The notes beneath the pieces are model-generated. The model saw only the letters and a program-made list of their open reading frames with translations, was not told the DNA's origin and made no database searches. The position numbers and the translations under genes were made by a program. DNA of 64,000 bases from Sedimentisphaerales bacterium (lineage in GTDB: Bacteria > Planctomycetota > Phycisphaerae > Sedimentisphaerales > SM23-30): contig CAXXFK010000031.1 of assembly GCA_963663965.2 (NCBI GenBank), positions 32,001 through 96,000 on the forward strand, read 5' to 3'. This document shows positions 1 to 64,000 of the stretch, piece by piece (position 1 is the first letter of the stretch; the number at the start of each line of letters is the position of its first letter).

Positions 1-892
1 CAGGGGCTATCACTGTCACGCTGGGCAACAGGGTGGCCGGATATCCTGTTCTCGGATCGATAATATGACTATAATGTTTGTCTTGAATCGTGAAATAATG
101 GCGATAATTACCACTGGTTGCGACGGAGCAGTTATTGACCCGAATTATCCAGCCTGCAGTTTCGCTCACGTCGTTTTCGCCGCTTACAGCAAAAGGATCT
201 TGAATGCCTAATGTCCAGTAAAAATCATTTCGTCGGGGGCCATAACAGGCAATTTCGCCTCCGATATTGACAAGGGCGCCTTCAATCCCAGTCGTTTTAA
301 TGGCTTGAATGGCTTTATCGACGGCATAGCCCTTGACATAAGCATCCAGATTAAGCTGAATACCGGGTTTTCTGAATGAAACGTGATTCCTCTTCGACAA
401 ATCGATCCATTCCCAGCCAATCGGTAACGCTTCGATTTCTTCTTTTATGGGGAGTTGATTGTTTTTCGCAGATTCTTTCCATAATGAAATTAAAGGTGTG
501 ATCGTAATGTCAAAGGCCCCATTGGTTATTTTGCTGTATTCGATACCCTGATTAAGGATTGTCCAGGTTTCTGGACTTACAGGCATTGATTCGTGGGCGG
601 CCCTCAGGTTAACCTGTCCCATTTCAGTATCATTTCGCCAGGTACTCAACTTTTTGTCCACCTGATCAATTGCGGACAAAGCCAAACTTTCTGCCTGGTG
701 AAGTAATTCCCGGTTGTCCCCATAGATTTTTACTGAAACAAAGGTTCCAAGTTTCTCCCAGCTCTGGCCACCGATGCGGCCGGTGTATGGCCTGGATAGC
801 CTGATAGAGTATAAACTGATGCCAGAGATGGCCGCAACCACGATAAAAACCATAATTCGTTTATAGATAAGAAGTTTTGTCAATGATTTCAT
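1..892 (-). CDS. apbE: FAD:protein FMN transferase (ApbE family), 3' end runs off the window
   Basis: Not in the ORF track; translated by hand from ATG at 892. N-terminal hydrophobic anchor, then GAFDITITPL, LNLDAYVKGYAVD, ALVNIGGEI, VATSGNYRHYF, YSHIIDPRTGYP and SVTVIAP, which are ApbE hallmark motifs. Confidence 0.9.
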   Translation of the reverse strand, partial: MKSLTKLLIYKRIMVFIVVAAISGISLYSIRLSRPYTGRIGGQSWEKLGTFVSVKIYGDNRELLHQAESLALSAIDQVDKKLSTWRNDTEMGQVNLRAAHESMPVSPETWTILNQGIEYSKITNGAFDITITPLISLWKESAKNNQLPIKEEIEALPIGWEWIDLSKRNHVSFRKPGIQLNLDAYVKGYAVDKAIQAIKTTGIEGALVNIGGEIACYGPRRNDFYWTLGIQDPFAVSGENDVSETAGWIIRVNNCSVATSGNYRHYFTIQDKHYSHIIDPRTGYPATLLPSVTVIAP

Positions 893-1069
893 CCGGAAAT
901 ATGAAACTGCTCTAAGTATTTATTCATTTGAATCGGTATATGTTTATATTTCACAAGTACTTATATACCAAATCCTGATTTAAAGTCAATTAACTAATCA
1001 GGAAATTCGCCATGTTTAAATGATACAGGAGATCAGGATAGAGTGAAATCCCGACAGGCGAAAAATAGC

Positions 1070-1098
1070 TTGCCGGGTGAAAATGCTTACGCTATACT
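1070..1098 (+). promoter_or_regulatory. Putative sigma70 promoter for the EF-G paralog
   Basis: TTGCCG-17 nt-TATACT, about 80 nt upstream of ATG 1177. Confidence 0.5.
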
Positions 1099-1176
1099 TA
1101 TTATTTTCTTGTTTTAAACAGGTTACAAAAGTGTTTTGTGTTAAGTATTAAACCTTGGTTCTGTATGGAGGCCCAA

Positions 1177-3219
1177 ATGGGATATACCTCAAATGACATC
1201 CGTAATATTGTGTTGATCGGTCACGCTCATGCCGGGAAGACAACATTGGCAGAAGCGATTCTTTATAAAATGGGTAAAACCACTCGATTGGGAAGTGTTA
1301 CAGATAAAACCAGTATTCTCGATTGTGATGACGAAGAACGCCAACGCGGTCATTCTGTCGATTCGGGTCTGGCTCATGTCAGTTATAAAAACAAGGAAAT
1401 TAATATTATAGATACTCCCGGTTATCCGGATTTCATAGGCGCGGCCCTGCCGGCGTTAACCGCGGCCGAAACTGCCATCCTGGTCATCAGCGCGGCTGAA
1501 GGCATTCAGATGAATACCCGTAAAATGATGCAATCGGCGCGTGAGCGTGGGATGGCTTGTATGATCGTAATTAACAAAATCGATAGCGGCACCGAGAATG
1601 TCGAGTCGTTAATCAGCGCCATTCAAGAATCTTTCGGTATGGAGTGTCGATGCGCCAATATGGTGAACGCCGATGGGAGCGCAGTCATAGACTGCGTGGA
1701 AAACGAGGCCGGTGAAGGTTTGATGGATATTGGCGAAATCCATATGAATCTGGTGGAAACGATTGTTGAAGCGGATGAAGAACTGATGGAAGCCTATCTG
1801 GGTGGTGAAGAAATATCAAAAGACAAGCTGAATGAGACATTCAAGAAGGCCGTTGTTCAAGGCTCATTGATTCCAATTGTGTTCACCAGCGCCCGGGATG
1901 GCATCGGTGTCACCGAAATGCTCGATATCATTGTGAAGGATTGCCCAAGTCCGAATGAAGGCGTTCCGCAGAAAATTGTACTTGGCGAAGGCGAAGACAA
2001 AGCCGTAAACGATCTGGTCTGCAATGAAAGCGGCCAGATTTTGGGGTTGGTATTCCGGATCAGTTCCGACCCAAAGACCAATATTAAAAATGTCGGCATA
2101 CGTCTGCAATCGGGCAAGATTGGCAGTGATTCGACTATTCAGGTTGTGGGCGGGAAGAAAGGCATGCGTTGCGGTCATATTAACAAGCTGCAAGGCGACA
2201 AGATGGAGCCGATTGACCAGGGAATTGCCGGCGATATTGTGGTACTGGCCAAACTGGACGATGTGGCAGTGCTGGATACCATTTACGCGGGCAATGAACC
2301 CGGCCGCATCGAAACGCCCAAATTACCGACCCCCATGTATTCACTGGCATTGGAACCGAAGAGCCGTGGAGACGAGACCAAGATCTCGGGCGTGTTGAGT
2401 GAAATTGCTGACGCCGATCCAACATTCCGGATTGACCGTGACCGGCAGACCAATGAACTGATCGTATCCGGAGTGGGCGAGTTGCATACCCGGGTAATTC
2501 TCAGCCGCATGCAGCATCGTCGCGGGCTGGAAGTGAATACCCAGCCACCTCGTATCCCTTATCGTGAAACCATCACGGGATCTATCAAATCCGTTGAATA
2601 TACCCATAAGAAACAATCCGGCGGCGCGGGCCAGTTTGCCCGTGTTGTTATCGACGTTGAGCCGAACGAATCCGGGGCCGGTTATGAGTTTCTGGATAAA
2701 ATTTTCGGTGGCGCGATCGATCAGCCTTTCCGTCCCAGTGTGGATAAAGGCGTGCAGGCGGCCATGGCACATGGCGTGTTGGCAGGTTTTCCGGTTGTTG
2801 ATGTGAAAGTTTCTCTGGTGGATGGCAAAACCCACCCGGTAGACAGTAAGGATATTGCTTTCCAGACCGCCGGACGTGAAGCGTTCCGCGAAGCTTTTAT
2901 GAAGTGTAAACCCACCTTGCTGGAACCGATTGTCAACCTAGAAGTGACTGTGCCGGTTGAGAAAGTTGGCGATATTACGGGTGACCTGTCCGGTCGCCGT
3001 GGCAGGGTACAGGGGCAGGACATCATTCCCGGCGGGATGATTACGATCAAAGCCCAGGTGCCGCTGGCTGAGATTCAGCAATACAGTTCACAGCTGAAAT
3101 CGGTAACCGGGGGACAGGGAAGCTTTACGATGGAATTGAGCCATTATGAAGCTGCGCCGCCAAATGTGGTTCAGCAAGTAGTGGAAAAGATGAAAGCCCT
3201 GAAGGCGGAAGAACATTAA
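1177..3219 (+). CDS. fusA2: Elongation factor G paralog (EF-G2/EFG II type)
   Basis: GHAHAGKTT, DTPGYPDF, INKID, HKKQSGGAGQFA, DSKDIAF, LLEPI, full five-domain length. Not in an rpsL-rpsG-tuf context. Start moved to ATG 1177, which follows GGAGG. Confidence 0.9.
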   Translation: MGYTSNDIRNIVLIGHAHAGKTTLAEAILYKMGKTTRLGSVTDKTSILDCDDEERQRGHSVDSGLAHVSYKNKEINIIDTPGYPDFIGAALPALTAAETAILVISAAEGIQMNTRKMMQSARERGMACMIVINKIDSGTENVESLISAIQESFGMECRCANMVNADGSAVIDCVENEAGEGLMDIGEIHMNLVETIVEADEELMEAYLGGEEISKDKLNETFKKAVVQGSLIPIVFTSARDGIGVTEMLDIIVKDCPSPNEGVPQKIVLGEGEDKAVNDLVCNESGQILGLVFRISSDPKTNIKNVGIRLQSGKIGSDSTIQVVGGKKGMRCGHINKLQGDKMEPIDQGIAGDIVVLAKLDDVAVLDTIYAGNEPGRIETPKLPTPMYSLALEPKSRGDETKISGVLSEIADADPTFRIDRDRQTNELIVSGVGELHTRVILSRMQHRRGLEVNTQPPRIPYRETITGSIKSVEYTHKKQSGGAGQFARVVIDVEPNESGAGYEFLDKIFGGAIDQPFRPSVDKGVQAAMAHGVLAGFPVVDVKVSLVDGKTHPVDSKDIAFQTAGREAFREAFMKCKPTLLEPIVNLEVTVPVEKVGDITGDLSGRRGRVQGQDIIPGGMITIKAQVPLAEIQQYSSQLKSVTGGQGSFTMELSHYEAAPPNVVQQVVEKMKALKAEEH

Positions 3220-3241
3220 TGTTGATTATGAGTTAGTAATT

Positions 3242-3274
3242 AAAAAGCCGATCCCATTATGGTCGGCTTTTTTT
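3242..3274 (+). terminator. Intrinsic terminator after fusA2
   Basis: AAAAAGCCGAT...GTCGGCTTTTTTT hairpin with a U-tail. Confidence 0.75.
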
Positions 3275-3313
3275 GTGTCAATATCCAATTGCAAGCTATA
3301 GGAAATCATCAAA

Positions 3314-4792
3314 ATGAAACATGCGTTAACTGCTGTCAATCTGCTGGTCATGTCCATGTTGAGTGTTTGTTTGGGCGCTGGTCCGAGTCGCATTTTGTCA
3401 GTTGAGGATAGGGCGGCTGAGAGTCAGTATGCAAATTGGATTTCTCTTTTTGATGGAAAGACACTGGCCGGCTGGAAAGCCAGTGAAAGTCTGAATACCT
3501 TCACCGTGGTGAAAGGGAGTATTGTCGCGAAGGGGGCGCGGTCGCATTTATTCTACGTGGGTGATGGCATCAGTGAAGTGGATTATAAAAATTTTGAGTT
3601 GGAAATTGAGGTGATGACGAAACCGGGTGCGAATTCGGGCGTTTATTTTCATACCGCCTTTCAACCAGAGGGCTGGCCCGGCCAGGGGTTTGAAGTGCAA
3701 GTCAATAATTCGCAAAAGGAACATGATGGCTATCTGGAGATGAAGAAAACCGGCAGTCTATACGGAATTCGCAATGTTTATAAGGCCATGGCGCGGGATA
3801 ATCAATGGTTTCAAATGCGGATCAGGGTGGATGGCCGGCGGGTTCAGATCTGGCTGGATCGAACTTTGCTGGTGGATTATATCGAGCCGGATTACCCGGC
3901 GAACAGCCGGTATCGGCGGTTGGGCCATGGGACTTTTGCCCTGCAGGGGCATGATCCGGGCAGTGAAGTCCATTTTCGCAATATTCGGGTAAGGAGATTG
4001 CCGGATAAAGCGCCCAAACCCGTTATCGAGCCTGAGCCTTTTGATGAGGTGGCCAGGCAGTTGCTGGAATTATCGGGAAACAATTTTCCTCTGGTCGACT
4101 TACACTGTCATCTGAAGGGGGGGCTGACCCTGGATGAGGTCCTGGCACATATGCGCCGTACGGGGATCAATTATGGGATTGCGATCAATGGCGGGATTGG
4201 ATTTCCCATTACGGACGATGAAGGGATTGAACAATTTCGCAAGTCGATGGAAGGAAAGCCCTGTTTCATCGCTTTACAGGCGGAAGGGCGTGAGTGGCCG
4301 ACGTTGTTTTCTAAAGAGGCCATTGCCAAATTCGATTATGTATTTACCGATGGAATGACCATTCCATGGAAAGGCAAGCGGACCCGGTTGTGGATTAAAG
4401 AAGAAGTTGAAATTGACGATCCACAGGCATTCATGGAACATCTGGTCGATACTATTGTGAAAATTCTGGATAATGAGCCCATCGATATTTATGTCAATCC
4501 CACGTTTATACCGAGTGTAATCGCCGCTGATTATGACAAACTCTGGACGCCGGAACGGATGGACCGGGTGATAGCGGCGGCAGCGAAACGAAAGATCGCG
4601 ATCGAGATTAACAACCGCTATGAGATTCCCAGTATTGAATTTATAAAACGGGCGAAGGCGGCCGGGATTAAATTTACGTTGGGTACGAATAATGTTGATC
4701 CGAATCTTGGTCGCATGGAATACGGATTGCGAGTGATTAAGGAATGCGGATTGAGTTGGAAGGATATGTGGATGCCTGAGCAGAAACACTGA
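3314..4792 (+). CDS. Secreted DUF1080 (3-keto-disaccharide hydrolase-like) domain fused to a C-terminal PHP-like domain
   Basis: Signal peptide; WISLFDGKTLAGW, NSGVYF, GFEVQV, TGSLY and ALQGHDPGSEVHFRNIRV (DUF1080); then DLHCHLKGG, AIEINNRY and FTLGTN (PHP-like barrel). Confidence 0.75.
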   Translation: MKHALTAVNLLVMSMLSVCLGAGPSRILSVEDRAAESQYANWISLFDGKTLAGWKASESLNTFTVVKGSIVAKGARSHLFYVGDGISEVDYKNFELEIEVMTKPGANSGVYFHTAFQPEGWPGQGFEVQVNNSQKEHDGYLEMKKTGSLYGIRNVYKAMARDNQWFQMRIRVDGRRVQIWLDRTLLVDYIEPDYPANSRYRRLGHGTFALQGHDPGSEVHFRNIRVRRLPDKAPKPVIEPEPFDEVARQLLELSGNNFPLVDLHCHLKGGLTLDEVLAHMRRTGINYGIAINGGIGFPITDDEGIEQFRKSMEGKPCFIALQAEGREWPTLFSKEAIAKFDYVFTDGMTIPWKGKRTRLWIKEEVEIDDPQAFMEHLVDTIVKILDNEPIDIYVNPTFIPSVIAADYDKLWTPERMDRVIAAAAKRKIAIEINNRYEIPSIEFIKRAKAAGIKFTLGTNNVDPNLGRMEYGLRVIKECGLSWKDMWMPEQKH

Positions 4793-5019
4793 ATGGTGAA
4801 AAGACGATAACTCAATAAAATAAAGTGTGTTAGATTGAATACGGTTCTATTTATTGGCTGGGCGATTCAACAGGACAGAAATGTCTGAAAACACTGGAAA
4901 AGGGGATAATATGAGGAATTTGACAGTAAGAGTGAGAAAATGAATCTGGTAAATGAAAGAATCTCGTACATTGTATGGTTTGATATGAAAGTTTTGTAAC
5001 TATTAAGGAGTGAAACGTT

Positions 5020-5805
5020 ATGGGCACATGGGGTACGAATCCGTTATCGAACGATATGACGCAGGATGTGATCGATGGTTTTGATGATTATCTGAAGAAG
5101 GAGCCGGATATTGATAAGGCGTTGGAGACGATGAGGGCGGAGTTTGAAGAGGAGTTGGAGGATGAGGATACGCGCGGGGATGCGTTGATCGGGTTGGCGG
5201 AGCGGTTGTGGCAGTATGGGAAACATGATGAGGCGATTTTTGCTGAGGTGCGGGAGATCTGCCTCGAGATGAAAGGGCAGGAACTGTGGCAGGAGGAGGG
5301 CGCGGCGATGTATCGGAAACGGAAAGCGGCATTGGAGAAATTCTGGGAGAAGATTTCAAAACCCAAGGCCAAGCCCAAGAAGTTGCCGAAGATTGTGGTG
5401 CGAAAGCCGGTGTATGAGCCGGGGGATTGCCTGGCGGAGGATCTACAGAATGGGTATTATGCGGCATTGCTGGTACTGGATGCGAATGATTCGGATGAGG
5501 AATATGGCAGTAATCTGATTGTCACACTGGCGTATTACGATAAGAAAATGCCGACACTGGAGGATTTCAAGACGCGTGATTATCTGCGATTGACCCATCA
5601 TAACTGGAAGGGAAAAATCGATATGAGGCATGTGGTTAATTATAACAGCCGAAATGCTACGGCGAATCTGACTCTGATCGGTAATGTTGATATTTCCGGC
5701 CGGGAGATCCCTGAATGCAATACTTATGGTGGATTTATGGGGCCCAAGCACTTGATAGGAAGTCAGGCGAAATATCAGATTGGTGGTGAGCCGCTAGAAG
5801 AATAG
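5020..5805 (+). CDS. Hypothetical protein, DUF4259-like N-terminus (possible orphan immunity protein)
   Basis: AAGGAG RBS; MGTWGxxxxxND start, acidic helical domain, then PGDCLAEDLQNGYYAALLV resembling Imm26-type beta domains. Confidence 0.55.
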   Translation: MGTWGTNPLSNDMTQDVIDGFDDYLKKEPDIDKALETMRAEFEEELEDEDTRGDALIGLAERLWQYGKHDEAIFAEVREICLEMKGQELWQEEGAAMYRKRKAALEKFWEKISKPKAKPKKLPKIVVRKPVYEPGDCLAEDLQNGYYAALLVLDANDSDEEYGSNLIVTLAYYDKKMPTLEDFKTRDYLRLTHHNWKGKIDMRHVVNYNSRNATANLTLIGNVDISGREIPECNTYGGFMGPKHLIGSQAKYQIGGEPLEE

Positions 5806-5810
5806 CGGGG

Positions 5811-7742
5811 TCAGGTTTCTACGGAGATGGTAATTTTGAGAGATTGGCTGGGATTATCGGGTAGGGCGCAGGACAGGGGGATGGTCTGGAATCCGGGGAT
5901 GAGGTTGAAACGGCGTGAGGTGAGAGGGGAATCGATCTGGATGGGCGCGCTGGATTGGATTTTCAGGGTGGCACTGGGTTTACGGATGGATATGATGTTT
6001 GATGAGAGGCGCTGAATGGGTTCGGAAATGGCGCTGATAACAGGGAGGATGAGACGGATTTCTGCTAGTGAAGTTGGAAGACTTATAGCGGTCGCTTCGA
6101 ATTTTACAGAATCTATGTTTATACTATAGCGTAAGTTGCAGCGGGCGTTGTCAGCGTTGGCTTTGGCATCCTTAAGTTGGGTCTGGATGTTAAATTGTAT
6201 CTGGCCGGACTGATCGGTGGAGGTAATCTGGGCGTTAAGGTCGTATATGTTACTGAAACGGTTATTATCGATTGTGGCTTCGAGGCGTGGAGTCAGGGTG
6301 AAGTTGCCTGCTTCTGGCGGGGGTTGCATGTTGTGAGCTTCGACGGGGATATAATCGGCAAGACTGGCGGTAAAGATAGGACCGGTGAGAGGGTGCCACA
6401 GGAGCGAGAGCGCTCCTCCGGTGGCATGGAAGACGTTGGATTTATAGAGCCAGTCATAGGAGGTAATGGTGGCACGCCAAGGGCCGCGAGCGGCCAGCCA
6501 GGTAGCGTTTTCGGGGAAATGGATAATACCATCGGCCTGTTCGCGCGGGAGTGGCGGCAGGGTCGCGGGAGGTTGGGGGATGCCGGAATCGAGAATTTCG
6601 GCGAGGACTTTAGCATGGCAAAAGGTGTGATGGGCGCAGGCAGGCAGGTTGTGCAGGGCGAGATGGGGACCACCCATGAGGAGTCCTTTGTGAGTGCACT
6701 GTCGTAGAAGGGACAGATGGCGCTGGGCGGCGGTATAGAATGCTGGATTATCGGTGGATTCGGACAATAGAGCGGCCAGACAGCCATCTGAGGTGCGGCT
6801 GCCCCACCAGGTCCATTTAAAATTACGCGTGCCCCAGCTATTGTCCCAGGCACCGTCGGGTAGCATGAACTGGAGATGGGAGGCGATGGATTGGATGACG
6901 GTATGGCGTACGGTATCATCGTTTTCGAGATGGGCATAATGAAGAAGAGTGGGCAGGGATTCTTCGATATTGTAGCCGAGATCGATGGGCAGGCATTGCT
7001 GGGGGGAACGTTTGTTGGCGGGACGTCCTTCGCCAAAGATCAGATGGCTGGGTTGAGAAAAGTAATCCAGGGCTTGATGGGCCAGTTCGCGGGCACGGGC
7101 TTGCCATTGGGGACGGTTGAGCATGCGGCCGAGCAGGGCCAGGCAGTAGGGGGCGGTCATGCCGTAATTAATATTGGCGTAATCAACGGTAAAGTTGTCG
7201 AAAACGAACTGGCCGGATCGAGAGAGCCGGTCGAGCCATTTCTGTTGGAGATCGTTTGGGATGATTGAGCGATTGTATTTGAGGGCGTGAGCCAGGGCGA
7301 TCGAACCAAAGACCGTAATGCCTTTCCAGGATTTGGGATCGAGTTCGTTGGTCCAGCTACCGTCGGGCTGGTCGATGTTCTTCATCCAGTCGATAAGTCG
7401 AAATGCGGCCTGACGATAAGACTCGCGGCCAGTCAGGCGGGCCAGGGTGAGCAGCGGATAGGCGGCGTCGGCACAGCGACCGTGAGCTGTTTCGCCACAG
7501 GCTGGACAACGTAGCATGCCATGGTGGACAGGATCGTCAGGCGCATCGATCTGCAAGGGGAGTAGTGCGTCACACCATTGCAGGAGTAGTGCGAAGATAT
7601 CATCCTGTAACTGGGAGTCCTGAATCGTGGCCAGGGAGGGAAATTGCATCAGGAATGGAATGGAGCCTGCGGTGGCCATCTTGAGGAAATGGCGGCGATT
7701 CAGATCCATACGATTGTGATTAAAATTACGGGTCATCGGCAT
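5811..7742 (-). CDS. Tat-exported hypothetical protein (helical barrel followed by a beta-rich C-terminus; possibly carbohydrate-active)
   Basis: 643-aa ORF with NRRHFLK twin-arginine signal and Trp-rich QPDGSW and DGAWDNSWG motifs. Confidence 0.6.
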   Translation of the reverse strand: MPMTRNFNHNRMDLNRRHFLKMATAGSIPFLMQFPSLATIQDSQLQDDIFALLLQWCDALLPLQIDAPDDPVHHGMLRCPACGETAHGRCADAAYPLLTLARLTGRESYRQAAFRLIDWMKNIDQPDGSWTNELDPKSWKGITVFGSIALAHALKYNRSIIPNDLQQKWLDRLSRSGQFVFDNFTVDYANINYGMTAPYCLALLGRMLNRPQWQARARELAHQALDYFSQPSHLIFGEGRPANKRSPQQCLPIDLGYNIEESLPTLLHYAHLENDDTVRHTVIQSIASHLQFMLPDGAWDNSWGTRNFKWTWWGSRTSDGCLAALLSESTDNPAFYTAAQRHLSLLRQCTHKGLLMGGPHLALHNLPACAHHTFCHAKVLAEILDSGIPQPPATLPPLPREQADGIIHFPENATWLAARGPWRATITSYDWLYKSNVFHATGGALSLLWHPLTGPIFTASLADYIPVEAHNMQPPPEAGNFTLTPRLEATIDNNRFSNIYDLNAQITSTDQSGQIQFNIQTQLKDAKANADNARCNLRYSINIDSVKFEATAISLPTSLAEIRLILPVISAISEPIQRLSSNIISIRKPSATLKIQSSAPIQIDSPLTSRRFNLIPGFQTIPLSCALPDNPSQSLKITISVET

Positions 7743-7905
7743 ATTTGAAATAAAAAGGATTGTAATGAGTAATTGTCAGATTAACGTGGAAAGCGGAGAT
7801 GTATTGGCAGAAAACAATAAAATATATTGGTGAGACCGGCGTGATACCGGTAGAATTGCGGGAAGTTTGAAAAGAATGTGTTTAGATGCCCCATAAGGAA
7901 ACTCT

Positions 7906-9948
7906 ATGAAAAAGAAATATAACTTATTGATATTTATTGGCATTATGGCGGTCATGGCCATATCGATAGGCGGTTGCGAATCGAAAAATGAAGGTGGTAA
8001 GCAGGGCCCTGAAGCTTCTGTGAGGAGGGACGTCGAACCGCTGATTCTGGGGGTGATGGATCCGCTGGCATCGGATCTGGCGTGTGATTGTATCGCGGGA
8101 TATGCCCAACGGGATTACCGCTGGCTGGCGGGGAAATTGCAAGCGGCGTTGAAACGTGACGTGAAGCTGTATTTTTCGGAGAGCCTGGTGGATTTATATC
8201 GGATGACCGGGGATAAAGTGGATATCGTCATCGGGAAGGATTCGGTGATTCAGTATGATGCCGCAACGACAGCGACGGAACTGACACCGATTTTAAGTTT
8301 GCAAAATAAGGAGGGAGTTGGTACGTTCCGGGGATTGCTGGTTGTCAAAGGGGATAATCCGGCGAATTCACTGGCTGACCTGAATGGCAAGCGAATTGTA
8401 TTTGGGTTGGAAAAAAACATTGAAAAACATCGGGCGGCCATTGAAGCCTTAAATCGGGCCGGAGTGGCAGTAGCCAAGCCGGTGATGATGAGTCCCAGTT
8501 GTACCAACGCCGCCCTGGAAGTACTGGAGGACCGGGCGGACGCGGCGGCAATATCGGATTATGCCAAAGCCCTGATGCAGGGATGCCGTGTCGTGTCTGA
8601 GGGTGAATTGAAGGTGATCGGTCAGACAGAACCGGTGCCTTTTGTGGCAGTTTATGTGAATAGCGCATTGGATGAGACTGATCAAAAGGCGATTAAAACA
8701 GCTTTGAAAGGTCTGGAGAGAGGCGAGGAGCTTCTAGAAAAAATGGAAAGTGAGGGTGGGTTTGTCGATTACCCTTTTGAGTTGGCCGGCCTCGCGCAGG
8801 GTTGGAGACAATGGCGCGGGCCGGGCAGAGATGGACGAGTAGCGCGAATACCAAAACAACTAGAGGCAACCCCCAAGGTACGCTGGCGTATTGGAATGAC
8901 AGGGCCGGGAGTGGGCGGTCTGGCAGTGGTGGGGGATAAAGCAATTGTACCGGATAAAAGTGAGGCAGAGGATGAAGATGTGTTTCGGTGTCTGGCAATG
9001 ACCGATGGCAAGGAACTTTGGAGCGTGCGTTATGCGGCGAGTGGAGAAATGGATTATACCAATTCGCCCCGGGCAACGCCGCTGGTAGTACAGAACCGGG
9101 TATATCTGCTAGGCGCATTTGGGGATCTGGTGTGCGCAGGATTGCAGGATGGAGCGATTGACTGGCAAATCAATCTGGTCGATACATTTGGTGCAGAACT
9201 GGTGACGTGGGGGTACAGCTCGAGTTTAATGGTGGTTGGTGATCGATTGATTGTGAATCCAGGGGCACCGGATGCTTCAATTGTTGCATTGGATCGATGG
9301 AACGGGGAGTTGATATGGCGATGTGGCGGTGCGGCGGCCGCGTATGGCAGTTTTATGGCTAAGAAGCTGGGCGGCAATTTGCAAGTGGTTGGATATGATG
9401 CGGTTACGGCGGGCGGCTGGGATGTGGTGACGGGGAAACGGTTATGGACAATGAGACCGGATCAAGAAAATGATTTTAATGTGCCCACGCCGTTATTTCT
9501 GGATGATCTGATGGTGTTGGTGACTGAGAATAATGGGTGCCGGATTTATGCGTTTGATGAGAATGGGGTTTTGAAGGAGGATCCGGTTGCTGTCAATATG
9601 GATTACAAGCATGATACGGTAACGCCGGTCTGGACTGGGGGACGGATATTTGGGTGTAATGGTTATAATACTTTAATCTGTCTGGAAGACAGGCATTTAA
9701 AACCGATCTGGGAAAAAGAGGATGAGGTATTCGGGGATTATGCCAGCCTGATAGCCGATGATAAGCGGGTGCTGGTGGTGACGGTATCGGGTTACGCCAT
9801 ATTGATCGATGCCGGGGCGGATGAATACCGGGAAGAGGGACGAATGCAATTATATAATGAGCGTTCTGATTTGTATTCACACCCAGCGCTTGCGGGAGGA
9901 GCGCTGGTCATAAGAAATCACCAAGAAACAATTTGTATTGATTTATGA
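7906..9948 (+). CDS. Lipoprotein: PhnD/SsuA-like substrate-binding domain fused to a PQQ-like (BamB-type) beta-propeller
   Basis: AAGGA RBS; lipobox ISIGGC; FRGLLVVK..SLADLNGKRIVFG..ADAAAISDY..LKVIGQTEPVP (PhnD-like); then WRQWRGPGRDG, PRATPLV, GYSSS and YSHPALAGG (propeller). Confidence 0.8.
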   Translation: MKKKYNLLIFIGIMAVMAISIGGCESKNEGGKQGPEASVRRDVEPLILGVMDPLASDLACDCIAGYAQRDYRWLAGKLQAALKRDVKLYFSESLVDLYRMTGDKVDIVIGKDSVIQYDAATTATELTPILSLQNKEGVGTFRGLLVVKGDNPANSLADLNGKRIVFGLEKNIEKHRAAIEALNRAGVAVAKPVMMSPSCTNAALEVLEDRADAAAISDYAKALMQGCRVVSEGELKVIGQTEPVPFVAVYVNSALDETDQKAIKTALKGLERGEELLEKMESEGGFVDYPFELAGLAQGWRQWRGPGRDGRVARIPKQLEATPKVRWRIGMTGPGVGGLAVVGDKAIVPDKSEAEDEDVFRCLAMTDGKELWSVRYAASGEMDYTNSPRATPLVVQNRVYLLGAFGDLVCAGLQDGAIDWQINLVDTFGAELVTWGYSSSLMVVGDRLIVNPGAPDASIVALDRWNGELIWRCGGAAAAYGSFMAKKLGGNLQVVGYDAVTAGGWDVVTGKRLWTMRPDQENDFNVPTPLFLDDLMVLVTENNGCRIYAFDENGVLKEDPVAVNMDYKHDTVTPVWTGGRIFGCNGYNTLICLEDRHLKPIWEKEDEVFGDYASLIADDKRVLVVTVSGYAILIDAGADEYREEGRMQLYNERSDLYSHPALAGGALVIRNHQETICIDL

Positions 9949-10083
9949 CCATGAACTATTAAATTCAAACTGGCAACTTAACGGACTCTGATCATGCGGA
10001 AATTGGGTTTAAGGGAGCCTCTAATGATTCATTAAGGTCTGCAAACGGTCTGATCTTCCTCGTTTTCGCCTTTAGAGTTACCC

Positions 10084-10613
10084 TTAAGGTTTGTGCATAT
10101 ATTGTTCGATCAGGAGTGACATCTGTTCAGGGGTGACGCAGGGTGGACATCCTCATTGATCATAACAACAGGCGCCAGTCCACAGGTGCCGAGGCAACGG
10201 GTCTGTTCCAGGGTAAACATGCCATCCCGTGTGGTTTCGCCAAAGGTGATGCCGAGTTCTTCTACGACCTTGTTAGCAACCTTGTCAGCACCTTTAACGT
10301 AACAGGCGGTTCCCATACAGATATTAATGGTGTATTTACCACGAGGTTTGAGGCGGAAGAAATGATAGAAAGTGGCGACCCCTGATACTTCGGCAGTGGG
10401 GATTTGCATCAATTGAGCCACGGCGTCGATCTGTTGGCGGCTGATATAGCCGGAGTGTTCCTGAACTTTGTGCAGGACGGAAATGAGCTGACTTTTAGGA
10501 TGAGGCAGTTTTGCGGTTTTTTCGATAAACGCAACCACTTCCGGCGGCAGCAGGGCCTTTTGGGTTTCAAGATGATCTTTCAAGCTGGTACAGCAACAGG
10601 ATTTCGTTTCCAT
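10084..10613 (-). CDS. hydC: [FeFe]-hydrogenase 2Fe-2S subunit (NuoE/HydC-like); apparent frameshift near the C-terminus (ORF track stops at 10110)
   Basis: LISVLHKVQ, GVATFYHFF, CMGTACYVKG, CLGTCGLAP. Start overlaps the hydA stop (TAATG). The canonical-looking tail VTPEQMSLLIEQYMHKP* lies in another frame and ends at 10084. Confidence 0.85.
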
Positions 10614-12382
10614 TATTTAATCCCTCTGGGTAATTTGGGTTGGTAATGCGTATGGAGCAGTTCGTGAGCCTTGTGACTGCCGGGTTTTTCCAGGAATTTT
10701 TCGTAGATTTTGAGAATGGCGGGATTCTCATGAGATTTACGCAGTTTCTTGGAGGAGTCGATGGCATAAAGAGCGGATGCCCGCAGGATGGTCAGTTCCC
10801 GATCAAGGACATGCATATGCCGGGGCGGATAGGGCTGCCCGCCGCCGCCGATACAACCGCCAGGGCAGGCCATGATTTCGATCAGGTGATATTCTTTTTC
10901 GCCGGACATGACTTTATCGAGAATGGTTTTGGCGTTATTCAGGCCATTGGCGACCGCCAGATTGATGGTTTTGCCTTTGATATCAATGGAGGTTTCGCGG
11001 AGACCTTCAACCGCGCGGACATTTTTGAATTCAACATTTTCGCAAGGTTCACCGGTAATTTTTTCGTAGGCGGTTCGCAGGGCGGCTTCCATGACGCCGC
11101 CGGTGGTTCCAAAAATATCACCGGCGCCGGAGGCCATTCTCATGGGGGCATCGAAATCACCATCGGGCAGATTGATGAAATCAATGCCGTAGCATTTAAT
11201 CATCCAGATCAGTTCGCGGGTCGTCAGCACGGCATCGGTATGGGGGGTGCCATCGGGTTCCATATGTTCCGGGCGAGTCATTTCATATTTTTTGGCAACA
11301 CAGGGCATAATCGCCACCATATAGATTTTGGCCGGATCGATCCCATTCTGTTCAGCATACCAAGTTTTGGCCAGAGTGGAGAGCATGCTCATAGGCGATT
11401 TGCAGGATGAGGCATGGGGGATCAACTCCGGGTAGAATTTTTCCATGAAATTGACCCAGCCGGGCGAGCAGCTGGTAATCATCGGCAGAGGGCCTTTGCC
11501 GTTGAGCCGTTCGATGAATTCATTGGATTCTTCGACGATAGTCAGATCCGCGCTGAAATCGGAATCAAATACAGCATCAAACCCCAGGCGCCGCAGGGCG
11601 GTAACGGTCTTTTTGACCTCCGGCACTCCCGGAGGCAGGCCAAAGCCTTCGCCGATCGCGGCCCGAATCGAGGGCGCCACCTGGGCAACCACGTGGATAT
11701 TGGGATCTGCCAGGGCTTTCCAGACATCATCCGTATGGTTTTTCTCAAGGAAAGCAGCTGTAGGACATACATTAATGCATTGACCGCACTGGATACAGAC
11801 CGATTCATCCATATTGGCGCCATGGGCAGGACAGACCTCGGTGGTGAAGCCGCGACCCTGCTGCTGTAGGTTGCTGACACCCTGGACTTCGGCGCATACC
11901 CGGAAGCAACGCCCGCATAAGATGCACTTATTGGGATTGCGAACCACGCTTTTGCCGGTATCATCAATAGGGAACTCTTTACGTTTGCCTTCAAACAATC
12001 GTTCCCGCACACCGTAAGAGTAGGCCAGATTCTGCAATTCGCAGTTACCGTCCCGGTCACAGGTCTGACAATCTTTGGGATGGTTGTCGAGCAGGAGTTC
12101 GATAATGTCGCGGCGAGCCTGACGGATTTCGGGAGAATTGGTTCTGACTTCCATGCCGTCCCAGACTTTAACGGAGCAGGAGGCCATATAGAAATTGACA
12201 TTTTTCACATCGACAATACAAACCCGGCAGGATCCTTCCAGATGCAGGTCGGGGTGGTAGCATAAGCGGGGAATGCGAATGCCGATTTTTTCAGCCGCCT
12301 GCATAATAGTAGTGCCTTCAGGCACTGACAGGGGCATGTCGTTAATGGTTAATTTGATCATTTTTTTAGGATTGTGGGCCAT
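10613..12382 (-). CDS. hydA: Group A [FeFe]-hydrogenase catalytic subunit (HydA/HndD-like)
   Basis: H-cluster motifs TSCSPGW, MPCVAKKYE and EIMACPGGCIGGGGQP; N-terminal 2Fe-2S, His-ligated 4Fe-4S (HPKDCQTCDRDGNC) and 2x4Fe-4S; C-terminal ELLHTHY. Start set at ATG 12382 (GAGG RBS). Confidence 0.95.
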   Translation of the reverse strand: MAHNPKKMIKLTINDMPLSVPEGTTIMQAAEKIGIRIPRLCYHPDLHLEGSCRVCIVDVKNVNFYMASCSVKVWDGMEVRTNSPEIRQARRDIIELLLDNHPKDCQTCDRDGNCELQNLAYSYGVRERLFEGKRKEFPIDDTGKSVVRNPNKCILCGRCFRVCAEVQGVSNLQQQGRGFTTEVCPAHGANMDESVCIQCGQCINVCPTAAFLEKNHTDDVWKALADPNIHVVAQVAPSIRAAIGEGFGLPPGVPEVKKTVTALRRLGFDAVFDSDFSADLTIVEESNEFIERLNGKGPLPMITSCSPGWVNFMEKFYPELIPHASSCKSPMSMLSTLAKTWYAEQNGIDPAKIYMVAIMPCVAKKYEMTRPEHMEPDGTPHTDAVLTTRELIWMIKCYGIDFINLPDGDFDAPMRMASGAGDIFGTTGGVMEAALRTAYEKITGEPCENVEFKNVRAVEGLRETSIDIKGKTINLAVANGLNNAKTILDKVMSGEKEYHLIEIMACPGGCIGGGGQPYPPRHMHVLDRELTILRASALYAIDSSKKLRKSHENPAILKIYEKFLEKPGSHKAHELLHTHYQPKLPRGIK

Positions 12383-12393
12383 AGTAACCTCGG

Positions 12394-14310
12394 TTATTTT
12401 TTCAAGACAGCATGGAAGCGACAGACCTGATGGCAGCGTCCACATTTGATGCATTTTTCCTGGTCAATGATATGCGTTTCTTTGGGTCTGCCTGCGATAC
12501 AATTGACCGGGCAGTTCCGGGCGCAGAGGGTGCAACCCACGCAGGTTTCCGGATCAATCTGGTAACGGACCAGTGCGGTACATTTACACGCCGGGCAGTG
12601 TTTGTCATGGACGTGCGCCTCGTATTCCTGGCGGAAATATTTGATGGTGCTGAGGACGGGATTGGGAGCCGCCCGGCCCAGGCCGCACAACGACGTTTTC
12701 TGCACCAGTCGAGCCAGTCGTTCGAGCGTATCGATATCATCACTTTTGGCATTGCCGGAGGCGATCCGTTCAAGGATTTCCAGCATTCGGGTGGTCCCTT
12801 CGCGACAGGGCGTGCATTTGCCACAGGACTCAGACTGGGTAAACTGGAGGAAGAACTTGGCGATATCGACCATGCAATCCTCTTCATCCATAACAATCAT
12901 ACCGCCTGAGCCCATAATCGAGCCAACCGCCTGAAGGGAGTCAAAATCGACTTTGGTGTCGATAAACTCGGCAGGAATACAGCCGCCGGCCGGTCCGCCG
13001 GTCTGGATGGCTTTGAGTTTTTTGCCGCCGGGTATCCCACCGCCAACGTCAAAAACGATTTCGCGGAGAGTGGTTCCCATGGGGACCTCGATCAGGCCGG
13101 TATGGTTGATTTTTCCGGCGAGAGCAAAGACCTTGGTGCCACCGCTGTTATCGGTGCCGATTCCGGCAAACCATTCGGGACCATATTGACCGATGACCGG
13201 GATATTGGCCCAGGTTTCAACGTTGTTGATTACCGTGGGACAACCCCAGAGGCCCTTTTGGGTGGGGAAAGGCGGGCGGATACGGGGCTGGCCACGTTTG
13301 CCTTCAATCGAGTGGATGAGGGCTGTTTCTTCGCCACAGACAAACGCACCGGCGCCGAGACGGATTTCGAGATCGAAACTGAAATCGGAGCCCAAAATAT
13401 TATTACCGAGTAATTGGTGTTTTCGAGCCAGATCAATGGCGTTCTGGATGCGATTGATCGCCATGGGGTATTCTGCCCGGATGTATAAATATCCTTGTGA
13501 AGCTCCAATGGCAAAGGCGCCGATCGTCATGCCTTCGACAATGTTGAACGGATCGCCTTCCAGCATACTGCGATCCATAAATGCTCCAGGATCGCCTTCG
13601 TCCGCATTACAAATTACATATTTTTGTTCGGCTTCAACTTGTGCAGCGTTCTGCCACTTCAAGCCGGTGGGGTATCCACCACCGCCACGCCCCCGGAGTT
13701 TTGAGGCTATAATAGTATCGATAACGTCACGGGGATTATTCTTATCCAGAATTGACGCAAGGGCTTCGTAGCCGCCGGCACAGGTGTAGCCGAAAATACA
13801 TTCCGGATTAACGATCCCACTATTCCTGAGCGCGATACGTGTCTGGCGCCGGAAAAAGGCGACATCACCATATTTTTCGTAAAATCGTTGCCCAAATGGA
13901 AATGCCTGAGTTTCCTTCAGTGGAATGGTGGTAACATCCTCATCCGGAGGCTGCAACAGGTTTTCATTCAGGGGGTTTCGCTTCATGATGTGGCGAGTGA
14001 AGATTTTGTGCACCAGTTCGCGGTCAACCTTTTGATATTTGACGGGCGGTTCATCGGGAAACTGAATGCTGACAATGGGTTCACAACTGCAGCGTCCGGT
14101 GCATCCTACCTGTCGTAACAAGATATCCTGCCGGTCCGATGATTCGATATGTTTTTCCAGTTCATCAAAAACCGCACGAGCCCCAGCGGCATTTTCACAA
14201 GTAGCAGAACCTACCTGGATTTGAATCTGGTCGGGGGATTGTCGCGCGGTGCAATGCTGGCTGGCTTTTTGAAGGAACTCGCGATAACGGGTCATGATTG
14301 GTGAAGACAT
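12394..14310 (-). CDS. hydB: [FeFe]-hydrogenase diaphorase subunit (NuoF/HydB-like; FMN, NADH, Fe-S)
   Basis: N-terminal Trx-like 2Fe-2S (GCTGRC), LRGRGGGG, NADEGDPGAFMDR, GAFVCGEET, SCGKCTPCREG, C-terminal 2x4Fe-4S. Confidence 0.93.
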   Translation of the reverse strand: MSSPIMTRYREFLQKASQHCTARQSPDQIQIQVGSATCENAAGARAVFDELEKHIESSDRQDILLRQVGCTGRCSCEPIVSIQFPDEPPVKYQKVDRELVHKIFTRHIMKRNPLNENLLQPPDEDVTTIPLKETQAFPFGQRFYEKYGDVAFFRRQTRIALRNSGIVNPECIFGYTCAGGYEALASILDKNNPRDVIDTIIASKLRGRGGGGYPTGLKWQNAAQVEAEQKYVICNADEGDPGAFMDRSMLEGDPFNIVEGMTIGAFAIGASQGYLYIRAEYPMAINRIQNAIDLARKHQLLGNNILGSDFSFDLEIRLGAGAFVCGEETALIHSIEGKRGQPRIRPPFPTQKGLWGCPTVINNVETWANIPVIGQYGPEWFAGIGTDNSGGTKVFALAGKINHTGLIEVPMGTTLREIVFDVGGGIPGGKKLKAIQTGGPAGGCIPAEFIDTKVDFDSLQAVGSIMGSGGMIVMDEEDCMVDIAKFFLQFTQSESCGKCTPCREGTTRMLEILERIASGNAKSDDIDTLERLARLVQKTSLCGLGRAAPNPVLSTIKYFRQEYEAHVHDKHCPACKCTALVRYQIDPETCVGCTLCARNCPVNCIAGRPKETHIIDQEKCIKCGRCHQVCRFHAVLKK

Positions 14311-14742
14311 AGTAATATCCTACTTGCACAATACAATTTAGTCGTCCCATGGGGAATCTGGGAACCGTAATGGTAAAATCTCTCCGTTAAGAGGTATCCG
14401 CCAAACTTCGGCGAATCTTTAGTCGTAATGATTAAGATTTAAACAAATATCAGTGATTCATTTTGCCCCGAAATACAGGTGTTCTTAGCAGGGCAACAGA
14501 AACGAAGCAAGCATATAAACAATCGGCTCTGACTGATAAACTATAAGAATTTAGGCATACATAATGTAAAAATCAAATAGTAAATTGAATTTAACTTAAA
14601 TAATTAGCTGTACTTAACGTTTAACTGATATAATTAAATGTGTTTATTTTCACTATTATCGTATCCAACAGGCAAATTAAACCATAACATATTACAGTAT
14701 AATTCATTATGTAAATGTCAGGTTATAACAAGTTAGTAGTTC
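14311..14742. promoter_or_regulatory. AT-rich divergent promoter region between hydBAC and the ABC/propeller/Fe-S cluster
   Basis: 432-nt intergenic region between head-to-head genes, very AT-rich over 14550-14742, with TATAAT hexamers. Confidence 0.6.
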
Positions 14743-15423
14743 ATGCTTAAAATTAATAAATTAAATAAATCGTATGGCGATACCTCTTCCACCGATTATC
14801 AACAGGTTTTGTGTGGAGTCAATTTTGAGTTGATGACACGAGGAACTGTTGCGATCATGGGGCCATCCGGCTGTGGAAAGAGTACTTTACTAAATATTAT
14901 CGGCTGCCTGGACCGACCAGATAGCGGGTCGGTAATGCTAAACGATGTGGAACTGACCCGATTGAACGAACAAGAAATGGCCAGGATTCGTAATGAATCG
15001 ATCGGTTTCGTTTTTCAAATGCACCATCTGCTACCGCAATGCAGTGTATTGGAGAATATTTTGCTACCCGTGCTGGCCGGCAGGGTAAAACAGGTGTCTG
15101 GTGCAAGAGTTGACAGGGCATTACATCTGCTGGAACGTGTTGGTATGACGGACTATCAGAATAAGCGGCCAGGTGAGCTTTCGGGCGGACAGTGCCAGAG
15201 AACGGCTTTAGTCAGAGCCTTGATCAATCAGCCCAGATTACTGCTGGCGGATGAACCCACCGGTTCACTAGATCAGGCCAATGCTGAAACCTTAATGGAA
15301 TTATTATTGGAATTGAATCGTGAAGAAGGGACGAGTTTATTGGTGGTTACCCACGCAGAATCATTGGCCAGACACATGAATGATATCTTTCTACTCGAGA
15401 ATGGACAATTAAAATCGGCATGA
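14743..15423 (+). CDS. ABC transporter ATP-binding protein, LolD/MacB-like
   Basis: GPSGCGKST, IGFVFQMHHLL, ELSGGQCQR, LLADEPTGSLD, VVTH. Confidence 0.92.
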   Translation: MLKINKLNKSYGDTSSTDYQQVLCGVNFELMTRGTVAIMGPSGCGKSTLLNIIGCLDRPDSGSVMLNDVELTRLNEQEMARIRNESIGFVFQMHHLLPQCSVLENILLPVLAGRVKQVSGARVDRALHLLERVGMTDYQNKRPGELSGGQCQRTALVRALINQPRLLLADEPTGSLDQANAETLMELLLELNREEGTSLLVVTHAESLARHMNDIFLLENGQLKSA

Positions 15424-18400
15424 CCCTCTGGAAACTGATAAGGCAATCACTTTTCCATTACTGGCGTCCCAATCTGGGTGTCATGCTGGGAGTGGCTTTT
15501 TGTTCCGCAGTACTGGTCGGGGCATTGATGGTGGGTGATACTGTCCGAAGTACACTGAAACGGATGGTGCTGGAGCGCCTTGGTGATACCCAACTGGCTT
15601 TGGCAGGACAAGGCCGTTATGTTCGCAGTGAGTTAGCCCAGGATCTGGCGGAGTCCTTAAATGTAAAGGTTGCAGGAATCCTACAAACAGGCGGCATCGC
15701 TATTGAACCCACGCGTCAACTGCGCCTGAACCGCGTGAATGTTTATGGTGTTGACAAGGCGTTCTGGGCGATGGGATTAGAAAAGCAGGCAGTGGAGTTA
15801 GACAGTGACGAAGCTGCTATCAATGCTGTGTTTGCGCAACAACTGGGTGTCAATCCTGGTGATGACATTATTTTGAGAGTGGACAAATCTGGATTGCTAC
15901 CCCGGGAGATCCCATTCGCGGGAAAAGAAGACCAGACCGCAGCCATGCGATTACGGATAAAATGTATTCTGACAAACTCGCAGATGGGGCGATTTGGATT
16001 AAAAAATAATCAGGATGCTGTTTACAACCTGTTTGTTTCCCTTGATAGATTACAAGAAAAATCAGAGCTTCAGGGCAAAGCCAATATTATTCTAGCGGGA
16101 GAACCTGAAAAGCCGGTTGACCTGAACAGCGCCAATGAGAAATTAAGGAGATGCCTGCGCCCGGATGATCTGGAACTGAAGTTTAAAGTCCTTACAAAGG
16201 ATACGGTTCAGATACAGAGCGGGCGAGTATTTCTGGATCATATTGTTGTCGAAAACATCAAAAAGACTATACCCGAATCGTCAGGTATTCTGGCTTATTT
16301 TGTCAATTCCATTATCAGCGCCAATCATTCCACACCCTATTCGATGATTGCCGGAATTGATCATGACATGTGCCAGGATCTGGGTATCACCCTTGAACCT
16401 GATGATATAGTGGTAAGTCGCTGGCTGGCAGATGACTTGAAGGTTGAGACAGGAGATCCCATTCGCCTGAGTTACTGGGTATTGTCAGAGGATGGCAGTG
16501 GTCTGGTGGAGCAAAGTCACGAATTCAAGGTGGCCGGTATTATTACTCAGGCCGGCGACCGGGATATGATGCCGGATATGCCGGGTTTATCCGATGCCGG
16601 GAATTGCCGGGAATGGAAAGCTGGAATTCCAATCGATTTTGGCCGTATCCGTGCTGAAGATGAGGCTTATTGGGAAACCTATCGAGGCACCCCCAAGGCC
16701 CTTATCAGCCTGGAAACCGCTCAGAAGATATGGGGAAACCGATGGGGGCGGCTCACTGAAATACGTATTAAGGGGAATGATATCAACAAATTCTCGAAAA
16801 AGGTTCTTGGCGAAATCAATCCAGGAGAGCTTGGACTGCAATTCAGAGATGTCAGGGGGCCGGCGTTAGCCGGAGCATCCGGACAAACCGATTTTGGACA
16901 GCTGTTTCTGGGTATGAGTATGTTTTTAATCGGATCGGCCCTGATATTACCAGCAATGCTATTTGCCTTAACGGTTCGCGGACGGAACAAACAGATCGCC
17001 CTGCTCAGGATTATCGGCTTTGAAACCGGAACTGTCCGACAGATCATCCTGGTTGAAGCCCTGATTCTGGTTCTAGCCGGGACAGGTCTTGGACTATTAT
17101 TGGCGGGGGGGTATGCCGGAATCATTACTGCTACCCTGAATTCAAATTGGCTGGCAGTAACCGGTACGAGCGAATTGCGTCTATTTATTTCGCCACAATC
17201 AATGATCGGTGGTAGTCTGGCCAGCGTTTTAATGGGGATGGGCAGTGTATGGCTGGCATTAAGACGTGATTTTAAACGGCGCGATCTGGATATGTTACAC
17301 GGCAGAGTGGCTTATCAAGTTAAATCTTCCCGATGGAAGAAGTGGACTGGATTAATTCTAACTGGACTGGCAATTACCACGATGTTATATTCCGTTATTT
17401 CGGCAAAGGATGCTACGGAAATATTTTTCATGAGCGGCAGTCTGCTGCTGGCAGGCGGCATATTTGTGTTTTCGTGGCAGTTATCTAAAACGAATACCAC
17501 AAAACCGAACTCAATATTCAGTATGGGGCAGTTAATCTCGCGCGGCTTGCAGCGGACACCCGGACGGATTCAGGCTGTCGCTGTAATTGTTGCCTGCGGA
17601 GTTTTTATGGTGGTTGCCGTTGGATCCAGCCAAAAAAATCCATTGAAAAACTCAGAAGCGCGCAGTTCAGGAACAGGGGGTTATGCCTTACTGGCTCAGA
17701 CTACGATTCCGATATCCGTGGATCTTGACAGTCAAGAGGCCATTACCCGTTTCGCACTTGATCCAGAATTAATGCGGGATGTATCGATTCTATCCGTGCG
17801 GGTACATGAAGGTGATAATGCCGGATGCCTGAATCTGAATAAGCCGGTGAATCCGGCAATCCTGGGTATTTCGGTGGTTGAATTGGTCAAAAATAAACCA
17901 TTTACCATTGTAAAAACTGAGAAAGGGCTGAAAGCCGACTGGCAAATTCTGGAAGGGGAAGGAGCGGTTACCCCGGTAATAACTGATCAGAGCGCGATTC
18001 TCTGGTCACTGGGAAAAAAACTGGGCGACCGGATACCGTATCCTGATCAGCGTGGGGGGCAGTGTGAGCTTGAATTGGCGGGTGGATTGAATAATTCGAT
18101 TTTGCAAGGATATCTTATTATTTCGGAAGAACGTTTCAAGGAACTGTTCCCGGAAGACAGCGGATATCGGTTCTTTTTAATCGACTGTCAGCCAGATAAG
18201 ATACAGGCTTTAGAAACCATGCTGCAACGTTCACTGGCGGATGTTGGTATTGACATAGAAAGAAGTGCCGATCGATTAGGACGTCTTTATGCTTTAGAAA
18301 ACACCTATATGACAATATTTATGCAATTGGGTGGATTGGGCATGATCCTGGGAACTGTCGGAATGGCTGTGGTTGTTTTCCGTAATGTGATGGAGCGCCG

Positions 18401-18683
18401 CAGCGAACTGGCATTATTGAAGGCGGTTGGATTCACTTCGAAGAAGATTACGGCCATGCTGATTCACGAGCACAGGCTGGCATTTGGTTATGGAGTGGGA
18501 CTGGGAGCCGTATCGGCTTTGATCGCCGTATTACCGGGGATGATCGAATGGGGAAGTGGATTTCCGTGGCGGTCGATTATAACAATTCTTGTTATTATTT
18601 TAGTTTGTGGTATAATCTGGATCATGGTGGCGACCCATCTGGCATTACGCGGCCGATTGGTGGGTGCATTACGAGATGAATGA
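15420..18683 (+). CDS. FtsX/MacB-type ABC permease with two tandem halves (1087 aa)
   Basis: ATGA overlap with the ATPase gene; two large periplasmic domains, each followed by FtsX-like TM blocks (QIALLRIIGF; ERRSELALLKAVGF). Confidence 0.88.
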   Translation: MTLWKLIRQSLFHYWRPNLGVMLGVAFCSAVLVGALMVGDTVRSTLKRMVLERLGDTQLALAGQGRYVRSELAQDLAESLNVKVAGILQTGGIAIEPTRQLRLNRVNVYGVDKAFWAMGLEKQAVELDSDEAAINAVFAQQLGVNPGDDIILRVDKSGLLPREIPFAGKEDQTAAMRLRIKCILTNSQMGRFGLKNNQDAVYNLFVSLDRLQEKSELQGKANIILAGEPEKPVDLNSANEKLRRCLRPDDLELKFKVLTKDTVQIQSGRVFLDHIVVENIKKTIPESSGILAYFVNSIISANHSTPYSMIAGIDHDMCQDLGITLEPDDIVVSRWLADDLKVETGDPIRLSYWVLSEDGSGLVEQSHEFKVAGIITQAGDRDMMPDMPGLSDAGNCREWKAGIPIDFGRIRAEDEAYWETYRGTPKALISLETAQKIWGNRWGRLTEIRIKGNDINKFSKKVLGEINPGELGLQFRDVRGPALAGASGQTDFGQLFLGMSMFLIGSALILPAMLFALTVRGRNKQIALLRIIGFETGTVRQIILVEALILVLAGTGLGLLLAGGYAGIITATLNSNWLAVTGTSELRLFISPQSMIGGSLASVLMGMGSVWLALRRDFKRRDLDMLHGRVAYQVKSSRWKKWTGLILTGLAITTMLYSVISAKDATEIFFMSGSLLLAGGIFVFSWQLSKTNTTKPNSIFSMGQLISRGLQRTPGRIQAVAVIVACGVFMVVAVGSSQKNPLKNSEARSSGTGGYALLAQTTIPISVDLDSQEAITRFALDPELMRDVSILSVRVHEGDNAGCLNLNKPVNPAILGISVVELVKNKPFTIVKTEKGLKADWQILEGEGAVTPVITDQSAILWSLGKKLGDRIPYPDQRGGQCELELAGGLNNSILQGYLIISEERFKELFPEDSGYRFFLIDCQPDKIQALETMLQRSLADVGIDIERSADRLGRLYALENTYMTIFMQLGGLGMILGTVGMAVVVFRNVMERRSELALLKAVGFTSKKITAMLIHEHRLAFGYGVGLGAVSALIAVLPGMIEWGSGFPWRSIITILVIILVCGIIWIMVATHLALRGRLVGALRDE

Positions 18684-18687
18684 GGAG

Positions 18688-18716
18688 AAACCATTGACGA
18701 AATGCAATGGTTTTTT
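18688..18716 (+). terminator. Terminator-like hairpin after the ABC permease
   Basis: AAACCATTG-8 nt-CAATGGTTTTTT. Confidence 0.5.
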
Positions 18717-18787
18717 ATATAGTAATCTGTATTCATATCCGCTTGAGGCGGATGATTTTTTATGATATCTATGACTTCTGATCTCCT

Positions 18788-20200
18788 ATGAATCGACAAA
18801 ACATCGCTATTCTAATTGCCTTTGGGCTACTAACGGCGGGCTATATAACGCTGGATAGATGGGTTCTGTCTGTACCAGTTAAGTTGGAGATCAGAGAGCC
18901 AGGCGCCGATGGAATACCGGAAGGCGCTTTTGTCGAATCCGGAGAAGAGGCCTGGGAATTTAAGGGGGAATTAACCAAGGGCGATGGGAAGGCGTCCGAT
19001 ATACTAGAAAGTTGGAGTATGTTTCGGGGCGACGATTGTCAGATGTATTACGATAATTCAGCAATTGACCTGGCCCGGGAGTGGCCTGAAAACGGTCCAC
19101 CGGTTATCTGGGATATTCCGGTTGGCGATGGTTATGCTGGGGCGGCAATACGTCAAGGCAGGGTGTATTTACTGGATTATGATGAGAAAAATCAGGGGGA
19201 TGTAATCCGGTGTTTATCGCTTGATGATGGTCAAGAAATCTGGCGCTATTTTTATTCGGTCAAGGTCAAGCGGGATCATGGCATGAGCCGGACCGTACCG
19301 GCAGTAACAGATGAGTATGTTGTGACGCTTGGACCCCGAGCCCAGGTGGTCTGTTTGAAGGCGGAAACCGGCGAGTATGTCTGGCATATCGATCTGGTGA
19401 GCGCTTACGGCACCGAAGTCCCTTTATGGCACGCGGCCCAGTGTCCGGTAATCGAAGATGGCCGGGCAATTATAGCGCCGGCTGGACCCAAAGGCTTGAT
19501 GATTGCGGTGGAGTGTTCTTCAGGAGACATTGTGTGGACGGCGGCCAATCCGGATAACTGGGAGATGACCCATACCTCCATATTGCCGGTTAAGATCAAC
19601 GATCAGGCGATGTATGTCTATTGCGGCGGCGGGGGTGTGGCAGGGGTGGCCAAAGAGGATGGACATCTTTTATGGAAAAATACCGATTGGAAAATGCGTA
19701 CTAATGTACCCTCACCGCTCTACTTGGGGGAAAGCCGGTTTTATTTATGTGCCGGATATAACAAGGGAAGCATGACCATGGATGTAAAGTGGGAAGGTGA
19801 CCGCTGGCAAGCAGAAACGGTTAACCAGTTCCCGGTAAAGGTATTCGGAACCGTGCAACACAGTCCGGTGTATTACCAGGGCCATCTTTATGGAATCCGT
19901 GAAAAAGGCAAGCAATTGATATGCCTGGATCGAAATGGTGCGATCGTCTGGGAAAGCGGCAGCGCTCATACCTTTGGGGATGGACCGGTTCTGCTGGCAA
20001 ATGGATTAATTTATATTCTGGATGATGATGGCACCCTGTTTATGATAGAGGCCTCGCAGGAAGGCTATCGAGAACTGGGCCAGGCGCAGGTATTTAACGG
20101 TCATGATGCCTGGGGACCGATGGCCATGGTGGCCGGCAGATTGATATTGCGGGATTTCGATGAGATGAAGTGTCTGGATATGAGGCAAAATACGAATTGA
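18788..20200 (+). CDS. N-terminally anchored PQQ-like (BamB-type) beta-propeller protein
   Basis: N-terminal TM/signal; WSMFRGDD, GDGYAGAAIRQGRVY, SRTVPAV, AWGPMAMVAGRLILRD. Confidence 0.8.
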   Translation: MNRQNIAILIAFGLLTAGYITLDRWVLSVPVKLEIREPGADGIPEGAFVESGEEAWEFKGELTKGDGKASDILESWSMFRGDDCQMYYDNSAIDLAREWPENGPPVIWDIPVGDGYAGAAIRQGRVYLLDYDEKNQGDVIRCLSLDDGQEIWRYFYSVKVKRDHGMSRTVPAVTDEYVVTLGPRAQVVCLKAETGEYVWHIDLVSAYGTEVPLWHAAQCPVIEDGRAIIAPAGPKGLMIAVECSSGDIVWTAANPDNWEMTHTSILPVKINDQAMYVYCGGGGVAGVAKEDGHLLWKNTDWKMRTNVPSPLYLGESRFYLCAGYNKGSMTMDVKWEGDRWQAETVNQFPVKVFGTVQHSPVYYQGHLYGIREKGKQLICLDRNGAIVWESGSAHTFGDGPVLLANGLIYILDDDGTLFMIEASQEGYRELGQAQVFNGHDAWGPMAMVAGRLILRDFDEMKCLDMRQNTN

Positions 20201-20233
20201 CAAGCTGCTGACAGCCATTTTAATATTAACAAC

Positions 20234-21253
20234 ATGCAAAACACAAAAACACAACCCGTTATTATTACCATCCTGTTGGTGGCTGTGGGAGTGGGTGTTT
20301 ACTCTGCTATCACATTGGATCCCTCGGGAAGTAAAGGGAATCGTCTGGGAAACTCGTTTGAATATGATTTATCGGAAGACCGGAAAATCGCTGCGGAACT
20401 TTATGGTTTTCATCAGATAAATGCGCTAAAGGATGAACGATTTAAATGGGCGGGTGGACTGGCAATCGATCATAACAACCTTATATATATCGCTGGCAAG
20501 GAATCGATTCTGATACTGGACCGAGAATTGAAAATTTCTCGTTCACTGAAAGTTGAGAGCGGGATTCAGGCATTGACTACTGCTGAGGATGGTTCCATCT
20601 TTACCGCCGATCAAAACAGGATTCGGATTTATGGCAGGGATGGGGCATTGATACGACAGTGGCCAATAGAAGGGGATAACACCTACCTGACTTCGATCAC
20701 GGTCGGTGAGAATGATGTATTCGTTGCCGATAAAGGGCAACGAGTGGTTTGGCGATATCAGAAATCGGGTGAATTCGTCAACGAGATCGGGCGCCGGGAT
20801 GATGCGCGTAACATACCCGGCTTCAGCATTCCCAGTCCATATTTTGAAGTCGCGATTGCCGGAGATGGATTATTGAGGGTTACCAATCCGGGATCACACT
20901 GGATTGTGGCGTATACATTTGATGGCGACCGGGAATTCGCCTGGGGGGAGAGCGGCCGGTCGATAGAGGGATTCTGCGGATGTTGTAATCCATCCCATTT
21001 CGCGATTTTTCCGGATGGGCGTTTTGTGACCAGCGAGAAAGGGATTACCCGGATCAAGGTGTATAACGCGGAGGGGAAATTTGAATCGGTGGTGGCGGGT
21101 CCTGCTGAATTTATGGATCATGACGGGTTGGTCAGTGAGTTGAAAGGCGAAGCGGACCGGGTGGCGCTCGAGGTGGGGGTTACCAATGATGGAGAAGTGG
21201 TTGTGCTGGATCCATTGGTGGGTGAAGTGAGGATTTTTGCCGAGAAAAAATAG
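20234..21253 (+). CDS. NHL-repeat/6-bladed beta-propeller protein with a CGCC motif
   Basis: N-terminal TM; GLAID..IYIA, VFVADKG, LRVTNPG, GFCGCCNPSHFAIFPDGRFVTSEKG. Confidence 0.75.
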   Translation: MQNTKTQPVIITILLVAVGVGVYSAITLDPSGSKGNRLGNSFEYDLSEDRKIAAELYGFHQINALKDERFKWAGGLAIDHNNLIYIAGKESILILDRELKISRSLKVESGIQALTTAEDGSIFTADQNRIRIYGRDGALIRQWPIEGDNTYLTSITVGENDVFVADKGQRVVWRYQKSGEFVNEIGRRDDARNIPGFSIPSPYFEVAIAGDGLLRVTNPGSHWIVAYTFDGDREFAWGESGRSIEGFCGCCNPSHFAIFPDGRFVTSEKGITRIKVYNAEGKFESVVAGPAEFMDHDGLVSELKGEADRVALEVGVTNDGEVVVLDPLVGEVRIFAEKK

Positions 21254-21303
21254 TATGCTAAAATAGGGTTTCGCAATAAGCGAAATTTTTAGAGAGAATT
21301 GCC

Positions 21304-21879
21304 ATGAATCTAAAAGAGACAAAACCAATTATTGATCGCCGAGCCTGGTTAAAGACCATGGTTCGGAGCGGCTGTTTTGTGGGGCTGGCCGGATTAGGCT
21401 GGCGCGCGACCAGTATGGCAGGTTCCGATCAACTGGTCTGGCAGATCGATCCATTGAAATGCATTTCCTGTGGCAATTGCGCAACCTACTGCGTATTGAA
21501 AGAGTCAGCAGTAAAATGTGTGCACAATCATGAAATGTGCGGCTATTGCAATCTTTGTACCGGTTATTATAAATCAGAACCGCAGGAACTGGATACGGCG
21601 GCAGAGAATCAGATGTGCCCGACCGGCGCGATCATCCGCAGATTTGTAGAAAAACCGTATTTTGAATATAACATTGATGAGGCTCTCTGCATTGGTTGCG
21701 GCAAATGTGTCAAGGGCTGCAATGCATTTGGAAATGGTTCATTATTTTTACAAGTGAGACATGATCGTTGTCTGAACTGTAACCAATGCGCGATCGCGGA
21801 GTCTTGTCCGGCGGATGCTTTTCGGCGGGTACCGGCTCACAATCCTTATATCAAGAAAGGATTCGACAAGACGGAATGA
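21304..21879 (+). CDS. Tat-exported polyferredoxin (4x[4Fe-4S], NapG/MauM-like architecture)
   Basis: DRRAWLK plus a hydrophobic stretch; CISCGNC, CGYCNLC, CIGCGKC, CLNCNQC. Confidence 0.8.
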   Translation: MNLKETKPIIDRRAWLKTMVRSGCFVGLAGLGWRATSMAGSDQLVWQIDPLKCISCGNCATYCVLKESAVKCVHNHEMCGYCNLCTGYYKSEPQELDTAAENQMCPTGAIIRRFVEKPYFEYNIDEALCIGCGKCVKGCNAFGNGSLFLQVRHDRCLNCNQCAIAESCPADAFRRVPAHNPYIKKGFDKTE

Positions 21880-23174
21880 AAAAGCGATTGGTCCTGTTAT
21901 TGAGCCTGATATTGCTGAGCATCCTTTTCAGCGGGCTGTTCGCCGTGCAGAATTTTCCACCACCGGAATTTGAATCGGATTATCAAATGCCGATTCTGAC
22001 ATTGATGGAGCAGGGTCGGGCCAGTGTCAGCTGGGCGGATGTCGTGATTATGGCCGTGGCGTTGGCAATCACCAGCTGGCTGGTATTGAAAAAACGTTCT
22101 CGACAGGGAATCTGGCTGGTGATGATATTTTCGCTGGTTTACTTTGGATTCTGGAAAAAAGGATGTATCTGTCCCATCGGAGCCATTCAGAATATGGCGT
22201 TGGGCCTGTTTAGTGACGGATACGCGGTCCCCCTTACGGTGATTATTATTTTTTTGTTGCCGCTGGTATTTGCCCTGTTTTCGGGACGGGTGTTTTGCGC
22301 CGGAGTCTGTCCGTTGGGCGCGATCCAGGATGTGGTTGCGTTTTTCCCGATCCAGATTCCGATGTGGCTGGAAAAGGTCTTGCAGGCCATCGCGTGGTTG
22401 TATCTAACCCTGGCCATTCTGTTGGCGGCGATGGGCAGTGGATTTATAATTTGCCGTTATGATCCATTTGTTCCCTTCTTTCGCATGTCTGGCAGTTTTC
22501 AGATCTTATTGCTGGGGGGGGCATTGCTGGTTGTCGGTTTATTTGTGGCCAGGCCCTATTGCCGGTTTTTGTGCCCCTATGGTGTATTACTTGGCTGGCT
22601 GTCGAAAGTATCCAGACGCCATTTAACCATCACTCCCAGAGATTGTATTCAGTGCCGCCTGTGTGAGGACAGTTGTCCATTTAACGCTATCGAAAAACCG
22701 CTTAATTATTCATCGTCCCAGGTATCGGCCAGAGCGCGGATACGATTGATTCTGGCAGTCCTGTCAGTGCCTGTTCTGGCGTTGCTGCTGGGGTGGGCGG
22801 GACGCGGCCTTTCGGGCAAGCTGTCACAGAGTCATTACTGGGTCAGGCTGGCTCAAGAGTATCGTTTGGAAGAAATGGGGGTGGTCACTGAGCCATCCGA
22901 TATGACGGACGCATTTCGAACCACTGGATGGACGCGCGATCAGCTTTATGAGAAGGCAGAAACCATCCGTCAGGGATTTGACCGGGGGTGCCGTTGGGCT
23001 GGAATATTGCTTGGAATCGCCCTGGGGATACGACTGGTACGGATGCAGGTTTACGACCGGCATGATGATTACCGGGCGGAAGCGGGGCGTTGTTTATCGT
23101 GTGGACGATGTCTGGAGTATTGTCCGGTGGGCCGGGCTGATGAAACTGTGGTGTTTCGAACTTGTAATCCATGA
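21876..23174 (+). CDS. Membrane 4Fe-4S-binding protein, NapH/MauN/RdxA-like
   Basis: Start at ATG 21876 (ATGA overlap); multiple TMs; CICPIG, FCAGVCPLG, YCRFLCPYG, CIQCRLCEDSCP, CLSCGRCLEYCP. Confidence 0.85.
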   Translation: MKKRLVLLLSLILLSILFSGLFAVQNFPPPEFESDYQMPILTLMEQGRASVSWADVVIMAVALAITSWLVLKKRSRQGIWLVMIFSLVYFGFWKKGCICPIGAIQNMALGLFSDGYAVPLTVIIIFLLPLVFALFSGRVFCAGVCPLGAIQDVVAFFPIQIPMWLEKVLQAIAWLYLTLAILLAAMGSGFIICRYDPFVPFFRMSGSFQILLLGGALLVVGLFVARPYCRFLCPYGVLLGWLSKVSRRHLTITPRDCIQCRLCEDSCPFNAIEKPLNYSSSQVSARARIRLILAVLSVPVLALLLGWAGRGLSGKLSQSHYWVRLAQEYRLEEMGVVTEPSDMTDAFRTTGWTRDQLYEKAETIRQGFDRGCRWAGILLGIALGIRLVRMQVYDRHDDYRAEAGRCLSCGRCLEYCPVGRADETVVFRTCNP

Positions 23175-23202
23175 ATACCCATAGAGAGAGACGGATATTG
23201 CT

Positions 23203-24975
23203 ATGACTGATAATCAAGAGGAAAATAAACAGGACCGTGGTCTCTGGTATCAGGTCTGTTTGAACCTGGCGATTGTTGCCGGGGTTCTGATGATTGGGGC
23301 CCTTTTTGTGCTGGCGCGCGACTGGAGTCCAACGATGACCGCCAGTACTATCGATTCGGAGGTAATTGAGTCGCTGCGCAAGGAACTGGCTGATCATCCT
23401 GATAATATGGCGTTGCGGGAGAGGGTGCGGTCTTATGACCGGGAGTTGCGGGAGGTGTTTTTTACGCAACAACAACGGGCCAAGCGGGCTGGCATATTTC
23501 TGGTATTTTGCGGGGGCATACTGGCTTTGACAATGAAATATGTGATCGATCAGAATACCGCCCTGCCGATGCCGCAGGGCAAGCATGATTCCACCCGTTA
23601 TGGGTTTAAAAACGCCATGGCCGGACACGCCTTTGTGCTGGTGGCAGTGAGTGTGGTGGTATTTATGGCGGTGCGCCCGAATCCCGCGCCGACTCTGCCC
23701 GGGGCCGAATCTACTGTTAGCAGTGCCCCGGGAGATGATACCATTAGTCAAGAAGAACAGCCTGTTGCCAAGCTGACCCAGGTGGTCTGGCCGGATAAGG
23801 AGCAGTTCAAGAAAAACTGGTATCGATTCAGAGGGCCGGGAGGTTCGGGGATATCGCCGTGGGATAATGTTCCACTCACGTGGAATATCGAAAGTGGTGA
23901 GAATATTTTATGGAAACTCCCCATTGAAATGCCGGGGAATAACTCGCCAGTGATCTGGGAAAATCTGCTTTTTTTCAGTTGCGCCGATGAAACGCAGCGA
24001 ATTGTTTATGCGGTCGATTGTGTCAAGGGTGACTATCTCTGGCAAACGGCTATTGTCGTTCCCGGAGGGCCGGAGGAAGCGCCGGAGGTTATGGAAGAGA
24101 CCGGCTTTGCCGCGCCTACGTGTGCGACGGATGATCAACGAGTCTATGCCATGTTTGCCAACGGTGATGTGGCGGCAGTGGGACATGACGGAGCCATCGT
24201 CTGGGCGAAGAACCTGGGAATCCCTGAGAGTACCTATGGTCATTCGGCTTCGCTGGAATTATATCAGGGATTACTGCTGATTCAATTCGATCAGGGATAT
24301 GAAGATGAGGAGAAATCAAAGGTATTTGCCCTGGATGTGTTAACGGGCAAAGTGATCTGGTCACATACCAGGCCGGTAGCCAATCAGTGGTCCAGTCCGA
24401 TTGTGGCCCATACCGGGGGGCGGGATCAGTTTATTACAATATCCAATCCGTGGGCGATTGCCTACGAGCCTTTGAAGGGCGAGGTGCTCTGGCAATCCAA
24501 ATGTCTGGCGGGTGATGTGGCGCCCTCGCCAGTCTGCGCGAATGACCTGGTATATCTGATTACTCCTTATGAGGCTGTCAGGGCTTATAAAACCGATGGT
24601 CAGGGTGATGTCACCGAGACAAAGCTGGCCTGGGAAGGGATGGATAATATCGGTGATACCTGTTCACCTCTGACAAATGGCGTCTATCTCTATCTATTGT
24701 ATGGTATGGATCTGGTGTGTTATAAAGCGGATAACGGTGAAGTGCTGTGGACACATTCTTTTGATAATGAATATACTTCATCCCCATCTTTAGTGGGCGA
24801 CAAACTACTGTTAATGGATATAGAAGGTGAGGTGGCCATGGTTAAGGTGGGGGATGAATTTGCCCTGGATCATACTGGTCATCTGGGTGAACCGGTATTT
24901 ACCTGTCCAGCATTTGCGGATGGGAAAATTTTTGTGCGTTGCGATAAACAAATCATAGCCATAGGAGTGAAATGA
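23203..24975 (+). CDS. Membrane protein (about 3 TMs) with a C-terminal PQQ-like beta-propeller
   Basis: Three hydrophobic segments, a Pro/Ser linker, then WYRFRGPGG, GNNSPVIW, FAAPTCATD, YGHSAS, WSSPIV and PAFADGKIFVR. Confidence 0.8.
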   Translation: MTDNQEENKQDRGLWYQVCLNLAIVAGVLMIGALFVLARDWSPTMTASTIDSEVIESLRKELADHPDNMALRERVRSYDRELREVFFTQQQRAKRAGIFLVFCGGILALTMKYVIDQNTALPMPQGKHDSTRYGFKNAMAGHAFVLVAVSVVVFMAVRPNPAPTLPGAESTVSSAPGDDTISQEEQPVAKLTQVVWPDKEQFKKNWYRFRGPGGSGISPWDNVPLTWNIESGENILWKLPIEMPGNNSPVIWENLLFFSCADETQRIVYAVDCVKGDYLWQTAIVVPGGPEEAPEVMEETGFAAPTCATDDQRVYAMFANGDVAAVGHDGAIVWAKNLGIPESTYGHSASLELYQGLLLIQFDQGYEDEEKSKVFALDVLTGKVIWSHTRPVANQWSSPIVAHTGGRDQFITISNPWAIAYEPLKGEVLWQSKCLAGDVAPSPVCANDLVYLITPYEAVRAYKTDGQGDVTETKLAWEGMDNIGDTCSPLTNGVYLYLLYGMDLVCYKADNGEVLWTHSFDNEYTSSPSLVGDKLLLMDIEGEVAMVKVGDEFALDHTGHLGEPVFTCPAFADGKIFVRCDKQIIAIGVK

Positions 24976-27323
24976 GCGTAATCGATTTAAAGCCGGTAGA
25001 TCAGATACTTGACCAGATTGGCCGGGAACCCCATAAATTAATTCCGATATTGCAGGCGGTACAGACACAATATGGATACCTGCCTCAAGAGGCACTGGAA
25101 TCGATATGTGGGCGGACCACCATAACGCCGAGCCAAATAATGGGGGTCAGTACTTTTTACAGTCAATTTCGCTTTAAACCAGTCGGTCAGCACATTGTAC
25201 GCTTATGTAACGGTACGGCATGTCATGTTAAAGGCGCCGAAAAGGTATATCAGTCATTGCGACGCGTACTGGCGATTCCGGAGGGGGATGACACTGATCC
25301 GCAAGGTGTGTTTACAGTTGAGAAGGTGGCATGCCTGGGATGTTGTACTTTGGCTCCAGCTGTACAGATCGATGAAATTACTTATGGCCATCAGACCCCG
25401 GAATCAGTGGAGCGGATGCTAAGCGATTTTATGAATGCCAGCAAAAAAACCGGACGTGGAAGAAAGGGAATCGGTCTGACTCAGTTTGCAGGTCAGGATG
25501 GCGAGATTCGCATCGGCTTGGGTTCCTGTTGTCAGGCGCGCGGCAGTGGCCTATTACATCAATCCTTGTTACAATCCGTTGAGGATTTAAAGATTCGGGC
25601 GACCATCAAATCCGTGGGTTGCGTGGGTATGTGCCACCAAACTCCTCTGGTAGAAATTGTCAAACCGGATGGACGCAGTTTTCTTTACGCCCAAGTTGAA
25701 CCCAAGGATGCCAGGGGGATACTGGAACGGCATTTCGAACAGGATGATCTGATTATACGCTGGGGGCACAAGGCAGCCAACTGGCTGGACAGCCTGATCG
25801 AGGCCCGGCCCCATGAGCCCGTGACGCGCTATTCGATTGATGTCCGTGATAAGCCCGTTAAAGCATTTCTGGATAAGCAGATCAATATCGCCACGGAACA
25901 TTGCGGCAATATCAGTCCGGTTGATTTGTCTGAATATTTGCATAAGGGTGGCTTTAACGCGTTGAAAAAGTGTTTAACAGGCATGGATCCAGATCAGGTG
26001 ATTGAGTTTATCCGGGAAAGCGGATTACGGGGCCGGGGCGGGGCCGGCTTTTTGACGGGTCAAAAATGGCGACTGGTACAGCTGACGAAAGATGATCTGA
26101 AATACATTGTCTGCAACGGCGATGAAGGGGATCCGGGCGCATTTATGGACCGGATGCTACTGGAATCGTATCCCTTGCGGGTATTGGAGGGTATGATCAT
26201 TGCGGCGTGGGCAGTGGGGGCACATCAAGGATATCTCTATATCCGCGCGGAATATCCATTGGCAGTCAAGCGGGTGCGTGAAGCGCTGGCTGTTTGTTAT
26301 GAACATGGGTATCTAGGCAAAGATATTCTGGGCAGTGGATTTGATCTGGATCTACAGATCATGGAGGGGGCCGGCGCATTTGTCTGTGGTGAAGAGACGG
26401 CCCTGCTGGCATCAATTGAAGGTCAGCGCGGGATGCCCCGATTCCGGCCTCCCTATCCGGCAGAAAAGGGATTGTTTGGCAAGCCTACGCTGGTGAATAA
26501 TGTTGAAACCTTTTGTACGGTTTCCTGGATTATCCGTCAGGGTGCGGAAGCGTTTGGCCGGTTGGGAACATCGAGCAGTGCCGGCGCCAAAGTATTTGCG
26601 CTGGCAGGCAAAGTGGCCCGTGGCGGTTTAATCGAAGTACCAATGGGAATAACAATCAAAGAGATTGTTGAAGAAATTGGAGGCGGCGTGGCCGATGGAC
26701 GTACATTTAAAGCAGTACAGATCGGGGGGCCTTCTGGAGGATGTATTCCCGCTTCAATGTCACATCTGGGAGTCGATTATGAAGAGTTGGCACACGCGGG
26801 AGCGATTATGGGATCGGGAGGTCTGGTGGTTCTGGATGATACGGATTGTATGGTGGATATTGCCCGGTATTTTCTGGAATTTACTCAGGATCAATCCTGC
26901 GGTAAATGCACGCCCTGCCGGATCGGAACCCGACGCATGCTAGAGATTCTGGAACGGTTATGTCAGGGGACAGCCAGCCGCTCTGATCTGGATGAGCTAA
27001 AAGAGTTGGCAATATCAATTAAGCGATCCAGTTTATGCGGACTGGGACAAACGGCCCCCAATCCGGTGTTATCAACCCTGGAATTTTTCGGTGATGAATA
27101 TGAAGCGCATCTTGAGGGGCGTTGTCCGGCAGGGAAATGCACAGCCCTGATTACCTATTCAATCAATGACCGCTGTATCGGCTGTACCTTATGCGCTCAG
27201 CATTGCCCTGTAAACGCAATTAAAATGAAACCTTATGAGCGCCATATCATCGATATCCGGACCTGTATCCGCTGTGGCGGATGTAAAACGATATGTCCGG
27301 TTGATGCCGTGGAGGTGAAATAG
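24972..27323 (+). CDS. Fused NuoE + Trx-like 2Fe-2S + NuoF diaphorase (HydC-HydB-like fusion)
   Basis: CNGTACHVKG/CLGCCTLAP; GSCC..GCVGMC; LRGRGGAG, NGDEGDPGAFMDR, GGPSGG, SCGKCTPCRIG; C-terminal 2x4Fe-4S; ATGA overlap with the upstream gene. Confidence 0.92.
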   Translation: MSVIDLKPVDQILDQIGREPHKLIPILQAVQTQYGYLPQEALESICGRTTITPSQIMGVSTFYSQFRFKPVGQHIVRLCNGTACHVKGAEKVYQSLRRVLAIPEGDDTDPQGVFTVEKVACLGCCTLAPAVQIDEITYGHQTPESVERMLSDFMNASKKTGRGRKGIGLTQFAGQDGEIRIGLGSCCQARGSGLLHQSLLQSVEDLKIRATIKSVGCVGMCHQTPLVEIVKPDGRSFLYAQVEPKDARGILERHFEQDDLIIRWGHKAANWLDSLIEARPHEPVTRYSIDVRDKPVKAFLDKQINIATEHCGNISPVDLSEYLHKGGFNALKKCLTGMDPDQVIEFIRESGLRGRGGAGFLTGQKWRLVQLTKDDLKYIVCNGDEGDPGAFMDRMLLESYPLRVLEGMIIAAWAVGAHQGYLYIRAEYPLAVKRVREALAVCYEHGYLGKDILGSGFDLDLQIMEGAGAFVCGEETALLASIEGQRGMPRFRPPYPAEKGLFGKPTLVNNVETFCTVSWIIRQGAEAFGRLGTSSSAGAKVFALAGKVARGGLIEVPMGITIKEIVEEIGGGVADGRTFKAVQIGGPSGGCIPASMSHLGVDYEELAHAGAIMGSGGLVVLDDTDCMVDIARYFLEFTQDQSCGKCTPCRIGTRRMLEILERLCQGTASRSDLDELKELAISIKRSSLCGLGQTAPNPVLSTLEFFGDEYEAHLEGRCPAGKCTALITYSINDRCIGCTLCAQHCPVNAIKMKPYERHIIDIRTCIRCGGCKTICPVDAVEVK

Positions 27324-28883
27324 ATGGTGCAGATAACCCTAGATGATCGAACAGTCACTATCGAAGCCGGGGCGACCATTCTGGATGCGGCCAGGAAGGC
27401 TGGAGTCCATATTCCAACACTCTGTTATCTGGAAGACTGTCAACCTCAAACCTCCTGTATGGTCTGTGTCGTTCGTTTGGAACCGGGCGGTAAACTAGTC
27501 CCGGCGTGCGCCTATCCGGTGAGCGATGGACTCCGGGTGAGCAGTGAAGTCGATGAGGTTTTAACCATCCGCAAACGCAATCTGGAACTCCTGTTGAGTG
27601 AACACCTGGGCGATTGTGAAGGGCCCTGTACCTCGGCCTGCCCCGCCGGTATGCAGATTCCGTTGATGATTCGACAGATTGCTACTGGTGATCTGGAAGG
27701 GGCAATTAAAACGATTAAACGAGATATTCCTTTACCGGCGATTTTAGGTCGAATCTGTCCGGCGCCTTGTGAGGGTATCTGCCGGCGGAAATATCACGAT
27801 GAGGCATTGGCTATCTGCCAACTGAAACGATTTGTCGCCGATTGGGATTTGGCTAATGAGCAGCCATATTTGCCAGAAATCCATGGCGATTCCGGTAAAA
27901 AGGTTGCAATAGTGGGTACCGGACCGGCCGGATTATCCGGAGCCTGGTTTTTACGGACCATGGGACATTCCTGTCAGGTTTTTGAAGAACAGGATCGTCC
28001 TGGCGGACGGCTTTATGAATCCGGAACTGACAGATTATCAGAAGAGACCGTACTGGCTGAAATCCGGGTCATTGAATCACTAGGTTGTTCCATACAGTTG
28101 AATACAAAAATTGGCAGAGACATCACATTAGAAAATTTACGAAGGCAGTATGATGCGGTTTTAATCGCCACAGGAGATGGACACCTGGATGGGCTGGTAT
28201 ACCATGATACAGGATTGAAGGTTGACATGAAAACCATGCAAACCAGCCTGGAAGGTGTATTCGCAGCAGGCAATGTGATACGCAAGGGACGAATCGCCAT
28301 TCGATCCATAGGCCAGGCTAAAAACGCAACCAGATCCATTGACAATTATCTGAGGGGTGATAAACAAGATGGCTTGAGAGAAGCGTTTACATGTCATATT
28401 GGGAAAATTCGAGATGAAGAAATCAGGACGTTTGCAGATGCAGCATCCCAAAGAGGAAGGGTATTGACAAAAGAACAAAAATACGAGGCATTGACCAAAG
28501 AACAAAGCGCCTGGGAGGCCCAGCGGTGTCTGAGATGCGATTGTCGAAAAGCGAGTGATTGCCGGTTACGCCAGGTATGCCAGGATTATGAGATTATGGC
28601 CCCTAAACTTAAAGATAACAGGCCAGCATTCGAACAAGCTATTCAAATAAACAGTAAAAATGCCCGTAAAGTGGTTTATGAAAAGGGTAAATGTATACGA
28701 TGCGGGCTATGTGTTCAGATTACAACTCGAGAGGAAGAGCGCTATGGCTTGTCCTTTACGGGTAGAGGATTTGAAGCGTTTATCGCCGTGCCGCTTGATC
28801 ATAGCTTGGATGAGGCGTTAACCCGTTCGGCCGAAGCTTGTGTAAGAGCCTGCCCGACTGCCGCGTTGGCATTTCTTGAATAG
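27324..28883 (+). CDS. Fe-S flavoprotein: HydA/NuoG N-terminal Fe-S module with an inserted, internally deleted GltD-like domain
   Basis: IPTLC..SCMVC..PAC (2Fe-2S); EHLGDC; PCTSACP, GRICPAPCEGICRR; VAIVGTGPAG; GVFAAGN; CLRCDCRKASDC; CIRCGLC..CVRACPTAAL. Confidence 0.85.
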   Translation: MVQITLDDRTVTIEAGATILDAARKAGVHIPTLCYLEDCQPQTSCMVCVVRLEPGGKLVPACAYPVSDGLRVSSEVDEVLTIRKRNLELLLSEHLGDCEGPCTSACPAGMQIPLMIRQIATGDLEGAIKTIKRDIPLPAILGRICPAPCEGICRRKYHDEALAICQLKRFVADWDLANEQPYLPEIHGDSGKKVAIVGTGPAGLSGAWFLRTMGHSCQVFEEQDRPGGRLYESGTDRLSEETVLAEIRVIESLGCSIQLNTKIGRDITLENLRRQYDAVLIATGDGHLDGLVYHDTGLKVDMKTMQTSLEGVFAAGNVIRKGRIAIRSIGQAKNATRSIDNYLRGDKQDGLREAFTCHIGKIRDEEIRTFADAASQRGRVLTKEQKYEALTKEQSAWEAQRCLRCDCRKASDCRLRQVCQDYEIMAPKLKDNRPAFEQAIQINSKNARKVVYEKGKCIRCGLCVQITTREEERYGLSFTGRGFEAFIAVPLDHSLDEALTRSAEACVRACPTAALAFLE

Positions 28884-28926
28884 AAAAACCTGGTATACCC
28901 GATTCGATGGCAGATGTTTAAATTCC

Positions 28927-28955
28927 TTGACAGGGAGTTAGTTTATTATTAGAAT
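28927..28955 (+). promoter_or_regulatory. sigma70 promoter upstream of accBC
   Basis: TTGACA-17 nt-TAGAAT. Confidence 0.75.
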
Positions 28956-28965
28956 TTCGCTCAAT

Positions 28966-29065
28966 TTGGCATTTACTGCAAAAAGCCAATCGCGCCCTAA
29001 CTGCTTTATTTTACAGTAGATAATTTACGCAACGCTGTAAAAAGATGAAAAGCAGTCAGTTGGGC
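28966..29065 (+). ncRNA. Candidate structured leader RNA or sRNA upstream of accB
   Basis: TTGGC/GCCAA hairpin followed by a long imperfect stem (GCCC/GGGC, ACTGCTTT/AAAGCAGT, TTTTACAG/CTGTAAAA) directly after the promoter. Confidence 0.35.
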
Positions 29066-29151
29066 TTGTGTAAAATCAGAAATTATTGACAGCTATTGAA
29101 ATGACTTGATATTGATTTTCAATGCACATATCAATGCAGGAGACTGAGCTG

Positions 29152-29622
29152 ATGGATATTGATAAAATCAAGGATTTGATGGAAATGATGAAGGCCAACG
29201 ACCTGAGCGAACTGGAAGTCGTTGATGGTCAGACTCGTATTGTGTTGAAGCGTAGCCGGGAAGCGAATGGCGTGCCAGTGGTCGTCCATTCATCTGTTAG
29301 TCCAGTAGCGGTTCCTTCTGCTCAAGTTTCATCTGCGGCCATGCCGGCAACACCAGAAACTCCCAAACAGCCGGCGGCAAATTTATTAGAAATCAAATCG
29401 CCGATCGTCGGTACCTTTTATACCTCGCCCAGCCCCAATGCGGATCCATTTGTCAAAGTTGGCCAGCATGTGGATGACGAAACAGTCGTCTGTATTGTAG
29501 AAGCGATGAAAGTCATGAACGAGGTGAAAGCAGAAGTAAGAGGAACCATCAAAAAAGTATTAACCTCGAACGGACAAGCCGTTGAATTTGGACAACCTCT
29601 ATTTCTGGTTGAACCGGATTAA
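29152..29622 (+). CDS. accB: Acetyl-CoA carboxylase biotin carboxyl carrier protein
   Basis: [23 protein letters not shown] biotinylation motif, VEFGQPLF. Confidence 0.95.
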
Positions 29623-29680
29623 TTTAAACCCGTATCGTGAAATAAAGAAAACATTCAACTGGGTAGTAATTAAGGGCACT

Positions 29681-31018
29681 ATGTTTTCAAGAATATTAGT
29701 AGCAAATCGTGGTGAAATTGCCTTGCGGATAATACGCGCCTGTCGTGAGTTGGGTGTTCAGACCGTGGTGGTCTATTCGGAGGCAGACCGAGGCGCCTCA
29801 TATCTGGACCTGGCAGACGAAAAGGTCTGTATTGGTCCGGCGCCGGCAACAGACAGTTACCTGAACATTCCGAGAATTATCAGCGCCGCAGAAATCACCA
29901 ATGTTGAGGCAATCCACCCGGGTTATGGTTTTCTTGCTGAAAACGCCCATTTTGCGGAAGTCTGCCGTGATTGCAAGATTACCTTTATAGGTCCAACCCC
30001 GGAAACCATTAAGGCGCTGGGTGACAAGGTAGAAGCGCGCAACCTGGCCAAACAAGCCAATGTACCCATTGTGCCAGGCTCTGAAGGGCCGGTTCGAAAT
30101 GAAGAGGAGGCAGTCAGGCTGGCCGCAGAGATCGGCTATCCGGTGATTGTCAAGGCTTCGGCCGGTGGCGGCGGGCGCGGGATGCGAATCGCACATAACG
30201 AAATGAATCTACGAACCGGATTTCACAGCGCACAGGCAGAAGCCGGTAGTGCGTTTAATAATCCGGAAGTATTTATTGAAAAATATCTGGAGCATGCCAG
30301 GCATGTTGAAGTTCAGATACTGGCAGATCAGCATGGTAATGTGATTCATTTATGGGAACGCGACTGCAGTTTGCAACGGCGTCATCAGAAAGTGGTTGAG
30401 GAGAGCCCCAGTCCGGCACTGGACCAGAAAACCCGTGAAGCGTTGTGTGAAAGCGCCGTTCGACTGGCAAAAGAGGTAGGCTATGTCAATGCCGGAACCG
30501 TTGAATTTTTGATGGATAAAAATAAGAATTTCTTTTTTGGTGAGGTCAATACCCGCATTCAGGTGGAACATCCCGTTACGGAGATGGTAACCGGGGTTGA
30601 CCTGTTAAAATGGCAGTTGCGGATCGCGACAGGTGAGAAATTAACGTTAAAACAGAAAGACATTAAACAGCGTGGCGCTGCGATTGAATGTCGAATCAAC
30701 GCAGAGGATCCATATAACAAGTTCAGACCCAGTCCGGGCCCCATAGAACGATTTATTGCTCCGGGTGGGTATGGTGTGCGACTGGATAGTCACGCACACA
30801 GCGGTTATACAATTACGCCTCGTTATGATTCGATGATTGGCAAATTGATTGTGCATCAACCCAGCCGGGCCGAAGCTATTGCCTGTATGAAACGATGTCT
30901 GGAGGAGTTTGAGATCGGACCGATTAAAACGACCATTCCAATCTGCCGGGAAATCATGTCGCATCCGACATACATCAAAGGCGAGGTGGACACCGGGTTT
31001 ATTGAACGCACCTGGTAA
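29681..31018 (+). CDS. accC: Acetyl-CoA carboxylase biotin carboxylase subunit
   Basis: [55 protein letters not shown]. Confidence 0.96.
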
Positions 31019-31141
31019 ATCGAATTTAATGAGCATGGTACGCGATAATCAGCCGACAAGCTGTTGTCGCTCAAAAATAATTACTTTACAATATGTTCCC
31101 GCGTTCTCAGGAAGCGGGCCGAAAATGACAGGAGTGAATTA

Positions 31142-32371
31142 ATGAGTCAGTTAAAAGGTAATGCCATTGTAGGCCAGTCAGGTGGACCAACCTGCGTAAT
31201 TAACCAGTCGTTGGTGGGAGTGATCGAAGAAAGTTTTGATCATGATTGTATTGAAACGTTGTATGGTTCCCGCCATGGTTCCCGAGGAATATTAAATGAA
31301 GATTTCATCGATTTAAAAGCATTGGCATCACAAAATGCCCCAGCCGGCCAGAAATATAATAAGGATTTTCTGGAACGGGTTGCTTTTACCCCATCGGCAG
31401 CGTTGGGTTCAACCCGCGATAAACCCGATGAAGCCTACTGTAAAAAGGTATTTGATGTTTTTCAGAACCATAACATTCGATATTTCTTTTACGCGGGTGG
31501 TAATGATTCGTCCGATACCGCGCGAATTATCCGGGATATGGGTGTTAAAGCCGGTTATGAATTGAAAGTCTTTCATATACCCAAGACCATTGACAATGAT
31601 TTGTGTGGTATTGATCATTGCCCGGGATTTGGCTCCGCCGCTAAATTTGTTATCCAGGCGGTCATGGGCGATAATCAGGACAGTCGGTCGCTGCCCGGTA
31701 TCAAGGTGGATATTATCATGGGTCGCCATGCCGGTTTTCTGACCGCGGCGTCAATGATGGCACGGCAAAGGCCGGAAGATGGTCCGCATTTGATCTATGT
31801 GCCTGAAAGCAAAATTTCGATGGAACAAATTATCGGTGATGTCAAAGCCGCCAAGGCTAAGTATGGCCGTTGTCTGGTTGTCGTCAGTGAGGGGATTAAT
31901 GATGAGAATGGCACCCCATGGGCGAAACGAATGAGTGAAAATGTGGAAAAAGACGCTCACGGGAATATCCAGCTTTCCGGAAGCGGCGCCCTGGGTGATT
32001 TCCTGATCGGTCAATTGAAAAAGGCCATGCCGGGTGAGAGAATGCGGGCGGATACTTTTGGGTATCTGCAGCGAAGTTTTGCCGGTCTGGTCAGTCCTAC
32101 CGATGCCGATGAAGCGCGTGGATGTGGACGCCTGGCGGTACGCTACGCCTGTACGACGGCTGAAATGAGTGGCAGTGTCGCCTTTAAACGTGTCAGTAAT
32201 AATCCCTATGAACTGGATTATTTCCGTCAGGACCTGGAAAATGTGGCTGCCAAGACGCGCCATTTGCCGGCTGAATATATCAATAGTGAAGGCAACAATA
32301 TCAACGAGAGTTATCGCGAATATATGGCGCCTCTGGTTGGTGAACTGCCCCAGATGGGATATCTGTATTAA
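31142..32371 (+). CDS. pfp: 6-phosphofructokinase, predicted PPi-dependent
   Basis: QSGGP, GGNDS (Asp at the G/D104-equivalent site), PKTIDND (Lys at the 124-equivalent site), MGRHAG, GYLQRS; AGGAG RBS before ATG 31142. Confidence 0.85.
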   Translation: MSQLKGNAIVGQSGGPTCVINQSLVGVIEESFDHDCIETLYGSRHGSRGILNEDFIDLKALASQNAPAGQKYNKDFLERVAFTPSAALGSTRDKPDEAYCKKVFDVFQNHNIRYFFYAGGNDSSDTARIIRDMGVKAGYELKVFHIPKTIDNDLCGIDHCPGFGSAAKFVIQAVMGDNQDSRSLPGIKVDIIMGRHAGFLTAASMMARQRPEDGPHLIYVPESKISMEQIIGDVKAAKAKYGRCLVVVSEGINDENGTPWAKRMSENVEKDAHGNIQLSGSGALGDFLIGQLKKAMPGERMRADTFGYLQRSFAGLVSPTDADEARGCGRLAVRYACTTAEMSGSVAFKRVSNNPYELDYFRQDLENVAAKTRHLPAEYINSEGNNINESYREYMAPLVGELPQMGYLY

Positions 32372-32413
32372 AACAACCCCATCGGGCAGGGTTTATAAAT
32401 CCAGAAGATGATT

Positions 32414-32447
32414 ACAAAAGGCGAAATTTTTCAATTTCGCCTTTTGT
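32414..32447. terminator. Bidirectional terminator between pfp and the convergent hypothetical gene
   Basis: Perfect 15-bp inverted repeat ACAAAAGGCGAAATT-TTTC-AATTTCGCCTTTTGT. Confidence 0.8.
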
Positions 32448-33858
32448 TTGCGCAGTCGGCAGATGACAACTCGTTGAATTTCAAATTCATTGAATTGGAA
32501 TTGCGGACTTCAAATACAATATCCATTTCATAACCATCGTTATCTTGAGATTCATCACCTCCATCCGACTTGCCATTGCTTGAGACGCTGTATAGTTTAT
32601 AACCCGTCTTTGTCAAATCATATCGAATGAACTGATTGTCTGGCGTGAAATAATCAACTGGAATTTCCGATATAAATTCGGGCTTAAGGGTAGTCAACAT
32701 CATAGGATACGCATGATATTTGTTATGATACAATTCTATGGCTAATGCCGTATCACACAGATCATTGAGTGTTAATGTCTTCAAATCATGATTAAACATT
32801 TGCTTAATATAATAAGTGCCGAATAGATCAAAATGGGAGATAACATCCTCGAACAAGTCTCGGGATTCAGAGTATTTAATATTCAGCATTTGAATATTTT
32901 GCCTTCTCTGAAGCCATGGCTGCCGAACCGCTTCTAGATAATCCAGGGCCATATATCCCGTATTTAAGTAATATTTTTGTGGTCCACCCAAAGCCCGATA
33001 AAGAGTTAATGTCCAAGATGAGGTTTTTTTCGGATTGGTCAGGTAAAATGCCATTTCTGGCATTTCAGTATTCATATAATGATAATACGTTATTTCTGAC
33101 TTCAACGATCTATACAAACTGTCACTATCATATACCTGATCCAAAAGTTCCTTGATTTCTTGTAATAAATCTGAATCCAGCCGATTTTCGCTCAAGACAA
33201 TTTTGATCGCATTGATACCATACCGGGCAGCACCATTACCCATGATATGACTCAATAAAAAAGGCTGGTTCTTCGCATGTCTGCTTAATGCAAAAATCGC
33301 CTTGATACCTGCCTTCATCTCATCTTGATTACCCAGACGAGCCGACCAGACAATACTATGAGGAAGCATTTTAAATAGCACACGAATTGCCCCTAGAGAA
33401 TTTTCATTATTGGGACATCTCTTATTGTCATATTCAATCGGTAAATAGCAATATTCATATTGAGATGCCTGCTTCAAATGTTGAATTATTTCCTGGAATT
33501 CAGCCAAATAACTCAGGTGTTGCCACTTTAATGATTCATCATCTGCGGGCGCAATGTCTTCCCATGGCAATTCGTTGGCTACGCCATTTTCATCATCATA
33601 TATGGTATCGAGAAAATCAAATATCTGCTGATAAACATCTGCCGCGTTCTTTTCGCTGCAATGGTATTGATTTTCCAGCTCTTCGATGGTCAGCGCAATT
33701 CCGGCACGATGCATTTCATTATTTAAATTTTCAACACGAGAATTCAAAGATGAAATATTGAGCCACCAGGCAATTAAAAATACCGTAAGAGTGCCTATTG
33801 CTATCAAACAGTCAAAGAACCATTTTTTTCTCTTAAATAGATTCAATATCACTGCCAA
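32431..33858 (-). CDS. Membrane-anchored helical hypothetical protein with a T2SS-G/pseudopilin-like C-terminal motif
   Basis: N-terminal TM; C-terminal ALAIELYHNKYHAYP..L..L.P..I..IPVDYF..YKLYSV..NG.SDGG; AT-rich; start uncertain. Confidence 0.55.
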   Translation of the reverse strand: MAVILNLFKRKKWFFDCLIAIGTLTVFLIAWWLNISSLNSRVENLNNEMHRAGIALTIEELENQYHCSEKNAADVYQQIFDFLDTIYDDENGVANELPWEDIAPADDESLKWQHLSYLAEFQEIIQHLKQASQYEYCYLPIEYDNKRCPNNENSLGAIRVLFKMLPHSIVWSARLGNQDEMKAGIKAIFALSRHAKNQPFLLSHIMGNGAARYGINAIKIVLSENRLDSDLLQEIKELLDQVYDSDSLYRSLKSEITYYHYMNTEMPEMAFYLTNPKKTSSWTLTLYRALGGPQKYYLNTGYMALDYLEAVRQPWLQRRQNIQMLNIKYSESRDLFEDVISHFDLFGTYYIKQMFNHDLKTLTLNDLCDTALAIELYHNKYHAYPMMLTTLKPEFISEIPVDYFTPDNQFIRYDLTKTGYKLYSVSSNGKSDGGDESQDNDGYEMDIVFEVRNSNSMNLKFNELSSADCANKRRN

Positions 33859-33979
33859 TAAATAGTATTGTTGAAAACAGAATTATATTATTTATATAGA
33901 CCGGTCTTAATACGATTTATTTCAAAAACAACTGCGCAAACGGTTGTATTGAGATTGAAAAAGGCAAGAATTGATAAAA

Positions 33980-34067
<88 letters not shown>

Positions 34068-34181
34068 AAGAGGTAGATCCAGATATTAACATAAATATCT
34101 AAAAAAGCAAGGGTTAAAATGAAGACAGCCCAAAGGCCGACATGAACAGAAAGCTAACATAAGTATTTTAATTACAATATA

Positions 34182-34958
34182 TTACGATTTGTTTAGCCAT
34201 AAAGGTTTAAAACAAAGAAAAATTGATGATATCAAGGCCAGAATCATTACCAGTACATTAAATTTTTTCTGATCAATCTTGTTAACCAACCATATCCCGC
34301 AGGCACTTCCGCATAAAATGGCTGGCATTAAGGTCAGATTGGTCAAGAAGGATGGCAGGGTGACCAGATTTAATTTCATGCTGAAAGGTATTTTGGTCAG
34401 GTTCAGCAAAAAGAAGAACATGGCTGAGGTGCCGATGAAGCGTTTTTTGTCAAATTTCGTAGCCAGTAAATAAATAGTCATGATGGCTCCGGCGGCATTG
34501 GCTAACATACTGGTTGCGCCTGCCAGTATTCCCATGGTGCCCGCAAAGGCGGGATTTGATGGCAAATGAATATCCTGAGCCTGAGAGTGATGATTCAGCC
34601 ATCTTGATATGAACAGGAGAATAATGGTTAAAATTCCTATGACCGGCATGAGTTGGCTACTGGAAATGACCTTCAGTATAAAAAAACCAGAGATGACACC
34701 TGTCAGAGTCCATGGGATAAATAATCTGGTAATTTGCGTATAATCAACATGATTTCGCCACCAGATAATCGCCATAATATCAGCCAGACTTAGAATAGGC
34801 AGAAGAAAGCCCGTTGATTCTCTGCTATCCATAACACTTGCCAGTAAGGGAACCACCAGAAAACCGGCGCCTGAGATTCCCATTTTTGCGAATCCGATCA
34901 TGAAAGCACATAATCCGGCAACACACCATTGAATTAACGAAAAATCTAATAGTTCCAT
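34182..34958 (-). CDS. Sulfite exporter TauE/SafE family membrane protein
   Basis: IGFAKMGISGAG, GATSMLANAAG, FIGTSAMFFFLLNLTKIPF; about 8 TMs. Confidence 0.8.
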   Translation of the reverse strand: MELLDFSLIQWCVAGLCAFMIGFAKMGISGAGFLVVPLLASVMDSRESTGFLLPILSLADIMAIIWWRNHVDYTQITRLFIPWTLTGVISGFFILKVISSSQLMPVIGILTIILLFISRWLNHHSQAQDIHLPSNPAFAGTMGILAGATSMLANAAGAIMTIYLLATKFDKKRFIGTSAMFFFLLNLTKIPFSMKLNLVTLPSFLTNLTLMPAILCGSACGIWLVNKIDQKKFNVLVMILALISSIFLCFKPLWLNKS

Positions 34959-34963
34959 AAATA

Positions 34964-37297
34964 CTACATTAAATAAATAGGGTCTACATCCACTACAGCT
35001 TGAATTTTGTTTTCAGACAGAATCCTGGATCGATTGGCTCCCAGGATACGCTGAATATCCACGGCAGAGGGACTTTTCAGTAAAATTTCATATCGATGAT
35101 AAGTTTCCAGGCGAGCTATGGCGGCGGGAACCGGCCCCCGGATTTCAATTTGCAGTCCCATTTTTTCTTTGGTCTGGTCAAGAATCAGACGAAGATCCTG
35201 AGAATAGTTTTGTAAAGGTTCTAATTTATGGTGACGCATGATAATCCGTGCCATGCGATGGCAGGGGGGCATCTGACAGCGATAACGGGCTTTCAACTCC
35301 ATTTCAGCGAAACGCAGATAATCATGGCGACAGGCCATGGCAATTGAAGGTTCGTCAGGCAAGAAACTCTGAACAACGACAATGCCATTATCAATCGATC
35401 TGCCACAACGACCTGCCACCTGGACTATTAATTGAAAGGTTCTTTCCGCACTACGAAAATCAGGTAGCGACAACGCCATATCAGCCGACAAAACACCGAC
35501 AAGCGCCACATTGGGAAAATCCAATCCTTTACCAATCATTTGGGTGCCCAGCAAAACATCAATTTTCCCTTCTCCAAAGTTTTTCAGTAAGTTTGCGTAG
35601 TCAGCGGGATTGACTGAATCACTGTCAACACGTTGTACACGTATGTTGGGGAATTTTTCGTTCAGTTCATCCTCGGCTTTTTGTGTTCCGGGGCCAATCA
35701 GTATCAATTTGCCTTTGCACAAGGGACAGATGCCGGGCACACGACAACTGTGCAGACAATAATGACAGACCATCATGCGATGCACACTTTGTTCGAATTC
35801 ATCCATCTGCCGATGATAGGTTAAACTGACATCGCAGTTGGGACAGGTATGAATATACTGGCAGGATGGACAATAGATGAAATTGCTATGGCCCCGACGA
35901 TTTAAAAACAGTATGGCTTGATTTCCATGAGCAATACATTGCTGCAATTGTTCTTCAAGCAGACGGCTGAAAAGGTGATTTCCCTTTCGTTCCTTGATTT
36001 CTTCACGCATATTTACCCTGAGCACTTTAGGCATGGGCAGTTCCTTGACCCGGTTGGGTAAATGCACGACATTGAAATTTGAGCGGTTCCGACTGTTAAA
36101 TAATGATTCGAGACTGGGAGTGGCTGACCCCAATATGATTGGAATATTGTGGATTTGAGCTCGTTTTATGGCCACATCACGACCATGATATCGAGGGGAT
36201 TTGTCCTGTTTGTAACTGGGCTCATGTTCTTCGTCGACCACTATCAGTCCGGGACGACATAAAGGCGCAAATATGGCGGAACGAGCGCCAACGACAACAT
36301 TGACCGTTCCATCAGCAATCCAACGCCATTGCTGATGCCTTAATGAATTAGACATTCCGGAATGCAAAACCGCCACGCGTCCAAAACGCCGTAAAAACCT
36401 GCTCTCCGTTTGTGGGGTTAATGCAATTTCCGGCACCAAAACAATCGCTTGTTTACCTTGTTTAATCACATGTTCAATGCAACTCAAATAAACTTCAGTT
36501 TTTCCGCTTCCGGTTACGCCATAGAGCAAGGTAGTAGAAAAATTGCCTTGATCGATCAGATGATTGATTGACTGGATGGCATTTTGCTGGTCAGGATTTA
36601 AAACGAAATTGTCAGAACGCTGGAACTCTGGCTCAATGGCATGCAATAAGGGTAATTCATTGGTTTGATAGATCTCAATATATCCAGACTTCGCGAGTGT
36701 CAGAAAAGGAGACCGGGTAGCCCCAACTGCAGCAGCAACATCGTCAAGAGCTATTGAGTCTGTTAACTTATTGATATGCTTGTGGATATATTCCAAAATG
36801 GTTCTACCTTTTGCGCTTAGTCGACATGCTTCAGATGAGATAATAGTGAAAGATTGTCCCAAATCGGACAGCTTAAGATAAGTTCTTTTGACAGTACCGA
36901 TATTTTTCTTAACAGCAGAAGGAACCATAGCCGCTAACGTTGAACCCAGCGGGCAGCAATAGTATCGGGATATCCATTGCGCCAGTTCGATCATATTACT
37001 GTCTAGAAGCGGAAGGGTATCAATAATCTCCGTAATATGCTTGATTTTGGAACTTTCAGATTGATCCGGAAATCCAACACAAAATCCAGTGTGGATTTTA
37101 TTGCTCCGTCCAAGTGGGGCTTTGACTCTCTGGCCGATCAAACATTGTGACTGGAGATGGCTAGGAATAGCATAATCATATAACTGATCACCGGCATTTT
37201 CAAAGGCAACGCGCACCAGAAACATCGCTTTTGAATCAGCAAATAAATCCTGGGAATCAGTCTGATCAAACAAATTCTTGAATAGTTCTTGTGACAT
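34964..37297 (-). CDS. priA: Primosomal protein N' (replication restart helicase)
   Basis: GVTGSGKTEVY, VPEIALTPQ, DEEHE, SATPSLES, NRRG, Cys-rich region, GKGLDFP, QVAGRCGR, VDVDP; start uncertain (37297 or 37354). Confidence 0.95.
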   Translation of the reverse strand: MSQELFKNLFDQTDSQDLFADSKAMFLVRVAFENAGDQLYDYAIPSHLQSQCLIGQRVKAPLGRSNKIHTGFCVGFPDQSESSKIKHITEIIDTLPLLDSNMIELAQWISRYYCCPLGSTLAAMVPSAVKKNIGTVKRTYLKLSDLGQSFTIISSEACRLSAKGRTILEYIHKHINKLTDSIALDDVAAAVGATRSPFLTLAKSGYIEIYQTNELPLLHAIEPEFQRSDNFVLNPDQQNAIQSINHLIDQGNFSTTLLYGVTGSGKTEVYLSCIEHVIKQGKQAIVLVPEIALTPQTESRFLRRFGRVAVLHSGMSNSLRHQQWRWIADGTVNVVVGARSAIFAPLCRPGLIVVDEEHEPSYKQDKSPRYHGRDVAIKRAQIHNIPIILGSATPSLESLFNSRNRSNFNVVHLPNRVKELPMPKVLRVNMREEIKERKGNHLFSRLLEEQLQQCIAHGNQAILFLNRRGHSNFIYCPSCQYIHTCPNCDVSLTYHRQMDEFEQSVHRMMVCHYCLHSCRVPGICPLCKGKLILIGPGTQKAEDELNEKFPNIRVQRVDSDSVNPADYANLLKNFGEGKIDVLLGTQMIGKGLDFPNVALVGVLSADMALSLPDFRSAERTFQLIVQVAGRCGRSIDNGIVVVQSFLPDEPSIAMACRHDYLRFAEMELKARYRCQMPPCHRMARIIMRHHKLEPLQNYSQDLRLILDQTKEKMGLQIEIRGPVPAAIARLETYHRYEILLKSPSAVDIQRILGANRSRILSENKIQAVVDVDPIYLM

Positions 37298-37519
37298 GCG
37301 GTGAAGGATACTTTCATAAAACCTTATTTTATAATAATTAACAGAGTATTGCAACAGAATATTCCTGTCTTTGAATTTAAAACCTGATATGATGGCCAGA
37401 CAGTTACTTGAGTAGATGTGGAAATAGGCTTTACTACTGAGAAATTTCTGTTATTTTTATAAATTGTAAATTAATGACGATAGTTTATAAAAGTAAATAA
37501 ATATCAGTATGGAGCACGA

Positions 37520-38464
37520 ATGTTTGACGAACCCAAACCATCTCAGTCCAATTTAGCAATCAAGATTAAACTGGCTGTTCTTGCCCTTATGTCACTCGGG
37601 ATATTTTATTACGCGTGGCAATGGGTACGACCAGCCAATCCGGCCCTGCCAGTTTCTATTGCAGGACATGTCAATATCGGGATGGCAGTAATAATCGCAA
37701 CAATTATTGGTATCATTCTAACGGTTATTGGATATAAAATCACAGGAAAGCATGGCCCCTATATTGCATTTCTTGGAATCCCTTTTGGATTAGGCCTGTG
37801 GAGTATTTTAGGCGGTAATGTAGAAGCGATCTTCGTGAGAATGGACAACCTGTCCGACCAGAAAGCCATTTACCTGCAATTTATTATTGAATCTATCTTA
37901 TGGTGTATCCCAGTATTAGCCGGTTTGATCGTGACCAACCTAATGATAATAAAACAAAGTAAAACAAATAACGATCTGAAGGAATCAGAAAGATTTATTG
38001 ATTTTTTGTCAGGAATAAAAAATTGGCAGAACCTTTTAAAAGCGACAAGTTTAACAGCCATTCTGTCAGTTATATTCCTTGTTATATTGTCCAAAGCCCA
38101 GTATGAAAAATTCATTCAACTTGATCACTCTGCGGTAAAGCTTTCTGTGGTAATCACTACTGGACAGGCGATATTCTCTATCGTTACATCCTTTTGTCTG
38201 GCCACCCTGATCGTGCATCAATTTTTTAGATTGGGGATAATTAATTTCTTTCCATCAATAATTTTAACATCTTTTATAATATACACTTATGGCAAATTTA
38301 TTCAGGGGGGAGATTCGGATAATATCCCGGCGGTTTTTGTGACACCCCATGGTGTTGTTTCCACGATTTTGCCCATTATCCTGGTTGCATTTGGGGTACC
38401 GGCTATTACGTGGGGTTACAGTCAGAGTTGTCAGATGTATAAGAGCCGAGAAAAAATTGTATAA
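37520..38464 (+). CDS. Hypothetical multi-pass membrane protein
   Basis: GGAG RBS; 314 aa with about 8 hydrophobic segments. Confidence 0.7.
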   Translation: MFDEPKPSQSNLAIKIKLAVLALMSLGIFYYAWQWVRPANPALPVSIAGHVNIGMAVIIATIIGIILTVIGYKITGKHGPYIAFLGIPFGLGLWSILGGNVEAIFVRMDNLSDQKAIYLQFIIESILWCIPVLAGLIVTNLMIIKQSKTNNDLKESERFIDFLSGIKNWQNLLKATSLTAILSVIFLVILSKAQYEKFIQLDHSAVKLSVVITTGQAIFSIVTSFCLATLIVHQFFRLGIINFFPSIILTSFIIYTYGKFIQGGDSDNIPAVFVTPHGVVSTILPIILVAFGVPAITWGYSQSCQMYKSREKIV

Positions 38465-38631
38465 AAAAATGACAAATAATGGAAATATCGTGAATTGAGT
38501 GTTATAAATAGGTAAAGGAGCTGGGAATAAAAGAATTAATGAACTCAGTTGGGCGCAGAGCATCTTACGGCAGATCTTTTGATCTGAACCATGGATAGAT
38601 GCAAACCGTACAATCTGATCTTATGTGTGAG

Positions 38632-38668
38632 GCTTGCCGGCATGATAAGAAATTGCCGGCAAGTTTTT
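38632..38668 (+). terminator. Hairpin/terminator just downstream of the ackA stop
   Basis: GCTTGCCGGCA-11 nt-TGCCGGCAAGT followed by TTTT on the + strand. Confidence 0.6.
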
Positions 38669-39878
38669 ATTCGGGCTGGTCGCATTTAGCAGCTGAAATT
38701 ACTTTATATGTTTCCTGGGCAATGACTAACTCTTCATTTGTCGGGATACGGTAAACTTTGACGGTTGAATTGTCAGTAGTTAATTCAATATCATTTTTCA
38801 TATTTCGATGTTCATCCAACTTGGCGCCCAGATAAGATAGATTTCTGATAATGTCAGCTCGCAGACCTTTATCGTTCTCACCGACTCCGGCAGTTAAGAC
38901 AATGGCATCAACTCCATTTAAAGCGGCAGCATAAGCCCCGATATATTTGATGATCCGATACGCAAACGCTTCTAAAGCGACTTTGGCCCATTGATCGCCT
39001 TTGTTCGCCAATGCATGAACATCGCGCAGATCAGAATGTCCGGACAATCCCAGCATGCCGCTCTTCTTATTTAACAGGACATTGATGTCTTCAGTGGACA
39101 TATTTAAATTGTCCATCAGGTATAGGATGGCAGCAGGATCAATATCTCCACTTCGGGTGCCCATTATGATGCCTTCCAAAGGGGTCATCCCCATGGAGGT
39201 ATCTATTACTTTGCCGTTTTGAAATGCCGTAATCGAACCTCCATTTCCTATATGACAGGTAATAATGCGGCATTGATCAAAGGGTTTCCCCAGTCTTTCG
39301 GCTGCCTTTTTCGCCACATAACCGTGACTGGTGCCATGAAAACCATATTTGCGAACGCCATATTGTTTGTAGTACATAAGGGGGATCGCATAGAGATAGG
39401 CTTTGGGCGGCATGGTCTGATGGATTGCGGTATCGAACACCGCCACATTGGGAATATCGCCCAGAGTTGCCTGGCAGGCTTCGATACCGATGACGTTTGG
39501 GGGATTATGAAGGGGGGCCAAATCGAAACGATCTTTAATCGCTTTGATTACTTCAGCCGTAATCAGTGTTGAATCCGTAAAGGCTTCTCCACCATGAACA
39601 ACCCGGTGGCCGACACCTTCAATTTCACTTAAATTCCGGATTACGCCATATTCCTCATGCAGTAATGCATTTTCGATCGCCTTCATGGCCACCGCATGAT
39701 CGGGAATATCAATTTTCTCGGTGATTTCGCTTCCTTTGGCCTCATGGATGATCGATGAATCTTTCAAGCCGATTTTTTGAACAAGCCCTTTGGCAATCTG
39801 GTTAAATCCGGAACTATCAATATCAAACATCTGATATTTTATACTGCTTGATCCACAATTGATTACTAAGACTTTCAT
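38667..39878 (-). CDS. ackA: Acetate kinase
   Basis: VINCGSSSIKY, GHRVVHGG, APLHNP, YGFHGTSH, MGMTPLEG, TAGVGEN, PTNEE. Confidence 0.97.
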   Translation of the reverse strand: MKVLVINCGSSSIKYQMFDIDSSGFNQIAKGLVQKIGLKDSSIIHEAKGSEITEKIDIPDHAVAMKAIENALLHEEYGVIRNLSEIEGVGHRVVHGGEAFTDSTLITAEVIKAIKDRFDLAPLHNPPNVIGIEACQATLGDIPNVAVFDTAIHQTMPPKAYLYAIPLMYYKQYGVRKYGFHGTSHGYVAKKAAERLGKPFDQCRIITCHIGNGGSITAFQNGKVIDTSMGMTPLEGIIMGTRSGDIDPAAILYLMDNLNMSTEDINVLLNKKSGMLGLSGHSDLRDVHALANKGDQWAKVALEAFAYRIIKYIGAYAAALNGVDAIVLTAGVGENDKGLRADIIRNLSYLGAKLDEHRNMKNDIELTTDNSTVKVYRIPTNEELVIAQETYKVISAAKCDQPE

Positions 39879-39921
39879 TTTCTAAGCCCTTAAATTATAG
39901 TGCTTTAAATAGATTTGGCAG

Positions 39922-40917
39922 TCAGGATCCCTGAATAGCGGTAATCGCAATAGTCGCAACGATATCTTCAGCGGTACAACCGCGAGACAGATCGTTAACC
40001 GGTTTGGCAACTCCTTGAAGAATGGGGCCATATGCATTGAATCCACCTAATCGCTGTGTCACTTTATAGCAGATATTGCCGGCACCTAAATCAGGAAAGA
40101 TGAATACATTTGCCTTTCCTTTTAATGGACTGTTGGGCGCTTTGGAAGCGGCTACTGACGGGACAAACGCAGCATCAAATTGCAATTCTCCATCGATTTC
40201 ATAATCCCCATCAAAATTCTCAGCCAACTTTTGTCGTGCAATTTCAGTCGCTTTGATCACTTTAGCGGCGCCATCTCCCTCAGCTGAACCGCGAGTGGAA
40301 TAACTTAACATGGCAATTTTGGGATTCAAGCCAAACTGTTTTGCCGTTCTTGCGGTTGAAAGAGCAATGTCCGCCAATTGCTCCGCATCCGGTTCAATAT
40401 TTAATCCACAATCTGAATACAGATAAGTCTCCTCTCCGCGACACATAAAAAACATACTGGATACGGTATTCAGGCCAGATGCTGCTTTTATAATTTGCAG
40501 AACTGGTCGGATCGTGTCCGATGAAGAATGAGCAGCGCCGGCAACCATGCCATGAACATCGTCGCATTTAAGCATCATAGTGCCAAAATACATTTCATCT
40601 TTACAGATTTCCGTGGCTTTTTCGCAGGTCATCCCTTTGGATTTCCGGAGTTCATAAAAAAGGCTGGCATAATCAGTTAATTTTCCAGACGTTTTGGGAT
40701 CAATAATTTCTATACCTGATTTTGGCGCCTTAATATCTACCAAACCTGATTCAATGGTGTTAACATTTCCGAGAAGTGTTATTTTGGCCAGCTTTGTTTC
40801 AGCAGCAATTTTAGCCGCCTGCTGCATACGAGGATCTTCGCCTTCGGGTAACACAATATGCTTAGGATCGCTTGAAGCCTTATCAATTATAAATGTTTTA
40901 AATTTTTCTTTACTCAT
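39922..40917 (-). CDS. pta: Phosphate acetyltransferase
   Basis: IVLPEGEDPR, AMLSYST, DGELQFDAA, FPDLGAGNICYK, PVNDLSRG. Confidence 0.96.
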   Translation of the reverse strand: MSKEKFKTFIIDKASSDPKHIVLPEGEDPRMQQAAKIAAETKLAKITLLGNVNTIESGLVDIKAPKSGIEIIDPKTSGKLTDYASLFYELRKSKGMTCEKATEICKDEMYFGTMMLKCDDVHGMVAGAAHSSSDTIRPVLQIIKAASGLNTVSSMFFMCRGEETYLYSDCGLNIEPDAEQLADIALSTARTAKQFGLNPKIAMLSYSTRGSAEGDGAAKVIKATEIARQKLAENFDGDYEIDGELQFDAAFVPSVAASKAPNSPLKGKANVFIFPDLGAGNICYKVTQRLGGFNAYGPILQGVAKPVNDLSRGCTAEDIVATIAITAIQGS

Positions 40918-41385
40918 TTTACTACCTAGTCAAAAAAAATGCCATCTGTTAAATTTTCGTAACACCAACATATTAATAAAGTTATATGATTATTTAAGCT
41001 GAAGAAGCCTATTAAGAGCGTATGAGTGTTAAGAGAGGATAAATTTCAAAGGGAATGGGGCAAACTGGGCAGACCAATAACATTCCTGAGGGATTCAATA
41101 AAAAACAACTACAACGTCTTTGACTCATAAAAGTATTAAAAAAAATAAATTACGTACAAAATAGTATGGTCATATTCAACTCAGTTCAAGACTTTTTTAG
41201 TTTAAAGCATTGAAATTTTTATTATATTAATCGGTATTTACAAAATACGGATTTATCATATTTGATTTAACTAGATATTTTTAGGTGGCAATTGAAATTA
41301 ACCGTTTCCAAGATTCAGAGGAAAGCAATTTCGTTTGAATCGACAGATTTGTCAGAAAAAGCCAGTCTGGCGGGGCATATCTGGA

Positions 41386-41413
41386 TTGACAAAGGGGGGA
41401 TTTTATGTAAAAT
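41386..41413 (+). promoter_or_regulatory. Putative sigma70 promoter
   Basis: TTGACA-16 nt-TAAAAT, 100 nt before ATG 41513. Confidence 0.55.
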
Positions 41414-41512
41414 AATAAATTGCTCATAGTTATGTCAAGTCGCTTAATTTTCCTCCTGCGGCTTTTGTTTAGTCCTGCAAAGTTATCCAGCCTTATTTAA
41501 CAGGAAATTCGA

Positions 41513-43237
41513 ATGAAATCTCAGGTCCATCTCTGTAATGTTCTGTTTTCTATATCACTTTTGGCTGCCGGATTTATCATTCTTTCCGGGTGCGATGACA
41601 CACCCGAAAATGAAGCACGTAAAACAAATATTGAAAGTATCAACAAGGCTCAGCGTACTATTCGCTCCAGCAATGACAATATATTACTGAAAGAAAATGA
41701 AATTCAAGCAGCCGCACGTTCAAAAGTTGATGATTTCAGTGTTACGGTGGAAGCGCTCAAAGAAAGATCACGAACTTCCGGGCAAAACGTCGCTGAAAGG
41801 CTAAAGGCGGGTGAAAGCAATTTAAGCGAGCTGGAAGCAATTTTTAGTGATATCGAGAAACTCCGTCAGGAAATTACTACAGAAGGCGAACTGGCCTTTT
41901 TGAAAAAACTTGAAGAGGCCGCCAATGGTATGGTTATTCACGCCAATCAACTCAATGAATTATCAATCGAAGACAGTCAGAAACGGTTAGATCAGGCCCG
42001 CAAACTTCTTGAAGACGCTGAGAGGAATGCCCGCATGATTAAAACCAGCCGAAACGATATGGAATATTTGTCTGCACCGGAATCAGCTCTTGGTACTTTG
42101 CAAACAATTTACGCCAGAAGAAATGCCAGCCTGATGGACATGGCATATAACAATCTGCAAACCTGGCTAATAAAATTCAATCATATACTCAGCATATATT
42201 TACAGCAAAATAAACTGGCATCCATACAGGAGACTCTGAAGCCAACCTATATGGTAAATCTGGGTGAGGGGGGGCAAACCAATACTATCAACCAATTAGT
42301 GGCCATACAAAAAGATTCAGAAGCTCAGCTTGCAAGTGTAACGGGTGAAATTGCAAAACTCGAAAACGAGATCAGTAATCAAACAGAAACGATGACGGCG
42401 TTAATAAGCAAGGCCCGTCAATTGCGAAGCGAATATTTAAAGATTATCGCCCAAGCAGATGATGCCAAGGGCCAGGAACGGTTTGATTTAAAAAAAGCCG
42501 CATATAATATTGAAATTGGTGACGATGGCCAGGGATGCATTTATTATGAAACACAGGTGGAACTTGCAGAAAGAAAATTAACTGATCTTAAGAGCAAGCA
42601 AGAATATCTGACTAACCGTCAGAAAGAAATAGCGGAATCACTTAAAAAATTAACAGACTCTATTCAGACACTTCAAAATTCTCCCACAACAACAACCGCA
42701 ATTGATACCATGGCGAAGCATTATTCTGATCAGGCGGAAAAAAGTTTAGAAGAACTTAAATCATTCATTCAATCGATAACAAAAGCAGAGGAAGAATATG
42801 GCCAGGTTCGCGTCGCCGCTATTGCCGCATATGAGGAAGCAAGAGCAAAATTTGATAAAGCCGGCAATGGTGTTTCCGGGCGTTTTTATAGTGATTATTG
42901 CTCACATATGATAAATACCATAAAACTGGAAATGGCACAGTTATGGCGTCAGGATGCGGCCTATTACGAAAGCATTTTAAATGTAATGGATTTGGATCTT
43001 GGCCCTCAAAATGAAGTGATTCGCACAATTACCAGCGGACTTTTTGCGAAAAGCCAGAATCTGGCTCAACAGGCAATCATGGCTTCAGAAGATGAACAAT
43101 TAAAGGTTGAAGAAAATAATCCCGTTCCCGGCGCCAACATGGGTAATTCACCAGCTATGGATGAAACCATGGGAAACACCAATATGGATGCAACCCTTAA
43201 CGGCATGGAAGAAGAAAATTCGAACCAGAATTTCTGA
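41513..43237 (+). CDS. Hypothetical coiled-coil lipoprotein
   Basis: Lipobox ILSGC; long E/K/Q/L-rich heptad-like body. Confidence 0.7.
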   Translation: MKSQVHLCNVLFSISLLAAGFIILSGCDDTPENEARKTNIESINKAQRTIRSSNDNILLKENEIQAAARSKVDDFSVTVEALKERSRTSGQNVAERLKAGESNLSELEAIFSDIEKLRQEITTEGELAFLKKLEEAANGMVIHANQLNELSIEDSQKRLDQARKLLEDAERNARMIKTSRNDMEYLSAPESALGTLQTIYARRNASLMDMAYNNLQTWLIKFNHILSIYLQQNKLASIQETLKPTYMVNLGEGGQTNTINQLVAIQKDSEAQLASVTGEIAKLENEISNQTETMTALISKARQLRSEYLKIIAQADDAKGQERFDLKKAAYNIEIGDDGQGCIYYETQVELAERKLTDLKSKQEYLTNRQKEIAESLKKLTDSIQTLQNSPTTTTAIDTMAKHYSDQAEKSLEELKSFIQSITKAEEEYGQVRVAAIAAYEEARAKFDKAGNGVSGRFYSDYCSHMINTIKLEMAQLWRQDAAYYESILNVMDLDLGPQNEVIRTITSGLFAKSQNLAQQAIMASEDEQLKVEENNPVPGANMGNSPAMDETMGNTNMDATLNGMEEENSNQNF

Positions 43238-43362
43238 TGGATGGTTGTTTGAGTGGAAGATGTAAATCTGTTACACTTTGCCGGGCAGAGTGTTTGTTAT
43301 TCATTGATTTTGTATTGATTTAAATCCAAACGGTCCGGATAACTAATGAAAATAACGGATTC

Positions 43363-44310
43363 ATGGCGGCTATAAGTAATGATAAAATGATCCTGATTAT
43401 CGGTTGTACAGCTAGTGGGAAAAGTAAGCTTGCGGCTGAATTGGCCAGATTTTTAAGAACTTCAATCATAAGCGTTGACTCAATGAAGGTATACCGGCGT
43501 ATGGATATCGGCACGGCCAAGCCATCCAAAGAACAGCTTGCCGAGTTACAGCACCATATGATTGATATCATTGAACCATATGAATCCTTCAGTTTGGGTC
43601 GATATATAGAATTGACTGATCAAGTCATTGCTAATCTGAAAAACGGCAATAAAGGTCCGATAATCGCGGCAGGGGGTACAGCCATGTATTTACGGGGATT
43701 ACTGGAAGGGATTTTTGATGGCCCATCTGCGGATATTCAATTTCGAAATGAATTAATGCTGGAATCAGATAAACATGGATCCACTTATTTATACGAACGA
43801 TTAATCCACATTGATCCAGAAGCAGCCAGTAAAATCCATTATAACGATTTAAAACGTATTATTCGTGCGTTAGAAGTGTACCATTTAACGGGCAAACCGT
43901 TTTCTGAGTATCAGGTGCATTTTCGAAGTGGCAATTATCGTTATCCTTGGCAGATTATTGGAATCCGAAGAGAAAAAGAAGAAGCAAATAAGAGAATTAA
44001 TGCCAGAGTTAAAAAAATGGTAGAGTCCGGCTTATTTAACGAAGTCAGGCAGTTGCTTGATGAGCCCAATGGCATAAGCAAACAAGCCAGCCAGGCGGTT
44101 GGTTATGCAGAAGTCATTGATTATTTTAAAGGAAAATGCGAACGAGATGAAGCTATAGAAAAAATCAAAATAAATTCAAGACGGCTGGCAAAGCATCAAA
44201 GAACCTGGTTCAGAGGATTTATGGGAGTGAAGTGGTATGATATTCATTCGGAGACAAATATCAATAAATTAGCACTTAAAGTAATAGAAGATATTCAAAA
44301 AGATACTTGA
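43363..44310 (+). CDS. miaA: tRNA dimethylallyltransferase
   Basis: GCTASGKS, SVDSMKVYRRMDIGTAKP, GGTAMYL, AKHQRTWF. Confidence 0.96.
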   Translation: MAAISNDKMILIIGCTASGKSKLAAELARFLRTSIISVDSMKVYRRMDIGTAKPSKEQLAELQHHMIDIIEPYESFSLGRYIELTDQVIANLKNGNKGPIIAAGGTAMYLRGLLEGIFDGPSADIQFRNELMLESDKHGSTYLYERLIHIDPEAASKIHYNDLKRIIRALEVYHLTGKPFSEYQVHFRSGNYRYPWQIIGIRREKEEANKRINARVKKMVESGLFNEVRQLLDEPNGISKQASQAVGYAEVIDYFKGKCERDEAIEKIKINSRRLAKHQRTWFRGFMGVKWYDIHSETNINKLALKVIEDIQKDT

Positions 44311-44463
44311 AACTGGATGAATCCATGCGAATGCAACATAATATATATTATGGGACCTTATGGGTGGTGTGTTCTTTAGGAAATGTTTGTATTTTAATTT
44401 AAAAGTATTCTTCCGTGCTAAACCGATTTACAATATATTACTAAGCTTAGAGACGACTATTTT

Positions 44464-45270
44464 ATGGAAAGACTACAGAAATTTATGGCAGATGCCGGCG
44501 TTGCTTCGCGTCGCCATTGTGAAGAAATGATCCGGGAAGGATTAGTAAGAGTCAATGGTCAAATCGTAACCCAATTACCTGTTTTAATCGATATTGATAA
44601 AGATCGTATTACCGTCGAGGGGCGACGAATCCGGCCTGTTACAAAAGTTTATTATTTGCTAAACAAACCCAAAAAAGTTGTCTGCACTAATTACGATCCG
44701 GTTAACAAAAGAAAACGGACGATTGATATTCTGGGCGGAGTATCCGAGAGAGTTTATCCGGTTGGCCGTTTAGATCAAGACTCACAAGGCCTGGTGCTTA
44801 TGACCAATGATGGTGATTTGGCCAATCATTTAATCCACCCCAGATATGGTGTGCCCAAAACATATATCGCAGAAATTCCACAGAAGATTGATGGGGCTGA
44901 TATTGAAAGGCTTAAAAAGGGCTTTTATGTCGAAAAGGGCGCTCGAACAACGATGGATCGTATCAAAATCATAAAACGCAGTCATACATTTACTGCGTTA
45001 GAAATCACCTTGCGTGAAGGTCGCAACCGTCAGATCCGGCGAATGCTTGCCAGACTGGGATACTCGATTAAAAACCTTACCAGGATTAAGTTTGGCCCCC
45101 TTTCATCCCGGGGATTAGGAGTCGGACATTACCGACAGTTAAAACCAGAAGAAGTAGCGGAACTTAAAAAGATTGCCAATCGCGCCGAAAAACAAGCGTC
45201 AGCACGCGATTTAAATGCTAAAATTAAAAAGAAACCCATTAAGACAACGCAACATAAAACGCCCAAATGA
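44464..45270 (+). CDS. rluB: rRNA pseudouridine synthase (RluB/RsuA family)
   Basis: MERLQKFMADAGVASRR (S4 domain), NKP, VGRLD, EGRNRQIRRM. Confidence 0.85.
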   Translation: MERLQKFMADAGVASRRHCEEMIREGLVRVNGQIVTQLPVLIDIDKDRITVEGRRIRPVTKVYYLLNKPKKVVCTNYDPVNKRKRTIDILGGVSERVYPVGRLDQDSQGLVLMTNDGDLANHLIHPRYGVPKTYIAEIPQKIDGADIERLKKGFYVEKGARTTMDRIKIIKRSHTFTALEITLREGRNRQIRRMLARLGYSIKNLTRIKFGPLSSRGLGVGHYRQLKPEEVAELKKIANRAEKQASARDLNAKIKKKPIKTTQHKTPK

Positions 45271-45274
45271 TATT

Positions 45275-46093
45275 ATGAATGATAAAGAATTCATCAAGTG
45301 GATGGCATTTCCGGGGATACTATTTTTTATCCTTATCGCAGGGGGGTGTCCCCCCCCACCTCCAAGATCTGGAGATCAACAAACGATTGTCACTTCAGAT
45401 CCAAAAATTCTTATTGAAACTGGTCGGTACTCAGAGGCAAAACAAGCGATCGATCACATGCTCCGCCAGCCTGGCCATAAATATCCATTAGATACTCTAT
45501 ATTATTTAAGCGGGTTATGTAATAGAAATCTGGAAAGCAATTCTGCGCATGCCATTATGGATTTCAACCGTGCTCTCCAGCACTCATCCAATACAGAGGT
45601 TGTTGTTCTGGCTAATATCGCATTGGGGCATATCTATTTCGAGGCGTCCAATCCAGAATATTCCCGTGCCATTCAATGCTATCGAAACGCATTAAAAAGC
45701 ATGGGGCAGATCCCTCCAAAGGATTTGATATTGTATCGGACCGGTAAAGCGCTTCAGAACCTGGGACAATTCGGCGAAGGACAAAAATATTACGACCAAT
45801 GCATTAAAGAATTTCCCAATTCGACTTACGCGGAGATGTGCCGTAATAACGAAGGAGCCGAATTCTTTGCGATTCAATTGGGTGTGTTCAGTACCGCAAC
45901 GCGAGCCAACCAGTACATACAAGCTGTTTCAAATACAGGTCTGAAAGCGACATCCGTGAAAATTATCAAGAATGGTAAAACGCTTTACGCAGTAAGGTCC
46001 GGTCGCTTCAACACCCAAGACGCGGCGAATGCTGCCCTGCTTACTGTTCGGCAGAAATGCCCTGATGCCATTGTAACACCATCGTCTAAATAG
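45275..46093 (+). CDS. Lipoprotein with TPR repeats and a C-terminal SPOR domain
   Basis: Lipobox IAGGC; TPR-like helices (..EFPNSTYA); FAIQLGVFS..YAVRSGRF. Confidence 0.75.
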   Translation: MNDKEFIKWMAFPGILFFILIAGGCPPPPPRSGDQQTIVTSDPKILIETGRYSEAKQAIDHMLRQPGHKYPLDTLYYLSGLCNRNLESNSAHAIMDFNRALQHSSNTEVVVLANIALGHIYFEASNPEYSRAIQCYRNALKSMGQIPPKDLILYRTGKALQNLGQFGEGQKYYDQCIKEFPNSTYAEMCRNNEGAEFFAIQLGVFSTATRANQYIQAVSNTGLKATSVKIIKNGKTLYAVRSGRFNTQDAANAALLTVRQKCPDAIVTPSSK

Positions 46094-47459
46094 GAATTAA
46101 TTCCGGGTTAGCGAACATGCATTTGGCTTGTCCTACGAGATAGAAACTGCCGGTAATACATATCAGATCGCCCGTATTTACCGCCGGGCGGGCAATCATC
46201 AGTGCTTCTTGCAGGGAACTGGCGGTCTGACACATCTTGCCACAAATCTCACTATAACGCTGGGCCAGATCTTCCGGATAGGCAGAACGAGGCGAATTTA
46301 CCCGGGTAAAGATGACTTTGTCCGCGCCATATTGCAGTTCATATAGCATTCCGTCAATATCTTTATCCTCACAGCAGGCAAAAATAACAACCATGGAATC
46401 ATAAGGGATATGCTGGCCTGTTGCCTGTATCAAAGCTTTGATACTGGCGGCATTGTGAGCGCCATCCACTAAAATCCGAGGATCATTCCAGATGATTTCC
46501 ATACGCCCCGGTAATTTTACGTTTGTTAATCCAATCATCGATTTACGGTCATCCAGTTTGAAGCCCCTGGATTTCAGACTATCCATTAAAGTCAGGGCCA
46601 ACCCACAATTAATGGCTTGATGTTCTCCCAACAGAGGAACAGGCAAATGTTCAAATCGACTGGCAGGGGTTGTCAGGCAAACGCGGTTATGAGGTCCCAG
46701 GGAACGAGAGGATTCAAATCGATAAGAAAAATCGATATCTTTGCCTGCGAATTTAAGAGGAGATCCAACCACCCCTGCTTCTCTTTTAAGAACACGCATG
46801 ATTTCGGCATCTTGTAATACTGAAAATGCCGGCACTCCTTTCTTGAATACTCCGGCTTTTTCTCGTGCAATTTTTGCAAGATTATTCCCTAACTGAGCCT
46901 GGTGATCCAGGCTTAAACTGGTAATACCAACCGCCTCGGGCATCAAAACGTTTGTGCTATCCAGGCGCCCCCCCATTCCAGTTTCAATAATATTAATGTC
47001 TGTTTTCTGAGTTGCGAAATACAGAAAAGCAATTGCCGTTAATATTTCAAAAAAGGTTGGCTTATCATCCACCATTTTTCGAATAACCAGTGACGCTTTT
47101 TTGACCATTTTGGTCATATCTTCTTCCGGGATCATTTCTCCATTGATACGGATACGCTCTCTTAAATCCACCACATGAGGCGAGGTATAAAGGCCAACTT
47201 TAAGATCATTGGCCATAAGCATTTCTGAAAGCATGGTGCATGTGGATCCCTTCCCTTTGGTTCCGGCAATATGGATTGTTTTAATAGTTTTATGAGGATC
47301 TCCCAATCCAGCCAGAAGCCGTTCCATGCGTTCTAGATTAAAGGTGTCTGTATTATATCGAACCCGTTTCGCCGTCTCGTAATTGGTATTACTAAAAAGA
47401 AAATTCAGGGCATCCGAATATTCTTTTATTGTCGACGGCCTCTTTTTGCAAATTGTCAT
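46086..47459 (-). CDS. folC: Folylpolyglutamate synthase/dihydrofolate synthase
   Basis: HIAGTKGKGST, YTSPH, ETGMGGRLDSTN, PGRME, DGAHN, TGSFYLVG. Confidence 0.93.
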   Translation of the reverse strand: MTICKKRPSTIKEYSDALNFLFSNTNYETAKRVRYNTDTFNLERMERLLAGLGDPHKTIKTIHIAGTKGKGSTCTMLSEMLMANDLKVGLYTSPHVVDLRERIRINGEMIPEEDMTKMVKKASLVIRKMVDDKPTFFEILTAIAFLYFATQKTDINIIETGMGGRLDSTNVLMPEAVGITSLSLDHQAQLGNNLAKIAREKAGVFKKGVPAFSVLQDAEIMRVLKREAGVVGSPLKFAGKDIDFSYRFESSRSLGPHNRVCLTTPASRFEHLPVPLLGEHQAINCGLALTLMDSLKSRGFKLDDRKSMIGLTNVKLPGRMEIIWNDPRILVDGAHNAASIKALIQATGQHIPYDSMVVIFACCEDKDIDGMLYELQYGADKVIFTRVNSPRSAYPEDLAQRYSEICGKMCQTASSLQEALMIARPAVNTGDLICITGSFYLVGQAKCMFANPELIPI

Positions 47460-47676
47460 TCGATGCTCTCAGTCTGATACACATAAGTTTTAGTGTACAA
47501 TTGTATCAATTAAAATACATAGAGCTATTATAACGGTAAAACCGAATTAATCAAGGATTTAATGCAAATAAAGAGATCGCCCAAAGACTCGTGCCGTCAT
47601 AAGAGATTGTTATATATAGCCTTATAAATATTGTAAAATAGCTGTAAATCAGCCTATTGGGCAGCCCTGGCAATAT

Positions 47677-49476
47677 TTATTCATCCGAACTATCTAGTAT
47701 ACTCATAAAAGCCTCTTGCGGAATATTTACAGAGCCTACGCTTTTCATTCTCTTTTTTCCTTCCTTCTGTTTTTTAAGAACCTTCATTTTTCGAGTGACA
47801 TCCCCCCCATAAAGTTTTGCCGTTACATCCTTTCTGAAGGCTTTAATTGTTTCCCGGGCAATTATTTTGCCCCCAATCGCAACCTGTAAAGGGATTTCGA
47901 ATTGATGTCTTGGAATACTGCGTCTGAGCCTGATGAGCATTCTCCTGCCGCGGTGTTCCGCATTGCTACGGTGAATAATCATTGATAATGCGTCAACCGC
48001 AACGCCATTGACAAGGAAATCAATTTTAACCAGGTTGCTTTTTTCGAATCCCAGTAATTCATAATCCATGGTCGCATAACCATGGCTGACCCCTTTAAGT
48101 AAATCATAAAAGTCATAAACAATTTCAGCCAGAGGAGCTTTGAATTCCAGCATAACCCGGGTAGTACTAAGATAATCGGTTTTTACGAGTTCGCAACGAC
48201 GTTCATCCGCCAGTTTCATAATCCCGCCGATTGTATCGGTAGGTGTTATAATTTCCAGTCGGACAAAAGGTTCGCGCAGTTCTTCGATATGGTTAGGGTC
48301 CGGTAACTGACTGGGAGAGTCCACACGTTGAACCTCCCCATCGGTGGTTACCACGTCGTAACTAACTGTCGGGGCGGTTTGAATCACTTCAATATCATTT
48401 TCCCTCTCCAATCGTTCCTGAATGATCTCCATATGAAGTAGCCCAAGAAAACCGCATCGGAAACCAAATCCTAAAGCCGGCGAATTTTGAGGAACAAAAC
48501 TGAAACTCGAGTCGTTTAATTGTAATTTATCAAAAGCAGCACGCAACTTATTATAGTCGGTATTGTTACCGGGATAAAAATCGGAAAAAACCATTTGGAC
48601 AGGTTTTTTGTATCCATGTAAGGGCTGGGAAGCCGGATGATTGGCATCAGTAATCGTGTCTCCCACGGTTACATCAGCCAATGTTTTGATACTGGCAATC
48701 AAATAGCCAACCTCACCCGCCGCCAATTCATTGACCGGAATCATCTTTGGAGAGAACTTGCCTAATTCTGTGACGATGTAGTCTCTTCCTGCCGCCATCA
48801 TACGAATTTTCTGGCCGGTTTTTATATGTCCATCAATTACACGAATATAACAAATGACGCCTCGGTATTCATCAAAATGACTATCAAAGACCAGAGCACG
48901 GGTTGAAGCCCCTGGGGTTGTTTTGGGAGGTGGCAAAAAGGTTAAAATCGCATCCAGCAGTTCTTCAATACCTATGCCTGACTTGGCGCTTACCAGAAAA
49001 CATTCCTGTTTTTTGATTCCTAACACATGTTCGATTTCTTCAGCTACGACATCGGGTTGGGCGGCGGGTAAATCAATTTTATTAATTACCGGAAGAATCT
49101 CCAACCCAGATTCCACCGCAAGATACGCATTGGCAACGGTTTGTGCTTCAACCCCCTGGGTGGCGTCGACAACCAGAAGCGCTCCTTCACACGCAGCCAT
49201 TGATCGCGATACTTCATAATGAAAATCAACGTGGCCAGGAGTATCGATCAGATTGAGCATGTATTCAACACCGTCGCGTTTGCATACCATGGTAACGGCA
49301 GACGCTTTGATCGTAATGCCTCTTTCCCGCTCGATATCCATGTCGTCGAGTAATTGTTCCTTCATTTCCCTGTCGCTTATAGCGCCCGTTTTTTGTAAAA
49401 TCCGGTCAGCTAATGTGCTTTTACCATGATCGATATGAGCTATAATTGAAAAATTGCGAATATTCTGGATATCCAT
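47677..49476 (-). CDS. lepA: Elongation factor 4
   Basis: IRNFSIIAHIDHGKSTLADR, GFRCGFLGLLHM, RKDVTAKLYGGD. Confidence 0.98.
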   Translation of the reverse strand: MDIQNIRNFSIIAHIDHGKSTLADRILQKTGAISDREMKEQLLDDMDIERERGITIKASAVTMVCKRDGVEYMLNLIDTPGHVDFHYEVSRSMAACEGALLVVDATQGVEAQTVANAYLAVESGLEILPVINKIDLPAAQPDVVAEEIEHVLGIKKQECFLVSAKSGIGIEELLDAILTFLPPPKTTPGASTRALVFDSHFDEYRGVICYIRVIDGHIKTGQKIRMMAAGRDYIVTELGKFSPKMIPVNELAAGEVGYLIASIKTLADVTVGDTITDANHPASQPLHGYKKPVQMVFSDFYPGNNTDYNKLRAAFDKLQLNDSSFSFVPQNSPALGFGFRCGFLGLLHMEIIQERLERENDIEVIQTAPTVSYDVVTTDGEVQRVDSPSQLPDPNHIEELREPFVRLEIITPTDTIGGIMKLADERRCELVKTDYLSTTRVMLEFKAPLAEIVYDFYDLLKGVSHGYATMDYELLGFEKSNLVKIDFLVNGVAVDALSMIIHRSNAEHRGRRMLIRLRRSIPRHQFEIPLQVAIGGKIIARETIKAFRKDVTAKLYGGDVTRKMKVLKKQKEGKKRMKSVGSVNIPQEAFMSILDSSDE

Positions 49477-49861
49477 AGAAACGTAAATATCTCCAATAAT
49501 TTTATAAACCTGTTACATTTATTATCGTAACATCGAATGTCCCATGTTATACAGGCGTGTACTTTCAGTTTTTGGCGATCTTTATCTTAAGCCAATCAGC
49601 CAATTTCCGAATATTATTTTGAATCCCATATATTACCGTAAGTCTATAAAAAAAAAATAAAAATCTTGTTTTATACCCAATGGGCATAAAAATTCCTGAT
49701 CGCTCGCAAGATAAGTATTTCCCCGTGTAGAACTTATATCGCGGTCCAGCGGGCATTTACATTCGTAATCAGTAAACAATTGAATATTCCACACCTGAAT
49801 GCTTTTTTGATCCGTTGTGGATTACCCATATTTTGAGACCATTACACACAATGGAGTTACT

Positions 49862-50314
49862 ATGATACGCAAAGCCAAACTGAACGATGTTCCTCAGATT
49901 CGTGAATTGATCAACTCTCACGCCGAGCGGGAACGAATGCTATTTCGTTCATTATCAGATCTTTATGAAAATATTCGTGATTTTTTTGTCTGTGAAGTTG
50001 ACAATAAAGTGGTCGGTTGTGGCGGGTTGCAAACCATATGGGCCGATCTGGCCGAATTGAAATCTTTAGCAGTTCATAACGATTATCAAGGCCGGGGAAT
50101 CGGTAAACAACTGGTACAGGCTATTTTAACTGAGGCTCGCGAGTTGGGGTTGCCCAAAGTATTCACTTTAACCCTGGAAGAAACGTTTTTCTTGAAGACC
50201 GGATTCAAAACAGTCTCAATGGATACCCTTCCCATGAAAGTCTGGTCTGAATGTATTCGTTGTCCGAAGCAGGCCCATTGCGATGAAATCGCAATGACTT
50301 ACGAACTTGTTTAA
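49862..50314 (+). CDS. GNAT N-acetyltransferase, short ArgA-like (N-acetylglutamate synthase)
   Basis: GGAG RBS; LYENIRDF, LAELKSLAV, QGRGIG, LPMKVWSECIRCPK..CDE. Confidence 0.8.
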   Translation: MIRKAKLNDVPQIRELINSHAERERMLFRSLSDLYENIRDFFVCEVDNKVVGCGGLQTIWADLAELKSLAVHNDYQGRGIGKQLVQAILTEARELGLPKVFTLTLEETFFLKTGFKTVSMDTLPMKVWSECIRCPKQAHCDEIAMTYELV

Positions 50315-50604
50315 AAAAAAGTTATCAACTCGTTGATAAATATAGAGTTATATTGTGATAGAATGATTTTGGGTTCGTTTAGTTTCGATAGTTTATACCG
50401 GCTAATCGACGTTGGGCTCTGGATTGATATGCCTTTTAAAAGAATAATCGCACATTTGGGCTGCCCTATAAAGAATGATAATGATTCATTATAACAAATC
50501 ATTGATATAGAAACGGTGTGTCATTAGATGATTTGCATTAAGGTTTTTTTGCCGATTATCTGGACACAAACCAGATAAATTTTAAATATTTGATATAAAC
50601 TCAC

Positions 50605-50633
50605 TTGACGTGTTTCATGCTAATGTGTAAATT
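50605..50633 (+). promoter_or_regulatory. Putative sigma70 promoter of the atp operon
   Basis: TTGACG-17 nt-TAAATT. Confidence 0.5.
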
Positions 50634-50750
50634 GTTCGCTTTGTTTGCTTTTTGCAGACAGATTTTCCGCCTGCTTACAATCCTGAATAACAATCAGCCT
50701 CGCCCGGAAAATAATGTCCGGACCATGATTTAACTGGAAAATAGTACGCC

Positions 50751-51038
50751 TTGGTAAAATCCGATCTAAAACCGGACCCTGAGTCCAAGCCCCCCCCATT
50801 GCTGGATAAATATTCACGACGTTGGCTGGGGTACGGAATCGAGTTTGGCGGTGTAATTGGATTATTTACCTGGGCCGGCTATCGTGCCGATGATTATTTT
50901 GGAACAATGCCCTGGTTAACGATTACCGGAATGCTATTTGCGTTTATCGGAATGATCTACTTGCTATACAAGGAAATCAGTTCCGATCCGAATTATAAAT
51001 CCGGTTCAAGCCGTGGCAGCAACAATAACCAGGAATAG
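50751..51038 (+). CDS. AtpZ/AtpQ-family small membrane protein
   Basis: GIEFGG..GYRADDYFGTMPW..G motif; two TMs; first gene of the atp operon. Confidence 0.75.
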   Translation: MVKSDLKPDPESKPPPLLDKYSRRWLGYGIEFGGVIGLFTWAGYRADDYFGTMPWLTITGMLFAFIGMIYLLYKEISSDPNYKSGSSRGSNNNQE

Positions 51039-51043
51039 TTACC

Positions 51044-51505
51044 ATGTTAGTCAGATATTCGCTGGCGTCAACGGCCATGATCATTGTTCTTACAGCGCTT
51101 TTTGCTATAGGTTCATGGTATCTGGCTGAATCGCCAGAACATCATCTGGTTAATATTATTATGGCTGCTATTATTAGTGTTTTTGCGACCATAGCAGGAT
51201 TTATACCCATGGCGACTGTGTTGCCTGACAGTAAAATTGACAAGTTGATTATGGCCTGTTTCAGTGGCATGGCAATACGAATGCTATTGACCTTAATAGC
51301 GATTATTATCGTATATTTTCTGGTTATTGACCATGACGATATCACCTGCTTTGCCTTGTGGAATACGGCATTTTACTTATGCGTTCTTGTCTGGGAAACG
51401 GCAGCAGTAGTTCTGATAATCCAAGAGGATTGCCAAAGAGAGAGTAGTCAAATTAAAAGTAAAGAGTTTAATGTTTCTCAGAAATCTGCCCATACTTGCG
51501 TCTGA
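51044..51505 (+). CDS. AtpI-like 4-TM membrane protein
   Basis: Four hydrophobic helices, conserved-looking Arg (GMAIRML), position immediately before atpB. Confidence 0.6.
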   Translation: MLVRYSLASTAMIIVLTALFAIGSWYLAESPEHHLVNIIMAAIISVFATIAGFIPMATVLPDSKIDKLIMACFSGMAIRMLLTLIAIIIVYFLVIDHDDITCFALWNTAFYLCVLVWETAAVVLIIQEDCQRESSQIKSKEFNVSQKSAHTCV

Positions 51506-52271
51506 TGATCCACTGGAACATGTCGTGCAACATGATTTGTTCACGGTTCACATTGGTCAAGGTTTCGCCTTTTCGAATCATATGCTAATGGTATTATTAG
51601 CATCACTAATTCTGGTTGTCGTATTTCCTTTAGTATTACGACGCAAATCAACCGTTCCATCCGGCCTGGCCAACTTCATTGAGAGTATCTGCGTTTATTT
51701 GCGCGAGGAAATGGTATATCCGGCCCTGGGAGAACAGACGGATCGTTTTGTCAAGTATATCTGGACCTTGTTCTTTTTTATCCTGACCTGCAATCTGCTG
51801 GGTCTGATGCCTCTTGACAGCATTGTCTTTGTCATTACCCGCAAATCATTCATTGGCGGAACGGCAACGGCGAATATCTGGATCACTGCAAGCCTGGCGA
51901 TCGTCTCCTTTCTGGTAACGCACGTTACTGGAATTATACATCAGGGTCCGATCCATTACCTCAAGAACTTCATCCCGCCGGTTCCCTGGCCCATGATTCC
52001 GTTCATGTATGTGCTGGAAATCATGGGCGCCATTATCAAGCCATTTTCGCTGGCGATCCGGTTATTTGCCAATATGCTGGCCGGCCACACTGTGCTGGGC
52101 GCCCTTATTATGATTGCGATGGCTTCGCACAATTATGGCGTGACTGCAATGACCTTACTCAGTTGTGCCGCGTTTTCTTTGCTGGAATTATTTGTAGCCT
52201 TTTTACAAGCGTATATATTCGCATTTTTGACCACGATTTACATAGCAAGCGCAATTCATCCTGAACATTAA
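51471..52271 (+). CDS. atpB: F0 subunit a
   Basis: NLLGLMP, TATANI, KPFSLAIRLFANMLAGH, LQAYIF. Confidence 0.96.
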   Translation: MFLRNLPILASDDPLEHVVQHDLFTVHIGQGFAFSNHMLMVLLASLILVVVFPLVLRRKSTVPSGLANFIESICVYLREEMVYPALGEQTDRFVKYIWTLFFFILTCNLLGLMPLDSIVFVITRKSFIGGTATANIWITASLAIVSFLVTHVTGIIHQGPIHYLKNFIPPVPWPMIPFMYVLEIMGAIIKPFSLAIRLFANMLAGHTVLGALIMIAMASHNYGVTAMTLLSCAAFSLLELFVAFLQAYIFAFLTTIYIASAIHPEH

Positions 52272-52275
52272 ATAA

Positions 52276-52602
<327 letters not shown>

Positions 52603-52619
52603 CCGGAAAAACACCCTAT

Positions 52620-53225
52620 ATGAAACCGCATATTCATTCCAAATATATCTTTGGGGCGGCAACGTTTGTGTTGCTGGCGGGTCAGGTGTGTTGTTTGGCC
52701 AGCGGCGCTGATGAAACCGGCGGCGACTCCGATATTTTTGCCGGCGGGTTATTTACCGCCCTGTTCAATATCGTTCTATTTCTTGTAGTGCTGGCGGTAC
52801 TGGGGAAATGGGCGTGGCAGCCTTTGTTAAACAGTTTACAAAAACGTGAAGATTACATCAAACGTTCGCTGGAAGAGGCAGATCAGGCCAAAGAACAGGC
52901 GGAACGTTCCTTAAAATCGTACGAAAGCAAGCTCAAGCTGGCCAATGAGGAAACCCGCCGCATTCTGGAAAAAAGCAAACAGGACGCGCATCAGGCGGCT
53001 GAGGCAATTATTCAGGAAGCCAAGGCTTATGCTGATGAAATCCGGCGTCAAACCAAAGCCGACATCGACCATGCCCGTGAAATGGCTCTGAAAGAAGTAT
53101 ACCATCATGTTGCCACCCTGGCAACGGATCTGGCCGGCCAGATTATTCATAAAAAACTCGATCTCGAAGAGCAAAAGCAACTTATTCAGGCTTCTTTAGA
53201 TCTTTACGAAAAACGACGAAACTGA
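52620..53225 (+). CDS. atpF: F0 subunit b (with an N-terminal extension)
   Basis: FLVVLAVLGKWAWQPL..L.KRE..I, followed by a coiled coil. Confidence 0.92.
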   Translation: MKPHIHSKYIFGAATFVLLAGQVCCLASGADETGGDSDIFAGGLFTALFNIVLFLVVLAVLGKWAWQPLLNSLQKREDYIKRSLEEADQAKEQAERSLKSYESKLKLANEETRRILEKSKQDAHQAAEAIIQEAKAYADEIRRQTKADIDHAREMALKEVYHHVATLATDLAGQIIHKKLDLEEQKQLIQASLDLYEKRRN

Positions 53226-53257
53226 ACGATCCATTCGATTGAACCGGAGAAATTTAA

Positions 53258-53845
53258 TTGCCTGCGTCGAACCAGACATCCATCACCATGACATACGCCA
53301 TCGCATTATTCGAACTTGCCGAAGAACGCCAAGCGCTGGATGCTGTGCTGGAAGATATTCAGGGATTGAAAAGTCTGGAAACGGATTATTCCGATTATCT
53401 ACGCTTTCTCGATTCACCTTCGATTAGCATCCATAACAAGGAAATCTCTCTAGAGCGCGTATTCTCTCAATTTGTTCATCCGATGACCCTGCAATTTTTA
53501 AAAGTGGTCTGTCGCAAGGGACGTATTGCCTCTTTGCCGGGCATTTTAAACGATTTTGAGACACTCAATCGTGGTAAACATGGCGTCATAATGGGCAAAT
53601 TAACTACGGCCATCGAATTGAGCGACGAGGAACTGAGACAAATAGCAGATCGTATCGGACAATATGCTGGCAAAATGGTTGAACTGGAGCATCGAATCGA
53701 TCCGGATCTGATCGGGGGTATGACCCTGGAAATCGAAGGGACTCGAATCGATGGTTCCGTCAAGAACCAACTCAAACGCTTCACCCATTATATCGTTAAT
53801 CAGATGCAGGGCCAGACCGATCTGGCCGAACGCTTTACCTTATAG
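53258..53845 (+). CDS. atpH: F1 subunit delta
   Basis: [28 protein letters not shown] start after GGAG. Confidence 0.92.
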
Positions 53846-53865
53846 TAAATTCTGAGGCTTCTTTC

Positions 53866-55374
53866 ATGAAATTCAAGATAGATGAAATAGCCAGTGTGAT
53901 CAAACAGGAAATCGCCCAGTTTGAAGAACAACTGGATATTTCCGAGACTGGTCGCGTTCTGGAAGTAGGCGATGGTATCGCCCGGATTTACGGATTGAAA
54001 AATGCCATGGCCAGTGAGATGCTGCTTTTTGAAAATGGCATCTACGGACAGGTTTTCAACCTGGAAGAAGATTCCATCGGTGCTATTATTTTTGGGGATT
54101 ATCTGAAAATAAAAGAGGGCGACAGTGTGCGAACCACTGGCGAATTATTGGAAGTACCGGTAGGACCCGAACTTCTGGGCCGAGTAGTCAACCCCTTAGG
54201 CCAACCGATAGATGGTGGTCCTGCTATTAAGACACCCCGTACCCGTCCAGTAGAAATGATAGCCCCGGGGATTTCTGGTCGTCAACCAGTTACCCAGCCT
54301 TTACAAACCGGAATCAAAGCGATCGACGGAATGATTCCAATAGGCCGGGGGCAAAGAGAGTTGATTATTGGAGACCGTAAAACCGGTAAAACCGCGATTG
54401 CTATCGATACGATCATCAATCAGAAAAACTCAGGCGTCATTTGTGTCTATGTGGCCATAGGCCAGAAGGAATCGACGGTCGCCGGTGTAGTTGAAACATT
54501 GCGTAAACATGGCGCAATGGATTATACTATTGTCGTATCGGCCTCAGCGGCGAATTCCGCGCCTCTGCAATATATCGCACCCTATTCGGGCGTGACCATG
54601 GCAGAATATTTCATGTATGAAGAGCATAAAGACACCTTGTGTGTTTATGACGATTTGTCAAAACAGGCCCAGGCTTACCGTCAGGTCTCTTTGTTAATGC
54701 GTCGTCCACCCGGTCGCGAGGCGTATCCCGGTGATGTTTTTTATCTGCATAGCCGTCTGCTGGAACGAGCCGTCAAGCTTAACGATGATTTGGGCGGCGG
54801 TTCACTGACCGCCCTTCCCATTGTTGAAACGCTGGAGGGTGAAGTGTCCGCGTATATTCCGACGAATGTGATTTCGATTACCGACGGCCAGATCTATTTG
54901 CGTCCGGACCTGTTTTTTGCCGGGGTGCGGCCGGCAATTGATGTCGGTATCAGTGTGAGCCGGGTGGGTGGCAAAGCCCAGGTGAAAGCGTTGAAAAAAA
55001 TTGCTGGTATGTTACGATTGGACCTGGCATCGTTTCGTGAGTTGGAGGCATTTGCCCAACTGGGGACCGATCTCGATAAAGCCACTCAGGCCCAGATTAA
55101 TCGGGGTTATCGTATTGTCGAGTTGCTAAAACAGCCTCAGTATCAACCCATGGATGCCTTCGATCAGGTTATCAGTATTTTTGCCGGTGTCAATGGCTTG
55201 CTTGATGATGTAGCGGTCGAAGCAATTCGAAGATTCGAAACGGATATGCATGCCCACCTGAAGGAGAATCATGCTGACATACTCACCCGGATCCGGACAC
55301 AAGATGACATCGATGCCGAGACCAAGGATAAGCTGATCAAAGCCATTGTGGCATTCAAGAAAACCTTTAAATAA
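53866..55374 (+). CDS. atpA: F1 subunit alpha
   Basis: [36 protein letters not shown]. Confidence 0.98.
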
Positions 55375-55375
55375 T

Positions 55376-56242
55376 ATGGCCAATACCCGAAAAATCGTTA
55401 AGCGACGGAAAACCGTCAATAATATCTGCAAGATCACCAAGACCATGGAGATGATTGCCACTTCACGGTTCAAGAAAGCCAGCAATCGGGCCAGTTCCAA
55501 TCGGTTATATACCGAACAATTGGAGCATCTCTATGGCATTTTGATACGTCATGCCAGTGAGATTGACCATCCATTGCTTCAGGAGAATTCGGACCTGTTA
55601 CCCACCATCGTCCTGGTAGTATCCAGCAACCGTGGCTTGTGCGGCGGTTATAATGGGAATCTGCTTAAAGAGGCCGCCCGCCAGATCAACTTATTGCGGT
55701 ACGAAAGCCATACGATTGATTTACATGTATCGGGTAAAAAAGGGATTAATTTTTTCAAATTTAAAAATGAACCCATCAACCGCGCTTATACCGAATATGA
55801 CTACCAGACCACCTGGCATGATATTAACAAAATTGCCAGTGATTATGTCGAACAATACCAGGCGGGTGAAATTCGCGGCGTGAAGGTCGTTTATACCCGT
55901 TTTGTGTCTTCCGCTCGATTTACCCCTGAGATAATTTCTCTGCTACCTGTTGTACCGGAAGAAATTGCCGGAAATACACCAACCGGTGATTATCTTTTTG
56001 CCCCCAATCCACAGGAAATCGCCGATGAGTTGATTCCGGCTTCAGTGAGCACCCGTCTCTTTCAATGTTTCGCTGATTCCATTGCCAGCGAGCAGGTCGC
56101 CCGCATGCGTTCCATGAAGGCGGCAACCGATAATGCCGGCCAGATGATACAGGATCTGACCGCGACCTACAACCGTTTGCGTCAGGGACAGATCACCGGA
56201 GAATTGCTGGATATCATCGGGGGCGTGGAAGCCATCAAATAA
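55376..56242 (+). CDS. atpG: F1 subunit gamma
   Basis: KITKTMEMIA, RGLCGGYN, SEQVARM..ATDNA, RQGQITGEL; start at ATG 55376. Confidence 0.96.
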   Translation: MANTRKIVKRRKTVNNICKITKTMEMIATSRFKKASNRASSNRLYTEQLEHLYGILIRHASEIDHPLLQENSDLLPTIVLVVSSNRGLCGGYNGNLLKEAARQINLLRYESHTIDLHVSGKKGINFFKFKNEPINRAYTEYDYQTTWHDINKIASDYVEQYQAGEIRGVKVVYTRFVSSARFTPEIISLLPVVPEEIAGNTPTGDYLFAPNPQEIADELIPASVSTRLFQCFADSIASEQVARMRSMKAATDNAGQMIQDLTATYNRLRQGQITGELLDIIGGVEAIK

Positions 56243-56246
56243 TTAA

Positions 56247-58120
<1,874 letters not shown>

Positions 58121-58125
58121 CGGGT

Positions 58126-58284
58126 TTATTCCAATATTTTAAACAGCCAGGAAATCAGCCAGGAAATGGCAATAAACACCATAAATAACATCAGCCAGAT
58201 CCACATATGGCATTTATCCGTTTTTTCGCCACTTTGACAGTTACTGTCGCATTTATTGTTATTGGGATTACATCCACAAGCCAT
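58126..58284 (-). CDS. 52-aa Cys-rich single-pass membrane peptide
   Basis: GAGG RBS, 7 nt after the oppF stop; MACGCNPNNNKCDSNCQSGEKTDKCH followed by a TM helix. Confidence 0.6.
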   Translation of the reverse strand: MACGCNPNNNKCDSNCQSGEKTDKCHMWIWLMLFMVFIAISWLISWLFKILE

Positions 58285-58291
58285 TATAGCC

Positions 58292-59269
58292 TCATTTCGT
58301 TTCCCAACAGGCTGCCAGATGATCCGCCTGGTCACCCTTGGGAGTCAGTTCAGGTTTTTTTATGGTACACCGTTCGGTTTTCATAAAACAGCGCGGATGG
58401 AACGGGCATCCGGCCGGCGTATTCACCGGACTGGGACTTTCGCCGGAAAGAACGATACGTTTTCTTTCCCGATCAGGGCAGGGTTGAGGAATCGCCGAAA
58501 GTAATGCCATCGTATAGGGATGTTTGGGGTCCCCATAAAGGTCTTTGGCGCGGGCATACTCAACGATGCGCCCAAGATACATGACCGCGACATAATCGCT
58601 GATATATTCCACAACGGCCAGATCGTGAGCGATAAACAGGTAGGTCAGGCCAAGTTGCTGTTGAAGTTCCTGCAAAAGATTTATAATCTGTGATTGAATA
58701 GAGACGTCCAGGGCGCTGACCGGTTCATCACAGACGATGAATCTGGGATTAAGGGCCAGAGCCCGGGCGATACCAATTCGCTGGCGCTGACCACCGGAAA
58801 ATTCATGAGGGTAACGCCCGGCATGTTGTGGCGACAAACCGACCTGATGCAGCAGTTCATTAATCCGTTCCCGGAGTTTACGCCCCCGGGCCATGCGATG
58901 CACCTGCATCGCTTCGCCAATGATCCTATCGACAGTCATCCGCGGATTTAATGATCCATAAGGATCCTGAAAAATCAGTTGCATTTCCCGCCGTAATTTT
59001 CGCATCGATCCGGTTGATTGACGGAAAACATTCCGATTATCAAAATACACAGCACCTTGAGTTGCCGGGATCAGACGCAGGATTGATTTGCCAACGGTTG
59101 TCTTACCGCAGCCCGTTTCGCCGACCAGGCCTAATGTCTGGCCGCGTTTAATCTGGAATGAAATATCATCGACCGCTTTCAGAAACGGTGTTTCCTTACC
59201 AGCCCGGTTCTTTCTCACGGGAAAGTACGTTTTCAGATGATCCACTTTCAGCAGGATATCATCACTCAT
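58292..59269 (-). CDS. oppF: Oligopeptide/dipeptide ABC ATP-binding protein
   Basis: GETGCGKTT, QDPYGSLNPR, FSGGQRQR, HPYT, GCPFHPRC. Confidence 0.9.
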   Translation of the reverse strand: MSDDILLKVDHLKTYFPVRKNRAGKETPFLKAVDDISFQIKRGQTLGLVGETGCGKTTVGKSILRLIPATQGAVYFDNRNVFRQSTGSMRKLRREMQLIFQDPYGSLNPRMTVDRIIGEAMQVHRMARGRKLRERINELLHQVGLSPQHAGRYPHEFSGGQRQRIGIARALALNPRFIVCDEPVSALDVSIQSQIINLLQELQQQLGLTYLFIAHDLAVVEYISDYVAVMYLGRIVEYARAKDLYGDPKHPYTMALLSAIPQPCPDRERKRIVLSGESPSPVNTPAGCPFHPRCFMKTERCTIKKPELTPKGDQADHLAACWETK

Positions 59270-60303
59270 ACCTCGGTATCTCCAGCCGTCGAGTCATGTG
59301 TTTGAAGATTATTCAGTATGACTTTCGCTTTCCAGCAGGCACACCAATGATCCGGTTCAATCTCAATCATGACCGGTTCCTGAGTTCGGCATTTTAAATC
59401 TTCGGGGGTATAAAACCGGCAACGGGGGTGAAATTTACATCCGGTTGGGAATTGGGCTGGATCGGGAACCACTCCCGGTATTACTTCCAGTCGTTCGCGA
59501 GTTTCACCCAGACGCGGCAACGAATTCAGCAATCCCATCGTATAAGGATGACGAGGTTGGGCAAAAATTTCTTTCACGCTGGTTTTTTCGATGATTTTAG
59601 ACGCATACATGATCGCGACATCATCCGCATTTTCTGCCACGACACCGAGATCGTGAGTGATCAGTAATACGCTCATATGATTTCGTCGCTGCAACTGGCG
59701 AATCAACTCAAGAATTTGCGCCTGGATTGTGACATCCAGCGCCGTTGTCGGTTCGTCAGCAATCAGTAATGTCGGATCACAACTCAAGGCCATGGCAATC
59801 ATAATGCGTTGTCTCATGCCGCCAGAAAGTTGATGGGGGAATTCATCGATACACCGTTGAGGATCGGGGATGCCCACTAGTCGCAACATATCGATCGCAT
59901 GATTTCGAAGTGTCTGGCCTTTTTTTCTTTGGTGCAGATGGACGGTTTCCATGATCTGCTCGCCCACTGTCAGAACCGGATTCAGGCTGGTCATGGGCTC
60001 TTGAAAGATCATTGCAATTTCATTACCGCGAATCGAGCGCATGCGTTTTTCGGTAAAACTAAGCAGGTTTTGACTTCGGAATAGTATTTCACCTTGAACG
60101 ATCCGGCCCGGCGGATCTGGGATCAGGCGCATAATCGATAATGCCGTTACGGTTTTACCACATCCGCTTTCCCCTACCACTGCCAGGGTACGTCCCTGAT
60201 ATATGTCATAACTGACTTCATTGACTGCGGTAATGGTGCACTGGTCGGTAGAAAAATCAACCGAAAGGTTTTTAATGGATAATAAAATATCGTTGTATGC
60301 CAT
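59266..60303 (-). CDS. oppD: Oligopeptide/dipeptide ABC ATP-binding protein
   Basis: [43 protein letters not shown]. Confidence 0.9.
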
Positions 60304-60353
60304 AGCGTATATTTATGGTGTCGTTATGTAACAATTGGAAAAGGGAATCATGG

Positions 60354-61382
60354 TCATAGTACTGTTTTAGGATCAAAAGCATCCCGCAATCCATCGCCAA
60401 TAAAATTCAGACATAACAGGGTTAATCCCAGCATGCCACAAGGGAATATTACCATCCACCAGAAACTTTCAACGGTATTGATGGCTTTGACCGCGTCAGA
60501 AGCCAGAGATCCCCATGACGGTATGGGGGCCTGTATCCCAATCCCAAGAAAACTTAAAAAGGATTCCTGAAGAATTGCCTGAGGGACAGTCAGGGTGGCA
60601 TAAACGATGATCGGGCCGGTCAGATTCGGCAAAAGATGCTTTAAAATAATTCGATAAGTTGGTAAGCCCATGGCTCGGGTCGCTTCAATGTAAGGCATTG
60701 ATTTGAGAGATAAAACCTGGCCACGAATGACTCTTGCCATAGTCAGCCAGCTGATGCTGCCTATGGCCATAAAAAGGAGCACTATACTGGCAATTTGATC
60801 GTATCCCGGTCCACAGCGCTGATTGAACCAATCGATTAACCTGGGTTCGAAGGCCATTTTAAGCAGAATGATTGTCAGAATGTAAGGAAGACCATATAAA
60901 ACATCGACAATACGCATCATGAGATTGTCAATACGACCACCATACCATCCTGCTATCGCCCCCCAGCAAGTACCTACGGTCATAGAAATAAAAGCGGCGG
61001 CGATTCCGATACTCAAACTGACCGCCCCCCCCATCAGGCAGCGCCAAAGTATATTACGGCCCAGTAAATCAAAACCAAACGGTGCAAAATTCCTGGCAAA
61101 CGTATTTAAAGAGCTAGATTCAACCAAACCGGTCTGAGAAACCATCGATGCCTTCTCTCCCAGCCATAACGAGGGTCCCTGTCTATTCATGTCCAGATTC
61201 TGTCTCTTATAATAATCCATTTTCCAGGCAACGGGAAGAGTTCCCAGACAGAGACACACGAGCAACACTAGGATCAGACCGCATACAAATGCTTTGCGAT
61301 TTCTGGCAAAGCGGCTCCATGCCAGTTTCCATTCAGAACGTCTGGCGCTTTGGGGTTTGATGATTAACGCAGATTGGGACAC
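60354..61382 (-). CDS. oppC: Oligopeptide ABC permease
   Basis: GFDLLGR, ARVIRGQVLSL, EATRAMG, ESFLSFLG, GDGLRDAFDP. Confidence 0.9.
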   Translation of the reverse strand: MSQSALIIKPQSARRSEWKLAWSRFARNRKAFVCGLILVLLVCLCLGTLPVAWKMDYYKRQNLDMNRQGPSLWLGEKASMVSQTGLVESSSLNTFARNFAPFGFDLLGRNILWRCLMGGAVSLSIGIAAAFISMTVGTCWGAIAGWYGGRIDNLMMRIVDVLYGLPYILTIILLKMAFEPRLIDWFNQRCGPGYDQIASIVLLFMAIGSISWLTMARVIRGQVLSLKSMPYIEATRAMGLPTYRIILKHLLPNLTGPIIVYATLTVPQAILQESFLSFLGIGIQAPIPSWGSLASDAVKAINTVESFWWMVIFPCGMLGLTLLCLNFIGDGLRDAFDPKTVL

Positions 61383-61385
61383 GGT

Positions 61386-62342
61386 CTAAACTTTCCCTGT
61401 CTGGATCCTGGGATCCACAATAGCATATACAATATCAGTTATCAGATTGAACAGAATAATCAAAACCGAATAGACCAGCACAGTACCCAGAATCATCGCA
61501 CGATCTCGATTCAAAATACTGTTGACGAAGTGAGTGCCCATGCCGGGTATATTGAAAATCTTCTCAACTACAAACGATCCGGTAAAGGCCATCGCGCAAG
61601 CCGGCCCGAGATAACTGACTACTGGCAAGATGGCATTTTTCAAAGCATGTTTCCAGATAACCACACCTTCACTTAAACCTTTGGCCCGGGCCGTGCGTAT
61701 GAAATCACTGTTTAATACATCCAGCATGCCCAAACGGGTTAGACGAGAGATATAGGCCATAAATGGCAGTGATAATGTAATTGCGGGCAATATGATTTGA
61801 GACAGATGGCCCCATCCTCCCAATGGGAATATCGGGATACAGATCGAGAATAAAATCAATAAGGCAATGCCCGTTACAAAGGTTGGTAACGATATCCCAA
61901 GTAAGGCAAAAGATAATATCAGAAAATCCAGCCAGCTATCCCGGTGAACAGCAGATAATACTCCAATGGGAATGCCAATGATGGTTGCCAGTAACATGGC
62001 GGTTAATCCCAGTCCGACTGAAACCGGCAAAGCCTGGCCAATGATTTGATTACAGTTCCAGTCCGCATATTGCCAGGAGGGACCAAAATCGATCAGAGGC
62101 CCCAGGCCACGGATGGCTTTGACCGGCTGAAAGAGCCCCTTGAGGTAATCGAAGTAAAATGTCCAGTTATCATCAGCGCGATAGCGCGCTTTGATGGCAA
62201 TTTCACTGGCTTCGTCCAGCGCCCGTTCACCCATTTTGAAAGGGTTACCCGGAACTGAAACTACCATCACGAAGGTGAGGGTATAAATCGCCCATAAAAT
62301 GATGGGACATAACAATAATCGTCGGGCAACTTGATGCCACAT
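61386..62342 (-). CDS. oppB: Oligopeptide ABC permease
   Basis: PGNPF, DFIRTARAKGL, KHALKNA, VEKIFNIPGMG, VDPRI. Confidence 0.9.
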   Translation of the reverse strand: MWHQVARRLLLCPIILWAIYTLTFVMVVSVPGNPFKMGERALDEASEIAIKARYRADDNWTFYFDYLKGLFQPVKAIRGLGPLIDFGPSWQYADWNCNQIIGQALPVSVGLGLTAMLLATIIGIPIGVLSAVHRDSWLDFLILSFALLGISLPTFVTGIALLILFSICIPIFPLGGWGHLSQIILPAITLSLPFMAYISRLTRLGMLDVLNSDFIRTARAKGLSEGVVIWKHALKNAILPVVSYLGPACAMAFTGSFVVEKIFNIPGMGTHFVNSILNRDRAMILGTVLVYSVLIILFNLITDIVYAIVDPRIQTGKV

Positions 62343-62496
62343 ATCCTAATCAGCTCTGAATAATGGGATAAATCTCGTTGTGAGGCCGTAAGGTGATGTT
62401 TCACATCTAAACGCTAACTCACTATTTACTAACGAACTATAATTAATCTATTTGTAAATTACAGAAAAAACCAATCTAAAATTTTTTGTTGAAATA

Positions 62497-63045
62497 TTAA
62501 TACTCAATTCCTTTACGAGCATGAATTGACTTTTTGTATGGATGTTTAATTGCCGAAATTTCCGATACCAGATCAGCCAGAGCGGTTATCGATTCATCCG
62601 CCCCCCTGCCGGTTAATATGAGTTCTACATGGGGCGCTTTGTTTTTGATTACATTTTTTAATAAGTCTAATTTAAGCAAAGATTTAGACAGGCAAAAAAT
62701 AATTTCATCCAGTACGATCAAATCATACTCACCTTTTTGGGCCATTGTTTGGATTTTGTCCATTTTCTTTTCAATAGCCAGAGCCATAGCCGTGAACTGA
62801 TTGGAATCATCAAAAGAGCGGCTCATATTCCAGTCGATTTCGATGGCATCCCAAATGAGAGTATCATTGAATTTTTGTGCCAGGTTTTTTTCGCCGGTTT
62901 TCATACCGGCAGGTTTAAGGAACTGACATACATATACCATGCCGCCCCAACCCAGCATTCTCCATACTGCCCCCAAGGCAGCTGTTGTTTTACCTTTGCC
63001 ATCACCCGTATAGACCTGAACCAGACCATGTTGTAATACCGGCAT
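62497..63045 (-). CDS. cobO: Cob(I)alamin adenosyltransferase (CobO/BtuR family)
   Basis: YTGDGKGKTTAALG, QFLK, LIVLDEI, LILTGR, ADLVSE, KHPY..ARKGIEY. Confidence 0.92.
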   Translation of the reverse strand: MPVLQHGLVQVYTGDGKGKTTAALGAVWRMLGWGGMVYVCQFLKPAGMKTGEKNLAQKFNDTLIWDAIEIDWNMSRSFDDSNQFTAMALAIEKKMDKIQTMAQKGEYDLIVLDEIIFCLSKSLLKLDLLKNVIKNKAPHVELILTGRGADESITALADLVSEISAIKHPYKKSIHARKGIEY

Positions 63046-63063
63046 AATTGGGAAGAATCCTTT

Positions 63064-63699
63064 CTATTTTATTTTCCATTGCTCTAGGAGATGATTAAAC
63101 CCTTCGATATCCCCTTTCTCTGCCAGATCCAGTGCTTCTGATTTAACAAAACCTTTTAATATCTGGCTTCTCTTTTTTTGATCATCTGGATAAACCTGTT
63201 TGACATGGTGGCGTAATTCCTGAAGGCCATCCAGGATTCTGGTATAATGTCGTCCAAAATGAGGTTCCAACCGCTCTCGAATCCGACGAGCCAGGGCCGG
63301 ACTGATCCCACCAGTGGAAATGGCGATTTTCAAAGCACCTCTCTGTAAAATCGAAGGAACCTGAAATGTACATACCTCTGGCTTGTCTACGACGTTACAA
63401 AAAATCTTCAAATGACAGCAGTCCTGATAAATTGATTGGTTAATCTCCTGATCATCCGTTGAGGCAATAACCAGCCATGCATCACGAATATATTGTTCAT
63501 GATAACTGGATTGGATCCATTCAATTTTGCCTGAGTTTGCCAATTCCCTGATATCACCAATCATTTCTGGGCTTACCACTCGTACGATAGCGCCTGAGTT
63601 AATTAAGGTTTCAATTTTTCGTTTTCCAATTAAACCTGCGCCAATGACAACAACCAGTCGCTGATTCAGATCAAGAAAAACTGGATATAAGTGCTTCAT
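63064..63699 (-). CDS. Precorrin-2 dehydrogenase/sirohydrochlorin ferrochelatase (SirC/CysG N-terminal type)
   Basis: YPVFLDL, VIGAGLIGKRK, CNVVDKP, IAISTGGISPALA. Confidence 0.9.
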   Translation of the reverse strand: MKHLYPVFLDLNQRLVVVIGAGLIGKRKIETLINSGAIVRVVSPEMIGDIRELANSGKIEWIQSSYHEQYIRDAWLVIASTDDQEINQSIYQDCCHLKIFCNVVDKPEVCTFQVPSILQRGALKIAISTGGISPALARRIRERLEPHFGRHYTRILDGLQELRHHVKQVYPDDQKKRSQILKGFVKSEALDLAEKGDIEGFNHLLEQWKIK

Positions 63700-63890
63700 G
63701 TTAAACTACCTTTTTCTGCTTGAATAAGGAATAACAACCAATTATAGTTGGAATAATCAGTTGCGTCCAATTTTTTACCAGATACTGAATGATTATAAAT
63801 GTTTGTACATTCTAACAGCGACTTAAAGCAAATAATCAAAATACGTTTAAGAATTCAATCAATAAACGTGGCTGGAAGTGAGGTTATGGC

Positions 63891-64000
63891 ATGAGTGTAA
63901 CGATAACCTGGATTGGACATGCCAGTTTTAAAATACAAGCGGCTCAATCGATAGTTTATATTGATCCATGGAAAATTGACCAGCGATTGACCGATGGCAA
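63891..64000 (+). CDS. MBL-fold metallo-hydrolase, 5' fragment
   Basis: Not in the ORF track; GAGG RBS; MSVTITWIGHASFKIQ..IVYIDPW, the typical N-terminus of this family. Confidence 0.75.
   Translation, partial: MSVTITWIGHASFKIQAAQSIVYIDPWKIDQRLTDG

Follow-up and report, generated by a model that had tools for sequence, protein, structure and literature searches.

The 64,000-nucleotide stretch of DNA analyzed here (the window) contains nine co-oriented genes that a sequence-only reading had proposed as one cluster, and all nine open reading frames are present on the plus strand where that reading placed them. The cluster opens with a LolD/MacB-like ABC ATPase (gene 1, 14743..15423; PF00005) and a double FtsX/MacB-type permease of 1087 amino acids (gene 2, 15420..18683; two copies of PF02687 and PF12704). 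These are followed by two membrane-anchored propellers: an eight-bladed PQQ/BamB-type propeller with a candidate ligand or metal site (gene 3, here P0; 18788..20200) and a six-bladed NHL propeller with a vicinal Cys250-Cys251 pair in a GCCNP motif (gene 4, 20234..21253). Next come a 4x[4Fe-4S] polyferredoxin with a twin-arginine (RR) motif (gene 5, 21304..21879), a NapH/NosR-family membrane Fe-S protein (gene 6, 21876..23174; PF12801), and a PQQ-type propeller anchored by three transmembrane (TM) segments (gene 7, here P1; 23203..24975; PF13360). The last two genes putatively encode a BfuC-BfuB fusion, the FMN bifurcating core (gene 8, 24972..27323), and an NfnA-type BfuA without the NADP-binding domain, cluster A4, or the C-terminal Fdh-like domain (gene 9, 27324..28883). 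The ATGA overlaps at 15420, 21876, and 24972 and the abutting ends of genes 8 and 9 at 27323/27324, noted earlier, were confirmed; the remaining intergenic gaps are 104, 33, 50, and 28 bp. Earlier domain assignments agree with Pfam and NCBIfam, except for the NHL "CGCC" motif and the "HydA-N/GltD chimera", which are corrected below.

A complete HydABC [FeFe]-hydrogenase, not mentioned in the sequence-only reading, lies on the minus strand 432 bp upstream of the cluster (NF040763 score above cut-off). HydABC does not adjoin the cluster in 17 regions from relatives, where the hydA/B/C matches are genes 8 and 9 themselves. Being divergent and not syntenic in relatives, it was rejected as the missing catalytic unit. 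Rfam gave no match across 9900-29200, and scans for promoters (33 versus 22.9 in shuffled sequence) and terminators (21 versus 12.9) showed a slight excess only. Look-alikes of the cluster in the Atlas are uncharacterized clusters.

Conservation of the gene set

Neighborhood conservation, which the sequence-only reading had named as a check, was borne out: the gene set is kept together, in conserved order, across phyla. Of 80 GTDB loci, 33 have all seven genes of the redox core (nine phyla, as given in database records), and core gene order is as here in nearly all loci. Counting loci where the contig has room for the gene, the NHL gene shares its locus with the ferredoxin (67/73), the NapH-like gene (66/71), P1 (57/64), P0 (63/75), gene 8 (43/56), and gene 9 (38/53). 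Genes 3, 5, 6, and 9 occur all-or-none in the same 12 of 22 high-quality relatives, and three genomes (G004, G019, and G023) hold all four, though scattered over the genome. Genes absent from a locus were found elsewhere in the genome for gene 9 in four of five cases and for P0 in all five; five more genomes with partial loci gave a full-strength gene 9 match elsewhere in two. Across these ten partial-locus genomes, whose completeness is not given, gene 9 was not found in three and gave weaker partial matches in one more. Since relatives are not independent, fewer events lie behind the presence pattern than it suggests; chance is excluded because gene order is conserved across phyla. Order and all-or-none presence give strong support to the claimed functional link among the cytoplasmic, membrane, and periplasmic genes, as do the NADP-domain loss and the carriers without menaquinone markers described below. 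It is very probable that the genes form one linked system.

In the ABC pair, gene 1 scores 244 bits against TIGR02211, below the cut-off of 308, and an orthologue of the gene 2 permease is present in all 12 high-quality carriers, in the 99%-complete relative G007, and in five of five distant carriers tested. The pair is accompanied by a sub-module of a GT4-fold protein and a BamB-like propeller, and several further propellers accompany the cluster. The GT4-fold gene occurs in 19 loci, with an [FY]CxNC motif in 18 of the 19, and in 11 of the 12 carriers; the first Glu of EX7E, which we take to be the GT4 motif, is absent in nearly all matches listed. G007 has the propeller-GT4-permease trio and no redox genes. 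Because the sub-module is kept there without them, the proposal that the transporter loads the propellers is still a guess.

Bfu enzyme, membrane chain, and propellers

Genes 8 and 9 encode, by sequence comparison, a predicted Nfn-type Bfu enzyme. The best PDB matches of gene 8 are the NfnB chains 9bov_B, 9n5u_B, and 8oh5_B, and its PF01512, PF10589, and Fer4 domains correspond to the FMN domain and the B1/B3/B4 clusters of BfuB. Ligands of C1, B1, B3, B4, and the B2 site are conserved across 52 alignment rows together with GDPGAFM and GGPSGG motifs; C643/646/649/689, C735-745, and C765-775 are kept in at least 98% of rows. The B2 site, matched to PMC9304861 by spacing and by alignment with 9bov_B, comprises C626 (52/52), C664 (42/52), and H713, C718, and C723 (51/52 each); in the portions of that survey covered here, the B2-site His is found only in bifurcating BfuB. 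The BfuC part, fused to BfuB, has invariant [2Fe-2S] C1 ligands (C79, C84, C121, and C125), and a B5 domain is present, with a GLGSC motif as in 9bov_B.

Gene 9 had been described as a HydA-N/GltD chimera. It is instead an NfnA-type BfuA with its NADP-binding domain deleted and its C-terminal ~500 amino acids missing: residues 1-285 and 292-514 align to 3-287 and 448-670 of 9bov_A, 27 residues stand at the position of the NADP domain versus 179-189 in NfnA, and the last residue corresponds to position ~670 of 1178, so that the Fdh-like domain is absent. Ligands of A1/A2 are retained (C34/45/48/62 and C457/460/463 invariant, C510 in 98%), and the cluster ligand K168 occurs in 33 of 42 homologues. 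The FAD motif keeps GxGxxG and D/E221 in 42/42, but the Asp of its GD motif, presumably with a role in FAD binding, in only 13/42; a homologue at locus L105 is without even the FAD domain. The NADP-binding domain is deleted in 40 of the 42 full-length homologues and kept in two. In the tree, the gene 9 family branches among NfnA sequences and is monophyletic (100/100), with the two NADP-keeping members sister to the rest (100/100), a topology that points to a single loss of the domain. Three proteins (P0276-P0278) fuse gene 9 to a propeller through a hydrophobic segment. In five relatives of gene 9 (P0269-P0273) the polypeptide includes another GltD domain that has an NADP motif, and an NADP-binding partner in trans is therefore possible. 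We infer that genes 8 and 9 could couple NAD and ferredoxin reduction (bifurcation).

Gene 5 is a predicted Tat-exported 4x[4Fe-4S] subunit, with 16 Cys and R12 invariant and R13 in at least 90% of 81 rows. It scores 19.5 bits against the NapG model (cut-off 269). Its best PDB match is 9mqx_E (E 3.7e-9), from an entry that we take to be the aldehyde-oxidizing Wor-Bfu and that also yields BfuA- and BfuB-like chains for genes 8 and 9. Gene 6 has two CX3CP motifs (C141/C145 and C229/C233), a 2x[4Fe-4S] domain (C257-267 and C406-416) interrupted by a TM hairpin, additional invariant C97, C99, and C193, and eight hydrophobic windows, plus one by eye. It reaches 53.8 bits against TIGR02163 (cut-off 213), and its membrane part has no PDB sequence match. 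A distant NapH-like paralogue in the host genome has outer-side Cys similar to those of gene 6. NapH-family proteins serve extracytosolic oxidoreductases (PMC8238504, PMC5928378, PMC3475470), and their CX3CP motifs are given no function in PMC5928378.

Menaquinone capacity was judged by two marker genes, mqnC and menB: both are missing from eight of the 12 carriers and from the host genome, which has three UbiA-family genes, and four of the 12 have a marker. TatC was not found in the host genome (94.6% complete), in which TatA was found; with TatC in 22/22 high-quality relatives, this is a probable assembly gap and was set aside as evidence against export.

The P0 model (pLDDT 90.9) has YxaL, Rv3035, BamB, and tetrathionate hydrolase as fold neighbors; the nearest folds are mostly not redox enzymes, with some alcohol dehydrogenases among PQQ-type propeller relatives. 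H164, R168, Q218, C219, H262, and W442 are found in 71/71 sequences and M260 and Q357 in 70/71, and the blade register suggests that the His, Cys, and Met residues gather in one site. The gene 4 model (pLDDT 94.8) is an NHL fold with no close solved relative and with lactonases among its neighbors; within the reported CGCC motif, CCNP (C250, C251, N252, and P253) holds in 131/131 alignment rows, while the first Cys is variable. P1 has three hydrophobic segments, and none of its Cys or His reaches 95% conservation. No catalytic family was recognized for any propeller of the cluster, and fold searches returned generic propeller neighbors only. The propellers score 20.4 and 26.4 bits against TIGR03075 (PQQ quinoprotein; cut-off 480) and 44.6 and 49.6 bits against TIGR03300 (BamB; cut-off 285). 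The search for pqqC gave no match in the host genome, and the control likewise matched in 0/14 genomes. Because of the invariant residues, terminal chemistry on the propellers is plausible.

Proposed electron route and its alternatives

Our data point to an undescribed electron route across the membrane. With roughly even confidence, we propose a single redox system that spans the membrane and has an Nfn-derived Bfu enzyme at its base, with electrons passing outward to periplasmic propellers. Genes 8 and 9 would accept electrons at FMN from NADH and at B3/B4 from reduced ferredoxin, merging both inputs to about -390 mV. Instead of meeting NADP, the A-branch of gene 9 (A1-A2-A3-A6-A7, perhaps with residual FAD) would feed the 2x[4Fe-4S] domain that gene 6 exposes to the cytoplasm, from which electrons might cross the membrane via Cys-ligated sites, without quinone, to the exported polyferredoxin. 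The end points could be the vicinal Cys residues of the NHL propeller, the His/Cys/Met pocket of P0, or both; the periplasmic acceptor reduced there would most probably be a disulfide or sulfur species or else a metal site. The ABC pair, with the GT4-fold protein and a further propeller, may supply or assemble a component. The membrane chain would thereby have replaced NADP as third partner of the Bfu enzyme; loss of the NADP domain is expected on that account, but not if the chain had replaced ferredoxin. Direct wiring of the Bfu enzyme to the membrane is likely, and given such wiring, outward flow is somewhat less firmly favored. Electron direction is not readable from sequence. A bolder version appears doubtful, though far from negligible: quinone-free, heme-free wiring to new periplasmic propeller redox enzymes through C97, C99, and C193 of gene 6 and possibly the 17th Cys of the ferredoxin, with the GT4-fold protein producing a cofactor or substrate that the ABC transporter exports.

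Alternatively, electrons may run inward. The propellers would then oxidize a periplasmic donor of low potential, namely an aldose or aldehyde released when polysaccharides are broken down, and NAD+ and ferredoxin would receive the electrons split by the Bfu core. This direction is unlikely: quinoprotein scores are about 20-26 bits versus 480, the potential of PQQ itself lies too high for reduction of NAD+ or ferredoxin, and inward transfer opposes the membrane potential. Consistent with an inward direction are the alcohol dehydrogenases and lactonases among relatives and fold neighbors of the propellers, the match of gene 5 within an entry holding Bfu-like chains, and the occurrence of NapH-like proteins with alcohol oxidase (PMC8238504). 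It is less likely again that the cluster serves maturation or envelope biosynthesis, by analogy with nos or mau clusters, rather than being an energy route. Reductant would then be used at low flux, either to build a cofactor (metal or organic) or to modify a glycoconjugate that the GT4-fold protein makes and the ABC pair exports. The frequency of the GT4-fold gene, the permease in all 12 carriers, and the further propellers fit such a role, but the 20-kb loci show no further recurrent biosynthetic family, nearly all listed GT4 matches lack the first Glu of EX7E, and G007 keeps the trio without redox genes.

Slightly less probable still are two co-regulated halves without a direct Bfu-membrane complex, linked by a diffusible carrier (ferredoxin, flavodoxin, or quinone) or a separate NADP-binding GltD. 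Such halves are suggested by the survival of the genes when dispersed over the chromosome, the GltD regained in cis in P0269-P0273, other GltD-like genes in the host genome, and the universally kept GxGxxG; yet neither a carrier gene nor a GltD gene is recurrent in the loci, most of the 12 host carriers have neither menaquinone marker, and gene 9-propeller fusions exist. It is very improbable that genes 8 and 9 are an ordinary NfnABC transhydrogenase whose membrane and propeller neighbors are unrelated to it. The best PDB matches of the two genes, which are NfnABC chains, and the two NADP-keeping homologues agree with that reading, which is contradicted for the NADP-less clade and by gene order and co-occurrence across phyla.

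If the bolder version above holds, the cluster would give bacteria from at least nine phyla an unrecognized means of disposing of electrons or taking them up. The membrane-spanning system proposed here is a widespread Bfu candidate with a transmembrane Fe-S chain as third partner, and it may make an evolutionary step visible, in which NfnABC was captured and NADP binding then lost. It also makes testable what NapH-family proteins do with their cytoplasmic clusters and CX3CP motifs, because the cytoplasmic donor is encoded alongside and many hosts seem to be without menaquinone, and it offers a handle on many "PQQ-like" propellers of planctomycetes and Bacteroidota.

Comparison with known systems

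The claim that no characterized system has this gene set held in the literature searched, which covered few subscription papers. In the portions of PMC9304861 that we drew on, 17 Bfu clades are without a third substrate, membrane members are only of hydrogenase and complex I type, and no NapGH-like type is listed; six genus names are absent from the part of its supplementary text covered. Family members may already be among its 1558 BfuB sequences, in Nfn clade 53 or unassigned clades 1-17. The predicted Mbh-Bfu and Nuo-Bfu described there likewise encode a Bfu core with a membrane module as third partner, but their arms, in or at the membrane, are those of a hydrogenase or complex I, whereas the arm here is NapGH-like and ends in the periplasm.

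The type 1 Bfu transhydrogenase (Nfn-Bfu/NfnABC/StnABC; 9bov, 8oh5, 9n5u) shares the BfuB and BfuC core ligands with gene 8, and its BfuA, with A1, A2, A3, A6, A7, and an FAD-fold half, resembles gene 9. Unlike NfnABC, B and C are fused here, the NADP domain, A4, and Fdh-like domain are gone, and membrane and periplasmic genes always accompany genes 8 and 9. NapGH, NosGH, MauMN, NosR, and RdhC share the combination of a twin-arginine 4x[4Fe-4S] protein with a two-CX3CP, 2x[4Fe-4S] membrane protein. However, genes 5 and 6 fall far below those family cut-offs, and gene 6 has about seven TM segments after a signal segment, versus four in NapH-type proteins, and extra outer-side Cys. The cluster has no NapA, NosZ, or reductive dehalogenase, no napA family recurs in the 20-kb loci, and many hosts are without menaquinone markers.

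The clade II nos cluster, in which NosZ has a propeller fold and NosDFY is the ABC transporter, has the same layout of propeller, GH pair, and ABC transporter, but here NosZ is absent, the transporter is of MacB/FtsX type, and electrons would come from a Bfu core. Only two His are invariant in P0, whereas the CuZ site of NosZ has seven. PQQ quinoprotein dehydrogenases, "acido-empty quinoproteins" (TIGR04528), BamB, and tetrathionate hydrolase share the eight-bladed fold with P0, which differs from all of them in scoring far below cut-off, in its 13-20% identity, and in its distinct invariant set of His, Cys, Met, and Gln.

Conservation and extent of the gene cluster

The sequence-only reading placed nine co-oriented genes at 14743..28883, overlapping by ATGA at three junctions and abutting at a fourth. 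The open reading frames, all on the + strand, confirm these positions and junctions, and the domain assignments agree with Pfam and NCBIfam. The closest homologues of gene 4 bear names that indicate a planctomycete host from Phycisphaerae/Sedimentisphaerales. In these databases, all nine score below the cut-offs of the named catalytic families (gene 8 passes NuoE-type models only). A degenerate DNA pattern for the motif of the NHL propeller (gene 4) gave at least 120 matches in GTDB genomes; the counts below rest on the 80 loci with flanks, leaving out 40 matches without them, and each denominator includes only loci whose contig has room for the gene concerned. Among the matches listed, the NHL gene's locus also holds the ferredoxin (gene 5) in 67/73 cases, the NapH-like gene (gene 6) in 66/71, propeller P1 (gene 7) in 57/64, the BfuC-BfuB fusion (gene 8) in 43/56, the NfnA-type BfuA (gene 9) in 38/53 and propeller P0 (gene 3) in 63/75, while the permease is there in only 13/57. 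In almost all cases the genes follow one another as they do in the window.

The full seven-gene redox core (genes 3-9) occurs in 33 of the 80 loci among the matches listed, whose titles name Planctomycetota, Verrucomicrobiota, Bacteroidota, Chloroflexota, Calditrichota, Acidobacteriota, Armatimonadota, Spirochaetota and Desulfobacterota, though labels resting on a single MAG may be mis-binned. Among 22 relatives with a completeness of 90% or more, all four of genes 5, 6, 9 and 3 were detected in one set of 12 genomes and none of them in the other 10, with E cut-offs that we chose (1e-20, 1e-40, 1e-60 and 1e-90, respectively). Three relatives (G004, G019 and G023) have the core genes dispersed over the chromosome, yet retain all of them in single copy. 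Distant loci without gene 9 have it elsewhere in the genome in 4/5 cases, and clearly so in 2/5 of a further set; those without P0 or the permease have the missing gene elsewhere in 5/5 cases each. This pattern argues for one functional unit, with the caveat that kin are not independent.

The system extends beyond the nine genes: when all open reading frames of the loci were clustered, 19 loci proved to hold a GT4-fold gene, and additional families of propellers appeared; orthologues of these accessory genes are present elsewhere in the source genome. Among the 12 core carriers, 11 have the GT4 gene and all 12 the permease. One relative (G007, 99% complete) keeps propeller P3, the GT4-fold gene and the permease together on contig C23 (locus L158), and the redox genes were not found in that genome, so the accessory module is linked to the redox core but separable from it. 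The GT4 reading frame of this locus, at 666 aa, is longer than usual.

A complete group A HydABC [FeFe]-hydrogenase (10110-14310, - strand) lies directly upstream of the cluster and divergent from it. We considered it as part of the system and regard it as a neighbour only, because it does not adjoin the cluster in any of 17 regions taken from relatives. Its hydC 3' end is apparently frameshifted near 10140, a typical-looking C-terminus running on in another frame, either through an error in the sequencing or because the gene is broken. Three more HydB/NuoF-like modules occur on contigs C1, C10 and C41 of the source genome, two of them adjoining full-length HydA-like genes. Elsewhere in the window, a phosphonate-type substrate-binding domain is fused to a PQQ-like propeller (7906-9948, +) that by best hit is no orthologue of propeller families P0-P4. 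The gene at 2-892 (-), running off the window start, we take from its motifs to encode an ApbE-like flavin transferase, although the cluster showed no target for flavinylation. Close to the cluster, loci L079, L047, L050, L035, L033 and L095 encode a squalene-cyclase-like repeat protein and/or a small protein with a ferredoxin domain, each of the two in four loci, and contig C11 of the source genome carries both genes about 4 kb apart.

Cytoplasmic module and loss of NADP binding

Gene 8 fuses BfuC to BfuB, and its closest solved structures are NfnB chains. It retains the ligands of C1, B1, B3, B4 and the B2 site, among them a His that is reported in PMC9304861 to occur only in bifurcating BfuB. 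In gene 9, residues 1-285 and 292-514 align to 3-287 and 448-670 of NfnA from Nfn-Bfu (9bov_A), and the gap between these blocks corresponds by alignment to the NADP-binding domain. This domain is missing in 40 of 42 gene 9 sequences, counting near-full-length rows and excluding partial ones; two verrucomicrobial members (L072 and L090) retain it as an insert of 178 residues that bears the motifs GGGNTAMD and YRRT. The ligands of the cofactor path A7-A6-A3-A2-A1, as given in PMC11829005, are retained, and A4 is gone. A spirochaete homologue of 350 aa (L105:16588-17637) lacks the whole FAD domain and retains the Fe-S motifs. In another locus, a 626-aa reading frame (L108:1153-3030) whose YVRYVDD motif resembles that of reverse transcriptases is inserted between genes 8 and 9.

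With insert columns removed, and with an outgroup of 24 sequences (12 in the subset) hand-picked from 120 listed longer homologues, the gene 9 family forms a single clade among NfnA sequences (FastTree, 76 rows, support 1.0; IQ-TREE, 32-row subset, 100), within which the NADP-less members together form the sister group of the two that keep the NADP domain (1.0 and 100). This topology suggests that the cluster took up an NfnABC, which afterwards lost its NADP binding a single time. Such a loss would fit a membrane chain that became the third partner, since a membrane protein in ferredoxin's place would still require NADP binding. Against this reading, five NADP-less homologues (P0269-P0273) include within their own chain another complete GltD domain, which has an NADP motif. 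Two others (P0274 and P0275) are fused to a PF01208 UroD-like domain. In three proteins, gene 9 is joined to a propeller through a hydrophobic segment.

Membrane and periplasmic proteins

Like other members of the NapH/NosR family, gene 6 carries two CX3CP motifs and two [4Fe-4S] motifs, with a transmembrane hairpin splitting the [4Fe-4S] pair. It has additional invariant C97, C99 and C193, which hydropathy and loop charge would place on the outer side. Sequence comparison with solved structures gave no match to its membrane part. PMC5928378 and PMC3475470 describe NapH as oxidising quinol, but neither mqnC nor menB was found in the source genome, and both are absent in 8/12 core carriers, including the single-contig G004 and G031. 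In gene 5, a twin-arginine motif is conserved and 16 Cys are invariant, with a 17th in 93% of rows; four of the six rows without it have a Cys three positions later. TatA was found in the source genome and TatC was not; TatC is present in 22/22 good-quality relatives, and in those of the same family it matches in two pieces, mostly in one frame, which suggests an internal insertion.

The predicted fold of gene 4 is an NHL propeller of six blades (pLDDT 94.8), in which Cys-Cys-Asn-Pro is invariant and T266, E268, R273 and K275 are conserved. P0 is predicted to be 8-bladed (pLDDT 90.9), and its H164, R168, Q218, C219, H262 and W442, conserved in 71/71 rows, are located in loops right before the inner strands. 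In quinoproteins, this is the cofactor-binding face. At 95% conservation, P0 has 24 polar residues versus 12, 5, 8 and 13 in the four remaining families of propellers; this count singles it out, although the families differ in divergence and depth.

Proposed electron flow and comparison with known systems

Most likely, electrons from NADH and from ferredoxin, for which the abstract of PMC9304861 gives about -280 and about -500 mV, would be merged to about -390 mV and exported via genes 9, 6 and 5 to the gene 4 Cys-Cys pair and the P0 pocket, where a disulfide, sulfur or metal acceptor would be reduced. The propellers may thus be the seat of the terminal chemistry, as the sequence-only reading had it. 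Alternatively, electrons may flow inward from a periplasmic donor; on reasoning, outward flow is favored by the precedents of NapGH, NosR and RdhC and by the membrane potential. The cluster may instead have a maturation role, or its cytoplasmic and membrane halves may be joined via a carrier.

No description of this gene set was found in the literature searched. Neither "PQQ" nor "propeller" occurs in the main text of PMC9304861, nor propeller, PQQ or NHL in the accessible part of PMC8238504. The cluster appears to be undescribed so far. Its sequence features place it in the Bfu family, yet it is without the NADP feature that defines Nfn-Bfu, and while its predicted mode of working resembles that of NapGH, it is not a NapGH orthologue. 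We conclude that this is a Bfu-family variant, real and widespread, whose third partner is predicted to be transmembrane.
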